A stretch of DNA of 64,000 bases from NCBI GenBank assembly GCA_963733035.1, contig CAVTBU010000006.1:480001-544000 (forward strand). Direction: 5' to 3'. Below the pieces are notes generated by a model. The model did no database searches. It saw only the letters and a list, made by a program, of their open reading frames with translations, and was not told the origin of the DNA. Positions 1 through 64,000 of the stretch are shown here, in pieces (position 1 is the first letter of the stretch; each line of letters starts with the position of its first letter). The DNA is from Pirellulales bacterium. Lineage in GTDB: Bacteria > Planctomycetota > Planctomycetia > Pirellulales > PALSA-1355. The position numbers were made by a program, and so were the translations under genes.

Positions 1-36
1 GCCCGGTAGGGTTCACGCCGCTGCGTGGGTGCCGGA

Positions 37-1119
37 TTACGCGCCGGTCTCTTCGTCGGCAAGCTTGCCTTTGCTCGGATAGAACAGCTCTCGCGTGGCG
101 TGCAGCAGTGCCAGATCCTCGCGACCGGCTGATTCTGAATGCAGCTTGGCTTCGAGTTGAGCCAGCTGGTGTTTTCCCTCCGGCCAACGCACTTCCATCA
201 CGCGTCCACACTCCTCAAGCAATTGGTAGACGCGTGCGCGGGTCACACCCATTCGCTTGGCTTGCTGACGGACGCTTTGCGGCGTTTCGTTAATTCCTAG
301 GCGACCAGCGCTGAGTTGATGGATCGTCGGTCCGGCGTCGATATGGATTTGATCCAGCAGCGGTACCGTTAGATTGTCGCGCACTTCGTCAGGCGAGGGC
401 AGACGCTCGTCGGCCATTACCTTGGCGATCCAATCTTCGATCGGCTGAATAAACTTCGGCACGACTCGCAACACTAGATGTTTGGCCGTGCCCGCGCCCG
501 AAAGCATCTCATGCACGATGTAGAACACTTCGAGAACGACACGGACGCGTTTCTCGCCGTGAGTCTTCAATTGACGGATCTCGGCCACCGTATGGTTCAC
601 GTAATGGTCAAGCGGCGTGTGCCAGATGACCGTAGGAAGGGCCTGCAGCGTAGGGGCTAAACGACCAAGTTTTTCGCGGCCCAGCCCATATTCAATAACG
701 GTCTGCTGCCATTCCGACCACAGTGCTTCCGAAACGATCGACGGATCGAACCCGGTTCCTTGCCGGCGCGGCTTTTCGACGGCTGGTGCCTTCTTGGATT
801 CGTTCAACTCCGGCAACCCGAACGGAGTCACTGGAGGATGATCCTTCGTCGCCCGCGAGAGTAATTTCACGAGCGAACTGATTTTTTTCTGCCCAATCCC
901 CGGCGTTGCGGACAGTTCTTCAAATGGTGTGGCCAGCAGGTCTTTGATCGTGCGACCTAAAAACGCCAGCGGCAGACGGCGATCATTGGGCAGCGCCCAA
1001 TAGGCGAGCGGCTTTTCCAGGCGGTCGGCGAAACGCTCATCCAACAGCGTTTTGCGGAGCGATTGAAAGCTGCTCACGATCTTGTAATCTTCGACCGAAG
1101 TCACCTTATTCATCTTCAT
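37..1119 (-). CDS. Conserved hypothetical protein with two RNA polymerase alpha-CTD/HhH-like segments and a C-terminal sigma70 region 4-like HTH; putative transcription factor
   Basis: 360-aa ORF with a GGGAG RBS-like site upstream. ELSATPGIGQKKISSL and EIRQLKTHGEKRVRVV resemble the alphaCTD/HhH motif; SVRQQAKRMGVTRARVYQL resembles the sigma4 HTH. Confidence 0.6.
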   Translation of the reverse strand: MKMNKVTSVEDYKIVSSFQSLRKTLLDERFADRLEKPLAYWALPNDRRLPLAFLGRTIKDLLATPFEELSATPGIGQKKISSLVKLLSRATKDHPPVTPFGLPELNESKKAPAVEKPRRQGTGFDPSIVSEALWSEWQQTVIEYGLGREKLGRLAPTLQALPTVIWHTPLDHYVNHTVAEIRQLKTHGEKRVRVVLEVFYIVHEMLSGAGTAKHLVLRVVPKFIQPIEDWIAKVMADERLPSPDEVRDNLTVPLLDQIHIDAGPTIHQLSAGRLGINETPQSVRQQAKRMGVTRARVYQLLEECGRVMEVRWPEGKHQLAQLEAKLHSESAGREDLALLHATRELFYPSKGKLADEETGA

Positions 1120-1225
1120 GGGTTATCTCCCTCCCGCGATCCCCAGACGCGGAAAAAATGGCGGTGGGCTATCCAATGCCAAACCGCGAACGTACCTCTG
1201 TGTCTCTATTTCGAAGTAAGTAAAG

Positions 1226-1243
1226 TTCTGCTCAATTCTGCTC
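1226..1243. promoter_or_regulatory. Direct repeat TTCTGCTC-AA-TTCTGCTC (10-bp period), possible regulator binding site
   Basis: Exact 8-bp direct repeat at 1226-1233 and 1236-1243, ~110 bp upstream of the 37..1119 start. Confidence 0.3.
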
Positions 1244-1516
1244 GCCTTAACGCCACCATGGGCGCGCGACCAGAACCCTAGCCATGCACGAATTCCGCTC
1301 GAGCCGCCTGCGGCGTTTCGACGCTAAATTCCGCACGTTTTTGTCGTGAAGCCGAAAAAACTAGTCAATAATGGCTGCTCAGGCGGGGGCGCTGAAAAGT
1401 CGCGGTGGGATGTCCGTTGCAGTGCTGGGAGTCAATCCAAATTCCCGACCGACCACACGCCTTGCTAAATCTTCCTTACGAAGATTTTCCGCTTTATGTT
1501 CGTTTTCACTTCAAAC

Positions 1517-1560
1517 AAAAAAAGCGAGGCTCCGGTCTGTCCTACACCCATCGGAGGCCG
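1517..1560 (-). terminator. Terminator/attenuator-like hairpin with a U7 tract
   Basis: Minus strand reads GGCCTCCG...CGGAGCC-TCGC-TTTTTTT; the stem is imperfect and the loop large. Confidence 0.35.
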
Positions 1561-1911
1561 ATTCACCCCTCATTACACCCTGCGCCGAGAGTGCAACAGC
1601 GAATCGAGCCAACATGAACGCTTTGCATTCTCCCGCTCGACGGTCGGGGCGTCAAGCCAAATCCCTTGCTAAAGGGCTGGCAAATTTTCCAATCTCGCGT
1701 CGCAATTGCTCTACCAGCAATGAGTTGCGGTCTAAGCTATTTTTCTCGAAAATAACCCTAATTGCGCAAAGTCGCCATTTGGCGCGCGAGCTAGTGACGG
1801 GAGCATGTAAACGTCTTCATCCGCAAGTCGTTGAAGAAATGCCCCGACCGACATTTTTTGCAACCGCCAGTCTATACCCCCCTCCCAAGAAAAAACGGCG
1901 GCTCAGCCCTG

Positions 1912-2652
1912 CTAGAACTCCATTTCCAGCCGATCATGTCCCAGCAACACGGGCGGAGAAAAGCCAGTTGGAGACTGCATTTTTTGCAGTTCGTCTTGCC
2001 CGGCCAGAGGGTCAAGGTGCACCAGCACCAATCGTTTGACCCCTGCCGACTGCGCCAGGCGTGTCACAGCGCCAACTGAACTGTGGCCCCAGCGAGCCGC
2101 AAGTTCGGCATGCTCATCGGTAAAATTACATTCGTGAATCAGCAAATCCACGCCGCGTACCGCTTCGATGTAGATCGCCGATTCAGAAGCGGTCGTGTCC
2201 GTGACATAAGCGAGCGAACAAGTGGGCCAGTCGAGACGATATCCGACCGCGCCGCCGGGATGCTCGACCGGAAAAGACGTCAAGTGACCTCCCTTCGCCA
2301 GAGGCACCCGACCGCCAAGCGACTGAAAATTGCAAGGCGGCCTAGCCGGAAACAGCGCCTCGGAGAGCAGGTGCTGTTGGATTGCCGCCAATTTATCGGC
2401 CGCGCCGTGCACTGTCACACGGTCGACGTTCCTGTCGCGAACAACGTCAAACAGGTAGGTCAGTCCCACCACGTGGTCCAGGTGTGCGTGCGTAACGAAC
2501 ACGTCCAACTCATTGGTGCAAAGATAGTCACGAACTCGGTAGAACGCCGTTCCCGCATCGAGCACGACGCCGACCTCTGGTAACATGAGGCACGCCGTCT
2601 GGCGATCATCACTGGGATGATAGCCCGCAGTGCCCAAGAGAATGAGTTTCAT
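1912..2652 (-). CDS. MBL-fold metallo-hydrolase, ribonuclease Z/BN-like
   Basis: N-terminal LGTAG, THAHLDH (HxHxDH), YVTDT, LIHEC, GHSS and LVLVH motifs typical of the RNase Z family. Confidence 0.8.
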   Translation of the reverse strand: MKLILLGTAGYHPSDDRQTACLMLPEVGVVLDAGTAFYRVRDYLCTNELDVFVTHAHLDHVVGLTYLFDVVRDRNVDRVTVHGAADKLAAIQQHLLSEALFPARPPCNFQSLGGRVPLAKGGHLTSFPVEHPGGAVGYRLDWPTCSLAYVTDTTASESAIYIEAVRGVDLLIHECNFTDEHAELAARWGHSSVGAVTRLAQSAGVKRLVLVHLDPLAGQDELQKMQSPTGFSPPVLLGHDRLEMEF

Positions 2653-2834
2653 GGATCGATCCCGCGCTTGAGTCGCGGTCTATGTGAGAACGTACGGCTG
2701 CCACAAGATCAATTTAGCATCTGAGCACGGCGGCGCAATACCGGCCTGCACAGGCGTCGCCTGGAACGCTCCATCGTACGGTGCGTCGTCGACGGTGATG
2801 CGAGCGCTAGGCGGATTCGAGACGACTGTTCGGA

Positions 2835-5800
2835 TCAGACTTCGACGGTCAACGCGTCGAGATCCAGGTCGAGGTCCACCAGTTCGTCTTCGCTTGATGA
2901 CGTATCATCATCGTCGAATGCGGCCTCGACTCCGGCCGGAGTTGGCGGGACCGCCGAAGCCTTCGACGATGGTGGTGTCTCATCCTTGACGGACAACGTA
3001 TCCAAGCTTGGTACACCCTGCCATGTTGAGGTGTCACCCATGTCGTCGAACAGCACGAAGCTATTGTCTATCGTGGCGGCAGGTTCGGCCACGGCGGCCT
3101 GGGGCGCGGCGGATTGGTTAAGAATATAGTTGACCACCATCAAGAGATCGCTTGTCGTTATGCGACCGTCTCCCGACACGTCCAGGTAGTACTGTCCGGT
3201 TGATACCTGGTTGGTGGCCGTCAAGGGCGACGCGGATTGCAGCAAGCGATTGACCAAGACCAATAGGTCGCCCGTTGAAACGCGACCATCGTTGTTGACG
3301 TCCTGGGGAAGCGCGGCGTTGTGAGCCAACGGACCCGCTTCTGGCACGGCTCCCTCGCGCAGGATCATCATTGCATCCGCGGCAACCGGCGCGCTGCCCT
3401 CGTTTTTCAAATCGACTGTGATCATTCCGGCGGACACGTTGACTGCACCGACGCTTGCCCAACGTCGACCGCTAATCAACAGTCCCGGCTCGATCTGCTG
3501 ATTGACAAGCAGAGTCGTGTTGTTTCCGATCCCGTCGGAAACCGTAAACGGTGCGTTCGTCGCCAGACTGTCCGAAGATGCCCAGGTGGTGTAAACGAAA
3601 TAATTGCCCGGGCTGAGTCCCGAGAACATCCAGCGAGCATACGTTCCCGCCGCGCCAGCGGTGCTCGTAAGCATGTTGCCGTGGAACGCCGCGGCATCGG
3701 CGCTCGAAGTCCACGATCCGACCTGGGCAAAACTTGCATCGCCATTGTCGATGATGACCTGGCCCGCACTCTCGCCGTTTCCAGTCCCCTCGACAGCAAA
3801 TGTGTAGGGATGTTCGCTGTCGTCATCGTTCGCAATGGATACGGTCGCCGTACGGACGCCCACGGCGGTCGGGTGAAAAACGATCTGGAAGGTCGTCGCC
3901 TTGCCGGGAGCGACGGTGGAGGCCGGCTGGGTAACGACCTGGAAATCGCCGCCGGCCACACCCGTCATCGTCACCCGCGGACTACCGGTCAGGTGCAGCG
4001 TGGTGTTCCCGTTGTTTTGGATGGTGAACGTGTGCGTGATCGAGTCGGTATAGAGGGGAGCCTGGCCGAATTGCGTGGAGTCGTCGTAGTCCGGCGTGTT
4101 GTCGCCGGTGTCAATCGAGCGATCGAGTGCTGAGACGTCCATTTCGGGTACTTGGGGCGCGATGCCGTCTTTGACGATTCGCACCGCGTCGGCAATGACG
4201 TAGCCGTTGGCGTTGTCGCTCAAGCGAACGCGAAGCGTGTTGCCGGTGACGGTGAAGGTGCCCAGGCTCTGCCAGGTGATGCCATTCGAAATATCGCCGG
4301 TCGGAGCTAGCTGCTGGTTGACCGGGATGGTGGCCAGCGGGGTATTGCCGTCATAAATGGTGAACGGCGCATTGGTAGCCCGATTCAAAAACGGAATCCA
4401 GCGAGTGAAGACCTGGTAGTTCCCAGCTGGCAGGGACGCAAAGGTCCAGGTGGCCACTCCGCTGCCGTCCCCGGCGGCATGATAATCGTAGTCGAGTTGA
4501 TGCGCCAGCGTGTTGGTCAGCGTGTACCAACCGCTGTTGGCGCTGTAGCCGGCGGCACCGTTGTCGATTGTCTCTTCTCCCAGCGGTTCGGCGGCGTAGA
4601 CGATTGTGCAGTCACCGACCGGGTCGATCAGGCCGGCGTTGAATGCATTGCTCAGTTGCAGATAGAATTTTTTGTTGGCCGAGTAGCTGTCGCTGGTCAT
4701 GACCGGGATAACGATCTGTTGCGTTCGCACGCCAGAAGCGAAATTCAAAACGCCGCTGACGCCTTGGTATTCAATGCCGGCCCGGGCGGTGCCATCGTTC
4801 GTCGCGTAGGCCACCGAGACGTCGCGTCCGCTGGGCCAATCGAGCGCCACGGTAAACGTGGCAATCCGATTGCCAGCCAGCGTGGTTGTGACTTGCACAT
4901 CGTCGACGTAGAAATTCGGCAGCGGGTCGTTGTCGACAATCGTGCCGGTTGCAACGCCGCGCACGATGTCGGCATGTTGCGCGTTGGAGAGTGTGAGCAG
5001 GAATGTTTCGGTCACTTCATTCAGTTTGTCGCCTACGATTGGGACGGCGATAGTACCGTGGGTTGCTCCTGGCGCAAAGGTGAACACGCCACTTCGTGCC
5101 GCATAATCTGGGCCGGCGTGGGCAGTGACATCGGAAGTGATGTAATTGACCGTGATCGCGAAGTTATGTTCCGCCCCGTTAAGCGACAGGTTGAACACCG
5201 CGTCCTTGGTGCCGTCATCCCCTTCGACAACCTGCACGTCGTTGAGTGTGATTTTCGCTGTTTCAACCGACGTCACGACGGTCGCGCTGTTGTTGTCGGG
5301 AAATGTCTCGTTCTGTGCCGCTGTGATCGTAGCCGTGTTGCTCACCAGGCCGAGTTGGGTGGGAACGGCGACGATCGTTATCGTGGCGCTGCTCCCAGCG
5401 GTCAATATGCCGAGGTCGGCGGTAACGACGCCTCCGTCCTGCGAAACCGTTCCCTGGCTGCTACTGGCACTTAGGAAGGTGACGCCTGCGGGAAGCATGT
5501 CTTCCACCTTGACGCTTGTTGCCGGATCAGGGCCGTTGTTCGTCGCGACCAAGGAATATGTGAGTTGGTTGTTGACGATCACCGGATCGGGCGAGTCTGA
5601 CATCGCGATCTGCATGTCGGTGTCACCGCTGATGAAACTCTCAGCCTGCAGGAAGACCCACGAGTCGAGTGCCGTATCGCCCGCGTCGGCAACGGCCAAT
5701 TTGATGTGATGGGGACCCGGAGTGATATCCGCTGTCGCGGTGAGCACGACTGTGAATCCGTCAGCCTGGGTGAGAAACGGGGTGGGTGTCCCCAGGTCGC

Positions 5801-6428
5801 TAGGGTCATTGTTGTGATAGAGATTCGAATTGACGTTCTGATTTACGTTGTTGATTGAAACGGGAGTTGTCGTACCCGGAATCAGCGCGATATTGGCACC
5901 ATCGAGAAAGAAACCGAATACGTCGTTGAAGGGGGAATCAACAAATTCGTTGTACTCTTCGGAACCGAAGACATACTGGACACTGATCGACCCGCCGAGC
6001 GCCACGAAATCGAACTCCAGCACCGACGCGTCATTTGTGCTGTATCCCGGAATGAGTCCGTCAAGTTGAGGATCGCCGGGTGTTCCAAAGCTGGTAGTCG
6101 TGCCATCGCTATCATTGGGTCCCGCGGCGTCGGCGATCGTGCCGCTGCTTAGCATCACGCCCGACTCGATGCCCAGGCCCTCGGATTCTCCGCCCGTGAA
6201 TTTGCCCGCCGACGCGAAATCACCGGTGAACTGGACATCGGTGACGTCGACTCCACCGCCAACCAACTCCTGTACTAGATCCTGTGGCGTCAGCCCCATG
6301 TTCAGGTTGGTGGTCGATAGAGCGAGCATTCGCCGAAATTCCAGGGGTTCCGCACCCAAGCGGCGCCCGCAGGGCGGTGTATTCCGAGCTTGCCTTGCGA
6401 ATTTCGCTCGCCTGGTGAAGCGTGCCAT
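2835..6428 (-). CDS. Large secreted/surface protein: planctomycete leader motif, choice-of-anchor L-like head, DUF11, 2x Calx-beta, 2x golvesin/CBM-like, choice-of-anchor D-like Ig domain, dockerin-like C-terminus
   Basis: AEPLEFRRML leader; YVFGSEEYNEFVDSPFNDVFGFF and D..LDSWVFL (choice-of-anchor L); DSPDPV..NNGPDPAT (DUF11); Calx-beta-type repeats; dockerin-like pair DVNNDGRVSTGD / DVSGDGRITTSD. Start placed at ATG 6428. Confidence 0.8.
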   Translation of the reverse strand: MARFTRRAKFARQARNTPPCGRRLGAEPLEFRRMLALSTTNLNMGLTPQDLVQELVGGGVDVTDVQFTGDFASAGKFTGGESEGLGIESGVMLSSGTIADAAGPNDSDGTTTSFGTPGDPQLDGLIPGYSTNDASVLEFDFVALGGSISVQYVFGSEEYNEFVDSPFNDVFGFFLDGANIALIPGTTTPVSINNVNQNVNSNLYHNNDPSDLGTPTPFLTQADGFTVVLTATADITPGPHHIKLAVADAGDTALDSWVFLQAESFISGDTDMQIAMSDSPDPVIVNNQLTYSLVATNNGPDPATSVKVEDMLPAGVTFLSASSSQGTVSQDGGVVTADLGILTAGSSATITIVAVPTQLGLVSNTATITAAQNETFPDNNSATVVTSVETAKITLNDVQVVEGDDGTKDAVFNLSLNGAEHNFAITVNYITSDVTAHAGPDYAARSGVFTFAPGATHGTIAVPIVGDKLNEVTETFLLTLSNAQHADIVRGVATGTIVDNDPLPNFYVDDVQVTTTLAGNRIATFTVALDWPSGRDVSVAYATNDGTARAGIEYQGVSGVLNFASGVRTQQIVIPVMTSDSYSANKKFYLQLSNAFNAGLIDPVGDCTIVYAAEPLGEETIDNGAAGYSANSGWYTLTNTLAHQLDYDYHAAGDGSGVATWTFASLPAGNYQVFTRWIPFLNRATNAPFTIYDGNTPLATIPVNQQLAPTGDISNGITWQSLGTFTVTGNTLRVRLSDNANGYVIADAVRIVKDGIAPQVPEMDVSALDRSIDTGDNTPDYDDSTQFGQAPLYTDSITHTFTIQNNGNTTLHLTGSPRVTMTGVAGGDFQVVTQPASTVAPGKATTFQIVFHPTAVGVRTATVSIANDDDSEHPYTFAVEGTGNGESAGQVIIDNGDASFAQVGSWTSSADAAAFHGNMLTSTAGAAGTYARWMFSGLSPGNYFVYTTWASSDSLATNAPFTVSDGIGNNTTLLVNQQIEPGLLISGRRWASVGAVNVSAGMITVDLKNEGSAPVAADAMMILREGAVPEAGPLAHNAALPQDVNNDGRVSTGDLLVLVNRLLQSASPLTATNQVSTGQYYLDVSGDGRITTSDLLMVVNYILNQSAAPQAAVAEPAATIDNSFVLFDDMGDTSTWQGVPSLDTLSVKDETPPSSKASAVPPTPAGVEAAFDDDDTSSSEDELVDLDLDLDALTVEV

Positions 6429-6657
6429 GGTGTGACTCAAAGATGCGTAATGATGGATGCAATGTGGGTCGAAGGAAGATGCGCCGGCCCTCCCCGCGCA
6501 CCGTACATACTAGTTGGGCCCCTTGGAGGCCGCAACAAGGAGGGAAACCCATCCACTGCGGCGAATTTGTGACGGATTGGAACGCCGACGAGAAATGGCA
6601 GTCCTGGCATGGACTTTCGTCCACGAGACCGCTGGTGTGGCAAACAGCCGATACTGG

Positions 6658-9600
6658 CTAGGGAGAAGGAATGGTCTGTTGACGTTGCGGAAGAAGCCGC
6701 TCGAGCTGCTTGCCCAGGCCGTTTTGCAGCACGCCTCGCGTGAGACTTTGCAAAATGCCCGCGGTGATCTGCCGAAGCGTTCCCCGATCGAGTTGCGGTT
6801 TGCTCAGCGTGCCCCCAATGGGAATGCGAATGACCTGACCCTCGAGTGTTCCCAGCGCCAGGTCGCGCCCGAGGAGATTCGCCTGCAAGGGAATTTCCGC
6901 CACCATGGCGAGCGATTCGTCATCCAGCCCAACCGATCCGTATGTCGAGATGGGCAGCGTACCAACTACGAACTGCAGATTCCGATGATAAACCCGGCGC
7001 TCAACCATGCGGAATTCCACGTCGCTGGTGTCGATGCTCATCAACGCGCCCGTCTGATCGTTGAGCGGTTGGAAATTGCCAGCCTTGAGTACCGTGAATA
7101 ACTCGTTAACCAGGATCATGAACTCGTGTGCGACGGGCCCCGGCTTGACTTGGGCGCGAATTGCCATGTGACCCGCCAGGTCGCCCCCCTTGGGGTCGCG
7201 AATCGGAACCCGTCCACCGTCCATCGATACCGAGAACCGCCCTTCGGCCACGGTAGTTTCGGCCACGATGGGTGCCACGAATTTCAGGCCGCGTCGGCAC
7301 ATCTCGGGCGAAAGATGGATGTTCGTCAACAGCGGGCCACGCGGAATGTAAAGTTCGGCCGGCGTGGGAGTCAGCCGTACTAGCGGCGCGAAGGTCAAAC
7401 GACCGTCGCTCACGGCCACGTCGATTGGCTGCACCTGAATCTGGCCCTCGCTCAGCGTGGCGGCAATATCGCCCTGGCCAACCACGAACCCGTGCATGCT
7501 AATCCCGCTCCAACCAACCGCTGCGTTGCCAGTGACTTGCTTCCAGGAATCGGCCGCCGCAGGCGGGCCGGTGAGGCGGCCATTGACGGCGAACTTTCGG
7601 GATTGCTGTCCGGCGATCTGGAAGCCGTCTCCCAGGTAAGGACGCCACAATGGGGCCAGCTGCTGCCAGTCGTACTGGATCGTGCCGTCGATATTTACAT
7701 TTCCGCCCTGCTTCGAGAGGGGTAAGTCTCCCTTGGCGTCGCAACGTAGGGCCGCCGACGCAACCTGAATCTGATCGAGTTTGAGCGTCTCGCTCGCAGG
7801 ACGATAAGTGGCAAGCGCCGCCAGCGTGATGCGGGGTTCCTGCCATGTGGCCGAAGTTGCGCCTCCGGCCTGTTGCGCAAGATCGACCAGCACCAATTGG
7901 TCGACGGAGCCATCGATGCGGGCGGTTGTCGATTCGGCGTCAAGTTTGAGTTGCGTCTGTGCGGCAAGCCGGCCGGAAACTCGCCAGGCGGCGGGGAGGC
8001 GCGGGTCGTGATGCCAGCGATAGAGCGTGGCCAACTCCGCGCCTAGTTGAGCCGTTCCACCATCGACTTTCCAGCCGTCGTCGGTTGTCTGTAAGATGGC
8101 ATTGCTCAGGATGGCCGTTGTCGTACCGGCGCTAAGACGAGCGGCGCTGATCTGGCCGCGACGCTTCCCACGGTCCCATTGAGCTTCACACGTCAGGTTC
8201 GCCGTCGGTTCATTGACGAACCATTCATGTCCCCACACATGCAATTGTGCGAAATCCGCCTTGGCGTGTTCGACTTCGATCGTTTCGGGTGAGACGGTTA
8301 TCGCGACTTGCAGATCGCCGGCACCGCGCAAATCCCAACCCGTTATTCCCAGACAAGTGTCCAAGCGAGTTGCCCAGGGCTCCAGGTTGCCCCGCCACGA
8401 GCATTGCAGCGGCCAGGAGGACGACGAAGCGGGGTTCACAACAGATTGGCGCAATTGCACGCCAATCCGGTCGCCGGCAACATCGAAAGTAATCGTGCCG
8501 CGGTCGATTCGCTGGAGCGATTCCTTTTCGAACTTTCCACCCACGTCGAGCGTCGCCACGAGTTTTTCTTCTCGCCAGGGCTGGCCGCCGGCAGTCGGCA
8601 CGAACTGAAACTCGCGGGCTTCGAATTGTCCTTGCGCGGTGAATTGGTCACCGGCGAGGCGTTTCAGTTCTAAGCGGGCGTCGCCCTGACCGGCCAGTTG
8701 CAAATCACTCAGATCCGCGAACTGCTTCAATTCGTTCACGAGTCGCGCCAGGTCGAAGTTGGCCGTTGCCGTTAGGTCGTCGATGCTCCCTTTCGCCGTG
8801 GCGTGCAAAAAGCTGGACGTGCACTCGGCCCGATCGACAACCAAGCCGTGTTTCGACTGCCGGGCGGCAAAGTCCAGGGCCAACGGATTCTCCCAGACCA
8901 GGGTGCGACCGTCGGCATTGGCGCCCAAGTGACTTGCGGAGATTTGGCCGCTCCACACCGATTCGCCGTCTTCGTGTCCGCTCGTAATTGCCAACTGAAC
9001 TTTACCCGAGGTAATTTCGGTGCCCTCGCGAATGCGAAGTGTGTCTGGCAGTACGCGAGCGACGGCCACCAGGTCGATTTCGCCCCGAACGTTGAACGTT
9101 TCCCTGAGCAGTGCTGCCAACTTGTCGGTGGCCGAAAAGTCGTCCATTCGGGCCGTACCCGTCAAGGTGACGTTCCCGAGTTCACAGTCGATGCCTAATT
9201 TCTGGATGTCGAGGAGTTCACCGTTTTGAATCACGTGACACGGGACCTCGATGCGCGCCAATTGCACCGTGTCACTCCCCAGTGCATCTGCGGCGAAGGT
9301 CAGTTCGGTGACGAGCGCTTCGCCCTGAATGGAAGCCTCGCCACTTTCGGCCAGCTTGCCCCACGCGCCGTTCAATCGCGTCGACAACCGGCCCGCGAGC
9401 GTCGCGCCCTTGACGTGGCGCCTCAAAATTGGATCGGCGAGTTCCAGTGGCAGGGCGGTTGAGTTGCACTCGACCTTTCCGCTCGCCAGGGCATTCTTGC
9501 CGTCTTCCGATCGCTCGGTGCGCAGGTCGAGTGCGAATTTGCCGGGCTGCTTGCCATCGACGAGCGAGCCGTTGGCCGCGACGACGATCGGCTGATCGCT

Positions 9601-10170
9601 GTCGGCAATTGCACAATCGACGGCCAATTGTTCGATGCGAAACTTGCGAGCCGGGGGTAGGTCCTCGATTTCGACCGTGCCATCGGTGACCTTGAGTTCT
9701 ACTGCGACCTTGCCGTTGGTGTCGCGCTGGATGACCTTGGCAAATAGACGTTCGAGGTTCGTATCCCGCTCGTCGCATACGATGTGCAGGACGGGCTGGT
9801 CGATCTCGACGACACCCAGACTGCCAAAGTCGAGTAGCAAACCGATCAGTGACTTGCTGGTGCGGAGTTGGGCTACCTGGGCCACGATCTTGTCGTCCGC
9901 ATCGCGAAGTTCCAGATTGTCGACTACCACGTTAGAAAACCAACCCAGCGATGCGGACCCGAGTGTAATTGTGCCATCCAGTTCCAGGCTCGACTGCAAC
10001 AGGCTGTTTCGTAGTGAAGTATGGGAAATGATGTAGGGAGCGAAATAGGTTGCCAGACACAGCAACAGAATCATGGCAATGCCGCCATTGCGAAACGCAT
10101 GTGAGCGACGGGGAAGCGAGTCCTCGAAGTCGTCGTGCTGGCTCGAGCGTTTGTCTTCTACCGTGGCCAT
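6658..10170 (-). CDS. Large AsmA/TamB-like (repeating beta-groove) envelope protein
   Basis: One N-terminal TM helix followed by ASLGWFSNVVVDNLELRD and ~1100 aa of beta-rich sequence; C-terminal IPIGGTLSKPQLD resembles AsmA-type ends. GAGG RBS before ATG 10170. Confidence 0.55.
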   Translation of the reverse strand: MATVEDKRSSQHDDFEDSLPRRSHAFRNGGIAMILLLCLATYFAPYIISHTSLRNSLLQSSLELDGTITLGSASLGWFSNVVVDNLELRDADDKIVAQVAQLRTSKSLIGLLLDFGSLGVVEIDQPVLHIVCDERDTNLERLFAKVIQRDTNGKVAVELKVTDGTVEIEDLPPARKFRIEQLAVDCAIADSDQPIVVAANGSLVDGKQPGKFALDLRTERSEDGKNALASGKVECNSTALPLELADPILRRHVKGATLAGRLSTRLNGAWGKLAESGEASIQGEALVTELTFAADALGSDTVQLARIEVPCHVIQNGELLDIQKLGIDCELGNVTLTGTARMDDFSATDKLAALLRETFNVRGEIDLVAVARVLPDTLRIREGTEITSGKVQLAITSGHEDGESVWSGQISASHLGANADGRTLVWENPLALDFAARQSKHGLVVDRAECTSSFLHATAKGSIDDLTATANFDLARLVNELKQFADLSDLQLAGQGDARLELKRLAGDQFTAQGQFEAREFQFVPTAGGQPWREEKLVATLDVGGKFEKESLQRIDRGTITFDVAGDRIGVQLRQSVVNPASSSSWPLQCSWRGNLEPWATRLDTCLGITGWDLRGAGDLQVAITVSPETIEVEHAKADFAQLHVWGHEWFVNEPTANLTCEAQWDRGKRRGQISAARLSAGTTTAILSNAILQTTDDGWKVDGGTAQLGAELATLYRWHHDPRLPAAWRVSGRLAAQTQLKLDAESTTARIDGSVDQLVLVDLAQQAGGATSATWQEPRITLAALATYRPASETLKLDQIQVASAALRCDAKGDLPLSKQGGNVNIDGTIQYDWQQLAPLWRPYLGDGFQIAGQQSRKFAVNGRLTGPPAAADSWKQVTGNAAVGWSGISMHGFVVGQGDIAATLSEGQIQVQPIDVAVSDGRLTFAPLVRLTPTPAELYIPRGPLLTNIHLSPEMCRRGLKFVAPIVAETTVAEGRFSVSMDGGRVPIRDPKGGDLAGHMAIRAQVKPGPVAHEFMILVNELFTVLKAGNFQPLNDQTGALMSIDTSDVEFRMVERRVYHRNLQFVVGTLPISTYGSVGLDDESLAMVAEIPLQANLLGRDLALGTLEGQVIRIPIGGTLSKPQLDRGTLRQITAGILQSLTRGVLQNGLGKQLERLLPQRQQTIPSP

Positions 10171-10501
10171 GGCCAACCTCGGTGCATTTCGGAGGATGAG
10201 GTCGATTTGCCGAAATCCTGGAGGGCGACTTGTCCTCCGGATCGATCTTAACGCGGCTACGAATTTTAGACGGCTTGCCTCGGAAGTGCACTGTCATTCT
10301 GGGCGATGTGGGACCGATGGCAACCCGGCGGCATGTGCTATAGAATCGACATACTTGGGGGCCCCGACCTGCAAACCCGGTTTTATCGCTGTTCGGAAAC
10401 GATGATATCGCTTTTCTGCGGACGGGAGGCGGGCCTGACTTACACCGCGACAGCATTGCTAAGCTGGCACGGTGCCGCACCTTGAGGCGAGGAATTGCAA
10501 G

Positions 10502-11794
10502 ATGGCGACACTCCCGTCGGTTTTCCGCCTGCGACAAAAATTCGACGCGCCGCGGGTCGAGGACATTTCCGGGGAAGTTGCGCGCCAACTTGCGGGGTTG
10601 CGGCTCCAGGACACAATTCGTCCGGAACAAAGTGTCGCTATCACGGCGGGTAGCCGAGGGATCGCCAATATTCGAGTGATCACCAAGGCGGTTGTCGACC
10701 ATATGAAGCGTTTGGGCGCCAAGCCTTTCATCGTACCGGCCATGGGAAGTCACGGAGGCGGAACGGCCGAGGGTCAGCGGCAGGTGCTCAACTCGTACGG
10801 CATCACCGAGGACTATTGCGGCTGTCCGATTCGTTCGAGCATGGAGACGGTTGTTGTCTGCCAGACCGCCGAGGGGTTTGATGTCCATTTCGACCGTCAC
10901 GCCTTCGAGGCTGATCACGTGCTGGTTTGCAACCGCATCAAGCCCCATACCGGCTTCGTCGGGGATATCGAAAGTGGCTTAATGAAAATGATGCTCATCG
11001 GGCTGGGCAAGCACGAGGGGGCAAAAATCTATCATCGCGCGATTCAAGATCATAGCTTCGGCCAAATCGTTCGTAGCGTTGCGGGGCGGGTGCTTGAGTC
11101 GTGCCGAGTGGCTGGTGGCCTGGCGATCGTCGAGAACCCCTACGATCAAACGGCGCATCTGGAGGCCGTCGCGCCGGCGAATTTCGAAACTCGCGAGAAG
11201 GAACTGCTGGTGATGGCCAAAAGGTTGCTGCCGCGATTGCCGTTTGAGCAGATCGATTTGCTGATCATCGACGAGATTGGCAAAAACATCAGTGGCACTG
11301 GCATGGACACGAACGTCGTCGGCCGCAAGTTTCACGAACATCGCGCCGCCAAGAACGAGTTTCCCAAGATCAAACGTATCATGGTGCGCGGCTTGACTGA
11401 GGCGACGCACGGCAACGCGTCGGGTATCGGACTCGTCGAGTTTGTCACCAGTCGGGCACTCGCGCAAACGGACATGCGGAAGACGCGGATCAATTGCATC
11501 ACGGCTGGGCACGTTTCCGCGGCCATGATTCCGATCGACCTGCCGACCGACCGCGAAACGATCGAAACCGCCCTTACGACACTAGGCTTGGTGTCGCCCG
11601 CGGAGACGAAGATAATTTGGATTCGCAATACGCTGGACTTGGGCGAGGTGGAATGTTCCCAGGTCTATCTCGACGAAGCCCGCGAGCGCGAAGACTTGGA
11701 GATCCTCACGCCGCTTCGTGCGATGCCGTTCGATGCCGCCGGGAACCTACCGGACGACGGCGTGCAAGCCTTCGCGAACCTTGGTTCCCGTTAG
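10502..11794 (+). CDS. Lactate racemase (LarA) N-terminal-like / DUF362-DUF2088 family protein
   Basis: Motifs VAITAGSRGIAN, PAMGSHGG, NRIKPHT, ESGLMKM..IGLGKH and GKNISGTGMDTNVVGR match this conserved family. Confidence 0.7.
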   Translation: MATLPSVFRLRQKFDAPRVEDISGEVARQLAGLRLQDTIRPEQSVAITAGSRGIANIRVITKAVVDHMKRLGAKPFIVPAMGSHGGGTAEGQRQVLNSYGITEDYCGCPIRSSMETVVVCQTAEGFDVHFDRHAFEADHVLVCNRIKPHTGFVGDIESGLMKMMLIGLGKHEGAKIYHRAIQDHSFGQIVRSVAGRVLESCRVAGGLAIVENPYDQTAHLEAVAPANFETREKELLVMAKRLLPRLPFEQIDLLIIDEIGKNISGTGMDTNVVGRKFHEHRAAKNEFPKIKRIMVRGLTEATHGNASGIGLVEFVTSRALAQTDMRKTRINCITAGHVSAAMIPIDLPTDRETIETALTTLGLVSPAETKIIWIRNTLDLGEVECSQVYLDEAREREDLEILTPLRAMPFDAAGNLPDDGVQAFANLGSR

Positions 11795-14700
11795 TCGCCG
11801 ATATCAGGTTCCTTACGAGCTTTGATCGTGCGCTGCTTCGCTTTGAGCAGGCGGGCAGTGTAGCCTTCTTCTTCGACCTGCGGCGCTAGACCTTGGCCGT
11901 GCGTGGACTTGAGCGTGCGGGGTTCCGTGGCGACGGCCACTGCTTCTCCGCTAAGTTCGGACGCGCCCTCTGTTTCTGGCTCGAACCGCGCGGCAGCGCG
12001 GCGATCTTCGAGTTGTTGATCGATTTCGGCCTTGCGGGTCTGCAGGCGTTCGAGCGAGCGCGGTTCTTCGATGGCTTGCTGCCGGCGTGTCAAATACTGA
12101 CCGATCCGGCGGAACGTGGCCGGCAACCAGGCAAAGCTAACGATCACTCTGCGGTTGAACACGTCGAACAAAAACAGGCAGCCGGCTGCAAGCGCTAGTA
12201 AATGCCAGCTATCCTGGCGGCTAGTGGCCTGCTGCAGATCGTGACGAAAGACGTTGGTCGCCAGCGCCCTATCAAGATCTTCGCCGGCTTGTCGTTCCTC
12301 CAGCACCTCTCCTGGTTTTCCGCCCCTGGGCGTGAGCGAAGCCAGGTTGCGGAGCATCTGCGGATTGCTCTGGCGATCGTTAAACTCGGCCGAATAGGGT
12401 ACGTTGACTCCCGCCCGCACGGGCGCCTGATTCGGACCCGCGACGATCGAGAGAAAGTAGCTACCCGGCTGGGTTGCCGGCACACGGGTTACGTATCGTC
12501 CCGGGGCGGTCTGTTCGAGCTTCAAATCGACCGCGTCGATATGCGGGCCGAGTAGCGTACCGCCGAGGTCGAGAAAATTGAGGAACTGATCGTCCTTGTC
12601 GAGTGCCGTCACGACGATCTGAATCTGGCCATCCTGCACTTCGGCAAAGACGTCGAGGGAGCCTTGCTTGTCCGTCGGCCGCATCGTCCAGCGAACCATT
12701 TGCGTAAAGAATTGCTCGTAACCAGACCACTCCGGCCAGGTCTTGGTCCAGCGCTGCCCGGCATCGGTGGTGAACGCCACGGCTCGCCCCAGTCCGTATT
12801 GCCAAGTTGCCAGCAACGAATTCTGATTGCCAGACGGCCGCGGCGACACGATGGGGATCTCGACCAACGGGCTGTCCTTGGGACTGGTCATCACGAACCC
12901 GGTCATGGGCGGCAGCGTCCCTTCGATGCCGTCCAGAATCTCGTGACTTGCCACGCGCTGCGGCGAAATACCTTGAACGTCTTCAAAAATCACCGGCCGT
13001 GCGACCCGCATCGCTTCTTTCATAAAGATGCGGGGAATCGTTCGCGGGTTGTCGACCAGGTAGTATTTTCCGCCGCCCGTGCGGGCAATGTCGTTGAGCA
13101 ATTGGACCGCCGCATCCGCTCCGACTGCCACGGTGCTCGTGGTGATCTTTTGCTGACGGGCGACCTGGGCCATATAGGTGAAATTGCTGCCATGCGTTTG
13201 GCCGTCGGTGAGCACAATCATGTGCTTCACGGCGGCGTCCACCTTCCGCAAAGCCATGTAACCTTGAGCCATGCCCGGTTCCATGTCTGTGCCGCCACCG
13301 GATTCGAGTCGGGCAATGCGGCGAAAAATCGTCTCCGCGTTGTTGATCTTCGTCGTCGGCACAATCCAGTGCGCCGCCGAATCGAATGACACGACTCCCA
13401 CCGAATCGTCATGGCCCAACACCCGCACGGCCGCAATAGCGGCCGCTTTGCTTAGCTCGAGCTTCTCGCCAGACATCGAGCCGGAGCTGTCGATCACCAG
13501 CATCAAGGCTCCGCTTGGCACCACCTTGGCGTTCTTCACTTGGAAGTTGACCGGCATGGCCTCTTCGAGTGCCGTGTTGGTCCAGCCGCCGGCACCGAAA
13601 CTGTCGGGTCCACCCAGCACCAATAGCCCGCTCCCCATATGCTGGGTGTTTTGCGCCAGTATTTCGATTTGTTCGTCGCTGAAGGTAACGAGCTGGTCCG
13701 CGGCGTCACCCGTTGTGCGGGCTACGTCGCCTAGGATTACCAGGTCGAAGCGTTGCAACTCGGCCAGACTCGTGAACAGCCGGTTGCTCGGCTGGACGAC
13801 GACCTCCAGCTGGTGCCGACCGAACAGCTCGACAAGTTCACGGAACTTGCCTGGCTTGGCGAAATCTTCGATCAACAGCACTTGTCCGCGACCTCGAACG
13901 TGTGTGAACGCCGTGGCCTCATTGTTCTCGACGAGCGAGTCGCCCTTCGGGTCGTCGGGTACAAACCGTGCCGAGTAAGTGTAAAAGTCCGGTCGGGCAA
14001 TTTCTTCCTGAAACGAAAGCACCTGTTTGCCGGGGGCAAGCGTTACTGGGCGATCTGCGAGCGTCTGGGTTTGGCCGCTTGCCGTTCGGCTGATACGGAG
14101 GCGTCCGTTGACCGCTGTCGCTTCAGCGTCTCCAGAGTTGTTGTTGAGGACAACGCGGGCTTCGAAAGGTGTGCCCTGGCGAATGTCTTGCGGCAGCGCG
14201 ATCTTTTCGACCGACACTTCGCGCTGTCCCCCACGTTCCAACGGAAGGACATCGATCCCGATTCCCAGTTCAGCAAGTTGTTGAGCCTGCGCTTGGGCAT
14301 CGCCGAGGTTCTCGTTGCCGTCACTAATGATCACCACGCGTTTGGCCGCGTCGGCGGGAAACACCGCTTGAGCCAAACGCAAGGCGGCAGCCAGATTCGT
14401 GGCCTCACCGTCAACATCGCTTTCGAATCGGGCCGGTAAATGCCTACTGCCGGCCAGCGGCGGCGATTCGACTGCGGCTTCACGTCCAAAGACGATTACT
14501 CCGGCACGGTCCTCATGCTTGCGGTCTGACTGCGATTCGGTGGCGCGTTGAATGTATTGAACAACTTGGCTTGCCGTGTCGGCGGGTATGCTGGCCGATC
14601 GATCCACGACATAGAGCACGGCCACGCGATCGCTCGTTCGCACAAGTTGGATTTCGGCCAACGCCGCCACTAGCAGCAATACCAGCACCGTTCGCACGCC

Positions 14701-14829
14701 TAGCGCCGTCCAGCGCCGCCACGCGCCAAGTCCAGCGAGACTATGTCGACCGATCCACCACAAGACCGGCAGCACAGCCAGCAAGAGCAGATAGGAAGGC
14801 CGATCAAAAGCGAGTCGATAATCGAGCAT
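11791..14829 (-). CDS. Membrane-anchored VWA domain protein with a glutamine amidotransferase-like domain
   Basis: BatA-like N-terminal TM pair; two MIDAS motifs (VDRSAS, IDSSGS); GGPDSFGAGGW GATase1-like segment; C-terminal TM. Start placed at ATG 14829 to avoid overlap. Confidence 0.8.
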   Translation of the reverse strand: MLDYRLAFDRPSYLLLLAVLPVLWWIGRHSLAGLGAWRRWTALGVRTVLVLLLVAALAEIQLVRTSDRVAVLYVVDRSASIPADTASQVVQYIQRATESQSDRKHEDRAGVIVFGREAAVESPPLAGSRHLPARFESDVDGEATNLAAALRLAQAVFPADAAKRVVIISDGNENLGDAQAQAQQLAELGIGIDVLPLERGGQREVSVEKIALPQDIRQGTPFEARVVLNNNSGDAEATAVNGRLRISRTASGQTQTLADRPVTLAPGKQVLSFQEEIARPDFYTYSARFVPDDPKGDSLVENNEATAFTHVRGRGQVLLIEDFAKPGKFRELVELFGRHQLEVVVQPSNRLFTSLAELQRFDLVILGDVARTTGDAADQLVTFSDEQIEILAQNTQHMGSGLLVLGGPDSFGAGGWTNTALEEAMPVNFQVKNAKVVPSGALMLVIDSSGSMSGEKLELSKAAAIAAVRVLGHDDSVGVVSFDSAAHWIVPTTKINNAETIFRRIARLESGGGTDMEPGMAQGYMALRKVDAAVKHMIVLTDGQTHGSNFTYMAQVARQQKITTSTVAVGADAAVQLLNDIARTGGGKYYLVDNPRTIPRIFMKEAMRVARPVIFEDVQGISPQRVASHEILDGIEGTLPPMTGFVMTSPKDSPLVEIPIVSPRPSGNQNSLLATWQYGLGRAVAFTTDAGQRWTKTWPEWSGYEQFFTQMVRWTMRPTDKQGSLDVFAEVQDGQIQIVVTALDKDDQFLNFLDLGGTLLGPHIDAVDLKLEQTAPGRYVTRVPATQPGSYFLSIVAGPNQAPVRAGVNVPYSAEFNDRQSNPQMLRNLASLTPRGGKPGEVLEERQAGEDLDRALATNVFRHDLQQATSRQDSWHLLALAAGCLFLFDVFNRRVIVSFAWLPATFRRIGQYLTRRQQAIEEPRSLERLQTRKAEIDQQLEDRRAAARFEPETEGASELSGEAVAVATEPRTLKSTHGQGLAPQVEEEGYTARLLKAKQRTIKARKEPDIGD

Positions 14830-14906
14830 CGCGGCCACTCGCGAGGATTCCGGGGCCACTGGACGACCTGCCAATGCGGCAAGTTCACAATCTCGATTGT
14901 ATCCGA

Positions 14907-17147
14907 CTAGAGGTGGAAGTTGAACGTGCGCATCAGCCACCGCCACGCCCGTTTTCCCAGCGGTTGCCATTCGGCCGAGACGCGCGCCGTGCCGCTTAAA
15001 CCTTGCACGAGGGCCCCCGTGTCGTCGTCAATTTCGGCCCGGGCCTGATACGACGTGTTAATGGGGCGTTCGACACCCGTGGAATCCTGCTTGCTCATCA
15101 GGCTACCGCCGGATTTGCTGGACATTTGTCGGCTGGTAAATTCCATTTCGGGGCCAATCTCGACTAGGGTTGAGTCAAATGTGCGATTTGGGAGCGATTC
15201 GAATTTGATTTTGACTTCTTGGCCCTCATGGATGAACTCAATCTCGTCCTGATCGATTACGATATTCGCTTCCCACTTGGTGGGATCGCCGATTTGGCAA
15301 TAGAGCGCGGGCGGTTCGAGGAAAGCCCCCACATTCGACTGCTCCAGTGGGCTGCCGCTCCAAGTTGGCAGCTGTTTATCGCCTGGGTCAGGACGCTTCG
15401 CGACCGACGGCGGTGGCAGCACGGTACCCGACACCGGCGCGATCAGCTTCAAACGCTCCCGATCTTCGAGCCGTTGCGAGAGCAGCTTTTCCGAGGCGTC
15501 GAGAGCCTTCTCAAGTGCCGGTAGCGTCAGGCTGGCTGTCGCGTTCGAAACTTCGAACTGTTCGTGCTTGAGCACTTCCAGGTGAATTCGGTCTTGAGCC
15601 ACATTGGACTGCAACTCGTTGATCTCTAATTCCAGTGGAATGCTGTTCAGTTGCGCCAGTTCCTGGTCCTTGACGACTTTCTGGCCGGATTTCACATCGA
15701 TTTTTTCCAGGAGTCCCGGCACTTGCACGTATACCGCCTCGGCGTCACGCGGCTTGAGTTCCAGCGGGCACATCACTCGGTACGGCAGGGGGACGAACAT
15801 GATCAAGGCGGCCACGACCGCCAGAATGCTTAGCGTGGCGTAGACATTCTTGCGTTTCACTTTGTGAAGCCTTCCGGGAACGTAGAAGAACTTACCGACC
15901 TTATAGATAGGTACGACCACCAGACTGCCCATCGAGACGACCGCCAGCATCTGGCTCAGAATCTTCAAATCGTACGGCTCGAGTACCTTGTACAGAAAAA
16001 ACAAAATGCCAAACAGCACGAGCCATTTGTAGATCGAGGCCGCCACCGTATAGAGTGCGAAGAACACCTGGTTCCGTTGCGGGAGAAACGGATCCTCAGG
16101 CTCCTCCAGTCCCAGGCACCAGGCGCCCAGCTTGCGGTTGAGAATCTGGCTGGCCTTTTGCCGCAGATTTGGGATTTCCGTGAGGTCCGACAGGATGTAA
16201 TAGCCGTCGTACCGCAGCAGCGGATTCGCATTGAAAATGAGAGTACTCACCGAGCAGACGAACATCGTGCTCAGCGCCAACTGATGGAGCATGCCCGGTG
16301 TACTGAACCACCACAGATACGTGCAGATCGACGCGATCACGATTTCGAAGTACATTCCCGCGGCACCGATGGCCGCACGATGCCACTTGTTGGGCAACAT
16401 CCAAGAGTCCGAGACGTTGCAATACAAGCAGGGCGTGAGCACCAGCAGCATGACGCCCATTTCATGGCATTCGCCGCCAAAATGCTTGCAGCTCAGGCCA
16501 TGACCAAATTCGTGAATCACCTTGGTTACGGCCAACGTCACGCCCAAATAGATCCAGTTCTTGGCTTCGAAAAACTGGTGGAACGTCGGTAGCTTTTGTT
16601 GGAACGTATCGAACTGCACCAGTACCAACAACAATGCCGAGAGTGCGAATAGCAAACAACAAACTAACGCCGTCCTGGTGAAGAACCAGAGCATCTTTGG
16701 GTGGAGCCAGTTGAGAATACGTTCGGGGTCGATGCCTTTGAAACGCATCGCCAGAACGTTGCTGGCCGCACCGGCAAATTCTTTCCACTTGCGCTCGGTG
16801 TTCCGCTTGCGGAGCTGTTTGCCCTGGCCAGGCACATTGGCGATGACCAGCCCGCTGCGATGCAGCATGCCCACGAACTGGCCCAGTTCCTCGACTGTGA
16901 TCTTTTGCGGTGGAAAGCGGCGTTCGAATTCGACCTTGATTTCATCGAGGCTCGTTTCACCGTCAAGCATCTGCAAGATCGCGTACTCTTCTTCCTGGAA
17001 ACGGAAGTACTTCAGGCCCACGGGCTCCTTGATCACCCAATAAACCTGACCCAGGTAGCGATGCTGCGCCGCAGATAGGTCCGGGCGCATCCGCAGTTTC
17101 ATCGCCCGCGCGGAACTGGAAACGAGACTATCGGCCAAACTGACCAT
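14907..17147 (-). CDS. PqqD/RRE-like domain + M50 (site-2) zinc metallopeptidase + HlyD-type membrane fusion protein
   Basis: HEFGH (HExxH) and NANPLLRYDGY (NxxPxxxxDG) within TM segments; N-terminal winged-helix-like segment (YFRFQEEEYAILQMLDGETSL...LHRSGLV); C-terminal lipoyl halves flanking a coiled coil. Confidence 0.85.
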   Translation of the reverse strand: MVSLADSLVSSSARAMKLRMRPDLSAAQHRYLGQVYWVIKEPVGLKYFRFQEEEYAILQMLDGETSLDEIKVEFERRFPPQKITVEELGQFVGMLHRSGLVIANVPGQGKQLRKRNTERKWKEFAGAASNVLAMRFKGIDPERILNWLHPKMLWFFTRTALVCCLLFALSALLLVLVQFDTFQQKLPTFHQFFEAKNWIYLGVTLAVTKVIHEFGHGLSCKHFGGECHEMGVMLLVLTPCLYCNVSDSWMLPNKWHRAAIGAAGMYFEIVIASICTYLWWFSTPGMLHQLALSTMFVCSVSTLIFNANPLLRYDGYYILSDLTEIPNLRQKASQILNRKLGAWCLGLEEPEDPFLPQRNQVFFALYTVAASIYKWLVLFGILFFLYKVLEPYDLKILSQMLAVVSMGSLVVVPIYKVGKFFYVPGRLHKVKRKNVYATLSILAVVAALIMFVPLPYRVMCPLELKPRDAEAVYVQVPGLLEKIDVKSGQKVVKDQELAQLNSIPLELEINELQSNVAQDRIHLEVLKHEQFEVSNATASLTLPALEKALDASEKLLSQRLEDRERLKLIAPVSGTVLPPPSVAKRPDPGDKQLPTWSGSPLEQSNVGAFLEPPALYCQIGDPTKWEANIVIDQDEIEFIHEGQEVKIKFESLPNRTFDSTLVEIGPEMEFTSRQMSSKSGGSLMSKQDSTGVERPINTSYQARAEIDDDTGALVQGLSGTARVSAEWQPLGKRAWRWLMRTFNFHL

Positions 17148-17197
17148 GTTCGACTCAACGGGTGCAAAGCTTCAGGGTGCCGTCGAATACGAGGGCT

Positions 17198-18130
17198 CTA
17201 GTTACGTTGCCCACGCGATGCAGCGGGATGAACCGGTGCCTTCCGTGGCGTGGCCGCAACCGGCCGGCTGACGTGGATCGTCATCGACGCTTTGAGGCCG
17301 GCACGAACCACGGGCAAATCGTTCTCCATCGTCGCGTCGATCTCCGCATAGACCGGCAGGTGTCCAAGCGTCACGACGGGGCTCACGTAGGTTACCGTGC
17401 CGGGAACCTTAATTGCGCGGCCGCGAGGAAGTTGCACTTCCACCGTCACGTCGCGACCCGCGATGTCTGTCGGGCCCCACTGACTGGCGTCTAGATTGCC
17501 CATTACGCGAAGCCGCTTGATGCCGACCACTTGCACTACAGGTTCGCCTGAGGCCACCCACTCTCCTGGCTTCTTGATGACGCTTGTGATTACCCCGTCA
17601 AACGGGGCGCGCAAGATCCGCCGGTCGAGCGCCACCTGGGCGGCGCCCACTTCGGCTTTCTTGGCCTTTGCGGTCAACTGGTTTTCGATTTGCTCTTCCA
17701 TCGTCTGCTCGGTTGCCAACTCAGCTTTCTTGAGTTCGAGCTTCGATTTCAATATGTCGATGTGGCTTACCGTGCCGGGAGCGCGGCGGTTGGCTTCCTC
17801 ATATTGTCTAAGTGCGGCCTGGGCCACGTCGGCCGCTGCTTTGGCGTGGCGGATGTTGATGTCGCTGTTGGCCTTTTGAGTCGCCGCTTCATATTCGAGT
17901 TGTTTGACGTCCAGGTTGGCTCGGGCCTCGCTCTCATCGATCAGCCCGAGTTCCATCCCGCGCGTGACCTGCATGCCTTCGGAAGCTTTGAGATGCGTAA
18001 GCACTCCGGCGTCGGCTCCGGGGACGTATTGATCGTCGATCGAGGCGATGACACAGTCTTGGATTTGTGGATCGGTGGTTCCGGTCGGATCGGCGGTCAC
18101 CGCCAACATGAGTAGAATCGACGCGAGCAT
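17198..18130 (-). CDS. HlyD/RND-type periplasmic adaptor subunit with signal peptide
   Basis: Hydrophobic N-terminus, lipoyl half-motifs (LRAPFDGVI..KPGEWV..GEPVVQV) and a coiled coil. Confidence 0.85.
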   Translation of the reverse strand: MLASILLMLAVTADPTGTTDPQIQDCVIASIDDQYVPGADAGVLTHLKASEGMQVTRGMELGLIDESEARANLDVKQLEYEAATQKANSDINIRHAKAAADVAQAALRQYEEANRRAPGTVSHIDILKSKLELKKAELATEQTMEEQIENQLTAKAKKAEVGAAQVALDRRILRAPFDGVITSVIKKPGEWVASGEPVVQVVGIKRLRVMGNLDASQWGPTDIAGRDVTVEVQLPRGRAIKVPGTVTYVSPVVTLGHLPVYAEIDATMENDLPVVRAGLKASMTIHVSRPVAATPRKAPVHPAASRGQRN

Positions 18131-18192
18131 GGGATACCTCTCCCTTTCGGTTTTCCCGGAGCGGCGACCGGCTGGTCACCACGCCGCCAAGA

Positions 18193-20211
18193 CTAGAAAA
18201 GTCGGAACAGAATCTTCAATTGCACGAACGTGATCAGGTCATGGAACCACACGTAGCCGAGCGAAGCGCGACCGCAATGGACTTGCGCGGTCACTTCCGC
18301 GCCATCACGGCGAATGGGTACGTCTTGCTTGTTGATGGCCACTCGAATCAGCACCGTGTTTCCCTCTTCGCCGCGGACTTCCGCGCTTTCATGAACTTCT
18401 TTTACCGTGCCTTCGAGCGTGACTCCCGGCTTGGCCTTGGCGGTGTAACTTACCTTCAGTTCGGGACTCAGTTCGGCTTGGGCTTCGGCAATGTAACCCA
18501 TGTCGTTTTCGGGCATTTGCAATTCCAGTTCCCAATCGCCCTGCGGCTCGATCACCGTTAAGAGCTGTTGCCCGGTTTGCACCGGTCGCCGCATCAGCAG
18601 GTCGCGCAGTTTCCAGGTCGCCACCTGGCCGTCCACCGGACTGGTGATGATCAGCTGTTTCTGTTGCTGCTCGAGCAACTTCACCTGTTCTTCGATACTT
18701 CGCACTTGCGAAGCCAAGGCAGCTTGCTTGCCCGCCAGTTCGAAGAAATCATCTTGCCGCGACTTGGTTGGGTGTGCGATTTGCTCATTGACACCTGCCA
18801 GCTGGTCGACCGTTTCCGCCAGTTTGCCGCGGGCCTCGGTGATGTCTCGTTGCAGTTCGCTGTTTTCCAACTCGGCGAGCGGCTGGCCGGCCTCGACCAT
18901 GTCGCCGTGGTCCACAAAGACTTTGACGACGCGGCCGTCGACTTCGGCGAAAACTTGCTTGCGGACAACGGGTTGCAATTTGCCATTGGCAGTCAACTTA
19001 AAGTCGGCTGGCCAGATGAACAGGAAGGCCACGACCACGGCAAGCGCAATGGCCGCGGACGCCGTCCATGGCAATTGCCGGGCTTCGACCAGCCACCGCG
19101 ACTTGCCAATTGCTCGCCAGACGGGCATCAGGAACAAATCGTTGTGTTCCAGTACGTTTGTCAAGGAAAGCGCACTGTGCTCGCTGACGATTTCGATTCG
19201 TTGCGCCAGGCCGTCGCGCGGCCGGCTATCTTCAATCTGCTCGATGATCAGCGCGCCGATGACCCGTGGCGTTGCCATCGGGTCGGTCTTGTCGTGCGGT
19301 TCCTTCAGCGGCACGATCGCCACGGCTTTCGAATGCACTTCGTCGACGTATTCCTGCACGGCCTCCTCGACCTGCGGAGCCATCATCGAAGTGTCGCCCG
19401 TGTACCACACGGTTTCGCCTGTTGCCACCACGCTCTTGGCGAGCCGCGTGAGCAGGGTGATCGTGTTTGATCGCTTGTCAAACGTGTCCTGTCCGCTGAC
19501 GGCCTCGATTTTGGTCTTGCGGCCCCGCGTGATGGCCACACTTACGCGGTCGCATTCGATCAGCCGGCGGCCCTCGTTGGCGATCGTATAGGCTGTTTCG
19601 CGGGGTTCGAGCCCCTGGTGCACGAGCCGGGTGAATTGTTCGAGCTGCGCCCACAGCGCCTGTCGGTCGGTGAAGTGCTGCAACTTTCGCGACTTCAAAT
19701 ACTCACTGGCCAGGTCGCACATCTGCTGCAGGAACCGCAGATAACCACGCTGCACGGTCACGCTGCTGCCGGGGCGTTGGAAGACCTCCATCACACCGGC
19801 CGTTTCGTTGGCTGTCTTCAGAGGCCCGAGGACCAGCAGGTAATCGGTTGGATTCGCTCCGTCTTCCGGGCTTCCGCCGCCGGAGTGCGGAGCCATCAGC
19901 ATCCCTTCGCCGCTGGCGATCACCTTTCTCAAGAGACGACCGTGCTTAACCTGATCGTCTTCGCTCTCGGCCAGCCGAGTCTCGCGGAGGTTGATTTGGT
20001 ATTCGAGCGAAAGTTGCCCGGTCTCGGTCACCGTCCAGACGGCGCCGCCGACTGCCGCCAGAGCCGTCACGACACGGTTGAGCACGGCATCGTAAAACTC
20101 TTGTGGAGAGACATCGCTCTTGGCAATCTGGGCAATTTCGCGCACCAGATTGCGAATCTGCTGCTTTGTCTGTTCGACGAGCTCAGGATCGACGGATTGT
20201 TCGGTGCTCAT
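18193..20211 (-). CDS. GAF-domain-containing HlyD family membrane fusion protein
   Basis: N-terminal GAF-like regions (LIECDRVSVAI, AIVPL...IGALIIE), one TM (AAIALAVVVAFLFIWP), then AEVDGRV..V.HGD.V..GQ.L and SPVDGQV adaptor motifs. Confidence 0.85.
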   Translation of the reverse strand: MSTEQSVDPELVEQTKQQIRNLVREIAQIAKSDVSPQEFYDAVLNRVVTALAAVGGAVWTVTETGQLSLEYQINLRETRLAESEDDQVKHGRLLRKVIASGEGMLMAPHSGGGSPEDGANPTDYLLVLGPLKTANETAGVMEVFQRPGSSVTVQRGYLRFLQQMCDLASEYLKSRKLQHFTDRQALWAQLEQFTRLVHQGLEPRETAYTIANEGRRLIECDRVSVAITRGRKTKIEAVSGQDTFDKRSNTITLLTRLAKSVVATGETVWYTGDTSMMAPQVEEAVQEYVDEVHSKAVAIVPLKEPHDKTDPMATPRVIGALIIEQIEDSRPRDGLAQRIEIVSEHSALSLTNVLEHNDLFLMPVWRAIGKSRWLVEARQLPWTASAAIALAVVVAFLFIWPADFKLTANGKLQPVVRKQVFAEVDGRVVKVFVDHGDMVEAGQPLAELENSELQRDITEARGKLAETVDQLAGVNEQIAHPTKSRQDDFFELAGKQAALASQVRSIEEQVKLLEQQQKQLIITSPVDGQVATWKLRDLLMRRPVQTGQQLLTVIEPQGDWELELQMPENDMGYIAEAQAELSPELKVSYTAKAKPGVTLEGTVKEVHESAEVRGEEGNTVLIRVAINKQDVPIRRDGAEVTAQVHCGRASLGYVWFHDLITFVQLKILFRLF

Positions 20212-20451
20212 GCGGGCTCAGAAGGGGCAAATGATGGCATTGCGACGCCGATTCGGCGGAAATTCCCAAGAAGGTCTGCCGCGAGACGGCCGTTCGGCGA
20301 CCTATCTTTTAAACCTAGCTTGTGTTACGTCATTTCGAGTGAGTTCGTTCACGGCCAGACCCAGTCGGGCATGGGCCGGCGAGGAGGCCCCACGGTGCCG
20401 AAAGTACAACCAACGAAAAGGCAATTGTCGTAGCACCCCAACGCAATCGTC

Positions 20452-20628
20452 TCGGTACGGGGACGACAAGAGCCACCTTGGACGACGTGTTATTCAGGGG
20501 CTCCGCCTCTGGTGTAGCTCCCAGCGGCTCCTCTGGTACTGTTCCGCTGCGGTCGGTGTGGCACAACCCCTGGAGGGCACATTCCTGAACAGGTTTGACC
20601 GCTTTATCCCTCTTGTTACCTTCGCCGA
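20452..20628. ncRNA. Putative structured non-coding RNA (rod with central bubble; 6S-like or cis-regulatory leader)
   Basis: Nested complementarity: 20452-55/20625-28, 20458-62/20620-24, 20465-72/20610-17, ~20x20-nt bubble, 20493-98/20584-89, 20501-04/20572-75, 20522-27/20544-49. Folded by eye only; strand uncertain. Confidence 0.3.
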
Positions 20629-20867
20629 AGCGTGCGGAGGGTATTGCACCATTCTTCTTTAGTTGAGCAGGTGGTAGGGCTTTGATCAAGACCGACTCGC
20701 CCGTTCGACACAGGCAAACGAGCTGAAAACTGACGGTTCTCGCGGATTTGCCGGTTCCGGCGGCCCCTCGAAGCCGCCGTCCGAGTCAAAACAGCACGAC
20801 GCCCGGGCGTCGGCTTGCTACACTGGGGCCGATTCCCCTTGACGCCAGTTTCTGGCAGATCCTCTCG

Positions 20868-21545
20868 ATGCGCATCCTGCTTACGCACCACGCCCCCCTC
20901 CAGCAGTCGCCAGCGGGCAAGCTGGTGTCGCAATGGGCTAGTGCCCTTCAAGCTCTTGGAAATGACGTTCGCTTGCTAGTGGCCGACAATCAGCATCGTT
21001 TCGGCGAGTTCCTCCCGACCGAACGAGTCGTGTGCGGCAGCGATCCCAACGCCGACTTGCTGTTCGGATTGCCGCGATTTACCGACGAGGACGGCTCGAG
21101 TGGGCGTCCTACCTTCGCCGAACTCTCCGATGCCCAACTCGTACGCTATCGCGACTGCTTGCGCCGCCGGTTGGACAACCAGATCATGCATTTCGATCCG
21201 CACGTGATTCACGTGCAACACATCTGGATTCTGGGGCAGCTTGCGCTCGAAAGTGGCGTTCCCTATGTACTCAATGCCTGGAACGCGGAATTGAACGATT
21301 TCGAATTGGATCCTCGCTATCAACCGCTGGCCGAGCAGGCCGCTGAGAATGCCAGCCGAATCCTCGTGGGTGACGAAGCGACGAGACTGCGGGTGAAAAC
21401 GCGGTTCGAAACCGCGGCCGACCGCATCGTCGTGTTGTCGGTGCCCGGTCCGTTTGAGCAAGGCCTGGATTACGTGTCCCCGGTGGACATCGGTGACCAA
21501 CTTCAAAATCTGTACCAAACGCTACTCACCGAGCGATTTGGCTAG
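20868..21545 (+). CDS. Glycosyltransferase family 4 N-terminal-domain-only protein
   Basis: MRILLTHHAPL start, LQALGNDVRLL and FDPHVIHVQHIW match the GT4 N-terminal domain; no C-terminal donor-binding domain (225 aa). Confidence 0.6.
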   Translation: MRILLTHHAPLQQSPAGKLVSQWASALQALGNDVRLLVADNQHRFGEFLPTERVVCGSDPNADLLFGLPRFTDEDGSSGRPTFAELSDAQLVRYRDCLRRRLDNQIMHFDPHVIHVQHIWILGQLALESGVPYVLNAWNAELNDFELDPRYQPLAEQAAENASRILVGDEATRLRVKTRFETAADRIVVLSVPGPFEQGLDYVSPVDIGDQLQNLYQTLLTERFG

Positions 21546-21549
21546 TCTG

Positions 21550-23079
21550 TCAAGCTGGTTGCGCGCCGGTATTGGATTCGCCAGGTTCAGGAGCGGGTCG
21601 AGCGGGCGTGCGATTGCCGAAAGCGTAGTACACAATCGCTCCCAATGAAATCAGGCCCAGGCCGACCATCCTGTGTCCGAAGTTCTCGAACAGCATCGTT
21701 ATTAGCAGGAAAGCATAGAAGGCCAGGAACACGAGCGGCACCAGCGGGTAGCCCCAGGCCCGATAGGGTCGTTCGGCGTTTGGCCGGCGGATGCGGAGTA
21801 CGAACACGGCGACCACGGCGGAGAAATAAAAGATCGACCCGCCAAACACGGTCCATTCACTCATCAGGTTGAACAGTTGTGCTTTGGGATCCCAACTCAG
21901 TCCTCCCATCAAGATCAAGGCACATGCCCAGCCACACATGCCGGCAATCGCCCAGGCGGGAGTTCGTGTCGCGGGATGAATGCGGCTAAATGGGCCCAGG
22001 AATGCGTGGTCTCGAGCCACTGCAAATAGGACTCGCGGTCCAACCAGCACGTTGGAACTTAGCGCGCCGAATACGGAGACCATTATCATCGAACGCATCA
22101 GCTTGGCACCAAAACTCGGCAGCAGCCGCTCGCATACGGGAATTGCGGGACAGGCGTTCTCGGGTGCGGCAATTACGCTCGATGGCAGCGTCAGATGATA
22201 CGCGAGATTCGCCCCGGCATAGAGCGCGATCAGAATCACGACGCCGGCGATCAGGCCCATTGGCAAGTTGCGTTGGGGATTATGGATTTCTTCGGCCACG
22301 ACCGTCACGTTGCCCCAGCCGTCGTAGGCCCACATGATCGCGGCCACCGCGGCTCCAATTCCCAATACAGCGCCGCCATCGACGGCGTCGGGCCACAGCG
22401 GGTCGATTTCGACCGGATCACCGCTCAGAGCAATAAACGGCAAGACGGCCAAGACGGCGACGAACCCTCCCTTGACGAGCGTTGCCACGTTCTGCACGGC
22501 ACCTGCCCATGTCGTTCGCAGGATACTGATGACGCCCAGCAACGAGATGACCGAAACGGCAAGGATCTTCTGCATATCCGTGGAGCCAGCTCCCGAGAGA
22601 TCGATGCCCGAGGGACTTCCAGTCGAGCTGGGGTAAAGGACGTTCTCCAGCGACACGGCGAAGTAGGCGGCCAGCGCGGCGATCGCTCCGGTCCGAATCA
22701 CCCAGAATTCAGCCCAGGCCCACAGAAACGACCATAGCGGGCCGTATGCTTCGCGCAAAAACACATACGTGCCACCGGCCCGGGGAAACATGGCGCCTAG
22801 TTCCCCCATCGACAATGCGCCGCATAGGTTCACCAGCCCGCACAGAATCCATAGCGCCAAGATCAGGCCCACAAACCCGCCGGTTTGCTGGGCGACAACC
22901 TGTGGTTTGAAAAAGATGCCCGAGCCGATTACCTGGCCCACGACGATGAACACGACCGAATAGAAGCCGAGCACCTTTTCGAGTTCGTGGTGCGGCTTGT
23001 TGGGTGCTGGAACCGAAGCGCGGGCGCGGGTGACGACATGCCGCCCAGCATACCGAGCGGTCTCGCGCGTGGCCAGCAA
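21550..23079 (-). CDS. APC family amino acid permease
   Basis: GQVIGSGIFFKP, ELGAMFPRAGGTYVFL and WAYDGWGNV..AEEI motifs; ~12 TM segments. True start uncertain (possibly ATG 23039 with a 1-bp indel). Confidence 0.9.
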   Translation of the reverse strand: MLATRETARYAGRHVVTRARASVPAPNKPHHELEKVLGFYSVVFIVVGQVIGSGIFFKPQVVAQQTGGFVGLILALWILCGLVNLCGALSMGELGAMFPRAGGTYVFLREAYGPLWSFLWAWAEFWVIRTGAIAALAAYFAVSLENVLYPSSTGSPSGIDLSGAGSTDMQKILAVSVISLLGVISILRTTWAGAVQNVATLVKGGFVAVLAVLPFIALSGDPVEIDPLWPDAVDGGAVLGIGAAVAAIMWAYDGWGNVTVVAEEIHNPQRNLPMGLIAGVVILIALYAGANLAYHLTLPSSVIAAPENACPAIPVCERLLPSFGAKLMRSMIMVSVFGALSSNVLVGPRVLFAVARDHAFLGPFSRIHPATRTPAWAIAGMCGWACALILMGGLSWDPKAQLFNLMSEWTVFGGSIFYFSAVVAVFVLRIRRPNAERPYRAWGYPLVPLVFLAFYAFLLITMLFENFGHRMVGLGLISLGAIVYYAFGNRTPARPAPEPGESNTGAQPA

Positions 23080-23159
23080 ACCTCACATTGGTGACGCAAT
23101 CGGCCGGAGGGCTATACTGGGCCGTGTCTTCCCTACTCGTCGACCGTGTTGGTTGCCTC

Positions 23160-24338
23160 ATGGAAAACCCACAAGATATCTGTCCCCGTCCCGATCGGTT
23201 GCCCAGTGAAGGCCCCACTCGCCCGCACGCGCCGCCGGTCTATCTTTCAAGCGTTTACGAGTGTGCGGATCCCCAGCAGGCGGACGCGCTACTGGACGGT
23301 CGCCTGCCGGGGTACGTCTACGCGCGCGACGGTCATCCAAATGGCGACCTGCTTGCCGAAAAGTGCCGTCAATTGCACGGCACGCAGCGGGCCGCAATTA
23401 CCGGTACCGGCATGTCCGCCCTCGCCTTGGTCGTACTGTCGCAACTTCAACCCGGCGACCACCTCGTCATTAGCAACCAACTTTACGGCCGAAGTAGCAC
23501 GCTGTTGACGACGGAGGCAGCGCGGTGGGGCTTGACGCACACCCTTGTCGACGCGTGCGATCTCAAGCAGGTCCGTGCGGCAATCAATGCCAGAACAAAG
23601 CTCTTGGTGGTCGAGACGATCAGCAACCCACTTTTGCGCGTGGCCGATTTGGCGGCCCTGGCCGATCTTGGCCACGCCAGCGGCGCGGCACTGTTGGCCG
23701 ACAACACGTTTGCTGGACCCATGGTTTGCACTCCCCATGCACTGGGTGCCGACTGGGTGATGGAAAGCCTGACCAAGAGCATGAATGGCCACAGCGATGT
23801 CGTGCTGGGATTGGTGTGTGGTTCAGCCGACCGATGGGAACGGCTACCCGCCACAATCTCGACCTGGGGGCTTTCGGCGGCACCGTTTGATTGCTGGCTG
23901 GCTCTGCGCGGTCTGGGGACGCTCGGCGTGCGGATGGAGCGGGCATGTCAGAACGCACTTGCCGTAGCGCAATCACTCGTTGGAGCGCCGGGCATTGATG
24001 CGGTCTACTATCCCGGCTTACCAGAACATCCAGATCACGCGCTGGCGCAACGGCAGTTCGGAGGGCGGTTTGGTTCGATGGTCAGTTTCACTCTCGCCGG
24101 CGGCCTGCAAGCAGCCACCGCCTTTATGAAGGCAGCATCTCAAATTCCGTTTTGCCCCTCGCTTGGAGAGCTTTCGACCACTTTGAGTCATCCGGCATCA
24201 ACGAGTCATCGATCGCTAACTTTCGGCGAGCAATTGGCCTTGGGCATCACAGGCGGAACAATCCGCCTGTCGGTCGGAATCGAATCGGTATCGGCTGTCG
24301 TCGATGCCGTACGGCAGGGATTGTTGGGAGTGAACTAA
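23160..24338 (+). CDS. PLP-dependent trans-sulfuration enzyme (cystathionine gamma-synthase/lyase family)
   Basis: YARDGHPN, GMSA, ETISNP, DNTFA, SLTKSMNGHSD (PLP lysine), PSLG, HPASTSH, IRLSVGIE. Confidence 0.9.
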   Translation: MENPQDICPRPDRLPSEGPTRPHAPPVYLSSVYECADPQQADALLDGRLPGYVYARDGHPNGDLLAEKCRQLHGTQRAAITGTGMSALALVVLSQLQPGDHLVISNQLYGRSSTLLTTEAARWGLTHTLVDACDLKQVRAAINARTKLLVVETISNPLLRVADLAALADLGHASGAALLADNTFAGPMVCTPHALGADWVMESLTKSMNGHSDVVLGLVCGSADRWERLPATISTWGLSAAPFDCWLALRGLGTLGVRMERACQNALAVAQSLVGAPGIDAVYYPGLPEHPDHALAQRQFGGRFGSMVSFTLAGGLQAATAFMKAASQIPFCPSLGELSTTLSHPASTSHRSLTFGEQLALGITGGTIRLSVGIESVSAVVDAVRQGLLGVN

Positions 24339-24573
24339 ACCGATCGGGCGGAAAAATCGGATGCCCAGGGCAGTGATCGTGAGGGTTGCAGGGGGGATCC
24401 ACAGTCACAAGCCGCTGATCCGGCACGGTAGGCCGACGGTGGGCCCAACTAAATTGCCAAACCGCGACTTGCCGATTTGAAGCTATGGACTGGGCAGTAG
24501 TAAAAGTTATGATAATAGGTCGCGTTGCTAATATCAGAGCCCCTTGAAGCGGGATGTGTTCCTGGAGTTGCGT

Positions 24574-24801
24574 ATGACGCAAAAGCAAAAAGAAGAAGCG
24601 TTAGAAGTCGAAGGTGTGGTCACCCAGGCGTTGGCCAACACCCGTTTTCGCGTGCAATTGGACGGTGGCCACTTGGTAATCGCCCACGTTGCTGGAAAAA
24701 TGCGGAAGCATTTCATTCGTATCGTGCCGGGTGACCGTGTACGTGTTGAGCTTTCCCCCTATGATCTGACCAAGGGCCGTATCACCTTCCGCGAACGCTA
24801 G
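24574..24801 (+). CDS. infA: Translation initiation factor IF-1
   Basis: [62 protein letters not shown] upstream. Confidence 0.98.
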
Positions 24802-25223
24802 CCTCGAGCGTCCAGGCCCGGTCATCTCCAATACTTCGCGCCCATTGTGGGCTGGTCTCGCCAACGACGTTCGCGGCGAGCAGGTTCGTTTCGCGCACAG
24901 GCCCCATCGAGACTTGGTCGAATTGCCAGCTTGGTGGCATCCGCGGGCTAGCGGAACGCATAGACAAAACTCGGCAATTTCGGCCCAATGCCAGGAGCTT
25001 TGCTAGGCGCCCGCGTCGTCATAACCTACGATTTAGTTTCCGGGTTGGGAGAATTGGGACAGATTTGCGGCGTCGGGCCAATGGAGTGACGCAAACTTCC
25101 CCCAATCGCTAAACTCTCAAAACTCGGCGTCAAGTCGAGGGGTATAAGCGGCTGGAACCTGCGCGGTGCGGTTCTCTGGCCGCGCGCAACTGCTTCATCG
25201 CGAATTCTCAGGAGAAAACCAAC

Positions 25224-26912
25224 GTGAAACAGATCCTTCTTTCCGTGCTCGCTGTAGCGTTGCTCGCCCTCCCAGCAACGCGTTGCGTGGCGCAAGACGC
25301 CGAGGACGTAAAGCCCGTCGCCGTCCTGTCGATTGCTAGTTACGACCGACTGATGAGCGACATCGCGTTCATCGGCGATCTGACCGGAAACCCCGACCTC
25401 GACAAAAATCTCGAGGGCATGATCCAGTTGTTTACACAGGGTCAGGGTCTTGCGGGGCTCGACCGCAAGCGTCCCCTTGGCTTGGCGCTCAATACCGACG
25501 GGTTGCAATTTCAGTTTCTCATTGTGTTGCCGGTGACTGACCTGCAACAGTTGCTGGCCGCGCTCGAGGGGTTGGTTGGCGCTGCACAAGACGCGGGAGA
25601 CGGAGTTTTTGAACTCGACGTCTTTAATCAGAAGATTTATGTCAAGGAAAACAATACTTGGGCCTACCTGTCGACGTCGCCAGAGCCGCTCGCCACGCTG
25701 CCCAAAAACGGCGGAGATCTGTTCGGCGGGCTGGAAAAGACCTACGACATTGCCGGCCGCCTGTATGTGCAGAATGTACCCGAAGTCTTCCGCACGATGC
25801 TAATCGACCAGTTGCGCGTCGGTGTCGATGCAGGGATGGCCCGTCAACCCAACGAGAGTGACGAAGCGTACGAAACGCGTCGCAAGATGGTCGATGCGCA
25901 GATTGATTCGCTGACGACGGCGATCAACGATTTGGACCAATTGACACTCGGTCTGACGCTGAATCGGGAAGCCAAGACTGCGCAACTCGAATTGGCATTC
26001 AAGGCCGTGCCGGGCACCGAAACGGCCAAGCAACTTAGTCGAACCAAGGCTACGACTTCACGCTTCGCCGGTTTCCTCCAGCCAGACGCTTCAGCTTCGC
26101 TGAGTCTGACTTCGGAACTGGCCGAAAGCGATGCCGCGCAGTACGTGGCCGGGTTGGACGCCATTCGCGGACAAGTCATGCAGCACATCGAAGGCGAGGG
26201 TCGCTTGAAGGACGAAGCCTCGAAGAAGCTGGCCAAGGAGATGATGGGACAGGTGTTCGATGCGATCAAGGCCACTTTCGAAAGCGGGAAGATCGATGCC
26301 GGCGCAACGCTAGACGTCAGTGACAAATCGATGGCGCTCGTCGTGGGTGCCTACGTGGCTGACACGAAGTCGCTCGACGAGGCCCTGCAAAAGTTCGCCA
26401 AACTGGCTGCTGGTGAACCTGGCTTTTCGCCGATCGCATTCAACGCCGCCGAGCACGCGGGCGTGAAGTTTCACACCACGTCCATTGACGTGCCCGCCGA
26501 CCACAAGATTGCCACGGTCGTAGGCGACAAACTCGAGGTGGCCGTGGGAATAGGCAAGGACACGGTCTATTTGGCTTTGGGCACCGATAGCTTGAATTTG
26601 GCCAAAAAGCTCATTGACCGGTCGGCCTCCGAAGCGGGCAAGGAGCTTCCCCCATTTCAATTGAACGTGGCCTTGGAGCCGATCTTCCAGTTTGCCGCCG
26701 CTCTGCAAGGCGAAGGCACCGAAAGCAATTTGAAGACCATGGCCGAGGATTTGGCCAAAGCGCCCGGCAAGGACCATGTGCGATTGGAGTATGTGCCGAT
26801 GCAGGACGGCGGCAGCCTCCGGCTCTCGGCCGAGGAAGGGGTGCTGCAACTCTTGGGCACGGCCTTCAAGAACGCCCAAGCCAGCGGAGCCCTGCCGATT
26901 CCAGGTTTCTGA
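25224..26912 (+). CDS. Conserved exported hypothetical protein (planctomycete, DUF3352-like)
   Basis: GTG start after AGGAG RBS, Sec signal peptide, 562 aa, followed by a terminator. Confidence 0.65.
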   Translation: MKQILLSVLAVALLALPATRCVAQDAEDVKPVAVLSIASYDRLMSDIAFIGDLTGNPDLDKNLEGMIQLFTQGQGLAGLDRKRPLGLALNTDGLQFQFLIVLPVTDLQQLLAALEGLVGAAQDAGDGVFELDVFNQKIYVKENNTWAYLSTSPEPLATLPKNGGDLFGGLEKTYDIAGRLYVQNVPEVFRTMLIDQLRVGVDAGMARQPNESDEAYETRRKMVDAQIDSLTTAINDLDQLTLGLTLNREAKTAQLELAFKAVPGTETAKQLSRTKATTSRFAGFLQPDASASLSLTSELAESDAAQYVAGLDAIRGQVMQHIEGEGRLKDEASKKLAKEMMGQVFDAIKATFESGKIDAGATLDVSDKSMALVVGAYVADTKSLDEALQKFAKLAAGEPGFSPIAFNAAEHAGVKFHTTSIDVPADHKIATVVGDKLEVAVGIGKDTVYLALGTDSLNLAKKLIDRSASEAGKELPPFQLNVALEPIFQFAAALQGEGTESNLKTMAEDLAKAPGKDHVRLEYVPMQDGGSLRLSAEEGVLQLLGTAFKNAQASGALPIPGF

Positions 26913-26957
26913 ATCTTAGCAACTAACCGGCAGGATGCCGAACTCGTGAACACTCGC

Positions 26958-26993
26958 AACGGCACCGGTCCCAGTTGGACCGGTGCCGTTTTT
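26958..26993 (+). terminator. Rho-independent terminator
   Basis: Perfect 14-bp stem AACGGCACCGGTCC-CAGTT-GGACCGGTGCCGTT ending in a T5 run. Confidence 0.85.
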
Positions 26994-27172
26994 CGTGGCT
27001 TGCCAGGCACGTTTTACTTGCTGTTTTTGCCGTATTTTGCTTGTTGCGGGGCCGAAACCGCGTAACTAGTATGAAGTGGCCTCGATCCGTAGTGCTATTC
27101 TGTTCGACCACATCCGATTGGTCCGCAGATGGTCAAGCGCCATATTCCCCTCCAGAGCAATTACCACATAAC

Positions 27173-30100
27173 ATGTTTGATCCAGTGCATCGGCGATCAA
27201 CACGAAAGTCCGGTACTCATGCGCAGCGTAGCACCCAAGCCGCGAAGTTTCACCCCGGTCTTGAACCGCTAGAAGACCGGCGGATGCTTCATTTTGACGG
27301 CTACCAACAGGCGCTTGTTGCGTTCGAAGGTGACGACCTGGTCGGTAAGGACGGGCCAATGTCCCGAGTTGGCTTTGACCTGACGCTGATGTTCGAACAG
27401 TACAAGATTCAGACCAGCCTCGACCCAGGAGCCGCGTTTGTACCGTCGGGCGGGCTGCCGGTCGAAATCTCAGGGAATTCTATCAATATCGATCTGGTAG
27501 GTTCCGGCGATGCCAACGCCTTTCGGAATCAGTTGACGTCGCTGGGAATGACGAACATTGTTTCGTTTGGTTCGCTCGTCAGTGGAAGCATTCCGCTGGG
27601 TAACTTGGATCAATTGGCCGGCTTGAACACGCTCCTCTTTGCGAGACCAACCTATCTGCCTATTACGTCGGCCGGTTTGACAACAAGTCAAGCCGATTCG
27701 GCGCTACACGCCGACGAGGCTAGATCCCTGTTTGGAGTGGATGGCAGCGGAATCACCGTTGGCGTGATCTCCGACAGTTTCGATTCCGTACCTTATGCGG
27801 GCGGTGTCGACGGAGTGACAAAGGATATTCAAACGGGCGACTTGCCGCAGGACACGCAAGTCCTTCAGGACTTCGTGTCTCCGTTTTCCACAGATGAAGG
27901 CCGTGCCATGGCGCAGCTGATTCATGACCTTGCTCCCGGTGCCGCGATTCGATTCGCAACCGCCGACGTGAATGGTCAAGTTGGCTTTGCCCAAAATATC
28001 TTGGCTCTGGCAAATGCGGGAGCCAACGTCATCACGGATGACATCAGTTACTTTGCCGAACCGTTCTTTCAGGATGGGGTCATCGCGCAGGCCGCCCAGC
28101 AAGTAGTTGCCCAGGGCGTTTCCTACTTTTCGTCTGCGGGTAACGAAGAGGCTAGGTCGTATGAGAGTGCTTTCGTCGATTCCGGGCAGACGCTGGCAAA
28201 CGGCGCCAAACTGCACGATTTCGACCCTGGCCCGGGTGTCTCGACACTTCAAGAAATCAAACTGCCAGTGGGCGACGCAGTTCAAATGAGTTTTCAGTGG
28301 GATCAGCCCTTCGCTTCGCTCGGCGGTGCAGGTTCGCAGAGCGACTTAGACATTTCCCTCATTGGTGCCGACGGGACGACTGTAGTTGCCAGTTCGATAG
28401 ACCAGAATATCGGTGGTGATCCGATTGAGTTCCTGCAGGCTCTCAACGACGGCAGCATAGACCTCGACAACGACGGGCAGCCTGACACCAAATTCTACAT
28501 TCAGATTTCGCTCGTTTCCGGACCTGCACCGGGTCTGATGAAGTACGTTGACTTTGGTCGCTCGTCGACAATCGTTTCTTTTGCGACCGATAGCAGCACC
28601 GACGTGGGACATCACAATACCGCGGGCGTCATCGGAGTTGCGGCAACGGCCTTTTACGGTACGCCTCAGTTTGGCATCACGCCGCCCGTGCTCGACTATT
28701 ATTCATCCAAGGGCGGAACGTCGATCTTATTTGACACCAGTGGTCAGAGGTTGACGACGCCGTTCAATCCGAACTCTCCGCAGTTGACCGGGGTCGACGG
28801 AACAAACACGACCTTCTTCGGAAGTGATATCTCCCAGGACGCAGATTCGTTTCCCAACTTTTTCGGAACGTCGGCGGCAGCACCTCATTTGGCTGCTGTC
28901 GCAGCATTGATGATCGAGTTGACCGGGGGGCCCGGGAGCGTCGCGCCAGACGACATCTACAATGCGCTGGAAGAAACTGCGATAGACATCGTAAATCGCT
29001 CGGATGGCACGGTCTTGATACCGATTGTCAATGGCCAGGGTTTCGACCTATACAGCGGCTATGGACTTGTCGACGCCGTGGCGGCATTGCAATCGATAAA
29101 CTCCCGCGTCTCGCTTGGCGACGACGTCGCAATGCTCGAAGGCGATAGTGGCATTACGAATTTCGTCTTTGCGGTCAACTATATGGGAACGGCTGTCAGC
29201 CCAGTCACGGTAGCCTATACAACCTTGGACGGTACCGCGGTGGCCGGTGCCGACTACCTTTCTAACAGTGGAACGCTTACGTTTTCCGTTGGTGGGGCCA
29301 CGACGCAATGGATCACGATTGGTGTCGTCGCGGACCAGGTTGTGGAGTCAAATGAAACGTTTTTGGTAAAACTCAGCAGTCCCGAGAACGCGGTGCTGGG
29401 TCGAAGCCAGGCCGTGGGCACAATACTGAACGACGACATCGACTTGTCGATTAACGATGTCGCTCTGGTCGAGGGTCACAACGGACTTAGGGATGCGGTT
29501 TTTACCGTTTCGACCTACGGGGTTGTAAATCAAGTCATATCCGTTAGTTATACGACGGTAAACAATACCGCACAGGGTGCCAGCGATTACTTGCCAACCG
29601 CCGGTGTGGTAACACTCAATGCCCAAACACCCACGGCGTTGGTTACCGTACCTGTCGTCGGTGATATTGTGGACGAGGACGACGAGACATTCTTCGTCGT
29701 GTTGACGAGTTCGCATGGTGCGCGAATTGCCGACGGCACGGGAGTGGGCACGATCATTGATGACGATCAATCGCCTGCGCTCTATGTGAACGACGTGCAA
29801 GTGACGACGACGGCCTCCGGGACGTTTGCGGCAATGTTTACGGTTGGGCTCGATGCCGTCAGCGGTCGCGCGGTGACGGCCAATTTTGCCACGTCTGACG
29901 TCAGCGCCCACAGCGGTGTGGACTATTCCGGGCTGGTTGGCGTATTGACCTTCAATCCGGGCGTGCGCACGCAAACCGTGGTGGTTCCCATCATGACCGC
30001 CGCGGTGTACTCGGCCGACAAGACGTTTCATCTGAACCTCACGAGTGCTCAGAATGCCTTGATGGCCGATCCGCAGGGGACGGCCACGATCGTGTTTGCC

Positions 30101-31441
30101 AATGGCCCGGTTGGCGAGCGCATCATTGACGACGGAGATACTGGCTACAGTCACTCGAGCGGTTGGACCACGGTAACCAACACGCTGGCCTACGGGCTCG
30201 ACTATGATTATCACGCGGCGGGCAATGACAACAGTACCGCCAGCTATACTTTCAACGGGCTGGCCGACGGTAGCTACGAGATCTATGCCAAGTGGATCCC
30301 GTTCAGCAATCGCGCTACCAATGCGCCCTACACGATTCTGAATGGCTCGACCGTGGTTGACACGGTGCTCGTCAATCAGCAGGCGGCGCCCAGCGGTGAT
30401 GTGTCCAACGGCGTGACCTGGCAGAAGCTGGGCACCTATACGACAACGACCGGCAAGCTCGTTGTACGATTGGGAGACAACGCCAATGGGTATGTCGTGG
30501 CTGACGCCGTGCGGCTGGTGCCCAATAGTATCGCCGCGCAAACGCCTGAAATCGACGTGGCGGGGCTGGGCATTTCGATCAACACGGGGGATACCGTCCC
30601 CGCGGCCGCTGATGGCACGGAGTTCGGCACCACGAACCTCAATAGCGACTCGCCGCTTCATACCTTTACGATCACGAATAACGGCAATGCCTTACTGCAG
30701 CTGGGTGGCAGCCCGCGAGTCCTTGTTTCTGGTGCGAATGCGTCTGACTTCCTGGTCACGGTGCAGCCGGCGGCGTCCTTGAATCCAAACACCTCGACGA
30801 ACTTCGGAATCTTGTTCCGTCCAACCGGCACGGGCTTGCGTCAGGCCACTGTGACGATCGCCAACAACGACAGCAACGAAGGGCCGTACACCTTCACAAT
30901 TGAAGGTACCGGTGTGGCCGCCGCTTCGCCGCTTGTGCACAACAGCGTACTACCTCAAGATGTCAATGCGGATGCGAAGGTCACGAGCAGCGATGTCTTG
31001 ATCCTGGTGAACAACTTGCTGCGGGGGCAGGGCGCCGCGCCCCTGGCTGCCGTTGCCAGCAATGGTTCGACGCCAAGCTACTACCTAGACGTCAACGATG
31101 ATGGATGCTTTTCATCCAGCGACTTGCTGATGGTGGTGAACTACATGCTCCGCACTTTCGCCGCGCCGCACGCTGCGCCGGCGGTGGCCGAACCGCTCGC
31201 CGCACCCGCCGTGGACGAGGCCTTCGTGTTGTTTGATGATACCGCCCAGGAATCCACGGGAGAGAACGCCGCTCGTGCCGAGTCGATCGCCGCTGCCAAG
31301 GCCGACACGCCCCGCAACGCCTCTGCGCCCTCGGCCACGCTGACATCGCCGGCGGTAAATGCCGCTCTGGCCACATTGGATGACCAGGAACAGGCTGACG
31401 ACAAGGACTTTGACTGGGACCCGCTTTCGCTTGAGGTTTAG
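27173..31441 (+). CDS. Large secreted subtilase (S8/S53-like) with 3x Calx-beta, golvesin/CBM-like, choice-of-anchor D-like and dockerin-like domains
   Basis: LEPLEDRRML leader; VGVISDS, DEGRAM, SSAGN and FFGTSAAAPH peptidase motifs; dockerin-like pair DVNADAKVTSSD / DVNDDGCFSSSD. Start placed at ATG 27173. Confidence 0.85.
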   Translation: MFDPVHRRSTRKSGTHAQRSTQAAKFHPGLEPLEDRRMLHFDGYQQALVAFEGDDLVGKDGPMSRVGFDLTLMFEQYKIQTSLDPGAAFVPSGGLPVEISGNSINIDLVGSGDANAFRNQLTSLGMTNIVSFGSLVSGSIPLGNLDQLAGLNTLLFARPTYLPITSAGLTTSQADSALHADEARSLFGVDGSGITVGVISDSFDSVPYAGGVDGVTKDIQTGDLPQDTQVLQDFVSPFSTDEGRAMAQLIHDLAPGAAIRFATADVNGQVGFAQNILALANAGANVITDDISYFAEPFFQDGVIAQAAQQVVAQGVSYFSSAGNEEARSYESAFVDSGQTLANGAKLHDFDPGPGVSTLQEIKLPVGDAVQMSFQWDQPFASLGGAGSQSDLDISLIGADGTTVVASSIDQNIGGDPIEFLQALNDGSIDLDNDGQPDTKFYIQISLVSGPAPGLMKYVDFGRSSTIVSFATDSSTDVGHHNTAGVIGVAATAFYGTPQFGITPPVLDYYSSKGGTSILFDTSGQRLTTPFNPNSPQLTGVDGTNTTFFGSDISQDADSFPNFFGTSAAAPHLAAVAALMIELTGGPGSVAPDDIYNALEETAIDIVNRSDGTVLIPIVNGQGFDLYSGYGLVDAVAALQSINSRVSLGDDVAMLEGDSGITNFVFAVNYMGTAVSPVTVAYTTLDGTAVAGADYLSNSGTLTFSVGGATTQWITIGVVADQVVESNETFLVKLSSPENAVLGRSQAVGTILNDDIDLSINDVALVEGHNGLRDAVFTVSTYGVVNQVISVSYTTVNNTAQGASDYLPTAGVVTLNAQTPTALVTVPVVGDIVDEDDETFFVVLTSSHGARIADGTGVGTIIDDDQSPALYVNDVQVTTTASGTFAAMFTVGLDAVSGRAVTANFATSDVSAHSGVDYSGLVGVLTFNPGVRTQTVVVPIMTAAVYSADKTFHLNLTSAQNALMADPQGTATIVFANGPVGERIIDDGDTGYSHSSGWTTVTNTLAYGLDYDYHAAGNDNSTASYTFNGLADGSYEIYAKWIPFSNRATNAPYTILNGSTVVDTVLVNQQAAPSGDVSNGVTWQKLGTYTTTTGKLVVRLGDNANGYVVADAVRLVPNSIAAQTPEIDVAGLGISINTGDTVPAAADGTEFGTTNLNSDSPLHTFTITNNGNALLQLGGSPRVLVSGANASDFLVTVQPAASLNPNTSTNFGILFRPTGTGLRQATVTIANNDSNEGPYTFTIEGTGVAAASPLVHNSVLPQDVNADAKVTSSDVLILVNNLLRGQGAAPLAAVASNGSTPSYYLDVNDDGCFSSSDLLMVVNYMLRTFAAPHAAPAVAEPLAAPAVDEAFVLFDDTAQESTGENAARAESIAAAKADTPRNASAPSATLTSPAVNAALATLDDQEQADDKDFDWDPLSLEV

Positions 31442-31672
31442 CGCACTTACCGGATGTCGACGTCGTCTAATCCACTCTGGCACGAACCTGGCCGGGCATT
31501 TCCGTGTCTGCCCGGGCGGCTGGCTCCGAATTTCGGCGCGTTGGAGGATGAGCCGCGGCACTTCTCCCGGTAGCCGCGATCCGCTAACCTAACGGTTTGA
31601 GCCGTTCGTGGAACCGCTCCGCTGCCGTTAAGTTGACGCTCTCCGACAGATGGTTCGAGGAAGGTTTACTGC

Positions 31673-32950
31673 ATGACCTGCGCGACTCGATTCTCACCGC
31701 TTCGCACGCAAATCGCCGGCGTCGACGTCGAGGCCTTGGCTCGCGATTTCGGTACGCCGACCTATGTTTACGACGCCACCAAGATCGTCGAGCGGATTGA
31801 GGACCTGGAAGCCTTCGACACGGTTCGTTTTGCACAGAAGGCCTGTTCGAATCTGGCGATTCTCGATCTCGTGCGACGTCATAGCGTCCTCGTCGACGCC
31901 GTGAGTGCCGGCGAGATTCGGCGGGCTTTGGCCTCCGGTTATTCGGCCACGGGAGATCCTCCGCCGATTGTTTATACGGCCGACATCTTTGACGCCGAGG
32001 CGCTCGATCTGGTCGCCGAACATGGTTTGCACGTCAATTGCGGTTCGCCGGACATGATCGAACAACTTGGCCAGATAGCCCCCGGCCGCGAGATCACCTT
32101 GCGACTGAATCCCGGATTCGGCCACGGACATAGCCAGAAGACGAATACCGGCGGCGAGCAATCAAAGCATGGCATCTGGCACGCCCAACTCAGCGATTGT
32201 CTGCGCGCGGCGGATCATCAGGGCCTGGGCGTCACCGGCCTGCACATGCACATCGGCTCGGGCACGGACCTGGAGCATTTGGCCCAAGTATGCGATGCCA
32301 TGGAACAAGCTGCCCGCGAAGTCGGACGCACGATCACGACAATTAGCGCCGGCGGCGGTTTGCCGATTCCCTATCGTGAGGGAGATCAGCCAGTCGATAT
32401 CGATGCCTATTACCAACTCTGGAACGCGACGCGAGGGCGATTGGAGGAGGAGTTTGGCCACAAGGTTCGTTTGGAAATCGAACCCGGACGTTACCTTGTC
32501 GCCGAGAGCGGGTATCTGGTGGCTCAGATTCGCGCCATCAAACGAAGCGGGGCAAACACGTTTTACCTGCTCGATGCCGGCTTCAATAACCTGGCCCGGC
32601 CGATTCTTTACGGGGCTTACCACCATATGTCGGTGGTTCCGAGCGGGCAGGGGGGGCTGACGAGGCCGCTGCACGAAGTCGTCGTGGGTGGTCCACTGTG
32701 CGAGTCGGGCGATATTTTCACACAAGAAGAGGGGGGCTTTGTCCGCTCCCGTATGCTGCCCGTTGCCGAAGTGGGCGAGTACCTGGTTATCGAATGCGCG
32801 GGAGCTTACGGTTTCGTGATGAGTTCAAACTACAATAGCAAGCCGATGGCGGCCGAGGTACTCATTCAGGCCGGCCAACCACACTTGGTCCGTCGCCGGC
32901 AGACTTTCGCGGAATTGGTGGCCGGTGAGTCAATTCCTGGTGCCAAATAG
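31673..32950 (+). CDS. lysA: Diaminopimelate decarboxylase
   Basis: RFAQKACSN, HGHSQKTNTGG..SKHGIW, HMHIGSG, EPGRY, GPLCESGD, GAYG..MSSNYN. Confidence 0.96.
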   Translation: MTCATRFSPLRTQIAGVDVEALARDFGTPTYVYDATKIVERIEDLEAFDTVRFAQKACSNLAILDLVRRHSVLVDAVSAGEIRRALASGYSATGDPPPIVYTADIFDAEALDLVAEHGLHVNCGSPDMIEQLGQIAPGREITLRLNPGFGHGHSQKTNTGGEQSKHGIWHAQLSDCLRAADHQGLGVTGLHMHIGSGTDLEHLAQVCDAMEQAAREVGRTITTISAGGGLPIPYREGDQPVDIDAYYQLWNATRGRLEEEFGHKVRLEIEPGRYLVAESGYLVAQIRAIKRSGANTFYLLDAGFNNLARPILYGAYHHMSVVPSGQGGLTRPLHEVVVGGPLCESGDIFTQEEGGFVRSRMLPVAEVGEYLVIECAGAYGFVMSSNYNSKPMAAEVLIQAGQPHLVRRRQTFAELVAGESIPGAK

Positions 32951-33169
32951 GCAAGCCATTTTGACCGGCCGAAAGGTCCAAATCGCGGTGACTTTCCATC
33001 CAAACGCGGGGCCGTGACCGCGGATTTCAAGGTTCGCTGACGAAGCGGTTGGCTCCCTGCCGATTTGTTCCTATGATTAGACTGTTCGCACGTTGGCAGC
33101 GAATCCGTAGTTTGTAGGCCACGCGGAGAACTCCTTCGCGATCTCCATCTTGACTGAGGTACGAGTTCC

Positions 33170-33565
33170 ATGGCCAAGCAAGGCCCCCGCAAGAAGGTTC
33201 CCAAAGAACTGGCCGTTATTAATGCCGATAATTGCACCGGGTGCGAAAGTTGTTTGGAAGTTTGCCCCGTCGACTGCATCGTGAAGATCCAGCAGTACGA
33301 CGACAAGGAAAACCTGCAAAGCTGGTGCGAAATCGATCTGGAACGTTGCGTGGGCTGCGAAGTCTGTGTGCACATCCCAGGCAAGAAGACGAATCCCTAT
33401 GACCTGAAGGTCTGCCCATGGGATGCGATAGAGATGGTGCCCACGGAACTCGTGGCCCAGGTCGTCGCCCAAATCGGCGGTCCTCCCGAGTACGTCTATG
33501 AGAACTGGGATCGCCTGGTCGGCACGGCCCAACACCTGGCCGAGCTCAAAGGCGCGAGTGCGTAG
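33170..33565 (+). CDS. 4Fe-4S dicluster ferredoxin-like protein
   Basis: CTGCESCLEVCP plus a second cluster CVGCEVC...CPWDAI with an insertion; GAGG RBS. Confidence 0.9.
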   Translation: MAKQGPRKKVPKELAVINADNCTGCESCLEVCPVDCIVKIQQYDDKENLQSWCEIDLERCVGCEVCVHIPGKKTNPYDLKVCPWDAIEMVPTELVAQVVAQIGGPPEYVYENWDRLVGTAQHLAELKGASA

Positions 33566-33648
33566 CACGATTCCGCCGCGAATACAATCGACTCGGATCG
33601 GAAGCTTTGGGCTTGCCCGCCTGTTTTATTTTGCTTGGTCGCGTGAGC

Positions 33649-34476
33649 TCAGCTTTCGCTCACTGCACACAGCGTGGCTTGCATGTACTCAATGCTTTCT
33701 TTCGCCAATCGCTCGATGCCAGGGCTGTAGTCGAAGACCTCGACCGAGACCCACCCTTTGTAGTCGACTTCGCCCAGGGCCGCGAAGATGGGCTGGAAGT
33801 TCAGTTCGCCGAAGCCAGGTCCCTGCTTGTTGGGATCGTTGGCGTGGAAATGGGCCAACACTCCAATGTGTCGGCGGATCAAATCGGGGATCGGCGTCGA
33901 CTCGCTCGACATCGCCTTGCAATCAAGAATCAAACGGCACTGCGGGTGGCCGACTCTTTCGATGAGCTTCACGGCGTCGTCGGCCGTGTTGAGGAAATTT
34001 CCTTCCGCCGGCGCGAGCGGCTCCATGCACAATGTCACGCCGGTCGCTTCCAGAACCGGCAGACACTCGGTGACCACCTCCGCCGCATAGTCGAAGGCTT
34101 GCTCCGGCGCGACTCCTGGCATGATGTTCCGCTGCTGCGGAGATCCGAAGATCATCCGCGACCCCCCCACATCGCGGCATAGCCGAGCCAACTCCTGGAC
34201 ATAACCCGCGGTTCGACGACGGACTTCCGATTCCGGATGCGTCAGATAGTACCCGTTGGTCTTCGCCAGCAGCCAGTGCAGTCCGACCACTTCAAGGCCC
34301 TCTTTGTCGGCCAACCGACGAACTTCCTCGCGCTGGTTGGTGGTGATGTCCTTGGCGTCCGAGGCCAGCGTAAAGGGGGCGATTTCAATGCCCGTATAGC
34401 CGCACTCGGCGGCGAAGCCAAAGGCCTTGTCGAATGGCCAGTCAAGAAAGGTTTCGTTGCAGATGGCGAATTTCAT
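33649..34476 (-). CDS. Sugar phosphate isomerase/epimerase (xylose isomerase-like TIM barrel)
   Basis: MKFAICNETF, GIEIAPF, MEPL, HFHAND, SVEVF. Confidence 0.85.
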   Translation of the reverse strand: MKFAICNETFLDWPFDKAFGFAAECGYTGIEIAPFTLASDAKDITTNQREEVRRLADKEGLEVVGLHWLLAKTNGYYLTHPESEVRRRTAGYVQELARLCRDVGGSRMIFGSPQQRNIMPGVAPEQAFDYAAEVVTECLPVLEATGVTLCMEPLAPAEGNFLNTADDAVKLIERVGHPQCRLILDCKAMSSESTPIPDLIRRHIGVLAHFHANDPNKQGPGFGELNFQPIFAALGEVDYKGWVSVEVFDYSPGIERLAKESIEYMQATLCAVSES

Positions 34477-34620
34477 GATGTGTTGAACCGGGGGCACATG
34501 TTAGCTGGGGTGGATTTCGAAACGGGCATCGTAACACGGGTCTTGCACGAGCTTCAACCGGCAGATGACGGGCCGCAAGTACCGACTCGACGCATGCCAC
34601 AGTTTCGTATTGGATGCGGC

Positions 34621-35421
34621 TCAATCGAACTCAAACAGACCCGCGATCCGCGGCGCGCCATATTCCGCGCCGCCTGTCAGCACCTGCACGTTTCGTAGTG
34701 GTTGAGCTTCTCCGTGGCCGTGTGTGTGTCCGCAGAGGACGGTGAGGCGATTTTCGGGATGGGCATCCATTTGTTCAAGGATCACCTGGCCCATGGCGTG
34801 GCAAGTGAAGTGCGGCGACCACTGCGCATCGGAGATACGACCTTCATGCCAACAGGCTTCGAGAAACGGCGGCACGTGCGTCACCAGGACGACGTCGCGG
34901 TAGGACTCCAGGGCAACGGGCAGCACCTGGCGAATATGGTTGGCTGCTTCGTCGGCCAGTCCTTTGAGCAGCTCCCAGCGTGATTTGCGATCGTGCGACT
35001 GGAGTTCGTCAATAAGCTTCCAGTCAAGCATCTTTACGAGCGAGCGGGGATAGTCCCCCAGGCGTCCATCTGCCCAGCCGTCATGCCCGACAAGGCCAAC
35101 GTGCGTTGCCAATGCGTTCACGGCTTCGGCCGTAAGATAGTGCAAGCCTGCGTGTTCGTCGCAGAATCGGGTTACTCGCTGCCGCGTGTCACGAATCGAA
35201 CCATGATAAAAATCATGATTGCCGAGTACGAAGTAGATCGGCGCGCGAATCGCGGTCTGCAACTGGTCGAGAAAGTCGCAGACGTTGTGCGCTTCGGCAA
35301 TATCGCCGCTGATCAATACGCCGTCGGGCCTGGCGGCCACGACTTCATTCAGAAACGCCGACACGCGCGTCTCGGAAAGAAAGTTGAGATGGATGTCGGT
35401 CAGCCAGGCGACGCGTTTCAT
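34621..35421 (-). CDS. Metallophosphoesterase (CpdA/Icc-like)
   Basis: Calcineurin-like motifs TDIH, SGD, GNHD, THVPP and GHTH. Confidence 0.9.
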   Translation of the reverse strand: MKRVAWLTDIHLNFLSETRVSAFLNEVVAARPDGVLISGDIAEAHNVCDFLDQLQTAIRAPIYFVLGNHDFYHGSIRDTRQRVTRFCDEHAGLHYLTAEAVNALATHVGLVGHDGWADGRLGDYPRSLVKMLDWKLIDELQSHDRKSRWELLKGLADEAANHIRQVLPVALESYRDVVLVTHVPPFLEACWHEGRISDAQWSPHFTCHAMGQVILEQMDAHPENRLTVLCGHTHGHGEAQPLRNVQVLTGGAEYGAPRIAGLFEFD

Positions 35422-35436
35422 CAGGTGGGTATCGCG

Positions 35437-36731
35437 CTATTTCGTACCAAGGCAATAGAGCCTCTGGCGTCCACGGATGAACAACTGCCCGGCGGCGGCG
35501 GCTGGCGATGCGAGAGTGCTGTCGTCAAGTTGGTTCTCGGCGAGCATTTCGAAGCTTGTGTTGGCGGAAACCACGGTGCAAAGCCCGGACGTATTTAAGA
35601 AGTAGATGCGCCCGTCGGCCGCTAGCGGCGAGGCCTTGAAATCGCCCCCCAGTCGTTGCGTCCAGTGTAGCTTGCCGGTCTTGGCGTCAAAGGCCCTGGC
35701 AATTCCGTCGTCGCTCACCGTAAAGAGTAGCCCACGCTCGACGACGGGGCAGGGAGTGTCGGGAGTCCCTTTTTCGTAGCGCCAAACGACGCGGCTTACT
35801 GGCAATTCGCCACTCCCGCCGGGGCGGACGGCCAACAACGGCCCCCGCATTCCATGCGTTATATAGATCAGACCGTTGGCCGCGGTTGGTCCAGTTACCG
35901 TGCGTCCGCCAACCAGTCCTGGCAAAAACCACAATTGCCGGCCTGTGCTGGGATCGTAACCGTCGAGTTGATTCGCCCCCATCACAACGAGTTGTCGCGT
36001 GCCGTCGATGTTGACCACGATCGGTGTGGTGTAGGAGTCTCCTTGTTCCGATGGCGCATCGGTCAACCTCATTGACTTCCAACGCACGTCGCCGGTTTGC
36101 AGATCGTGGGCCACGAGGTAGCTGGGCGCGATCTTTTCCGTCAGGTCCGCGAGCGAATCTTGCATACAGACCGAGATCACGGTGTCGTCGAAGATCACTG
36201 GACTGTTGGCGTGCCCCCACCAAATCGTATAAGTCCCGTGTTCGTCTTGCAGGTTGTGCTTCCAACGCTGGCGGCCGGCGAAATCATAGGCGGCCAGATC
36301 TCCGTTTCCGAAATGCACGACGACGGTCTGGCCATCGGTCACTGGTGACGGGCTGGCGAGGTTATGCAGTCGATGGAACTTCTGCTTCTCGCGCTCGGCG
36401 CTTCTCGGGGTACCTCCGCGGCCCCGACCTGCTGCGTCCATTCAATAGCGCCGCTTTGGCGATTGAGTTTGAGCACCAGTAGCTTCTGATCCTGCTGGGT
36501 TGTGACAAAGATGGCATTGTTCCAAATTGCCGGCGTGCTGGTACCCCATTCTGGCAGTGCGGTCGACCAGGCGATGCCACTTTCGTCGGACCACTGGACG
36601 GGCAATGCGACCGGGCTGGTGCTGTTTCCGCGCGGACCGCGCCAAGCTGGCCAGTCCTCAGCCCCGGCATCGACTGGAATCGCTGCCAGCACGCTGGCGG
36701 AAAATACTAACGTAATGAAGCAGCGTGGCAT
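35437..36731 (-). CDS. PQQ-binding-like beta-propeller protein (one frameshift as sequenced near 36395)
   Basis: Signal peptide + DWPAWRGPRG in ORF 36339..36731, continuing in ORF 35437..36441 (HNLASPSPVTDG, ASPLAADGRIY). Adding one A restores CCG AAG CGC (..APKREKQKFH..). Confidence 0.8.
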
Positions 36732-37816
36732 GCAAATTACTCCGCGCGTAGAACAAAATCAGCTTACTTTCATCACCCGCCGTTTCACGCACGTACCGAG
36801 GAACGGCATACCCGGGTAAACGGCTGCGCAATTTTCGGACCAGCTCTCGGCCACTCATCTCATCGACCTCAAAATGCGCCGCACCCGCCACGCGGTCAAG
36901 TTGGTGTAAATAGTACGGCATGACCCGTAAATCCACCAACCGCTCGCAGAGGTTAGTGAGGGTATCCAGATCATCGTTTATGCCGTGCAGAAGCACAGAT
37001 TGATTGAGCATGGGAATTCCCACGTCCGACAGCCGTGCCAGGGCGTTGACAACCGATCCGGTGAGTTCCTGAGCATGGTTGGCGTGAATCACTACGATTG
37101 GCGTCAACCGGGTAGCGGTCAGCCAGCTGAGCAATTCCGAAGTAATCCGCTCGGGAATCATCAGTGGCAAGCGGGTGTGGATGCGCAGCCGGTGGAGTTG
37201 CTTGATTTCGGCCAGCCGCTCGACAAGTTGCCGCAGATGGCCATCGACAAGCATCAGTGGATCGCCTCCGCTAAGGATGACCTCTCGCAGGCTTTCGTCG
37301 CCTGCGATGGCTGCCAGGGCCGGGTTCCAGTCATCCGGCGATTTTGGCCCATCCCCGTAGGGGAAGTGCCGCCGGAAGCAGTAACGGCAATGGACGGCAC
37401 AAGCCCCAGTTGTTACCATCAAAACCCTGGAATGGTACTTGTGAAGCAGACCGGCGGATCGGATTGCGACACGGTCGCCGACCGGGTCGGGGCCAAAACC
37501 TTTGACCTCGGCGAGTTCGTCCCTCAGAGGAAGCACCTGCCTCAAGAGCGGGTCGCCCGGGTCTCCGGGCGCATGCGGGCAACGTACCCGCGGGCGCAAA
37601 AACCGGAAACCGTTCGGCAGCTCCCGTTGCGTCCGAGGCAAACCGCGGCGGCAGACCGACGAGTTGGCAGAGTTCGTTCGGGTCTCGCACGGCATCCTTG
37701 ACCGCCTCCTGCCACGATTGGTAGCGGGGCTCGGCCAGTGGCATCCAATTGGATGCAGGCTTGGTTATGTCGGTGGCCGCATTTTCTGCCAGAATTGAGG
37801 ATTCGACGGTACTCAT
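36658..37816 (-). CDS. epmB: EF-P beta-lysylation protein, KamA-family radical SAM lysine 2,3-aminomutase (two frameshifts as sequenced)
   Basis: CAVHCRYCFRR, ILSGGDPL, RIHTRLP, HANH, NQSVLL; divergent from efp. The 5' part is split over three frames by two missing C bases near 37592 and 37567; 3' end uncertain. Confidence 0.85.
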
Positions 37817-37907
37817 AGTTGCCGCACCAGCGATGCGTTTCTCGAAGCTTTCAAGTTAGTCCAGCATAATCCCCGACACGTTCAAAACGAAGTAGGAAAA
37901 CACGACT

Positions 37908-38477
37908 GTGGCCAGCTACAACACCAGCGATTTCAAGAAGGGCCTGAAAGTTCAGATCGACGGCGATCCGTATCTGATGGTCGAATGCAACTTCGTCAAG
38001 CCCGGAAAGGGTAACGCCCTTTATAAGTGCAAGCTGCGGAACCTGCTCCGCAATACGATACTCGACCGCACGTTCAAAGGTGGCGACTCGCTCGAAGCCG
38101 CCGACATCACGGAAATCCAAGCCCAATTTCTTTACCGCCAGGGTGAGATGTTCGTGTTCATGGACAATGAGAATTTCGAACAGTACGAGCTGACCAAGGA
38201 ACAGGTTGACGACGCCTGGAAGTACTTGAAGGAAGGTATGAACTGCTCAATGGTGTTGTTCAATGACAACCCAATCTCAGTCTCGCCACCGAATCATGTC
38301 GTACTGAAGATCGAATATTGCGAACCGGCTGTCAAAGGCAACACCGCCACGAACCTCACCAAACCCGTGACGCTCGAAACCGGCGCCGAAGTGATCTGCC
38401 CGGCCTTCGTTGAAATCGGCGATTTGATCCGCGTCGATACTCGCACCAATGAATACCTCGAACGCGCCCGCGAGTGA
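37908..38477 (+). CDS. efp: Elongation factor P
   Basis: FVKPGKG loop with the modified Lys, EPAVKGNTA, LETGA, IRVDTR..EY..R. Confidence 0.97.
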   Translation: MASYNTSDFKKGLKVQIDGDPYLMVECNFVKPGKGNALYKCKLRNLLRNTILDRTFKGGDSLEAADITEIQAQFLYRQGEMFVFMDNENFEQYELTKEQVDDAWKYLKEGMNCSMVLFNDNPISVSPPNHVVLKIEYCEPAVKGNTATNLTKPVTLETGAEVICPAFVEIGDLIRVDTRTNEYLERARE

Positions 38478-38520
38478 ATTGCGCGGGAGGCTCTGCCCGA
38501 CGCCTTGGTGAGCTACTGCC

Positions 38521-39513
38521 GTGAAGTTGCCGGCCAAACATGCTGATTTTCTACCGTCAGCCAACTGGGAACGACTTCGTTTGCGTTCGGAGTTGCTGGC
38601 CAAGACACGCAGGTTCTTCGCCGATCGCAGATTCATCGAGGTCGAGACGCCTCTGCTATCGGCCGACACCGTGATTGACAGGCATCTCGACCCGCTTACG
38701 GTCGTTTTGCCTGACGACCCTGCCCGACCGAACGTGGGTCGCACGCTGTACTTGCAGACGTCGCCCGAATTCGCCATGAAACGCCTGCTTGCCGCGGGGG
38801 CCGAGGCCATCTACCAGATTACGCGTGCATTCCGCGCGGGTGAGGCCGGCGCGTTGCACAACCCCGAGTTCACGATTGTCGAGTGGTATCGCCGCGGCGA
38901 CGATCTCGCACGAGGGATGCAGTTGCTCTCGGACTTGTCTGAAGCGTTGCTGAATCTTGGGCCTGCCGAACAAGTGGGCTACGCGGAAGCATTTTCCGTT
39001 CATGTTGGCGTCGACCCTCACACGGCGACCGTTGCTGACCTGGTCGCCGCGGCCCGCCACTGGGGCCTTTCTGCCTCAGAGAGCTTTGCTGACGACGATC
39101 GTGACGCCTGGTTGAACTTGCTGCTGACATCCCTCGTCGAACCGCAGTTGGGGCAAAGCGTCCCGACAATTCTGTACGATTACCCGCCCAGCCAGGCGGC
39201 GTTGGCCCGGCTGCACGGTGAGCCACCCGTGGCGGCGCGATTCGAACTCTATGTGCGGGGCATCGAACTGGCGAACGGTTATCACGAACTTCTCGACCCA
39301 GCCGTTCTCCGCGAGCGAAACCATGCGGCCAATCGCCAGCGCACCGCGGACGGTAAACCGACGTTGCCCGAGGAGAGTCGACTACTGGCGGCAATGGAAA
39401 ACGGGCTGCCCGAATCATCGGGCGTGGCGCTCGGTTTCGATCGACTTGTGATGCTCGCTGCGGGCGCGATGCGTCTGACCGAGGTCTTGGCCTTTCCAAT
39501 CGACAGGGCGTGA
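38521..39513 (+). CDS. epmA: EF-P lysine aminoacylase EpmA (GenX/PoxA)
   Basis: EVETP, LQTSPEFAMKRLL, HNPEFT..EWY, ELANGYHEL, GVALGFDRL; LysRS catalytic domain without an anticodon domain, adjacent to efp. Confidence 0.95.
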   Translation: MKLPAKHADFLPSANWERLRLRSELLAKTRRFFADRRFIEVETPLLSADTVIDRHLDPLTVVLPDDPARPNVGRTLYLQTSPEFAMKRLLAAGAEAIYQITRAFRAGEAGALHNPEFTIVEWYRRGDDLARGMQLLSDLSEALLNLGPAEQVGYAEAFSVHVGVDPHTATVADLVAAARHWGLSASESFADDDRDAWLNLLLTSLVEPQLGQSVPTILYDYPPSQAALARLHGEPPVAARFELYVRGIELANGYHELLDPAVLRERNHAANRQRTADGKPTLPEESRLLAAMENGLPESSGVALGFDRLVMLAAGAMRLTEVLAFPIDRA

Positions 39514-39713
39514 ACGCGTCATTTGGTGCATCGGCGCCTGAATCGGACGTATCGTGCTGGTTCTGAGTTGGCTGGCTTGCGAACTCGCAAAAGATTCAAG
39601 GCACGCTCATCATTTGCTCACAAACAGTGTCTACGATTGCAAGCAAAACTTGAGGCGTATCGAGTGTGGCCCTCGACGCACTCAGGTGGTCTGTTTCAAA
39701 TTGGAGACTCGCC

Positions 39714-39929
39714 GTGTTACTTCTTTCTCGCAAGAGCGGTCAATCCATCGTGATCAACGACGATATTGTCGTGACGATCGTGGCGGTTGATCGCAATCGC
39801 GTGCAAATCGGCATCAAAGCGCCCGGCTATGTGCCGATCTACCGGCAAGAGATCGTCGAGCGGATGGTCGAGGCCGGCGAAATCGAGCCGCTTGCCTGCC
39901 TGGACCGTCCTCACCCCGCCACCGTCTAA
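39714..39929 (+). CDS. csrA: Carbon storage regulator CsrA
   Basis: GTG start after GGAGA; MLLLSRKSGQSIVINDDIVVTIV..NRVQIGIKAP..VPIYRQEI. Confidence 0.9.
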   Translation: MLLLSRKSGQSIVINDDIVVTIVAVDRNRVQIGIKAPGYVPIYRQEIVERMVEAGEIEPLACLDRPHPATV

Positions 39930-39956
39930 TTGTCACGAGGCGACAACTCAAATTCT

Positions 39957-40347
39957 TCACGTGCCGCGCGAGCGGTGGAAATGAACGTGCTTCCATCCAG
40001 TGGTTTGCCGCTGCCAGACGCGTGTTTCTTCAAAGGCTGTCGTGATTGGCACGGCGGATTCGTTCAGAAGTTGCGTTAGTCGCACGTAACTGACAATAGC
40101 CGTCTCGCCCAGCAGGCGACACGTGGGGAGACGAGAGCGTCGTGTTGCGCGGCCCGCTGCCGGCGCCAAGGTCGAAGTAGTAGCGGTGAAAGTCCATCCC
40201 CTGGACCAGATGCCCGACCGCTTCCGGCTCGAAACACGAGAGGGTTGGGTCGCACAGTTCGCTGTAGGTTTTCCAATCGGCCTGGGCAATGCTGTCGAGC
40301 AACTGCTGCGTGAGGCGGATCAGTTCTTGTTCGGTGCTTTCGGCCAT
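39957..40347 (-). CDS. CaMKII association (hub)/DUF4440 NTF2-like protein (1-bp insertion as sequenced near 40120)
   Basis: TQQLLDSIAQADWKTY..LCDP..SCFEPEAVGHLVQGMDFHRYYF joins RLLGETAIVSYVRLTQ..EETRVW..WKHVHFHRS after removing one base. Confidence 0.85.
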
Positions 40348-40360
40348 GACGGAAGGGATC

Positions 40361-41263
40361 CTATGCGGGCAGAACCTTCAGTAGCTGGAGCTTCTCGCGG
40401 CATTCGTCCCGCTCGCGACAGCGGGCTAGATCTACCCACGTGGGGTCCTGCACGGCAAGAAAATCCTCTTCGTTGGCCTGTGCGCGACCGCTGGCGGCAA
40501 GTCGTTGCATCAGCCGCGCAATCACGTCCCGGTCGAGACGAGTCAGGAAAACGCCCTGTATGCGGTAGTCGACGAATGCTTCCCAGACCAGTGGAAACAG
40601 TGGCTGGACGATTTGCTCGCCGATCGTTGTGGCGTACTCGCGAATTTCCCATTGGGCGTGGCTGTCCATCCGTAGCGCCAGGAAGTGCAATAGATTGTGC
40701 AGGTCGACTTTCCAGTAGGCCTCTGTATAGGTTGAGAGTGGCAAGTCCTTGCGAGCTTGCTCGCGTGCCACACCCTGGGCAATCCGCTCTTCGTATAGAT
40801 CACGCGAAGCGCGCTGGAATTCGGCTTCGGCGGCCGTAAGTTTTTCGCCGTCGCTACGCTCAATCGACGCGCCGCTACCTTGCCGGTTGTTGGCCGCCTG
40901 CGTGCGCCAGCCGTCGGGGGGAGTCGTTTGCATCGCGTCGATCGCCAGCGAATAGCGAGTACTATATTCGTTTACGTTGGCCGTGCGGTGCCGAATCCAC
41001 TGTCGCCAACAGTCCATCGGCACGCGCACCAGCAGCTTGATCTCCGCCATTTCGAATGGCGTTGTATGGCGATGCCGCAAGAGGTAACGAATCAGACCGC
41101 GATCGTCGGATACCTTGCGAGTACCTTCGCCGTAGCTGACTCGGGCTGCCTGCACGACGGACTGATCGTCTCCCATGATGTCGACCAGGCAGACATAGCC
41201 GTCGTTGAGTACGGGAAACTTCTTCCAGCGAAGCTGGGAGACTTGTTCGGCGTTGGTGGCCAT
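40361..41263 (-). CDS. thyX: FAD-dependent thymidylate synthase
   Basis: AARVSY, HTTPFE, RQWIRHRTANVNEYSTRY (RHRx7S), REQAR..LP, LR...HAQWEIR. Confidence 0.95.
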   Translation of the reverse strand: MATNAEQVSQLRWKKFPVLNDGYVCLVDIMGDDQSVVQAARVSYGEGTRKVSDDRGLIRYLLRHRHTTPFEMAEIKLLVRVPMDCWRQWIRHRTANVNEYSTRYSLAIDAMQTTPPDGWRTQAANNRQGSGASIERSDGEKLTAAEAEFQRASRDLYEERIAQGVAREQARKDLPLSTYTEAYWKVDLHNLLHFLALRMDSHAQWEIREYATTIGEQIVQPLFPLVWEAFVDYRIQGVFLTRLDRDVIARLMQRLAASGRAQANEEDFLAVQDPTWVDLARCRERDECREKLQLLKVLPA

Positions 41264-41275
41264 TGGGATCCTCGC

Positions 41276-41536
41276 TTACTTCCTGGCCATCAACTCTTCG
41301 ACGAGCTTGGCGATCAGGGCCGGGTTGTCTTGCTTGACCAGGTTGTCGATGCGGTTCTGCGGAATTCTCAATTTCTCAAGTGCCCCGACAACGCTCTTCC
41401 ATTTCCGCTCGCGGCTCTTGCCCTCGGCTAGGTAAAGTTCCGTGACCAACTCGCCAAGGCGCTGCAGCGCGATGGCGTCCTTGTTCTCGTAGTAGTTCTT
41501 GATAATCTTTTCTTGGTATTTAGATCGCTCGGCCAC
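41276..41536 (-). CDS. Small conserved hypothetical protein (86 aa)
   Basis: GTG start after AGGAG; MAERSKYQEKIIKNYYENKDAIALQRLGELVTELYLAEGK; directly upstream of thyX on the same strand. Confidence 0.75.
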   Translation of the reverse strand: MAERSKYQEKIIKNYYENKDAIALQRLGELVTELYLAEGKSRERKWKSVVGALEKLRIPQNRIDNLVKQDNPALIAKLVEELMARK

Positions 41537-41714
41537 TGTATTGCTCCTAGCGGACTGCCGGGTATCGGACCTCCATTTCACGTAGGAGAATCTTCTCCAA
41601 ATCACCCCACTTTGGCAACCGTTGGACTTCGGGGTCGCCAGACGCAGTTCGGATCCGTATCGACGAGCGATTCCGCCTTTCCCCGTTTTGCACGTCGGCC
41701 TAACATACCCGGCC

Positions 41715-43382
41715 ATGAACCGCGATTCCGCTCGACAAATCGTGCATGGCTTTCGGACGACCAGTCTCGGGACGCTGGCCAGCCGCCTGTTGGGGCTGGT
41801 ACGCGACATTGTCACGGCCTCGCTTTTGGGCCTTGGGGAGGGCGGGGTAATGGACGCCCTGGTCGTGGCACTGCGGCTGCCGAATTTCTCGCGACGAGTT
41901 TTCGGTGAAGGCGCGCTGGCGGCCAGCCTGTTGCCTGCGTTCACGGCCGAACATGAGCGGTCGCCCGGAAACGCCTGGCGGCTACTGAGCGTGGTGCTTG
42001 CCTTGCTGACCGTCGTGCTGGCGGCGGTCGTAATTGTGGGCGAGGTCATCTGCCTCGCTTGGTGGCGGATGGCCGGCAATGGGGACACCTATTCACCGCT
42101 GATTGGTCTGACGGCCGTGTTGCTGCCTTATATGATCTTTATTTGCATCGCGGCCCAGCTTGCCATATCGCTTCAGGGACTGATTCAGTTCCGCTGGCCT
42201 GCCGTAGCGCCCGCGTTGCTCAACCTTTCTTGGCTGGCGGCGGCCTGGCTAATCGCTCCCCACTGGGCGGGCGATCAGATAGCTCAGGCTTACGTGTTGG
42301 CGACTGCGGTATTGCTTTCCGGCGTTCTGCAAATGGCGGTGCTCCTCGTCCCACTCTATCTCACTGGCTTTCGTTTTGAGTTTGATTGGCACGCCACGGC
42401 GCCGGCGGTCCGGCAAGTCTTGCGAGCCATGCCGCCGATCGCCTTCGGGCTGGCCGTGACGCAAATGAATACCCTGATCGACAGTCTATTGGCCGTAGCG
42501 CTGGCGGCACCGGGCGGTTCGCGGACAATCGCGTGGCTGGGTGACATGGTTGACTACCCGTTCGAAACGGGTGCTGCCGCGGCCATCTATTACGGCGAGC
42601 GTTTTTATCAGTTGCCGGTCGGCGTGTTGGGAGTAGCCATTGCCACAGTGATTTATCCGGCACTTGCAAGACACGCGGCACGAGGAGACCGGCGCCAGAT
42701 AGGAGATGACCTGACCGTGGGCCTGCGGCTCGTCTGGTTCACGGCACTGCCGGCCGGCGTGGGCCTGATCCTAATCGCGGAACCAATCATGCGGCTGTTG
42801 TTCGTTCGCGGAGCGTTTACCGAACAGGACGCCCATCGCTCGGCGATGATGATCGCCTGCTATGCGAGTGCGGCCTGGGCATATTGCGCCTTGCCAGTAT
42901 TGGTTCGAGGCTTCTATGCCCTGGGAAAACACTCGACCACGGTTCGCGTGGGGATGCTCGCTGTGGGGATCGACTTGGTCGTCACGCTGGTTTTGATTTG
43001 GCCGCTGGCCGAACGTGGACTGGCCCTCTCGACGGCGCTGGCGGCCAGTATTCAGGTTGTGCTGCTTTTGGTGCTCTTTTCGCGGGCCGGCAGCCCGCTG
43101 GCCTGGAGAGACTTGAATTCAACGCTGATACGAGGAGCCCTTGCAACCGTCGCGATGGCTTTGGCGGTCGGCTTTTGGCAGCGCTCCTCGCCAATGTTGG
43201 CAACTTCGACGTTTGCACAAAGCGTGAATCTGGTCGTTGCCCTTTTTCTGGGGATTAGCGTTTACCTTGCCGTCGCGTGGCTGTTGGGCATGCAGGAACT
43301 GTCGTTGTTTTGGGAGCCAAAACGGCAGGCGACTGTCCGGACAAGTCGCGCGCCGATCGCGAAAACGCAGCGAACCGCGTGA
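41715..43382 (+). CDS. murJ: Lipid II flippase MurJ (MviN)
   Basis: SRLLGLVRD, ALRLPNFSRRVFGEGAL, RFYQLPVGVLGVAIATVIYP, RGAF; ~14 TM segments. Confidence 0.93.
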   Translation: MNRDSARQIVHGFRTTSLGTLASRLLGLVRDIVTASLLGLGEGGVMDALVVALRLPNFSRRVFGEGALAASLLPAFTAEHERSPGNAWRLLSVVLALLTVVLAAVVIVGEVICLAWWRMAGNGDTYSPLIGLTAVLLPYMIFICIAAQLAISLQGLIQFRWPAVAPALLNLSWLAAAWLIAPHWAGDQIAQAYVLATAVLLSGVLQMAVLLVPLYLTGFRFEFDWHATAPAVRQVLRAMPPIAFGLAVTQMNTLIDSLLAVALAAPGGSRTIAWLGDMVDYPFETGAAAAIYYGERFYQLPVGVLGVAIATVIYPALARHAARGDRRQIGDDLTVGLRLVWFTALPAGVGLILIAEPIMRLLFVRGAFTEQDAHRSAMMIACYASAAWAYCALPVLVRGFYALGKHSTTVRVGMLAVGIDLVVTLVLIWPLAERGLALSTALAASIQVVLLLVLFSRAGSPLAWRDLNSTLIRGALATVAMALAVGFWQRSSPMLATSTFAQSVNLVVALFLGISVYLAVAWLLGMQELSLFWEPKRQATVRTSRAPIAKTQRTA

Positions 43383-43398
43383 CGAAGGCATCCGCTGG

Positions 43399-44898
43399 TC
43401 AGGCAATGATCTCGCGGATCGGCTGCCCATAGTCCATGTCGAGCCGCTTCCGGCCCGGCACTTCCAAGCGTCGCGGATCGATGCCCAATTGCTCCAGCAC
43501 GGTGGCATGGATGTCGGTGACGTAGTGTCGGCTTTCGATCGCATGGAAGCCGAGGGCGTCGGTGGCCCCGTGTGCGATGCCCCCCTTGAGTCCACCGCCG
43601 GCCATCACGACCGAAAAACCAAACGGGTGATGATCGCGGCCGTCGGTTCCCTGGGTTCCTGGAGTACGGCCAAATTCGGTGCCGATGACGATCATCGTTT
43701 CGTCCAGCAGACCGCGCTGCTTGAGGTCCTTAAGCAGTGCCGCGATCGGCTGGTCGATCTGCCCACAGAGCTTTGAATGGCCATTCTTCAAATTGCCATG
43801 GGCGTCCCAGGCGCCAGCGCCGCCGTTGGAACCATGGAATATCTGCACAAATCGGACACCTTGTTCGACGAGTCGGCGGGCGACGAGGCACTGCCGGCCA
43901 AACGTTTCGGTGGTCTTCTGATCCAGACCATAAAGTTGTTGGGTAGCCGCGGTTTCCGTGGCACAATTGACCACGTCCGGCACGGCCGCTTGCATATGGA
44001 ACGCGAGTTCATAGGATTTGATGCGAGCCCGGATTGCGGCATCTTCCGGATACTCGACTGACGCGAGCCTATTCAGTTTGTTGAGCAGGGCGAACTCGGC
44101 CTGCTGTTCCTCTTGGTAGACGTCAGTTCCCGGGGAAGCGAATGGCAGCGGATTTTTGGGATCCACGCCCAATTGCACGCCGCTATGCTCAGGTCCCAGG
44201 TAGTTGGCGCCATGCGCGCCAATTCCGCCGCAGCAATCGGCGATCGGCGTACCCAGCACGACGAAGCTTGGCAGGTTGTCATTGATCGAACCGAGTCCGT
44301 AGTGCACCCAGGAACCGATCGTGGGATATTGGCCTTCAAGCACGTGCCGGCCGGTATGAAACTGAAGTTGTGCGCCGTGGTTATTGTCGGTTGTCCAGAC
44401 AGAGCGCACCACGGCCAAGTCGTCGGCGCAATCGCCCACATGGGGAAACCAATCGCTGATCTCCAGGCCGCTCTGTCCGCGCGGCTTGTACCCGACCTGC
44501 AACGGGTACAACTTATGGCGGATGTGGCCGTTGGCATCGTTCGGCACCACGACCCGCAGGTTTTCCGAGACGAAACTTGCCGTGAGCACATCCTTGTGAG
44601 GCGTTTGGCCAATCTCCTGACCGGCAAACTCATTGAGCGCCGGCTTGGGGTCGAAGCTTTCCATGTGGCTCATGCCGCCGACCAGAAAGATCCAGATCAC
44701 GCTCTTGGCTTTGGGTCGAAAATGCGGCTGCCCGGTGGGGGGCGACCAAGCGGCTGCTTCGTTCGCCCGCACGATACCGTCACGCATTAACAGTTCGCCC
44801 AGGGCGAGGCCGGTGAAACCCATGCCGACGTCGGCCAGAAAGGCACGGCGTGGCATCATGCGAAACGAACGGCTGGAGCGATTTGAGGGAGTGTTCAT
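43399..44898 (-). CDS. DUF1501 domain-containing protein (Tat signal)
   Basis: PRRAFL Tat motif, PKAKSVIWIFLVGGMSHMESFDPKP, ARRLVEQGVRFVQ, EFGRTP, GRDHH. Confidence 0.93.
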   Translation of the reverse strand: MNTPSNRSSRSFRMMPRRAFLADVGMGFTGLALGELLMRDGIVRANEAAAWSPPTGQPHFRPKAKSVIWIFLVGGMSHMESFDPKPALNEFAGQEIGQTPHKDVLTASFVSENLRVVVPNDANGHIRHKLYPLQVGYKPRGQSGLEISDWFPHVGDCADDLAVVRSVWTTDNNHGAQLQFHTGRHVLEGQYPTIGSWVHYGLGSINDNLPSFVVLGTPIADCCGGIGAHGANYLGPEHSGVQLGVDPKNPLPFASPGTDVYQEEQQAEFALLNKLNRLASVEYPEDAAIRARIKSYELAFHMQAAVPDVVNCATETAATQQLYGLDQKTTETFGRQCLVARRLVEQGVRFVQIFHGSNGGAGAWDAHGNLKNGHSKLCGQIDQPIAALLKDLKQRGLLDETMIVIGTEFGRTPGTQGTDGRDHHPFGFSVVMAGGGLKGGIAHGATDALGFHAIESRHYVTDIHATVLEQLGIDPRRLEVPGRKRLDMDYGQPIREIIA

Positions 44899-44902
44899 GA
44901 TG

Positions 44903-47719
44903 CTACCGCACGGTCAAAAAGTCGTTGTGATTGAGTAGCACATGGACCAGATTCTCGCGAGCGCGTTGCTGCGGATTGGCTGCTGGCTCCACCGCATTTG
45001 CGTCACCCGCCGTGAACGCCGCGAGCTCGTTTGACTGCGCCAGTCGCGCCGCCTGTTCGGTGAGGAACTCAAGACAAGTGCTGGTTTCCTCGTCCGTGGC
45101 CGGCCGACAAAGGATTCGTTCGAAGGCAGCCGCAATGAATTTCCGGTCACTTTCCGAAGCCGGTTGCGCATCTAGCTCGGCTGTCATGTTTCCGGCCAGC
45201 TTCCGCGCCTGGGCGAGCGAGAGGGAGCTATTGACCATCGCCAACGCCTGCTGTGGGACCACTGTCTCGCTGCGTCGGTAGCAATCGGTTACGTTCGCTC
45301 GGTCGAAGGTATCGAGGAACGTCATCTTCTTTTCCTTACTGCTGCGGAAATACAGGCTGCGGCGAGGCACGCTCATGCCGCTTTCCTGATCGAGTTCGGG
45401 GCCACCCATTCTGACGTCGAGCGCATTCGCCACGTACAGCGTGCTGTCGCGAATGACCTCGGCCTCCATGCGTCGAGGATTGGCGCGCCATAGGTAGCGG
45501 TTTTCCGGGTCGCGTGCCAAATTCGATGCATCGGTGGCACCCGACCGCATCTGGTAGGTGCGACTCATCACAATCAGTCGATGAATGGCCTTCATCTGCC
45601 AATCTTGTTCCATCAATTCGACGGCCAGCCAATCGAGTAATTTCGGATGCGTGGGTTCGACCCCGTGCAGGCCGAAATCAAACACACTGGCGACCAGTGG
45701 CGTGCCGAAATGCCGCATCCAGATCTGATTGATGGCCACCCGGGCCGTGAGCGGATTGTCCTTCGAGGCGATCCAGCGGGCTAGCGCCGCGCGCCGACCA
45801 GTGCTTGCGTCGGGATAGACGTCACCGAAGTGGGCATAGTCGCTGTCGCTCTTGGCGAGCGCACCCTGATGTTCTTCTCGAACCTTTTTTGCCGTTTCGA
45901 GCTTCTTCTTCGCGGCTGCCACGCGTTGCTCGGACTTTTCGTCGGATGGTGCGGCAGTCTGCGCGTCGGACAATTCCATCTCGGCCCGCAGCAAGTCGAG
46001 CTGCGACTGCTGGGCATTGGCCACGCGCTCGGCACGGGCGGCCTCGCGGGCAAGCAGGGGGGCGTCCTCTCGCGGTGGCGAAGCAAAAGCGGCCTTGTCA
46101 GCTGCGATCGTCGCCCGCACCGAAACGAGCCGTCCGGCGGCAGCCAGGACTTCAGACTCGGCCAACGACACCGCGCGTTGGGCCGTGGCCACTTCTCCCT
46201 TCAGGCGTTCAGGATTCGCCGTGGAATCGGTCTCGCCGTTTTCCTTGGCAGGTTCCATCGGAGCGTCGGCACCGTTACCTGCCGGTGGATCGGTCGATTT
46301 CGAAGTCTCCTTGGCGGCAAGAAGCTCGGCATGCCTCTTTCGCAATTCAGCCAGCGCTGCATTGGCATGTCCAATTGATTTTTCTGCCCGGTCAACGTCA
46401 GATATGGCCTTGGCGAGCATTTCCTGTTGCACAAAGCTCCGCAAGCCCGGGTAGTAAGTCTCGGCCGGCAGCGCGACGGACACGATCCGCAATTCGTCGC
46501 CACCCAGTGCCTTTGGTACACCCGGGGAAAGCGGGTTGTCCTTATCCGGGTTGCCTTCGTTGCCGCGCATGAACAAGTATGTGGGCGCGTCGGCGTTTGC
46601 ATCATACGCGTGTACCAGACCATCCTGCTTGGTGTTGCTGACTCCCGGCACTCGATCGGTGCGTACCTGATGGGGTTCGAAGAACGCGCGAAAGCGATAG
46701 TAGTCCGTCTGCAAGATCGGGTCGTACATGTGGTCGTGGCAGCGAGCACAGTTCATGGTCACACCCAAAAACGCCTTGGAAGTATGTTCCACTGTGTTGT
46801 CGAGCCAGACGTTTCGGTTGAACTTGTACCAATTGCGGACCAGAAAACCGGTAGCCCTCCGCGCGTCCTCATCCAGCGGGGCGATTTCGTCGGCTGCCAG
46901 CATTTCCTCGACCATCTGGTCATAGGGCTTGTCGGCGTTCAGCGATTCGACAATCCAGTCGCGCCACCGCCAAATGTGCGGCTGGCTCTCACGAACTTCG
47001 GCCTGGTATCCGTCCCAATCGCTGTAGCGCCAAACATCCATCCAGTGACGTCCCCAACGCTCGCCGTAACGTGGGCTGGCAAGAAGTCGGTCGACGACTT
47101 TTTCGTAGGCATCATTCGACGTGTCGGCCAGGAACGCTCGCAGTTCTTCCGGCGTGGGTGGCAAACCAATCAAATCAACGTACACCCGGCGCAACAACAG
47201 ATTCCTGTCGGCGGGCGGCGCCGGCCGGAGTTGTTCGCGTTCATGCGATGCAGATACGAAGCGGTCAATTGGGTTCGACGCCCAATCGGCATTCTTCACT
47301 TCCGGCAATGGGGGCCGCGCGGGCTTCTGAAACGACCAATGTGCGACCGGATCCTCGGGTAGCGGCTCATCCGGTGCTGCCGCGCCAGCGTCGACCCAGG
47401 CTTTGATCGTGGCGATTTGCTCGGCGGACAGCGGCTTGGCATCCAGCGGCATTTGCTCGATATCGCCCGAGCCAGCGATCGCTTGGATCAGCGGGCTTTC
47501 GCTGCTGTCGCCGGTCAGGGCCGGCCCGCGAAAGCCGCCAGACCGCAGGAAAGTGATATGGTCAACCCGTAGATCCGACTTCTGCCGTAGAGCGCCATGG
47601 CAGCTATAACAATGCTTCTCCAAAATCGGCTTTACGTCGCGGTTGTAGTCGACTTCGACCGCACACAGCGCGGGTGAAGCGCTGAAAGCAAACAGCAGTA
47701 GGACGCCGGCATGTCGCAT
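44903..47719 (-). CDS. PSD1 / planctomycete cytochrome c domain protein (DUF1549/DUF1553)
   Basis: Heme-type motifs CYSCH and CARCH; HWSF, NPIDRF, YGERWGRHWMD, PTHPKLLDWLA, RRMEAE, PQQAL. Confidence 0.93.
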   Translation of the reverse strand: MRHAGVLLLFAFSASPALCAVEVDYNRDVKPILEKHCYSCHGALRQKSDLRVDHITFLRSGGFRGPALTGDSSESPLIQAIAGSGDIEQMPLDAKPLSAEQIATIKAWVDAGAAAPDEPLPEDPVAHWSFQKPARPPLPEVKNADWASNPIDRFVSASHEREQLRPAPPADRNLLLRRVYVDLIGLPPTPEELRAFLADTSNDAYEKVVDRLLASPRYGERWGRHWMDVWRYSDWDGYQAEVRESQPHIWRWRDWIVESLNADKPYDQMVEEMLAADEIAPLDEDARRATGFLVRNWYKFNRNVWLDNTVEHTSKAFLGVTMNCARCHDHMYDPILQTDYYRFRAFFEPHQVRTDRVPGVSNTKQDGLVHAYDANADAPTYLFMRGNEGNPDKDNPLSPGVPKALGGDELRIVSVALPAETYYPGLRSFVQQEMLAKAISDVDRAEKSIGHANAALAELRKRHAELLAAKETSKSTDPPAGNGADAPMEPAKENGETDSTANPERLKGEVATAQRAVSLAESEVLAAAGRLVSVRATIAADKAAFASPPREDAPLLAREAARAERVANAQQSQLDLLRAEMELSDAQTAAPSDEKSEQRVAAAKKKLETAKKVREEHQGALAKSDSDYAHFGDVYPDASTGRRAALARWIASKDNPLTARVAINQIWMRHFGTPLVASVFDFGLHGVEPTHPKLLDWLAVELMEQDWQMKAIHRLIVMSRTYQMRSGATDASNLARDPENRYLWRANPRRMEAEVIRDSTLYVANALDVRMGGPELDQESGMSVPRRSLYFRSSKEKKMTFLDTFDRANVTDCYRRSETVVPQQALAMVNSSLSLAQARKLAGNMTAELDAQPASESDRKFIAAAFERILCRPATDEETSTCLEFLTEQAARLAQSNELAAFTAGDANAVEPAANPQQRARENLVHVLLNHNDFLTVR

Positions 47720-47899
47720 GGTTCGGAGGGCCCTCCAGCGCGCGGGGCCAGGCGGGATTCGGCCCCCGGTCGCAGGTCATTTCCAACGGCGTTTATGATA
47801 CTGCGCGTTTCTGACAGGGGCAACCAGCGGAAGTGGGCCACGGCTGCTCAGCGGCCGTTTCACAGTAGTGCTCAGCCGGGCTTGGCCGACTTTGCCGCA

Positions 47900-48796
47900 T
47901 CACTCGTCCTCGTACCGCGACAACCAATCGAGATAACCACGTGCATAGGCGTCCAATTTCTCTGACGCGCCGCCCCCGCGAATTGGCGAACACATTTCGT
48001 AATTGGCGAGGCCGTCGAACCCACCCTCGCGCAGTCCGGCGAAGAACGCTTCGTAGTCGATAAATCCCTGACCAAACGGTACGGCCCGCACGAGGTCGGG
48101 CGAGTTTCGCTCGTAGTTGACCAGCTCCGGACGATAGCGAAAACGAGCGATACGAACGTAGTCGGCGTTGGTGGTCATCACCGTGTAGGGGGCCATTCGG
48201 CGAGCGGCGTCGAACAGCGGCTCGCCTCGTAACGCGGGCGACCAAGCGTCGAATCCTAGTTTAACGTTCGGGCGGTCAACATCTTCAAGCAACTCCAGCA
48301 GCGCCGCGCTTTCGACGCCTACGTCATGATGATTTTGTACGGCCAGCGTGATACCGTGGTCATTTGCCACATCGGCACACTCGCGCAAGCATGCCACCAC
48401 TTGATTCCAAGCAGAGGCTGGATTGGAATCTTGCGATTCGTATGCCGTGAAAATTCGCACGAGTTTCGCCTCTAGTGTCGATGCCAATCGACAGAGCGAA
48501 GTTACGTACTGTAGTTGCATTTCCACGAACGGAACTTCGGCCGCGCACTGCGCCGAGAAGTCTGTATATCCGGCAATCGCGGCGCAGCGCACCTGGTGCC
48601 GCTCAAGCGCCTCGCGTACCGCGTTCAAGGTTTGCTCGCCGGAGTCCAATGGCGACAAATGAGGCCGCTTGCCCATGAGCATCACGGTTCGATAGCCGAG
48701 TGTTGCGGCGCGAGCGATGAAATCCGGCAGGTCAAGCCGTTGTTGACCCCATAAGCCGGCATAGCTAACGGAAAACAAGCTGGATTCAAGGGCCAT
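47900..48796 (-). CDS. Sugar phosphate isomerase/epimerase family protein
   Basis: TIM-barrel AP_endonuc_2-like pattern (LVRIFT, LAVQNHHD, GFDAW, G.IDY..F...L...GFDG...YE). Confidence 0.8.
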   Translation of the reverse strand: MALESSLFSVSYAGLWGQQRLDLPDFIARAATLGYRTVMLMGKRPHLSPLDSGEQTLNAVREALERHQVRCAAIAGYTDFSAQCAAEVPFVEMQLQYVTSLCRLASTLEAKLVRIFTAYESQDSNPASAWNQVVACLRECADVANDHGITLAVQNHHDVGVESAALLELLEDVDRPNVKLGFDAWSPALRGEPLFDAARRMAPYTVMTTNADYVRIARFRYRPELVNYERNSPDLVRAVPFGQGFIDYEAFFAGLREGGFDGLANYEMCSPIRGGGASEKLDAYARGYLDWLSRYEDE

Positions 48797-48922
48797 AACC
48801 GTCGCCTCGCAAGTCACACAGGGGTCGGCGTTGCCGCTGGGCGGCTATTATAGTGGGACGCCGCACGCGCGGCGTAGGCTTTTCCGTGAAATGCCGGCAA
48901 CTCTGAAACTGAGGCCATAAAG

Positions 48923-50419
48923 ATGGATGATCGTCGTTCTACACGGCGCGCTGCGCTGAAACAAGTCGCGCGTACGGCCGGATTCGCGCTATTCGGGTTG
49001 CCGCCGATCGCCCGGGCGAGCGAGACTTCGGGTTCGATCCGTGAAGAGAATTCCAGAGTCGGCACGCGCGAGTGGATGCTCTCCAAGACGGGGGTCGATC
49101 CGGCCACGAAGTATCGCTGCCGGTGGATCGAGGGCTACTGCTCCCACGCGAGTGCGATTGCCGGCGAGACGGTTCGCCTATACGTCAGTACCAACCCAGC
49201 CTCGCGGTTTACGATCGACGTCTATCGACTCGGATGGTACGGCGGCGACGGCGGGCGCCTGATGCGGCAGCTCGGCAGGTTCGAGGGCAATATGCAAACC
49301 GACCCACCCGTCGATGCCAAGCGGCTTCGTAATTGCGATTGGGAGGCAGCCACCGAACTGCAGATACCGGGCGACTGGCCCAGTGGCGTCTACGTCGGCA
49401 AACTAACCGCCGAGCAAGGCGGCTGGCAGAGCTATGTGACATTTGTTGTGCGCGACGATCGTCAGGCTGATTTCATGTTTCAGGTGAGCGACTTTACCTG
49501 GCAAGCCTACAATCGCTGGCCAAGCCAATTCGCGCTCTATGATGATGGCACTCACCCGTGGTACTGGGGCGGCGACGTGCGAGTCAGCTTCAATCGTCCC
49601 TACGGAAAGTATTGCCAAATCGTCGATGCACCGCTATCCACGGGGTCGGGCGAGTTCTTTCTGTGGGAATTCCCGCTCGCGTTTTGGATGGAGTCGCAAG
49701 GGTATGACGTCACCTACGTCTCGAACCTGGACACGCACCGCCACCCCCGCGGCCTGAAACGAGCCAAAGGATTCTTGAGCGTGGGGCACGATGAGTACTG
49801 GACGATCGAGATGTTCCAGAACGTTCAAGCCGCGATTCGGGCGGGAGTCAACGTCGGCTTTTTTTCCGGTAATGCCGTGTGCGGCCGTGTGATTTATGAT
49901 CCGGCCACCCGGTCGATTGAGCGCGTGGGCGTGTTTGGACCGCCGGGTGGCATGCGCGATTTCGAACACATGAAGGCGCTCGAGCACAAGCGGCCTTATG
50001 CAAACGAACTGATCGGTGCGCACAGCACAGGACCGGTCACGGGTGGCGCCGACTGGGTTTGCACCGCGCCGGACCATTGGATCTATGGCGGAACCGGAAT
50101 GAGAGAGGGTGATCGCATTGCGGGCCTGATCGGTTGGGAGTGGCACGGCGATCCGGCCGCGATTCCTGGGCTGGAGGTCGTGGCCACTGGGCCCACACAG
50201 CTGGCCCCTGGCCAGCCAAATGGCGGCCAATACACCGCCACGGTTTATCCGGGACCAAAGGGCAATTTCGTGTTCAACGCCGCAACCTGTTGGTGGGCCG
50301 ATGGCGTCAGCGCACCGCCAGGATATGTGCGGCCGAAGGTCTACACCGAACCACATGGCCCTGATGCACGCGTGCAGCAAATAACGCGCAACGTGCTGGA
50401 GCGGATGCGTCGAAGTTAG
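48923..50419 (+). CDS. N,N-dimethylformamidase large-subunit family protein (DUF6605-like), Tat-exported
   Basis: STRRAALK Tat motif, IEGYCS, YRLGWYGG, WPSGVY, TWQAYN, SFNRPY, SVGHDEYW, FFSGN. Confidence 0.8.
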   Translation: MDDRRSTRRAALKQVARTAGFALFGLPPIARASETSGSIREENSRVGTREWMLSKTGVDPATKYRCRWIEGYCSHASAIAGETVRLYVSTNPASRFTIDVYRLGWYGGDGGRLMRQLGRFEGNMQTDPPVDAKRLRNCDWEAATELQIPGDWPSGVYVGKLTAEQGGWQSYVTFVVRDDRQADFMFQVSDFTWQAYNRWPSQFALYDDGTHPWYWGGDVRVSFNRPYGKYCQIVDAPLSTGSGEFFLWEFPLAFWMESQGYDVTYVSNLDTHRHPRGLKRAKGFLSVGHDEYWTIEMFQNVQAAIRAGVNVGFFSGNAVCGRVIYDPATRSIERVGVFGPPGGMRDFEHMKALEHKRPYANELIGAHSTGPVTGGADWVCTAPDHWIYGGTGMREGDRIAGLIGWEWHGDPAAIPGLEVVATGPTQLAPGQPNGGQYTATVYPGPKGNFVFNAATCWWADGVSAPPGYVRPKVYTEPHGPDARVQQITRNVLERMRRS

Positions 50420-50427
50420 AGCAACCT

Positions 50428-50847
50428 TCAGGGCAGCGATGCAGTTTGGTTATACGTTGCCACTTCAGATTGGCTTGCTTTGCGGCGAGCGATGGCCGCC
50501 TCGCGCCGGGCAACTTCCGCGGCTCGACGCTCCCTAAGCGCGGCAATGCGTTCTTGGCGCTTCTGTTTTTTTACATCGGCCGCTTGCTGTGCAAACTGCC
50601 TGGCCGACTGTTGCATTTGCAGATAGTTCGTCCGGGCCATTTCCTGTTGTTGGACCTGCAGCATGTAACGCTGTGCCATTTCGGTCGAATTGACCAGAGG
50701 CATACGGAATGCCGAAGCCCGTTCGGTTCCCATTGATCCCATCGCGGGGCCACGACCGCCACCGCGGCAACCACCGCCTTGCGCAAATGCCGACGTGGCA
50801 AAACAGCCAAGCAGCGCAAGACTCAGAGTAACTGCACAAAATCGCAT
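50428..50847 (-). CDS. Small secreted hypothetical protein with a basic coiled coil
   Basis: AGGAG RBS, signal peptide ending SAFA, Gln/Arg-rich helical region. Confidence 0.6.
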   Translation of the reverse strand: MRFCAVTLSLALLGCFATSAFAQGGGCRGGGRGPAMGSMGTERASAFRMPLVNSTEMAQRYMLQVQQQEMARTNYLQMQQSARQFAQQAADVKKQKRQERIAALRERRAAEVARREAAIARRKASQSEVATYNQTASLP

Positions 50848-51389
50848 CACGAAGTCTCCTCTGTTCCTGGCGAGCCGCCGGCATTCTTGAGATGCCCTTG
50901 CGCCGCTTTTTGCCCCTTGATCGGCGATCCGGCTCGCACCAACCACATTTTAATACGTCTGGAACGCCAGGGCACGGAATTTTCCACCCGCGGCCGGCGA
51001 TTTTTGCACAACTTCAACCCGCTGCGATACGGCCCGCCCGACGCAAAGACCCCCCAACGGGACGTGTTCAGCCCGGTTAGGCCCTCAAGCCAAGATTGCC
51101 ATGATTTCTTCGACCCGGTTCCGAATGCAGCCCTGCGGGTTCCGGGAGATACCGCCGCCAAGTGGTTGACTGCGTCCCAGGTCAACGTCCCACGTCATCC
51201 ACGGTCCGCGGGACGTTTGCGGTTTGACTTTGCTCAACCAAGCGGCCGTACCCAAACCCGCTCGGAGTGTGCTATCGCGGTGTAAACAAAGCGAGGTTCT
51301 CGCTTTTCCGCCAGTGTGTTAGGTTGACCGGAGTGCGGCAGGGATACGCCGCTCCGAACTCATTTCAGGGAAGATGCGAGGGCCTCAAC

Positions 51390-52556
51390 GTGCGAGTGGC
51401 AATCGTTCACGATTGGTTGGTTACGTATGCGGGCTCCGAGCGAGTCGTGGAGCAACTGTTGGCCATCTTTCCGCAGGCCGACGTGTTCAGCCTGATCGAT
51501 TTCGTGCCCGCACAAGAGCGAGGTTTTCTCTGCGGCAAGACCGTTCGCACCAGCTTCTTGCAGCGGATGCCGTTCGCACGTCGTGCCTACCAAAATTATC
51601 TGCCGTTGATGCCCCTGGCGATCGAGCAGTTTGACCTCTCGGGGTACGATCTGATCATTTCTAGCAATCACTGCGTCGCCAAAGGTGTGATCACCGGCCC
51701 CGACCAATTGCACGTCAGCTACATCCACACACCCATGCGATATGCTTGGGATGCCCAACATGAATACCTTTCCGGTGCGGGTTTAGACCACGGGATGCGG
51801 GGAATGCTTGCTCGCTGGATGCTGCACAAGCTGCGAATGTGGGACGCTCGCAGTGCCAACGGCGTCGACGCGTTTGTGGCAAACTCCGAGTTTATTGCAC
51901 GACGTATTGAAAAGACATATCGTCGTACGGCCGGGGTTATTTACCCGCCAGTTGATATCGATTCGTTTGCCGCGCGTAGCGATCGCGACGAATTCTATGT
52001 AACCGCCTCGCGTCTCGTCCCCTACAAACGTACGGACGTGCTGGTCGAGGCGTTCGCTCGGATGCCTCAAAAGCGGTTGGTAGTGATCGGCGAGGGACCA
52101 CAACTCGAGGCGCTTCAAGCGAGGGCTACGCCGAACGTGACGCTATTGGGTTATCAGGGCTTCGATGTGCTTCGATCGCACTTGGAGCGGGCACGTGCGT
52201 TTCTGTTTGCCGGGCGCGAAGACTTTGGCATCGTGCTGGCCGAGGCCCAGGCCGCTGGTTGTCCGCTGATTGCCTTCGGCAAGGGTGGGTGTGCCGAGAT
52301 CGTACGAGATTTGGACCGAGAGCGGCCGACTGGGGTGCTTTTTGACGAGCAGACTGCCGAGTCTGTCGTGGCAGCCGTGCAGACGTTCGAAAGTGAACCA
52401 TTCGCGATTCAAGCCGCCGCCTGTCGGGCCAATGCCGAGCGTTTCGGACAGGCCCGCTTCCGCCGCGAGTTTCACGACCTGGTGATGGACGCCTGGGAAG
52501 ACTTTCGATCGATTCGCAATCGGTCTACGCTTGTGCCGGCGCTTCGAGCGGCCTAA
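51390..52556 (+). CDS. Glycosyltransferase family 4 (WbaZ-like mannosyltransferase type)
   Basis: VRVAIVHDWL..AGSERV, HTPMRYAWD, IYPPVD, SRLVPYKR, EDFGIV..EAQA. Confidence 0.92.
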   Translation: MRVAIVHDWLVTYAGSERVVEQLLAIFPQADVFSLIDFVPAQERGFLCGKTVRTSFLQRMPFARRAYQNYLPLMPLAIEQFDLSGYDLIISSNHCVAKGVITGPDQLHVSYIHTPMRYAWDAQHEYLSGAGLDHGMRGMLARWMLHKLRMWDARSANGVDAFVANSEFIARRIEKTYRRTAGVIYPPVDIDSFAARSDRDEFYVTASRLVPYKRTDVLVEAFARMPQKRLVVIGEGPQLEALQARATPNVTLLGYQGFDVLRSHLERARAFLFAGREDFGIVLAEAQAAGCPLIAFGKGGCAEIVRDLDRERPTGVLFDEQTAESVVAAVQTFESEPFAIQAAACRANAERFGQARFRREFHDLVMDAWEDFRSIRNRSTLVPALRAA

Positions 52557-52586
52557 TGCTGCAGCGCGTCCAAGTCAGTCAATCGG

Positions 52587-53591
52587 CTAGGACGATTGCG
52601 CACTAGCGAGACTGTCGACCGGAAGCAACTCCGGAGAGTAAAAGCGGATCGCTTCTCGTAGCCCGTCGTCGAGCGACCACCGAGCACGAAAGCCGGTGAG
52701 ATCCTGCAACTTTGCGATCGAGGGCAGACGCCGCTTGACACTTCCGGCCGGTGACGGGTGCAGCGTGATATCGTCGGGACTCTGTCCGACAAGGTGCATC
52801 ATGCGCTGTGCCAGTTCAAGCATCGTCAGTTCCTCGTTGCCGCCGACGTTGACGACTTGATTTGCCGTCCGTTCGCACTCACCCACCAGTCGCGTGGCTT
52901 TCACGGCGTCGTCGATGTAGAGGAACGCCCGCGTATCGCCGTGGCCATACAGTTCGGCAATGCCGCGACGCAACCGCGTGAGAAAGTCGGGCACGATGTG
53001 CTTGTCGCCCATGCGTGGGCCAAACACGTTGTGGTATCGAATAATCGAAAATGGCACGTTGAACTGGCGGCAAGCATTAATCACCAGCACTTCGCCGTGA
53101 ATCTTGGCGGCGGCGTAGGACCATCGCTCATTAAAGACGTCGTCCACGCACAACGGCACGTTTTCATCCGTTGGCACGGGCCAGTCAAACTTCGTGACCG
53201 TCGACGCGTATGACTCGGGCGTGCCGGCATAGACGAAGCGAGTCAGTCTTTTGGTGCCGGCATACTTGTCGATCAAGTAGAAGGTCGGAAGGGTGCCCGA
53301 CCTCAGGACCTCGTATGGCCGCTCGTAAAAGTTTTGCGTGCCATTGAGCGCGGCTTCGTGATAGATCGTATCGACATCGTCGGGCAAGGCTGCCACGGCT
53401 GCCGGATCGCAGAGGTCGATCGTGTATGGCTCGACGTTCGGTCGTTGGCACAACTTGCGGTAAAGTTCGTCGTTCGCGCCGCGCGAGTGGTTGTCGACGA
53501 GCACGAGTTCGACGTCCGGCCTCTCGCTGAGGTGCCGAGCCAAGTGGTAACCGATAAAGCCGGCCGCGCCGGTGACCATGATCCGCGACAT
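52587..53591 (-). CDS. NAD-dependent epimerase/dehydratase
   Basis: VTGAAGFIG, YAAAK (YxxxK), RYHNVFGPR. Confidence 0.92.
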   Translation of the reverse strand: MSRIMVTGAAGFIGYHLARHLSERPDVELVLVDNHSRGANDELYRKLCQRPNVEPYTIDLCDPAAVAALPDDVDTIYHEAALNGTQNFYERPYEVLRSGTLPTFYLIDKYAGTKRLTRFVYAGTPESYASTVTKFDWPVPTDENVPLCVDDVFNERWSYAAAKIHGEVLVINACRQFNVPFSIIRYHNVFGPRMGDKHIVPDFLTRLRRGIAELYGHGDTRAFLYIDDAVKATRLVGECERTANQVVNVGGNEELTMLELAQRMMHLVGQSPDDITLHPSPAGSVKRRLPSIAKLQDLTGFRARWSLDDGLREAIRFYSPELLPVDSLASAQSS

Positions 53592-53604
53592 TTTTACACC
53601 GTCT

Positions 53605-54897
53605 CTAGGCCGCCGTGCGGCAAAGTTTAAGGGTTGTTTTGGCCTGAAGAGAATCCTGGTCAAACGTGACTCGGCCCAAATCACAACAATCCCAAATGTC
53701 TACCACGCGAGTTCCATGCACTCGCGCCGCGTGAACGATTTTTTCGCGTTCGCGGCTATAGAGCGAATGATTCGTGGCGATGAGCACAAACTCCGCGTCA
53801 CGCAGCGCGACGTCGAGACTGGATGTGAACTCGACGCCGGGGCTCGGCTCGATCTGATCGGCCGTGAGAAAAGGATCATTAACTAGGATCTTGGCCGGCG
53901 TCTCGCGTTGCAAATAGCGTATTAGCTTCGGCGCGAGCGAATCGCGTACGTCGTCGGCGTCGCGTTTGAACGAGTAGCCCAGCACTGCCAGTCGCTTGCC
54001 GCGCAGACTGCCATAGCGACGCACTGTTAGGTCGACGAGGTACTTTGGCAGCGACTCGTTCACTCGCCACATTTCGGTGAGAAAGCCGCCGCTCCAGTAG
54101 CCCTCGGCCAACATTCCAAAATCCTTTCGCAAGCAAGTCCCGGCGGTGAAGCCCGGTTTTCCGTGCAGCTTGCGTGGATAGTCGCGATTGGCCAATTCAA
54201 GGACTTCGTGCGGTTCAACGCCCTGATCTAGCGCGATCATCGACAATGCGTTGATGATGCCAAAATAAGCGTAACGTGAGACGTTGCAGAATAGTTTCAC
54301 CAGTTCGGCCGTGGCCCAATCGCAATGCATCGGTTCAACGCCGAGTGCGTGAAACAGTCGTTCGGCGGCCTGGGCACTGGCCCCGTCTTCGGTGCCGATA
54401 ATCTGTGGCAGCTTGTGCAATTCTTCGCGAGCTTTGCCCTCGACGATCCGTTCGGGACAGCAGGCCAGATGGACGTCGCGACCGACTTTGTGAAAGGTCC
54501 GAGTCTCGATCAGATTGGCCACGTACGCGGTCGTCTTGGGCGCGGTCGTGCTCCGCATGATGATCGTCTGGCCGGGCGCGAGGAACTCGCAAATGGATTC
54601 GATCACTTTGGTGACGTATGACAGATCGGTTTCGATGTGGGCCAGCAGCGGCGTGCCGACTGTGACGATGAAATAATCGCAATCCGCGACGTCGTGTATA
54701 TCGCCAGTGATGTGCAGCTTGCCGGAGGCCACCAATTCATCGTAGCCGGGCTCATCGAACGGCATCCGTCGCTCGATGTTGATCGAGTGCCGCACACGTT
54801 CGTTCAAGTCCACCCCCAAGACCTGCACACCGGAGTCGACCAGCGACAACGCAAGCGGCAGGCCGACTCGGCCTGTGCCAATAATGGCGACCTTCAT
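53605..54897 (-). CDS. Nucleotide sugar dehydrogenase (UDP-HexNAc/UDP-glucose 6-dehydrogenase family)
   Basis: IIGTGRVGLPLA, VGTP, RSTT, CPERI.EG, AELVKL..N, GTCLRKD, GYSFK..DD.RDS. Confidence 0.92.
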   Translation of the reverse strand: MKVAIIGTGRVGLPLALSLVDSGVQVLGVDLNERVRHSINIERRMPFDEPGYDELVASGKLHITGDIHDVADCDYFIVTVGTPLLAHIETDLSYVTKVIESICEFLAPGQTIIMRSTTAPKTTAYVANLIETRTFHKVGRDVHLACCPERIVEGKAREELHKLPQIIGTEDGASAQAAERLFHALGVEPMHCDWATAELVKLFCNVSRYAYFGIINALSMIALDQGVEPHEVLELANRDYPRKLHGKPGFTAGTCLRKDFGMLAEGYWSGGFLTEMWRVNESLPKYLVDLTVRRYGSLRGKRLAVLGYSFKRDADDVRDSLAPKLIRYLQRETPAKILVNDPFLTADQIEPSPGVEFTSSLDVALRDAEFVLIATNHSLYSREREKIVHAARVHGTRVVDIWDCCDLGRVTFDQDSLQAKTTLKLCRTAA

Positions 54898-54917
54898 GGC
54901 GATTCCTTTCTCCAGAT

Positions 54918-56435
54918 TCAAGCAGCTCGATCCATCGAGCCGCGCGAGACGAATTCAGTCTCGGTGGGAGCTGTGTCGGTCGCGACCGACTCCCCCGCGT
55001 GCAAACGCTGCAGGAGTTCAAGCCACTGCTCTCGGCATCGCTCCAGCGAGTACCGCTCAATGCGGCGCCGTCCGCGGGCAACGAGCTCGCGCTGCAGCGA
55101 GGGTGAATCCTCAGCGGCAATCATTCGTTCGATGCTGTCGGCAATCGATCTAACGTCGTAAGAATCACAATACAGCGCCGCGTCGCCGAGGACCCAGCGG
55201 TGTTCGGGAATGTCAGAGGCAATGACCGGCACTTCGCACTGCATGGCTTCCACCGGTGGAAAGCCGAAACCCTCGGCGTGCGAAGGATAGACGAGCGCTT
55301 CGGCTTGCGAATAAAGCACGCGCAATTCCTCGGACGTGACGGATTCAAGGTGGATGATGTCGCCTCGCGCCACAAGCTCGCGCATGGCATCCAGAGTTGG
55401 CTCGAATCGCCAGCCTGGTGAGCCGACGATGAGCAGTTTCAGGTTGGGCACTGATCGGGCTACCGAATTTCGAAAGCGCACGGAATTGAAAGCTTGAATC
55501 AGCCCGGGAAAGTTCTTTCGCGGCTCGAGCGTTGATACTCCCATGATATACCGCGGCGTATGTTTGAGCGGCCTGCGCGGCGCATCACCGGTGGCCGTCG
55601 AGCGCCGAGTGCGGATGATCGAGTTGATCAAGGATTCATTTGGTTCAGGGCGGTACGCGTCCGAGAGCATGTACGGAATCGTGGCACTCCGGTCACGCAG
55701 CTCAGGGTACACGTCAACCAGATTCTCGCGGGTGGGCTCTGAATTGCACACAAAAATGCTGGCGGGGCTTTGGCGAATCGAGTTGTGATGCCAACGAATG
55801 TCCCGCAACTGGGGCATCGTGTCCGGTTGAATCATTGGAATCATGTCGTGGTAGCGGACGAGCTGCTTTGTTCCGGATGGGATTCGCATCGGCCGGGCGG
55901 TTTGCACGATAAAGAAGTCAAAGCCTTGCGTGTCGAGCTTAATGGGTGATCGATTGGCTACGACTCGGCGGTACATGACATCACCGGAGATGTTCAAGAA
56001 CAGGAACTTGCCTTCTTGTACGATCGGGCGATCGTCCGGTGCCAGACTTTGCGCGAACAGATTGCGCCATAGCACGTGGTGAAATGCATTGGTGTCGGCC
56101 GGTTCCAGTTGGCCGCTGGTCTGACCACGCGCAGCCACTTGCGTGCCCAACATGCGAAGGATGCGTTTCGGTAACGACCCGCCCGTGATCCAGGGTTCGT
56201 TCACGCCCCATAGAAAGCAGGCCTGATTAGCAACTCGGTCGGCGCGAGGCGCGATTGCGGGGCAAAATTTGTGCGGACGAATTCGCGAGAAACTCGGATA
56301 CAAAAGTCCGGTCACCTCGACTTCCGGACACAGCGACAACGTCTTAAACAGCAGTCGCGTGTCTTGGGGGATACCAGAATAACCACGCAGGGCCATGGAA
56401 AGGTCCAACAGCACGCGGATCTTACGCTGGGTCAT
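54918..56435 (-). CDS. Glycosyltransferase family 4 (MtfB-like)
   Basis: RYHDMIP, STLEPRKN, EGFGFPPVEAM, ASDIP; paralog of the neighbouring gene. Confidence 0.9.
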   Translation of the reverse strand: MTQRKIRVLLDLSMALRGYSGIPQDTRLLFKTLSLCPEVEVTGLLYPSFSRIRPHKFCPAIAPRADRVANQACFLWGVNEPWITGGSLPKRILRMLGTQVAARGQTSGQLEPADTNAFHHVLWRNLFAQSLAPDDRPIVQEGKFLFLNISGDVMYRRVVANRSPIKLDTQGFDFFIVQTARPMRIPSGTKQLVRYHDMIPMIQPDTMPQLRDIRWHHNSIRQSPASIFVCNSEPTRENLVDVYPELRDRSATIPYMLSDAYRPEPNESLINSIIRTRRSTATGDAPRRPLKHTPRYIMGVSTLEPRKNFPGLIQAFNSVRFRNSVARSVPNLKLLIVGSPGWRFEPTLDAMRELVARGDIIHLESVTSEELRVLYSQAEALVYPSHAEGFGFPPVEAMQCEVPVIASDIPEHRWVLGDAALYCDSYDVRSIADSIERMIAAEDSPSLQRELVARGRRRIERYSLERCREQWLELLQRLHAGESVATDTAPTETEFVSRGSMDRAA

Positions 56436-56607
56436 ATCGTCATCACTTCCATGTGGGACAATTGGCTTGTCGCTACTTCGAGACCTTCGTGCGGGCGAAA
56501 GTGTCGAAAGGTAGTGTGAAATTGGCGGGGGGGTACCTTCGGCCGAAAAATTAGCACACTTCGCGATTTTCAAAAAGATCAGTCAACGAATCGCTTTCGC
56601 AAGATGA

Positions 56608-58101
56608 TCAGGCTGCCGCGCCATGGTTCAATTCGGCGGCATTCTCCGCAACCAACTTTTCGCTAGCACGCCGCTCGGTTGGGCGCAGGCTTGAGAGCAA
56701 TTCCACCCATTGGCCGCCGCAGCGCTGCCGACTGAAGTGCCTGATTCGCTCATTGCCGCGAGCTACCATTTCTCGCCGCAAGGCTGGACCTTCGTCCGAA
56801 AGCACCAGTCGCTCAATCGTGGCCGAAATGGTCGATACGTCCATGGGGTCGCAGTACACCGCCGCGTCGCCGAGCACCCAGCGATGCGCCGGCAAGTCAG
56901 ACGCAATGACTGGTACTCCGCACGACATCGCCTCGAGCGGCGGAAAGCCGAATCCTTCGGCTGTTGAGGGGAACACGAATGCCTCGGCGTGCGTGTAAAG
57001 CATGCGCAGCTCTTCGGACGTCACCTGCTCCATATGGATCAGGTCTCCCTGATCGACGAGACCACGCATGGCCTTCAGAATGGGTTGGTACTTCCAGCCC
57101 GGACTCCCGACGATGATCAACGTCAAGTCCCGGCCCCGTGGCGTTCCCTTGAGCTTGCTGAAAGCCTGGACGAGCCTGAGAAAGTTCTTTCGCGGTTCGA
57201 GCGTCGAAACCATCATCACGTAACGCAGGCGAGGCCCCGGTCGGCGTCCTCGCCCGCTGGCCGACGACCGTCGCATTTCAATGATCGAGTGAAGTGCCGC
57301 GGCGTTGGGCTGGGCGCGATAGATATCGGACAACATATACGGGATTGTTGTGGCGCGCTGATCCAGGTCGGGATGGATTCGCGTTAACTCGTCGCGCGTG
57401 GGGTCGGAGTTGCAAACGAAGTAACTTGTGCGGTTTTCGCGAATCGCGCGATGGTGCCAATTGATGACCAGCGGATTCCCCATCGTGTCGGGCTCAAGCA
57501 CCGGGATCATGTCGTGATAACGCACGATTTGCCGCGTTTCGGGGCTGGTTCGAAAGGATCGTGGGCCTTGCACGATCAAAAAGTCGTAGCCGGTTGTATC
57601 GAGAGCGATCGGGCGTCGCCGGCTAAATGTCCGCGCAAACACCATGCCGTCGGTCACGTTCGACAACAAGAAGTTACCTTGCTGCACGAGTGGTATGTCG
57701 CTGGGTGAGAGCGTTTGAGAGAATAGCAGTCGCCACAGTGTGGGCCAAAATTTGTCCGTGTCGAGCTGGTCCACGGCGGCCCCACGCGCGGCCAGCGTAC
57801 TTCCTACCACCTGAAGTCTCTGCAGCCAGCGTGCCGGGCGAGATGCCGCCCAGGCGAGATTTGGTTCGGCAAGTTTCCACAAAAACTCAGCCTGATTGGC
57901 AATCCTTACGCCGCGCGTTTCGTAGGCGCGTCGAAAGCGATGCACTCGGGCGAACTTCTGCGGCCGATAGACGAGCCCCGTAACCTCAATTTCCGGGCAC
58001 AGGGATAAGGTTTTGTATAGCAGCCGCACGTCCTGGGCGATGCCGCAATAGCCGCGGGCGGCCATTGAAAGGTCCAACAGAACGCGTATGGGCCGTGACA
58101 T
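56608..58101 (-). CDS. Glycosyltransferase family 4 (MtfB-like)
   Basis: RYHDMIP, STLEPRKN, EGFGFPPLEAM, ASDLP. Confidence 0.9.
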   Translation of the reverse strand: MSRPIRVLLDLSMAARGYCGIAQDVRLLYKTLSLCPEIEVTGLVYRPQKFARVHRFRRAYETRGVRIANQAEFLWKLAEPNLAWAASRPARWLQRLQVVGSTLAARGAAVDQLDTDKFWPTLWRLLFSQTLSPSDIPLVQQGNFLLSNVTDGMVFARTFSRRRPIALDTTGYDFLIVQGPRSFRTSPETRQIVRYHDMIPVLEPDTMGNPLVINWHHRAIRENRTSYFVCNSDPTRDELTRIHPDLDQRATTIPYMLSDIYRAQPNAAALHSIIEMRRSSASGRGRRPGPRLRYVMMVSTLEPRKNFLRLVQAFSKLKGTPRGRDLTLIIVGSPGWKYQPILKAMRGLVDQGDLIHMEQVTSEELRMLYTHAEAFVFPSTAEGFGFPPLEAMSCGVPVIASDLPAHRWVLGDAAVYCDPMDVSTISATIERLVLSDEGPALRREMVARGNERIRHFSRQRCGGQWVELLSSLRPTERRASEKLVAENAAELNHGAAA

Positions 58102-58384
58102 GAGATCCTCTCCGGGAAACAGTGTGCATCCTGCACGGGAGAAAACCTAACACATGCCCCGGCGATGAAAAATCCCAAGTCGGCGGGAATTCAAGTTTGG
58201 ACGTGTCGAGTGTGCTAGCAGCTTGATGCTATTTGCTCGTGAGGGACTTGTGGCCCAAATGCAATAAAACTCCGCGAGCAGAGCACAAACGACTTGAGAA
58301 TCGTCGCACAAGGAAGCTTGCCAACGCCGCAGCGTTCGAACCGCCCCACCCACTAGAGGCGAGGTCCGTCGACCAGTCGTCGCT

Positions 58385-59485
58385 TCAAATCCCGTGGCGC
58401 AGCCTCATTTCCTGATGTCGGGTTCTGGCGATTTGGTTCAACAGGAAATCTTGATTGCACTGAACGAGCAGCTCCTCGCGGAGGGAGCGACCTAGATCAA
58501 GCGAGCTGATGTGCTTGTTGGACACGTTCGCCCGTCGACTTTCAGCGGCAGGAAAGATTTCGCCAATCATTTGATTCGCGGCGTCGGAAGGTAGCAGGTC
58601 GGCATTGCATTTTGCAAGGTTTCTCAAGGCCGACTGGCATGTCGCGTCGTCCGCCAAAAAGGAACATTGTACGTTGCACGTGAAAAAACCGTTCTCGTAG
58701 CTGTTGGTAAAACTATCGGGATCCAGTCCGCGGTCGAGAAAGAGTTTGGGGTCCGCCAAATGTACGTTCGGGCGCCGATTCACGACGTCCACCGCAAAGT
58801 TGAATTCAGAGATGAAGGATTCCAGGGGATCTCGGACGAACACCACGACACGATCAAATGGACCGATGCAATGAAGGTGGTGAAAGAGTTTCCAATGACC
58901 CGTGATCACGACCCCGCGATTCGGATCCGAACTGACGCACACGGCAGATGCTAGTTCCTGTAGATTGTCGACCGCCCCGGAGAGCGTATTCGCATTCACA
59001 TATCCCCACCCGGTTTCGGTGGCCGCGTCGAAGAAGCTGGTCCCCGCGGTTTTGGGGATGTGAACATGCCACAGCCGTCGCATCATGGGGAATGCCCGAG
59101 CGAATAGCTGAGGCATATGCAGAATCGCTTCCTTACTGGTCAAAAGAGCAGTGACCAATTGATCAAGACCATTGCAGGTTTCGATTTGGTGCCGCACGAC
59201 CGTGCGATCTTCCGGGGCTCGCTGCAGGATAGCCCTGTATGCCAGTTCCACTTGCTCGGCGGTCGGTTTGACCGATCGCAGGGCGTCGTTTTCCGCGGCC
59301 ACGGACCCTGGACCGGCCTTGCCCGCACGGACCAACTTCAGATAGTTGAATGGCACCTGGAGTGGCGATGCGGAGTTGTGGAGTAAGTATTCGAATACTT
59401 CGGAGTATCGATCGCGGCTGAAAAGTTCGCAGATCGATTCCAAGGATGATTCGACGTCGTACTGGCGGTCGGCTGTCTGGCTCAT
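58385..59485 (-). CDS. Putative sulfotransferase with a DUF4214-like N-terminal domain
   Basis: HVHIPKTAGTS (5'-PAPS-binding-like) and VRDPLESFIS (3'-phosphate-binding-like); VELAYRAILQRAPE...LLTSKE resembles DUF4214. Confidence 0.6.
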   Translation of the reverse strand: MSQTADRQYDVESSLESICELFSRDRYSEVFEYLLHNSASPLQVPFNYLKLVRAGKAGPGSVAAENDALRSVKPTAEQVELAYRAILQRAPEDRTVVRHQIETCNGLDQLVTALLTSKEAILHMPQLFARAFPMMRRLWHVHIPKTAGTSFFDAATETGWGYVNANTLSGAVDNLQELASAVCVSSDPNRGVVITGHWKLFHHLHCIGPFDRVVVFVRDPLESFISEFNFAVDVVNRRPNVHLADPKLFLDRGLDPDSFTNSYENGFFTCNVQCSFLADDATCQSALRNLAKCNADLLPSDAANQMIGEIFPAAESRRANVSNKHISSLDLGRSLREELLVQCNQDFLLNQIARTRHQEMRLRHGI

Positions 59486-59734
59486 GTCGTTAGGGTCGCC
59501 TCGATTGCTGGCCGAGCCGACATTTGGCGGCAAAACAGTGCGGACGATGCAAACGGCGGCCTCGATCCGTGTTTGTGCGCACGCTGCCAGCGACAATCAG
59601 CCGCGCTAGCAATTCGTGGCGTGTCCCTGAAATTTGCCAGTCATTTTGGGTTTCGAATTGCCAATCGTTCGCACGCAAACGACGTTCTTCGTATAGCCGA
59701 ATCGAACTAGTGAGGGAATGGCAATATGGGGGCT

Positions 59735-60490
59735 TCAGGCGGCACGGGCGCGGTTGTGGTAAGCGTCGATCACGCGCGCCGGGTCGCCGAACTCGACCAT
59801 GCGGCCGGACTCGAGTAGCGCCACGCGGTCGCTGATCCGGGCAACCGTGCCTACGTCGTGGCTTACGAAGATCATGGTCGTACCGCGATGCCGGAATTGT
59901 TCCATCCGGTTGAGGCATTTCTGCCGAAAGCGGGAATCACCTACGGCCAGCACTTCATCGACCAGCAGAATATCGGGATCAAGGTGCACGGCGACGGAAA
60001 AGCCCAACCGCACGACCATCCCCGAGGAATACGTTCGCAGTGGAGCATCGATGAAATCATTGAGTTCGGAAAAAGCGATGATATCGGCCGTTCGTTCTTG
60101 GACTTCCTGGCGCGTCAGCCCGAGCAGCACGCCGTTGAGCAGGATGTTTTCCCGGCCGGTCAGCTGCTGGTTGAATCCGGCCCCCAGTTCCAAGAGAGGA
60201 CAAATTCGCCCGTGCGTTTCCAAAGACCCTTGGGAAGGCTTGAGAACGCCGGCAATGAGGCCCAGCGTAGTGCTTTTGCCGGCTCCATTGCGACCGATCA
60301 AACTCAGACACTCGCCGCGACGTACTTCGAACGAGACATCGAGTAGGGCGTCGAACGGCTTTCGCCGCCGAATTGCCTTGATCTGGCTTGGTAGATGCAG
60401 CACGAGGTGCTTGAAGCCTTCCCCGACTGGACTGCCCAGGTAATAGCGTTTTGATACGTCGGTTAGCCGGATGGCCACATCGCTAGACAA
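59735..60490 (-). CDS. wzt: Polysaccharide ABC transporter ATP-binding protein (Wzt-type, no C-terminal carbohydrate-binding domain)
   Basis: GRNGAGKST, LELGAGF, YSSGM, LLVDEVLAVGD, VSHD; TTG start overlaps the wzm stop. Confidence 0.9.
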   Translation of the reverse strand: MSSDVAIRLTDVSKRYYLGSPVGEGFKHLVLHLPSQIKAIRRRKPFDALLDVSFEVRRGECLSLIGRNGAGKSTTLGLIAGVLKPSQGSLETHGRICPLLELGAGFNQQLTGRENILLNGVLLGLTRQEVQERTADIIAFSELNDFIDAPLRTYSSGMVVRLGFSVAVHLDPDILLVDEVLAVGDSRFRQKCLNRMEQFRHRGTTMIFVSHDVGTVARISDRVALLESGRMVEFGDPARVIDAYHNRARAA

Positions 60491-61295
60491 TTTCTGCGAA
60501 CCTCCACACCTTCTTGCTATAGATGGTGAATCCGAGTCCTGCGAGTGTGACGGACCAACCGGCGGCAGCTGCCAGGTGCGAGAGGTCCACGCTGTTGCCA
60601 TAGAAAACACCCTGCCAACAAAGGATCAAATTGGCGAATGGATTCACGTATAGAATCCAGTGGTACGATGCAGGAATCATGTCGACCGAATAGACAATCG
60701 GCGTCATGTAGAATAGCGCCTGCACGGCAAGTGATGTCAGACGTTCCAGATCGCGGAAGAACAAATTACAGGTGGCGATGGTCAGCCCCACTCCCGTCAT
60801 CATCAACAATTGTAGAGCGAGAAGCGCCGGAACGGCCCACAGCCAATCCCAGTGCGGGGTCCTGCCGTAGTACCACATGAACCCCAAGATCACCGGTATC
60901 GAACAGACGAAATGGATCGATTCGTTGAACACGCTCGAGAACACCAGCATGAAGCGGTGAAAGCGGACCTTTTTGATCAGCGACGCGTTACCGAGAAAAT
61001 AGCCGTTGGCGCCAAAACAGGTGTTGGCGATCCACTGCCAAGGAAACAGACTGGCAATCAGGTACAGCGTGTAGGCTGGTACCCGGACAAAAAAGCTGAA
61101 GAATAGCGAGAAAATTAGTGCCAATACCAGCGGATGAAGCACGCTCCAGGCATAGCCCATGAACGTGTTCTTATAGCGAACCTTGAATTCCTTGCCCAAC
61201 AGGACCAGAGTCAGGTCGCGGTAGTAGACGACGGTGCGGCTAGTTGGCCAGCCGCGAGCGAGTGCCGGACTTTTCAAATTCGCATTCCTTTGCAC
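60483..61295 (-). CDS. wzm: Polysaccharide ABC transporter permease (Wzm-type)
   Basis: KEFKVRYKNTFMGYAWS..P, NASLIKKV, FRD, FYMTPIVY, NPF; start may be TTG 61277. Confidence 0.9.
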   Translation of the reverse strand: MQRNANLKSPALARGWPTSRTVVYYRDLTLVLLGKEFKVRYKNTFMGYAWSVLHPLVLALIFSLFFSFFVRVPAYTLYLIASLFPWQWIANTCFGANGYFLGNASLIKKVRFHRFMLVFSSVFNESIHFVCSIPVILGFMWYYGRTPHWDWLWAVPALLALQLLMMTGVGLTIATCNLFFRDLERLTSLAVQALFYMTPIVYSVDMIPASYHWILYVNPFANLILCWQGVFYGNSVDLSHLAAAAGWSVTLAGLGFTIYSKKVWRFAEIV

Positions 61296-61720
61296 GAATC
61301 CTCGACGGCTGGCGACCGATAAACAGATTTGCGCGACAGCGTTTCAGTCACCTTGCCATGTGTTACGCATTCCTCGACATCCAGCCTTGACATGCACGTC
61401 CGCTTGCGGAGGTGTGCCTCTGAGTTTTTCAACCCTGACGATGCACACCACTTCGGGTCGTGCCGATGAAGTGAAGTTTGCCCGTCATTGGGGGATACTG
61501 TTGGCCGAACATCGAGCGAAACAATTTCGTTTCGCCGCGCAAACTACCGACGTGCAAGGCTATACCTGGAAAGTACCGAGCAGGTCAACATGTTTTTGTC
61601 GCTCGCGGCCGGCCAGTTCAGTTTTTGCAAGTCGGGCCGACAAAATGGTCTAGGTCAAGCAGGAGCCCCTTTGCTATAAGTCCGCCTCTTCCGTCCAAGA
61701 TGAACGGTCCGCTAGCTGCC

Positions 61721-62410
61721 ATGAAAACAGAAACATCACTTCCAGTTCGCTCGTTGACGCCGCCGTCTCGAAGCAGTGCGCGATCGTTGCCAAACGTGCC
61801 AATTGGTACAACCGTCGCGGCGCGCCCCATCGCGCAAATCGCCAGCCGGATGGTCGACGTCACGGTTTGTCTGGCCATGCTGGCGGTGTTGGCCGTACCC
61901 ATGCTGCTCATCGCGGCGCTAGTGAAACTGACGAGTCGTGGGCCAGCGCTCTATCGGCAGCAGCGAATTGGACTCAATGGACGGCCGTTCGTGATTTACA
62001 AGTTCCGCACCATGGGAGTCGACGCGGAAGTGGCCACCGGACCGATCTGGGCGAGGCGCGGCGACCCAAGATGCACCTTGATCGGTCATTTTCTGCGTCG
62101 TTGGTGCCTCGACGAACTACCGCAAATGTTCAATGTGCTGAAGGGGGAAATGAGTCTTGTTGGACCGCGCCCCGAACGTCCTTACTTCGTCAAGGAATTC
62201 TCTCAACGATACCCGCAGTACCCACAGCGGCATCAAGTTCTGCCGGGTATGACCGGCTGGGCACAAGTGAACGGCTGGCGGGGCGATTCGTCGCTCGAAA
62301 AGCGGATCGAGTTCGATCTGTACTACCTACGGCACTGGACCTTGCCATTTAATCTGAAGATTATCTTGCTTACGCCTTTCCGGCTGCTAATCGACCGTCA
62401 CGGCGGTTAA
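61721..62410 (+). CDS. Priming sugar transferase (polyprenyl-phosphate hexose-1-phosphate transferase domain)
   Basis: KLTSRGP..YRQ.R.GLNG..F..YKFRTM, DPR.T..G.FLR...LDELPQ..NVLKGEMSLVGPRPE, PGMTGWAQVNG; start uncertain (61700 or 61721). Confidence 0.92.
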   Translation: MKTETSLPVRSLTPPSRSSARSLPNVPIGTTVAARPIAQIASRMVDVTVCLAMLAVLAVPMLLIAALVKLTSRGPALYRQQRIGLNGRPFVIYKFRTMGVDAEVATGPIWARRGDPRCTLIGHFLRRWCLDELPQMFNVLKGEMSLVGPRPERPYFVKEFSQRYPQYPQRHQVLPGMTGWAQVNGWRGDSSLEKRIEFDLYYLRHWTLPFNLKIILLTPFRLLIDRHGG

Positions 62411-62431
62411 TTTGCCTCGTCGAGGGTTGGC

Positions 62432-64000
62432 ATGGACGCCACGCGGTATCGCCCCTATCTGCCACTGGCCGCGATTCTGCTCGGCACTGCCGTGTTGCAA
62501 GCCATTTTGCTTGTTCGCTTGCCGACAATCAGCGCCGACGGCATTATCTTCATCCGAGTTGCGCGCGAGTTGGCCGCTGCGCCGATCGAAACGATGCGAG
62601 CCGAAGACCAACACCCGGGTTTTCCGGCGATGCTCTTGGCCGCCACCTCCGTCTTGCAGGCGTGCGGATATCGCGACGATCCGGGTGTCTGGGTAACGGG
62701 CGGCCTGATTGTGTCTCTTTTGGCCGGCGTGCTGAGTGTGGCGGTCGTGTGGTGTTTTGCACGCGAGATGTTCGATACGACGATCGCCAACATTGCGGCC
62801 ATCGGTTTTGCGGTCCTGCCTGTTCCGCGCGCCGGAGCGGTTGATGCGCAGAGTGATACGCCGCACGCGTTGTTCTATCTGCTCGCGGCCTGGATGACCT
62901 CGACTGGCCTGGCCAACGGGAGCCTATGGCGGCTAGCCGCTGCGGGGCTTGCGAGCGGCCTGGCATTCTGGATTCGGCCCGAGGGCTTGGAAGTCGCGAT
63001 CGTCGCGTCACCGTTCATTCTTTGGCAGGCGTTTCGCGTAGCCTGGCCGTGGCGCAAATCGATCCTGGCGATGGTCGCGGTTGCTGGTCTGGCGTGTGTG
63101 ATTGCAACACCCTACATGCTGCTTGCCGGCAAGATTACCAGCAAGCAGTTGCTCATCTTCAAAGAAGAGCCACCCCCGAGCTATATCGAACGGCTGGCGG
63201 TGGCCGAGGAGACAGACGTAGAGCTGCCTGCTGAACAAGTTGCTAGCGGCGACAAAAGCGTGCAGCAAATCGTGTCTGCGGCAACTTCCGTGAGGTCGAC
63301 GCCGGCCTCCGGTCGGCCCACCAACGCCCCGTCCCCGCCATCCCCAATCGACGACGAGCCAGAATACTCCCCAGAACTCGTCGCGTCGGTGATCGGCTTG
63401 GCCTTTGCCGCATTCATCAATAGCATTTGTCAAGGGTTCAAGTTCGTCTTTATCCCGTTTTACTTACTCGGGAATGTGGCGCTGGCTTGGCGGCGCCCCG
63501 CCGGGATTCAGATCGCGTTTCTGGCTTGCCTTGGTGTTTCCCACATTCTGATTCTAATGGCAGTGTATGTCTTCTCGGGTTACATCGCACATCGACATAC
63601 GATTCCGTTGGTGGGATTGGCCATGCCGTTTGCCGCACTGGGGCTGTACCAGACATGTGGCGTTCTGGCCCGCTGGGTGCACGTCCCGCCGCGTTATTTG
63701 GCCGTCCCGACGTTGCTGGTCTGCTGTCTGACCGTGTTGCCGTACACGCTACGGCACTTGAACCGAGAGTTTCTACCGGTCATTGAAGCGACCACCTGGG
63801 TCAAGTCGCAACTGGCTCCAGGCGATGGGGTGGTCTGCAATTCGCCGTATGTGGGATTCTACGGTCGACTTCCTGTGGCCGAACTTTCGGCCCTTTCGCC
63901 GACGCTCGACGAAGCTCTATTGAAGGCACCCGACGCCCGCTACGACTACGTCGTCCTGCACGTCAATGCCCACGGCTTTCAGCCACGTTGGGTCGACGAG
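62432..64000 (+). CDS. GT-C fold (family 39/ArnT-PMT-like) membrane glycosyltransferase, runs off the window end
   Basis: Not in the ORF track; translated by hand from ATG 62432: MDATRYRPYLPLAAILLG...SADGIIFIRVA...DQHPGFP...SDTPH...AFWIRPEG. Many TM segments; no stop seen before 64000. Confidence 0.75.
   Translation, partial: MDATRYRPYLPLAAILLGTAVLQAILLVRLPTISADGIIFIRVARELAAAPIETMRAEDQHPGFPAMLLAATSVLQACGYRDDPGVWVTGGLIVSLLAGVLSVAVVWCFAREMFDTTIANIAAIGFAVLPVPRAGAVDAQSDTPHALFYLLAAWMTSTGLANGSLWRLAAAGLASGLAFWIRPEGLEVAIVASPFILWQAFRVAWPWRKSILAMVAVAGLACVIATPYMLLAGKITSKQLLIFKEEPPPSYIERLAVAEETDVELPAEQVASGDKSVQQIVSAATSVRSTPASGRPTNAPSPPSPIDDEPEYSPELVASVIGLAFAAFINSICQGFKFVFIPFYLLGNVALAWRRPAGIQIAFLACLGVSHILILMAVYVFSGYIAHRHTIPLVGLAMPFAALGLYQTCGVLARWVHVPPRYLAVPTLLVCCLTVLPYTLRHLNREFLPVIEATTWVKSQLAPGDGVVCNSPYVGFYGRLPVAELSALSPTLDEALLKAPDARYDYVVLHVNAHGFQPRWVDE

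Follow-up and report, generated by a model that had tools for sequence, protein, structure and literature searches.

The window analysed here, a 64,000-nt stretch of Pirellulales DNA, contains three adjacent genes that each encode an HlyD-type domain. An earlier note, made from the sequence alone, had described three co-oriented HlyD-like ORFs at this site, and this was confirmed, with all three on the minus strand at exactly the coordinates it gave and separated by intergenic gaps of 62 and 50 nt. The host of this trio is a soil planctomycete. The features of the locus, in window positions, are as follows.

18193-20211, minus strand: P0001, GAF-GAF-TM-HlyD protein, 672 aa (ORF)
17198-18130, minus strand: P0002, small HlyD-type adaptor, 310 aa (ORF)
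14907-17147, minus strand: P0003, RRE/PqqD-like, M50 and HlyD fusion protein, 746 aa (ORF, family matches)
16833-17147, minus strand: RRE/PqqD-like domain, P0003 residues 1-105 (AlphaFold, Foldseek)
15783-16700, minus strand: M50 membrane protease core, P0003 residues about 150-455 (PF02163, NF041824)
16500-16514, minus strand: HExxH of the M50 core (motif)
16203-16232, minus strand: NxxPxxxxDG of the M50 core (motif)
14907-15761, minus strand: periplasmic HlyD-type domain, P0003 residues 463-746 (HlyD_D23, HlyD_3, RND_mfp)
11791-14970, minus strand: VWA/GATase1-like membrane protein, downstream of the M50 gene (Pfam)

A scan of 25 ORFs from window position 37 to 37695 detected no ABC, RND or OEP protein, and none of the genome's OEP matches falls inside the window. 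The VWA/GATase1-like ORF shares 64 nt with the end of the M50 gene; such a gene lies downstream of the trio in just 10 of 80 related loci, and BatA and GATase1-like genes were found upstream in a few other trio loci. It is doubtful that this protein is part of the system.

P0001 contains two GAF domains (GAF_3, residues 35-170; GAF, residues 203-332), a single TM segment detected by hydropathy scan (residues 384-402), and a region matching Biotin_lipoyl_2, HlyD_3 and HlyD_D23 (residues 419-632; Pfam/NCBIfam). Its predicted topology places the GAF pair in the cytoplasm and the HlyD-type adaptor in the periplasm. Residues 220-639 are similar to a 618-aa adaptor of a Pontibrevibacter cluster (25% identity, E 3e-12). 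P0002 matches HlyD_3 (E 2.9e-15) and RND_mfp (E 1.9e-19) in Pfam/NCBIfam, and its short, hydrophobic N-terminus is plausibly a signal peptide. P0001 is present in 71 and P0002 in 73 of the 80 related loci.

P0003 scores 30.2 bits for Peptidase_M50 (PF02163), above the 27.2-bit cut-off, and has six to seven TM segments between residues 159 and 453 by hydropathy scan. Its best named family is daptide_HExxH (NF041824; E 8.5e-53, residues 33-390), at a score of 179.8 that is under the family cut-off of 300, with YydH/LiaK next. The residues H212, E213 and H216 of HExxH, together with N306, N308, P309, D314 and G315, are invariant across 60 diverse homologues, in agreement with the M50 domain with HExxH/NPxxxxDG motifs that had been read from the sequence. 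That reading had also included a winged-helix-like, RRE/PqqD-like N-terminal head. Assignment of this head to PqqD from sequence alone is weak: the match to TIGR03859 (E 7.5e-4, residues 48-98) scores 19.3 bits where the cut-off is 46, the window's own domain has no Pfam PqqD match at E<=0.01, and a PDB profile search ranks calbindin (E 0.014) above PqqD (0.021). Pfam PqqD is matched by 16 of 40 homologous N-terminal domains. At the level of fold, the proposal held. In its AlphaFold model (pLDDT 89.6, pTM 0.79) the head folds as an RRE, and the top Foldseek matches are TbiB1 with leader (5v1v_A, E 8.5e-4), PqqD (5sxy) and TfuB1 with leader (6jx3_B), the first and last being lasso-peptide RREs with bound leader peptides.

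The arrangement of the trio is non-random. The whole trio is contained in 71 of the 80 related loci, the other 9 ending at a contig edge upstream of the M50 gene, and its order and orientation are identical in all 71 loci with sufficient upstream DNA. The M50-HlyD fusion gene occurs in 78 of the 81 genomes sampled from the order, at 42-79% identity, and in 31 of the 121 sampled from the phylum; among representative proteins, P0003 has 13404 matches at E<=1e-3, of which 4518 reach E<=1e-30.

The trio genes of other Planctomycetota and of Alphaproteobacteria adjoin genes for a shortened SecA, DUF3467, TolC and giant 'LEPR-XLL' proteins. In all eight annotated proteobacterial loci, a neighbouring gene encodes a giant or large repeat protein, two of these proteins being named LEPR-XLL, and adjacent genes encode TolC in five, DUF3467 in five and a short SecA in four. 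Of 30 positive Planctomycetota genomes, 14 have a SecA-like gene no more than 5 kb from the M50 gene, and one locus carries the full set (DUF3467, HlyD, M50-HlyD, OEP, SecA, HlyD; L134). DUF3467 itself was detected in 19/30 M50-positive and 4/90 M50-negative genomes in one sample, and the large proteins adjoining the trio bear an N-terminal LExR leader in 7 of 38 loci. We also observed a second layout, composed of TolC, two adaptors and M50-HlyD, without SecA or DUF3467, in Azospirillum (two loci), Magnetospirillum and three planctomycete loci (L139, L143 and L149). Given this SecA-free layout, and given that a short SecA is absent from about 11 of the 30 M50-positive genomes among the matches listed, the motor is not universal. 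Among Pirellulales, no neighbour of the trio is common to more than 13 of 62 loci, and in the window, as in most loci of the order, the genes next to it do not encode a client, SecA, DUF3467 or TolC.

The genome that carries the window does encode such partners elsewhere. Its short SecA gene is on another contig, unlinked to the trio, and is orthologous to trio-linked ones; in a phylogenetic tree it falls among trio-linked short SecAs, and 10 long SecAs form a separate clade (support 97). The short SecAs are about 650-680 aa in length, compared to 868-1352 aa for the long ones in the tree, and so lack the C-terminal part. A DUF3467 gene sits directly upstream of one encoding a leader protein of 2406 aa, and a second, paralogous trio neighbours a divergent OEP and a PKD protein with a leader, a layout intact in five of five same-family relatives. 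The statement in the earlier note that the trio has no ATPase or TolC is correct locally but does not extend to the rest of the genome, where a shortened SecA, DUF3467 and TolC are all encoded. Judging from gene content, the trio is not self-sufficient, and a shortened SecA, DUF3467 and TolC belong to its gene set in relatives.

About 42 proteins encoded in the genome carry the leader [FL]ExLExRx[LM]L, and two of these are within the window.

2835-6428, minus strand: candidate client 1, 1197 aa, Calx-beta/DUF11/Golvesin_C/dockerin (Pfam, leader motif)
6288-6425, minus strand: client 1 N-terminal leader ...GAEPLEFRRMLALS (leader profile E 2.8e-14)
27173-31441, plus strand: candidate client 2, 1422 aa, Calx-beta/Golvesin_C/dockerin (Pfam, leader motif)
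27188-27325, plus strand: client 2 N-terminal leader ...GLEPLEDRRMLHF (leader profile E 8.3e-12)

The start of client 2 is probably the ATG at 27173, within an ORF spanning 26975-31441. The N-terminal leader motif has 45 matches in the genome, compared to 3-8 in shuffled sequences and 5 for the reversed motif, and a leader profile has 40. Applied to other genomes, this profile, which is overfitted to the source genome, matched 7/30 M50-positive and 6/90 M50-negative genomes at E<=0.01. The tag, a basic stretch followed by [FL]ExLExRx[LM]L, is the planctomycete 'RRLxxExLExRxLLA' signal, named LEPR-XLL by NCBI; the NCBI LEPR-8K model has no match in the source genome or in control genomes. The clients of the trio are likely to be large proteins with an N-terminal LExRxLL leader and not RiPP-type peptides.

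We propose, with a probability of roughly 0.55, that the trio forms the core, in the inner membrane and periplasm, of a machine for export and leader cleavage that acts on large leader-tagged proteins rather than small peptides. The cytoplasmic RRE head would bind the acidic and hydrophobic leader of an unfolded client, the shortened SecA, encoded elsewhere, would provide an ATP-driven push, perhaps with DUF3467 as a holder, and the M50 core would remove the leader at the membrane. The three distinct HlyD-type domains may form a mixed periplasmic sleeve that docks to a TolC-like channel, so that the client would exit in a single step, as type I secretion substrates do, and the GAF domains could either control the machine or provide a docking site for the motor. 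The earlier note had put forward the M50 protein as a possible inner-membrane channel, with a hetero-oligomeric adaptor that the GAF domains might gate. Against the proposal, M50 proteases are not known to conduct proteins. In Pirellulales, where the genes of the system are scattered and leader proteins number dozens per genome, it looks like a general pathway and not a one-cargo cassette. The machine is widespread and, if this proposal is true, handles large surface proteins bearing a long-unexplained N-terminal tag.

It is unlikely that export instead proceeds in two steps, with clients crossing via SecYEG with help from the short SecA, the RRE-M50 protein serving as leader peptidase only, and the adaptors passing periplasmic intermediates to TolC or anchoring the protease. 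M50 enzymes are established as proteases, not channels, the short SecA retains SecA_DEAD as well as the preprotein cross-linking and second P-loop domains, and the SecA-free layout would suit use of the housekeeping Sec system. However, the LExR leaders examined, including those of both window clients, lack the hydrophobic core seen in Sec and Tat signals, the short SecA is without the C-terminal part, which in SecA probably carries SecY-engaging elements, and three conserved adaptors with TolC are typical of one-step conduits.

A role in signalling or envelope quality control appears rather improbable. Here, the site-2-type protease would cut a membrane or cytoplasmic regulator in response to a signal that the GAF domains sense, with the adaptors as periplasmic scaffolds and the adjacency of surface-protein genes reflecting their regulation. 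Sigma and anti-sigma factor genes are not recurrent beside the trio, its recurrent partners are transport parts (TolC, SecA-like proteins and adaptors), and the RRE head suggests recognition of a peptide tag borne by dozens of the genome's proteins, all of which argue against this role, even though regulated intramembrane proteolysis is the classical function of site-2 proteases, GAF domains are sensory, and in the M. extorquens operon the GAF gene alone was expressed in exponential phase (PMC4452313).

Adaptors normally require a pump, and those of the trio might serve an ordinary unlinked ABC, RND or MFS pump, with the M50 fusion incidental to transport. In one locus (L118), the M50 gene does adjoin a full RND pump that has an adaptor of its own. 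Among 111 neighbour ORFs at 28 phylum loci, however, we found just two ABC_tran and two ACR_tran matches, one of the former being a gene on the opposite strand and the other part of an importer that also has a binding protein and a permease. No ABC or RND exporter adjoins the trio in any of the eight annotated proteobacterial loci, and the 2015 survey (PMC4452313) reported no such pump. This explanation is very unlikely, and no dedicated ABC or RND exporter recurs beside the trio across 8 proteobacterial, 62 Pirellulales and 28 phylum loci.

The reading nearest to that of the earlier note, in which the leader of a short RiPP-type precursor would be bound by the RRE and cut by the M50 domain and the small peptide exported, fits the best named match to a daptide leader peptidase, followed by YydH/LiaK, and an RRE fold so far known from RiPP pathways, but is highly improbable, as the locus has no conserved precursor gene or modifying enzyme: the 62- and 50-nt gaps cannot hold a precursor gene, the sole upstream ORF (119 aa, 20330-20689) is unmatched in the 80 related loci, modifying enzymes are not recurrent among neighbours, the NF041824 score is under its cut-off, and presence in 78/81 genomes at 42-79% identity is unlike a variable natural-product cluster.

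The gene module itself has already been published, computationally, in 2015 (PMC4452313), in a study that matches the T1SS-related clusters near secondary SecA_DEAD proteins mentioned in the earlier note. That study describes Peptidase_M50/HlyD, HlyD/biotin-lipoyl and GAF/HlyD proteins in taxa including Planctomycetes and Proteobacteria. Its authors proposed that the SecA_DEAD protein acts as the ATPase and that the M50 protein might form a pore in the membrane; they identify no client and describe the biological function as entirely unknown. None of the terms PqqD, DUF3467, giant, leader or Studholme occurs in the main text, and we found no published description of the RRE domain or a cargo link for the module. 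The window trio resembles the published module in its three protein types, the lack of an ABC transporter and an OEP that is sometimes adjacent, but differs in that its SecA-like gene is unlinked, on another contig.

Several better-known systems share parts of this design. Type I secretion (HlyBD-TolC and exporters of giant RTX adhesins) is similar in its HlyD-type adaptors, in TolC, here found in relatives, and in large, repetitive surface-type clients encoded beside the machine. In contrast, the trio has no ABC transporter and three different adaptors rather than one, its presumed signal sits at the N-terminus and is probably removed rather than being C-terminal and uncleaved, and the system includes a SecA-like ATPase and a membrane metalloprotease. 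MpaP (NF041824; Ren et al. 2023), a daptide RRE-site-2-protease, likewise joins an N-terminal RRE to an M50 intramembrane protease and is reported to cut a leader with the motif ELExMEAP (10.1101/2023.03.08.531785), whose acidic/hydrophobic alternation is similar to that of ExLExR. P0003 differs in its additional C-terminal adaptor domain, in having no daptide genes or short precursors nearby, and in presumed substrates of 400 to >4000 aa. PCAT exporters with an accessory adaptor also couple leader recognition and cleavage to export, but employ a C39 cysteine peptidase rather than an M50 metalloprotease, and no ABC domains were found near the window trio, with just the two stray ABC_tran matches noted above at the phylum loci. 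Finally, the accessory SecA2 of Gram-positive bacteria is similarly a second SecA paralogue devoted to a subset of large surface proteins, and the cluster-linked short SecA has matches to SecA2 models of NCBIfam; the short SecAs here are, however, truncated and form groups of their own apart from long SecAs, and their partners, in diderm bacteria, are adaptors, an M50 protease and TolC rather than SecY2 or glycosylation genes.

The source genome, that of a planctomycete (6.65 Mb in 10 contigs, 92% complete), carries in the window three co-oriented genes separated by intergenic gaps of 62 and 50 nt. ORF and Pfam/NCBIfam analysis upheld the earlier note's description of this trio.

18193-20211, minus strand: P0001, 672 aa; two GAF domains, one transmembrane (TM) helix at residues 384-402, and an HlyD-type adaptor with biotin-lipoyl domain (Pfam/NCBIfam, hydropathy)
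17198-18130, minus strand: P0002, 310 aa; small HlyD-type adaptor with a short hydrophobic N-terminus (Pfam/NCBIfam)
14907-17147, minus strand: P0003, 746 aa; PqqD-like head, M50 core and HlyD-type tail (Pfam/NCBIfam)

The M50 core of P0003 scored 30.2 bits against PF02163 (cut-off 27.2), and HlyD_D23 and HlyD_3 were matched in the same protein (Pfam). A hydropathy scan gave six or seven hydrophobic segments within residues 159-453, and H212, E213, H216, N306, N308, P309, D314 and G315 were invariant in 60 homologues (35-59% identity). P0003 therefore has the features of an M50 site-2 protease, with HExxH and NxxPxxxxDG inside a multi-TM core. Just past HExxH (window 16400-16490), C220, C227, H228, E229 and C243 are each present in at least 90% of the 60 homologues; this cluster might bind a second metal or form a structural disulfide, and we know of no such feature in classical site-2 proteases.

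The N-terminal domain is the best conserved part of P0003 within the order (62-94% identity, versus 48-81% over the full length). A model based on an alignment of 40 sequences (pLDDT 89.6, pTM 0.79) predicted a small sheet (strands 25-31, 34-41 and 46-51, P0003 numbering) followed by three helices (52-60, 67-77 and 85-98), that is, the three-stranded sheet and three helices of the RRE/PqqD fold. When this model was compared with the PDB by Foldseek, the best match was TbiB1 with bound leader peptide (5v1v_A, E 8.5e-4, TM-score 0.74 on the target), followed by PqqD (5sxy) and then TfuB1 with bound leader (6jx3_B), all three with a probability of 1.00; further matches included the RRE-bearing enzymes TigE, ThcOx, TruD and LynD-type heterocyclases. 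At the level of the modelled fold, the earlier suggestion that this domain is RRE-like is thus supported, and the refuting outcome named in the earlier note, a domain unlike an RRE, did not occur. Sequence support for PqqD/RRE membership is weaker: Pfam PqqD (PF05402) matched 16 of the 40 homologous domains and did not match the window's own domain at E<=0.01, TIGR03859 (PqqD) reached E 7.5e-4 on P0003 with 19.3 bits against a cut-off of 46, and a profile search of PDB sequences ranked PqqD (E 0.02-0.03) after calbindin (0.014). To our knowledge, RRE domains have so far been known only from peptide natural-product biosynthesis.

The P0003 family is large, with 13404 representative proteins matching at E<=1e-3 and 4518 at E<=1e-30. 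The M50-HlyD fusion gene was present in 78 of 81 sampled Pirellulales genomes, frequently in 2-6 copies, and in 31 of 121 sampled Planctomycetota genomes. When 80 related Pirellulales loci were compared, the gene order GAF-HlyD, HlyD, M50-HlyD was intact in all 71 with sufficient upstream DNA, the remaining 9 ending at a contig edge. The flanks of the trio are variable (the commonest neighbour family occurred in 13 of 62 loci), and Pfam identified no recurrent transporter among 18 neighbour-family representatives. An ORF for a 1059-aa VWA/GATase1-like membrane protein (window 11791-14970) shares 64 nt with the 3' end of the M50 gene; its membership of the system is possible but doubtful, as it lies downstream in just 10 of 80 near loci. 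In some distant loci (L073, L146, L151), the trio has a BatA, GATase1-like or BatD gene next to it. A promoter/terminator scan of window 11500-21000 gave a site count not above that of shuffles.

The window trio is an ordinary member of a module published computationally in 2015. According to the available text of that study, by Kamneva, Poudel and Ward, secondary SecA_DEAD proteins occur with Peptidase_M50/HlyD, HlyD and GAF/HlyD proteins, sometimes with an outer-membrane efflux protein (OEP) and never with an ABC transporter; the authors suggested that SecA_DEAD is the ATPase and that the M50 protein might form a pore, and called the role of the module completely unknown (PMC4452313). The operon META1p2399-2402 of Methylobacterium extorquens AM1 is among the examples that the study names. 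The earlier note's statement that type I secretion-related clusters lie near secondary SecA_DEAD proteins was accurate in this respect. P0003 corresponds to the M50 and HlyD protein of the module, P0001 to its GAF/HlyD/biotin-lipoyl protein and P0002 to its further HlyD protein; a secondary, shortened SecA_DEAD is present in the genome, but unlinked to the trio. The words PqqD, DUF3467, giant, leader and Studholme do not occur in the main text of PMC4452313, and a literature search with thin coverage of subscription journals turned up neither a connection between the module and leader proteins nor a mention of the RRE head. Compared with the print found, what our sequence comparisons and models would add is the cargo link, the RRE receptor and a near-universal, multi-client pathway role in Pirellulales.

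The shortened SecA of this genome is a 668-aa protein encoded by a solitary gene on another contig (C7). We placed it by a quick maximum-likelihood search on 36 SecA-like proteins with SH-aLRT support; short and long SecAs were told apart by adjacency and by the tree, identity being unable to separate them. Ten long SecAs formed one group (SH-aLRT 97), and the genome's own short SecA was sister (support 86) to the trio-linked short SecAs of Pirellulaceae, within a clade of support 96.

Annotated plasmids and chromids were searched with the protein query; the fusion was found in Alphaproteobacteria, and eight annotated loci were inspected. Five of these (Pontibrevibacter, Methylosinus, Mesorhizobium, Pseudosulfitobacter and Thalassospira) share one layout, consisting of a giant gene, DUF3467, an adaptor of ~620 aa and the RRE-M50-HlyD fusion, followed 3' by a gene for a protein of ~650-660 aa in 4/5, a small adaptor in 3/5 and TolC in 2/5. 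The 650-660-aa protein, annotated as a helicase, a translocase or (in Methylosinus) a prepilin peptidase, scores as SecA (E 2e-175 for the Pontibrevibacter copy, yet below cut-offs), and all four copies matched the short SecA of our genome by BLASTP. Two of the giants bear the name LEPR-XLL domain protein, and that of Pontibrevibacter is matched by NCBIfam NF012209. The other three loci (two in Azospirillum, one in Magnetospirillum) have a second layout, comprising a large repeat protein, TolC, a small adaptor, a mid-sized adaptor and M50-HlyD, without SecA or DUF3467. This second layout is common to Alphaproteobacteria and Planctomycetota (loci L087, L156 and L157; L139, L143 and L149); its mid-sized adaptor has 430-475 aa and no long cytoplasmic part, and the large repeat proteins that it adjoins include some with LEERIVL-type leaders. 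Sequence search found no solved-structure relatives of either P0003 or DUF3467.

Within Planctomycetota, a SecA-like gene lies <=5 kb from the M50 gene in at least 14 of the 30 other positive genomes, among the matches listed, and DUF3467 tracks the M50 fusion (19/30 positive versus 4/90 negative phylum genomes, relatives not being independent). We fetched 38 loci and labelled their ORFs by BLAST, with a crude ORF caller that left some loci mislabelled. One of the 38 has DUF3467, HlyD, M50-HlyD, OEP, SecA and HlyD in a row, other loci show the SecA-less layout, and in 7 of the 38 the adjacent large protein has a basic N-terminus followed by LExR[IVL]xL. Five Pirellulaceae-type loci have a gene for a 661-678-aa SecA-like protein immediately 5' of the trio. 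Ser/Thr kinase genes adjoin the gene set in three loci from two related planctomycete genomes (L141, L146, L151), two of these kinases being fused to a response-regulator receiver domain.

Leaders of this type are frequent in the genome itself. The pattern ExLExRx[LMIVF][LMIVFP] occurred 45 times at the N-terminus of long frames and 8 times elsewhere in frames, compared with 5 for the reversed pattern and 3-8 for ten shuffles. Some 42 of the 45 have a basic stretch, lie 25-45 residues from a methionine and are followed by small residues; all of 22 aligned leaders keep the two E and the R, and a profile of these 22 found 40 places in the genome. The frames range from about 230 to 4200 residues, and two candidate clients are encoded in the window:

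2835-6428, minus strand: candidate client 1, Calx-beta/dockerin protein (Pfam) with the leader motif
27173-31441, plus strand: candidate client 2, Calx-beta/dockerin protein (Pfam) with the leader motif

The ORF of the second opens at 26975, 66 codons before the likely start ATG at 27173, which is 32 residues ahead of the motif; false N-terminal extensions from automatic annotation may hide the leaders of such proteins. The leader is the motif RRLxxExLExRxLLA, which Studholme et al. 2004 put forward as a novel signal for export (as cited in PMC8567305). In Tuwongella immobilis, the available text of PMC8567305 gives 52 genes with the motif, of which proteomics detected 20, among them those of 8 of the 10 longest proteins. 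A 2026 preprint, in the part available, describes a LEPRxLL N-terminus on giant proteins of a green sulfur symbiont, with a TolC gene adjacent. A separate preprint on giant genes deals with SecA_DEAD domains that form part of giant proteins. The NCBI 24-position LEPR-8K model had no match at E<=0.1 in our genome, a result that is uninformative because control genomes had none either; the model does match the Pontibrevibacter giant. Across 121 phylum genomes, our leader profile, which is overfitted to the source genome and was scored on just 58 candidates per genome, gave no clear association, being positive in 7/30 M50-positive versus 6/90 negative genomes.

Two further loci of the genome join leader-bearing proteins to partners of the trio. 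Its sole DUF3467 gene is directly 5' of a gene for a 2406-aa leader-bearing Calx-beta protein. This pair (C5:687000-698700; L094 6278-17736) has genes for BBP7 ('putative beta-barrel porin-7') on both sides, and a few related loci (L038, L078) also have BBP7 genes close to the trio; BBP7 may be a planctomycete-specific outer-membrane partner. The other locus, on the same contig as the window (C6:65600-72400; L085 9626-17336), is a second trio ~40% identical to that of the window, with a divergent 815-aa OEP gene 5' and a gene for a PKD protein with the leader ...LELRPLEERRVLSA 3'. Two of its genes are broken here (GAF-HlyD into 311 + 277 aa, M50-HlyD into 590 + 209 aa), which reflects recent gene decay or else indels from assembly; 5/5 genomes of the family carry an unbroken set with the same OEP, and the leader-bearing downstream gene is present in 4/5. 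A kinase-WD40 giant is encoded 3' of this locus (L085 1-4614).

The earlier note had envisaged a leader-peptide-dependent export machine with neither an ABC ATPase nor TolC beside it. No ABC, RND or OEP gene was found by Pfam/NCBIfam among 25 ORFs scanned around the trio, so this local picture stands; the presumed motor and candidate outer channels are, however, encoded elsewhere in the genome, where OEP gave 21 domain matches at about 12 loci, one of them divergent to the second trio and none in the window. The arrangement differs from type I secretion in that a dedicated ABC transporter is absent beside the trio and not recurrent in relatives. A TolC-family factor, absent from the window, may be supplied by one of the OEP proteins encoded elsewhere. 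The RRE head is likewise retained, and the machine is probably leader-guided; the clients appear to be large proteins rather than small peptides.

We favor, at a probability of about 0.55, the reading that the trio is a leader-guided export and leader-cleavage core for large LExRxLL proteins. In this mechanism, suggested by sequence and modelled structure, the RRE head would bind the client leader, the M50 core would remove it, the short SecA would drive the unfolded client, the three adaptor domains would form a mixed sleeve to a TolC-type channel, and the GAF domains would regulate the machine or dock the motor. This reading is weakened by the existence of the SecA-less layout, by the lack of a clear phylum-wide association in the leader profile, and also because we know of no M50 protein that conducts proteins. 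A variant in two steps via SecYEG is unlikely; a hydropathy scan found no hydrophobic signal core in either window client. A role of the trio in signalling or quality control is less probable again. An unlinked conventional pump has slightly poorer prospects still: no cluster among the eight annotated loci contained an ABC exporter, and Pfam analysis of 111 unlabelled neighbours of 28 phylum loci found two ABC_tran proteins (one encoded on the opposite strand, the other an importer component), two ACR_tran matches, one being a complete RND pump with its own adaptor, and neither ABC_membrane nor C39 domains. The dedicated ABC or RND pump that the earlier note had named as evidence against itself is thus not recurrent in either set. 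Export of small peptides is very improbable, since the only upstream ORF (119 aa, 20330-20689), rejected as a conserved precursor, had matches in 0 of 80 related loci.

A broader form of the export-core reading, which we hold tentatively and at somewhat less than even odds, is that these genes specify a distinct envelope-spanning secretion pathway. The RRE would serve as receptor for an N-terminal signal that can be cleaved from full-length proteins, giant ones included; a truncated SecA would stand in place of the ABC motor, the M50 protein would be gatekeeper and signal peptidase, and three adaptors would lead to TolC, in a near-universal Pirellulales route for about 40 surface proteins per genome. 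The exit route of LExRxLL surface proteins, which include most of the largest planctomycete proteins, has been unexplained ever since Studholme et al. 2004 described the motif (cited in PMC8567305), and the evidence presented now connects the leader with a concrete gene set that is near-universal in the order. If correct, the pathway would account for an orphan planctomycete export signal first noted in 2004, would be a new secretion pathway made from unexpected parts that widens the role of the RRE from small peptides to whole proteins, and would be relevant to giant adhesin-like proteins of many phyla, among them those of plant-associated Alphaproteobacteria and symbiotic consortia.

By analogy, the nearest precedent for RRE-M50 leader processing is the daptide peptidase MpaP, in which, according to the part of the report available, an RRE is fused to a site-2 protease that removes a leader with ELExMEAP (10.1101/2023.03.08.531785). 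Residues 33-390 of P0003 matched the corresponding daptide-type HExxH family, NF041824, with E 8.5e-53, although at 179.8 bits against a curated cut-off of 300, and no aminotransferase, methyltransferase or precursor genes are conserved beside P0003. ELExMEAP and the planctomycete ExLExRxLL both alternate acidic and hydrophobic residues, and both accompany RRE-site-2-protease fusions; the two leaders may share one ancestral recognition mode.
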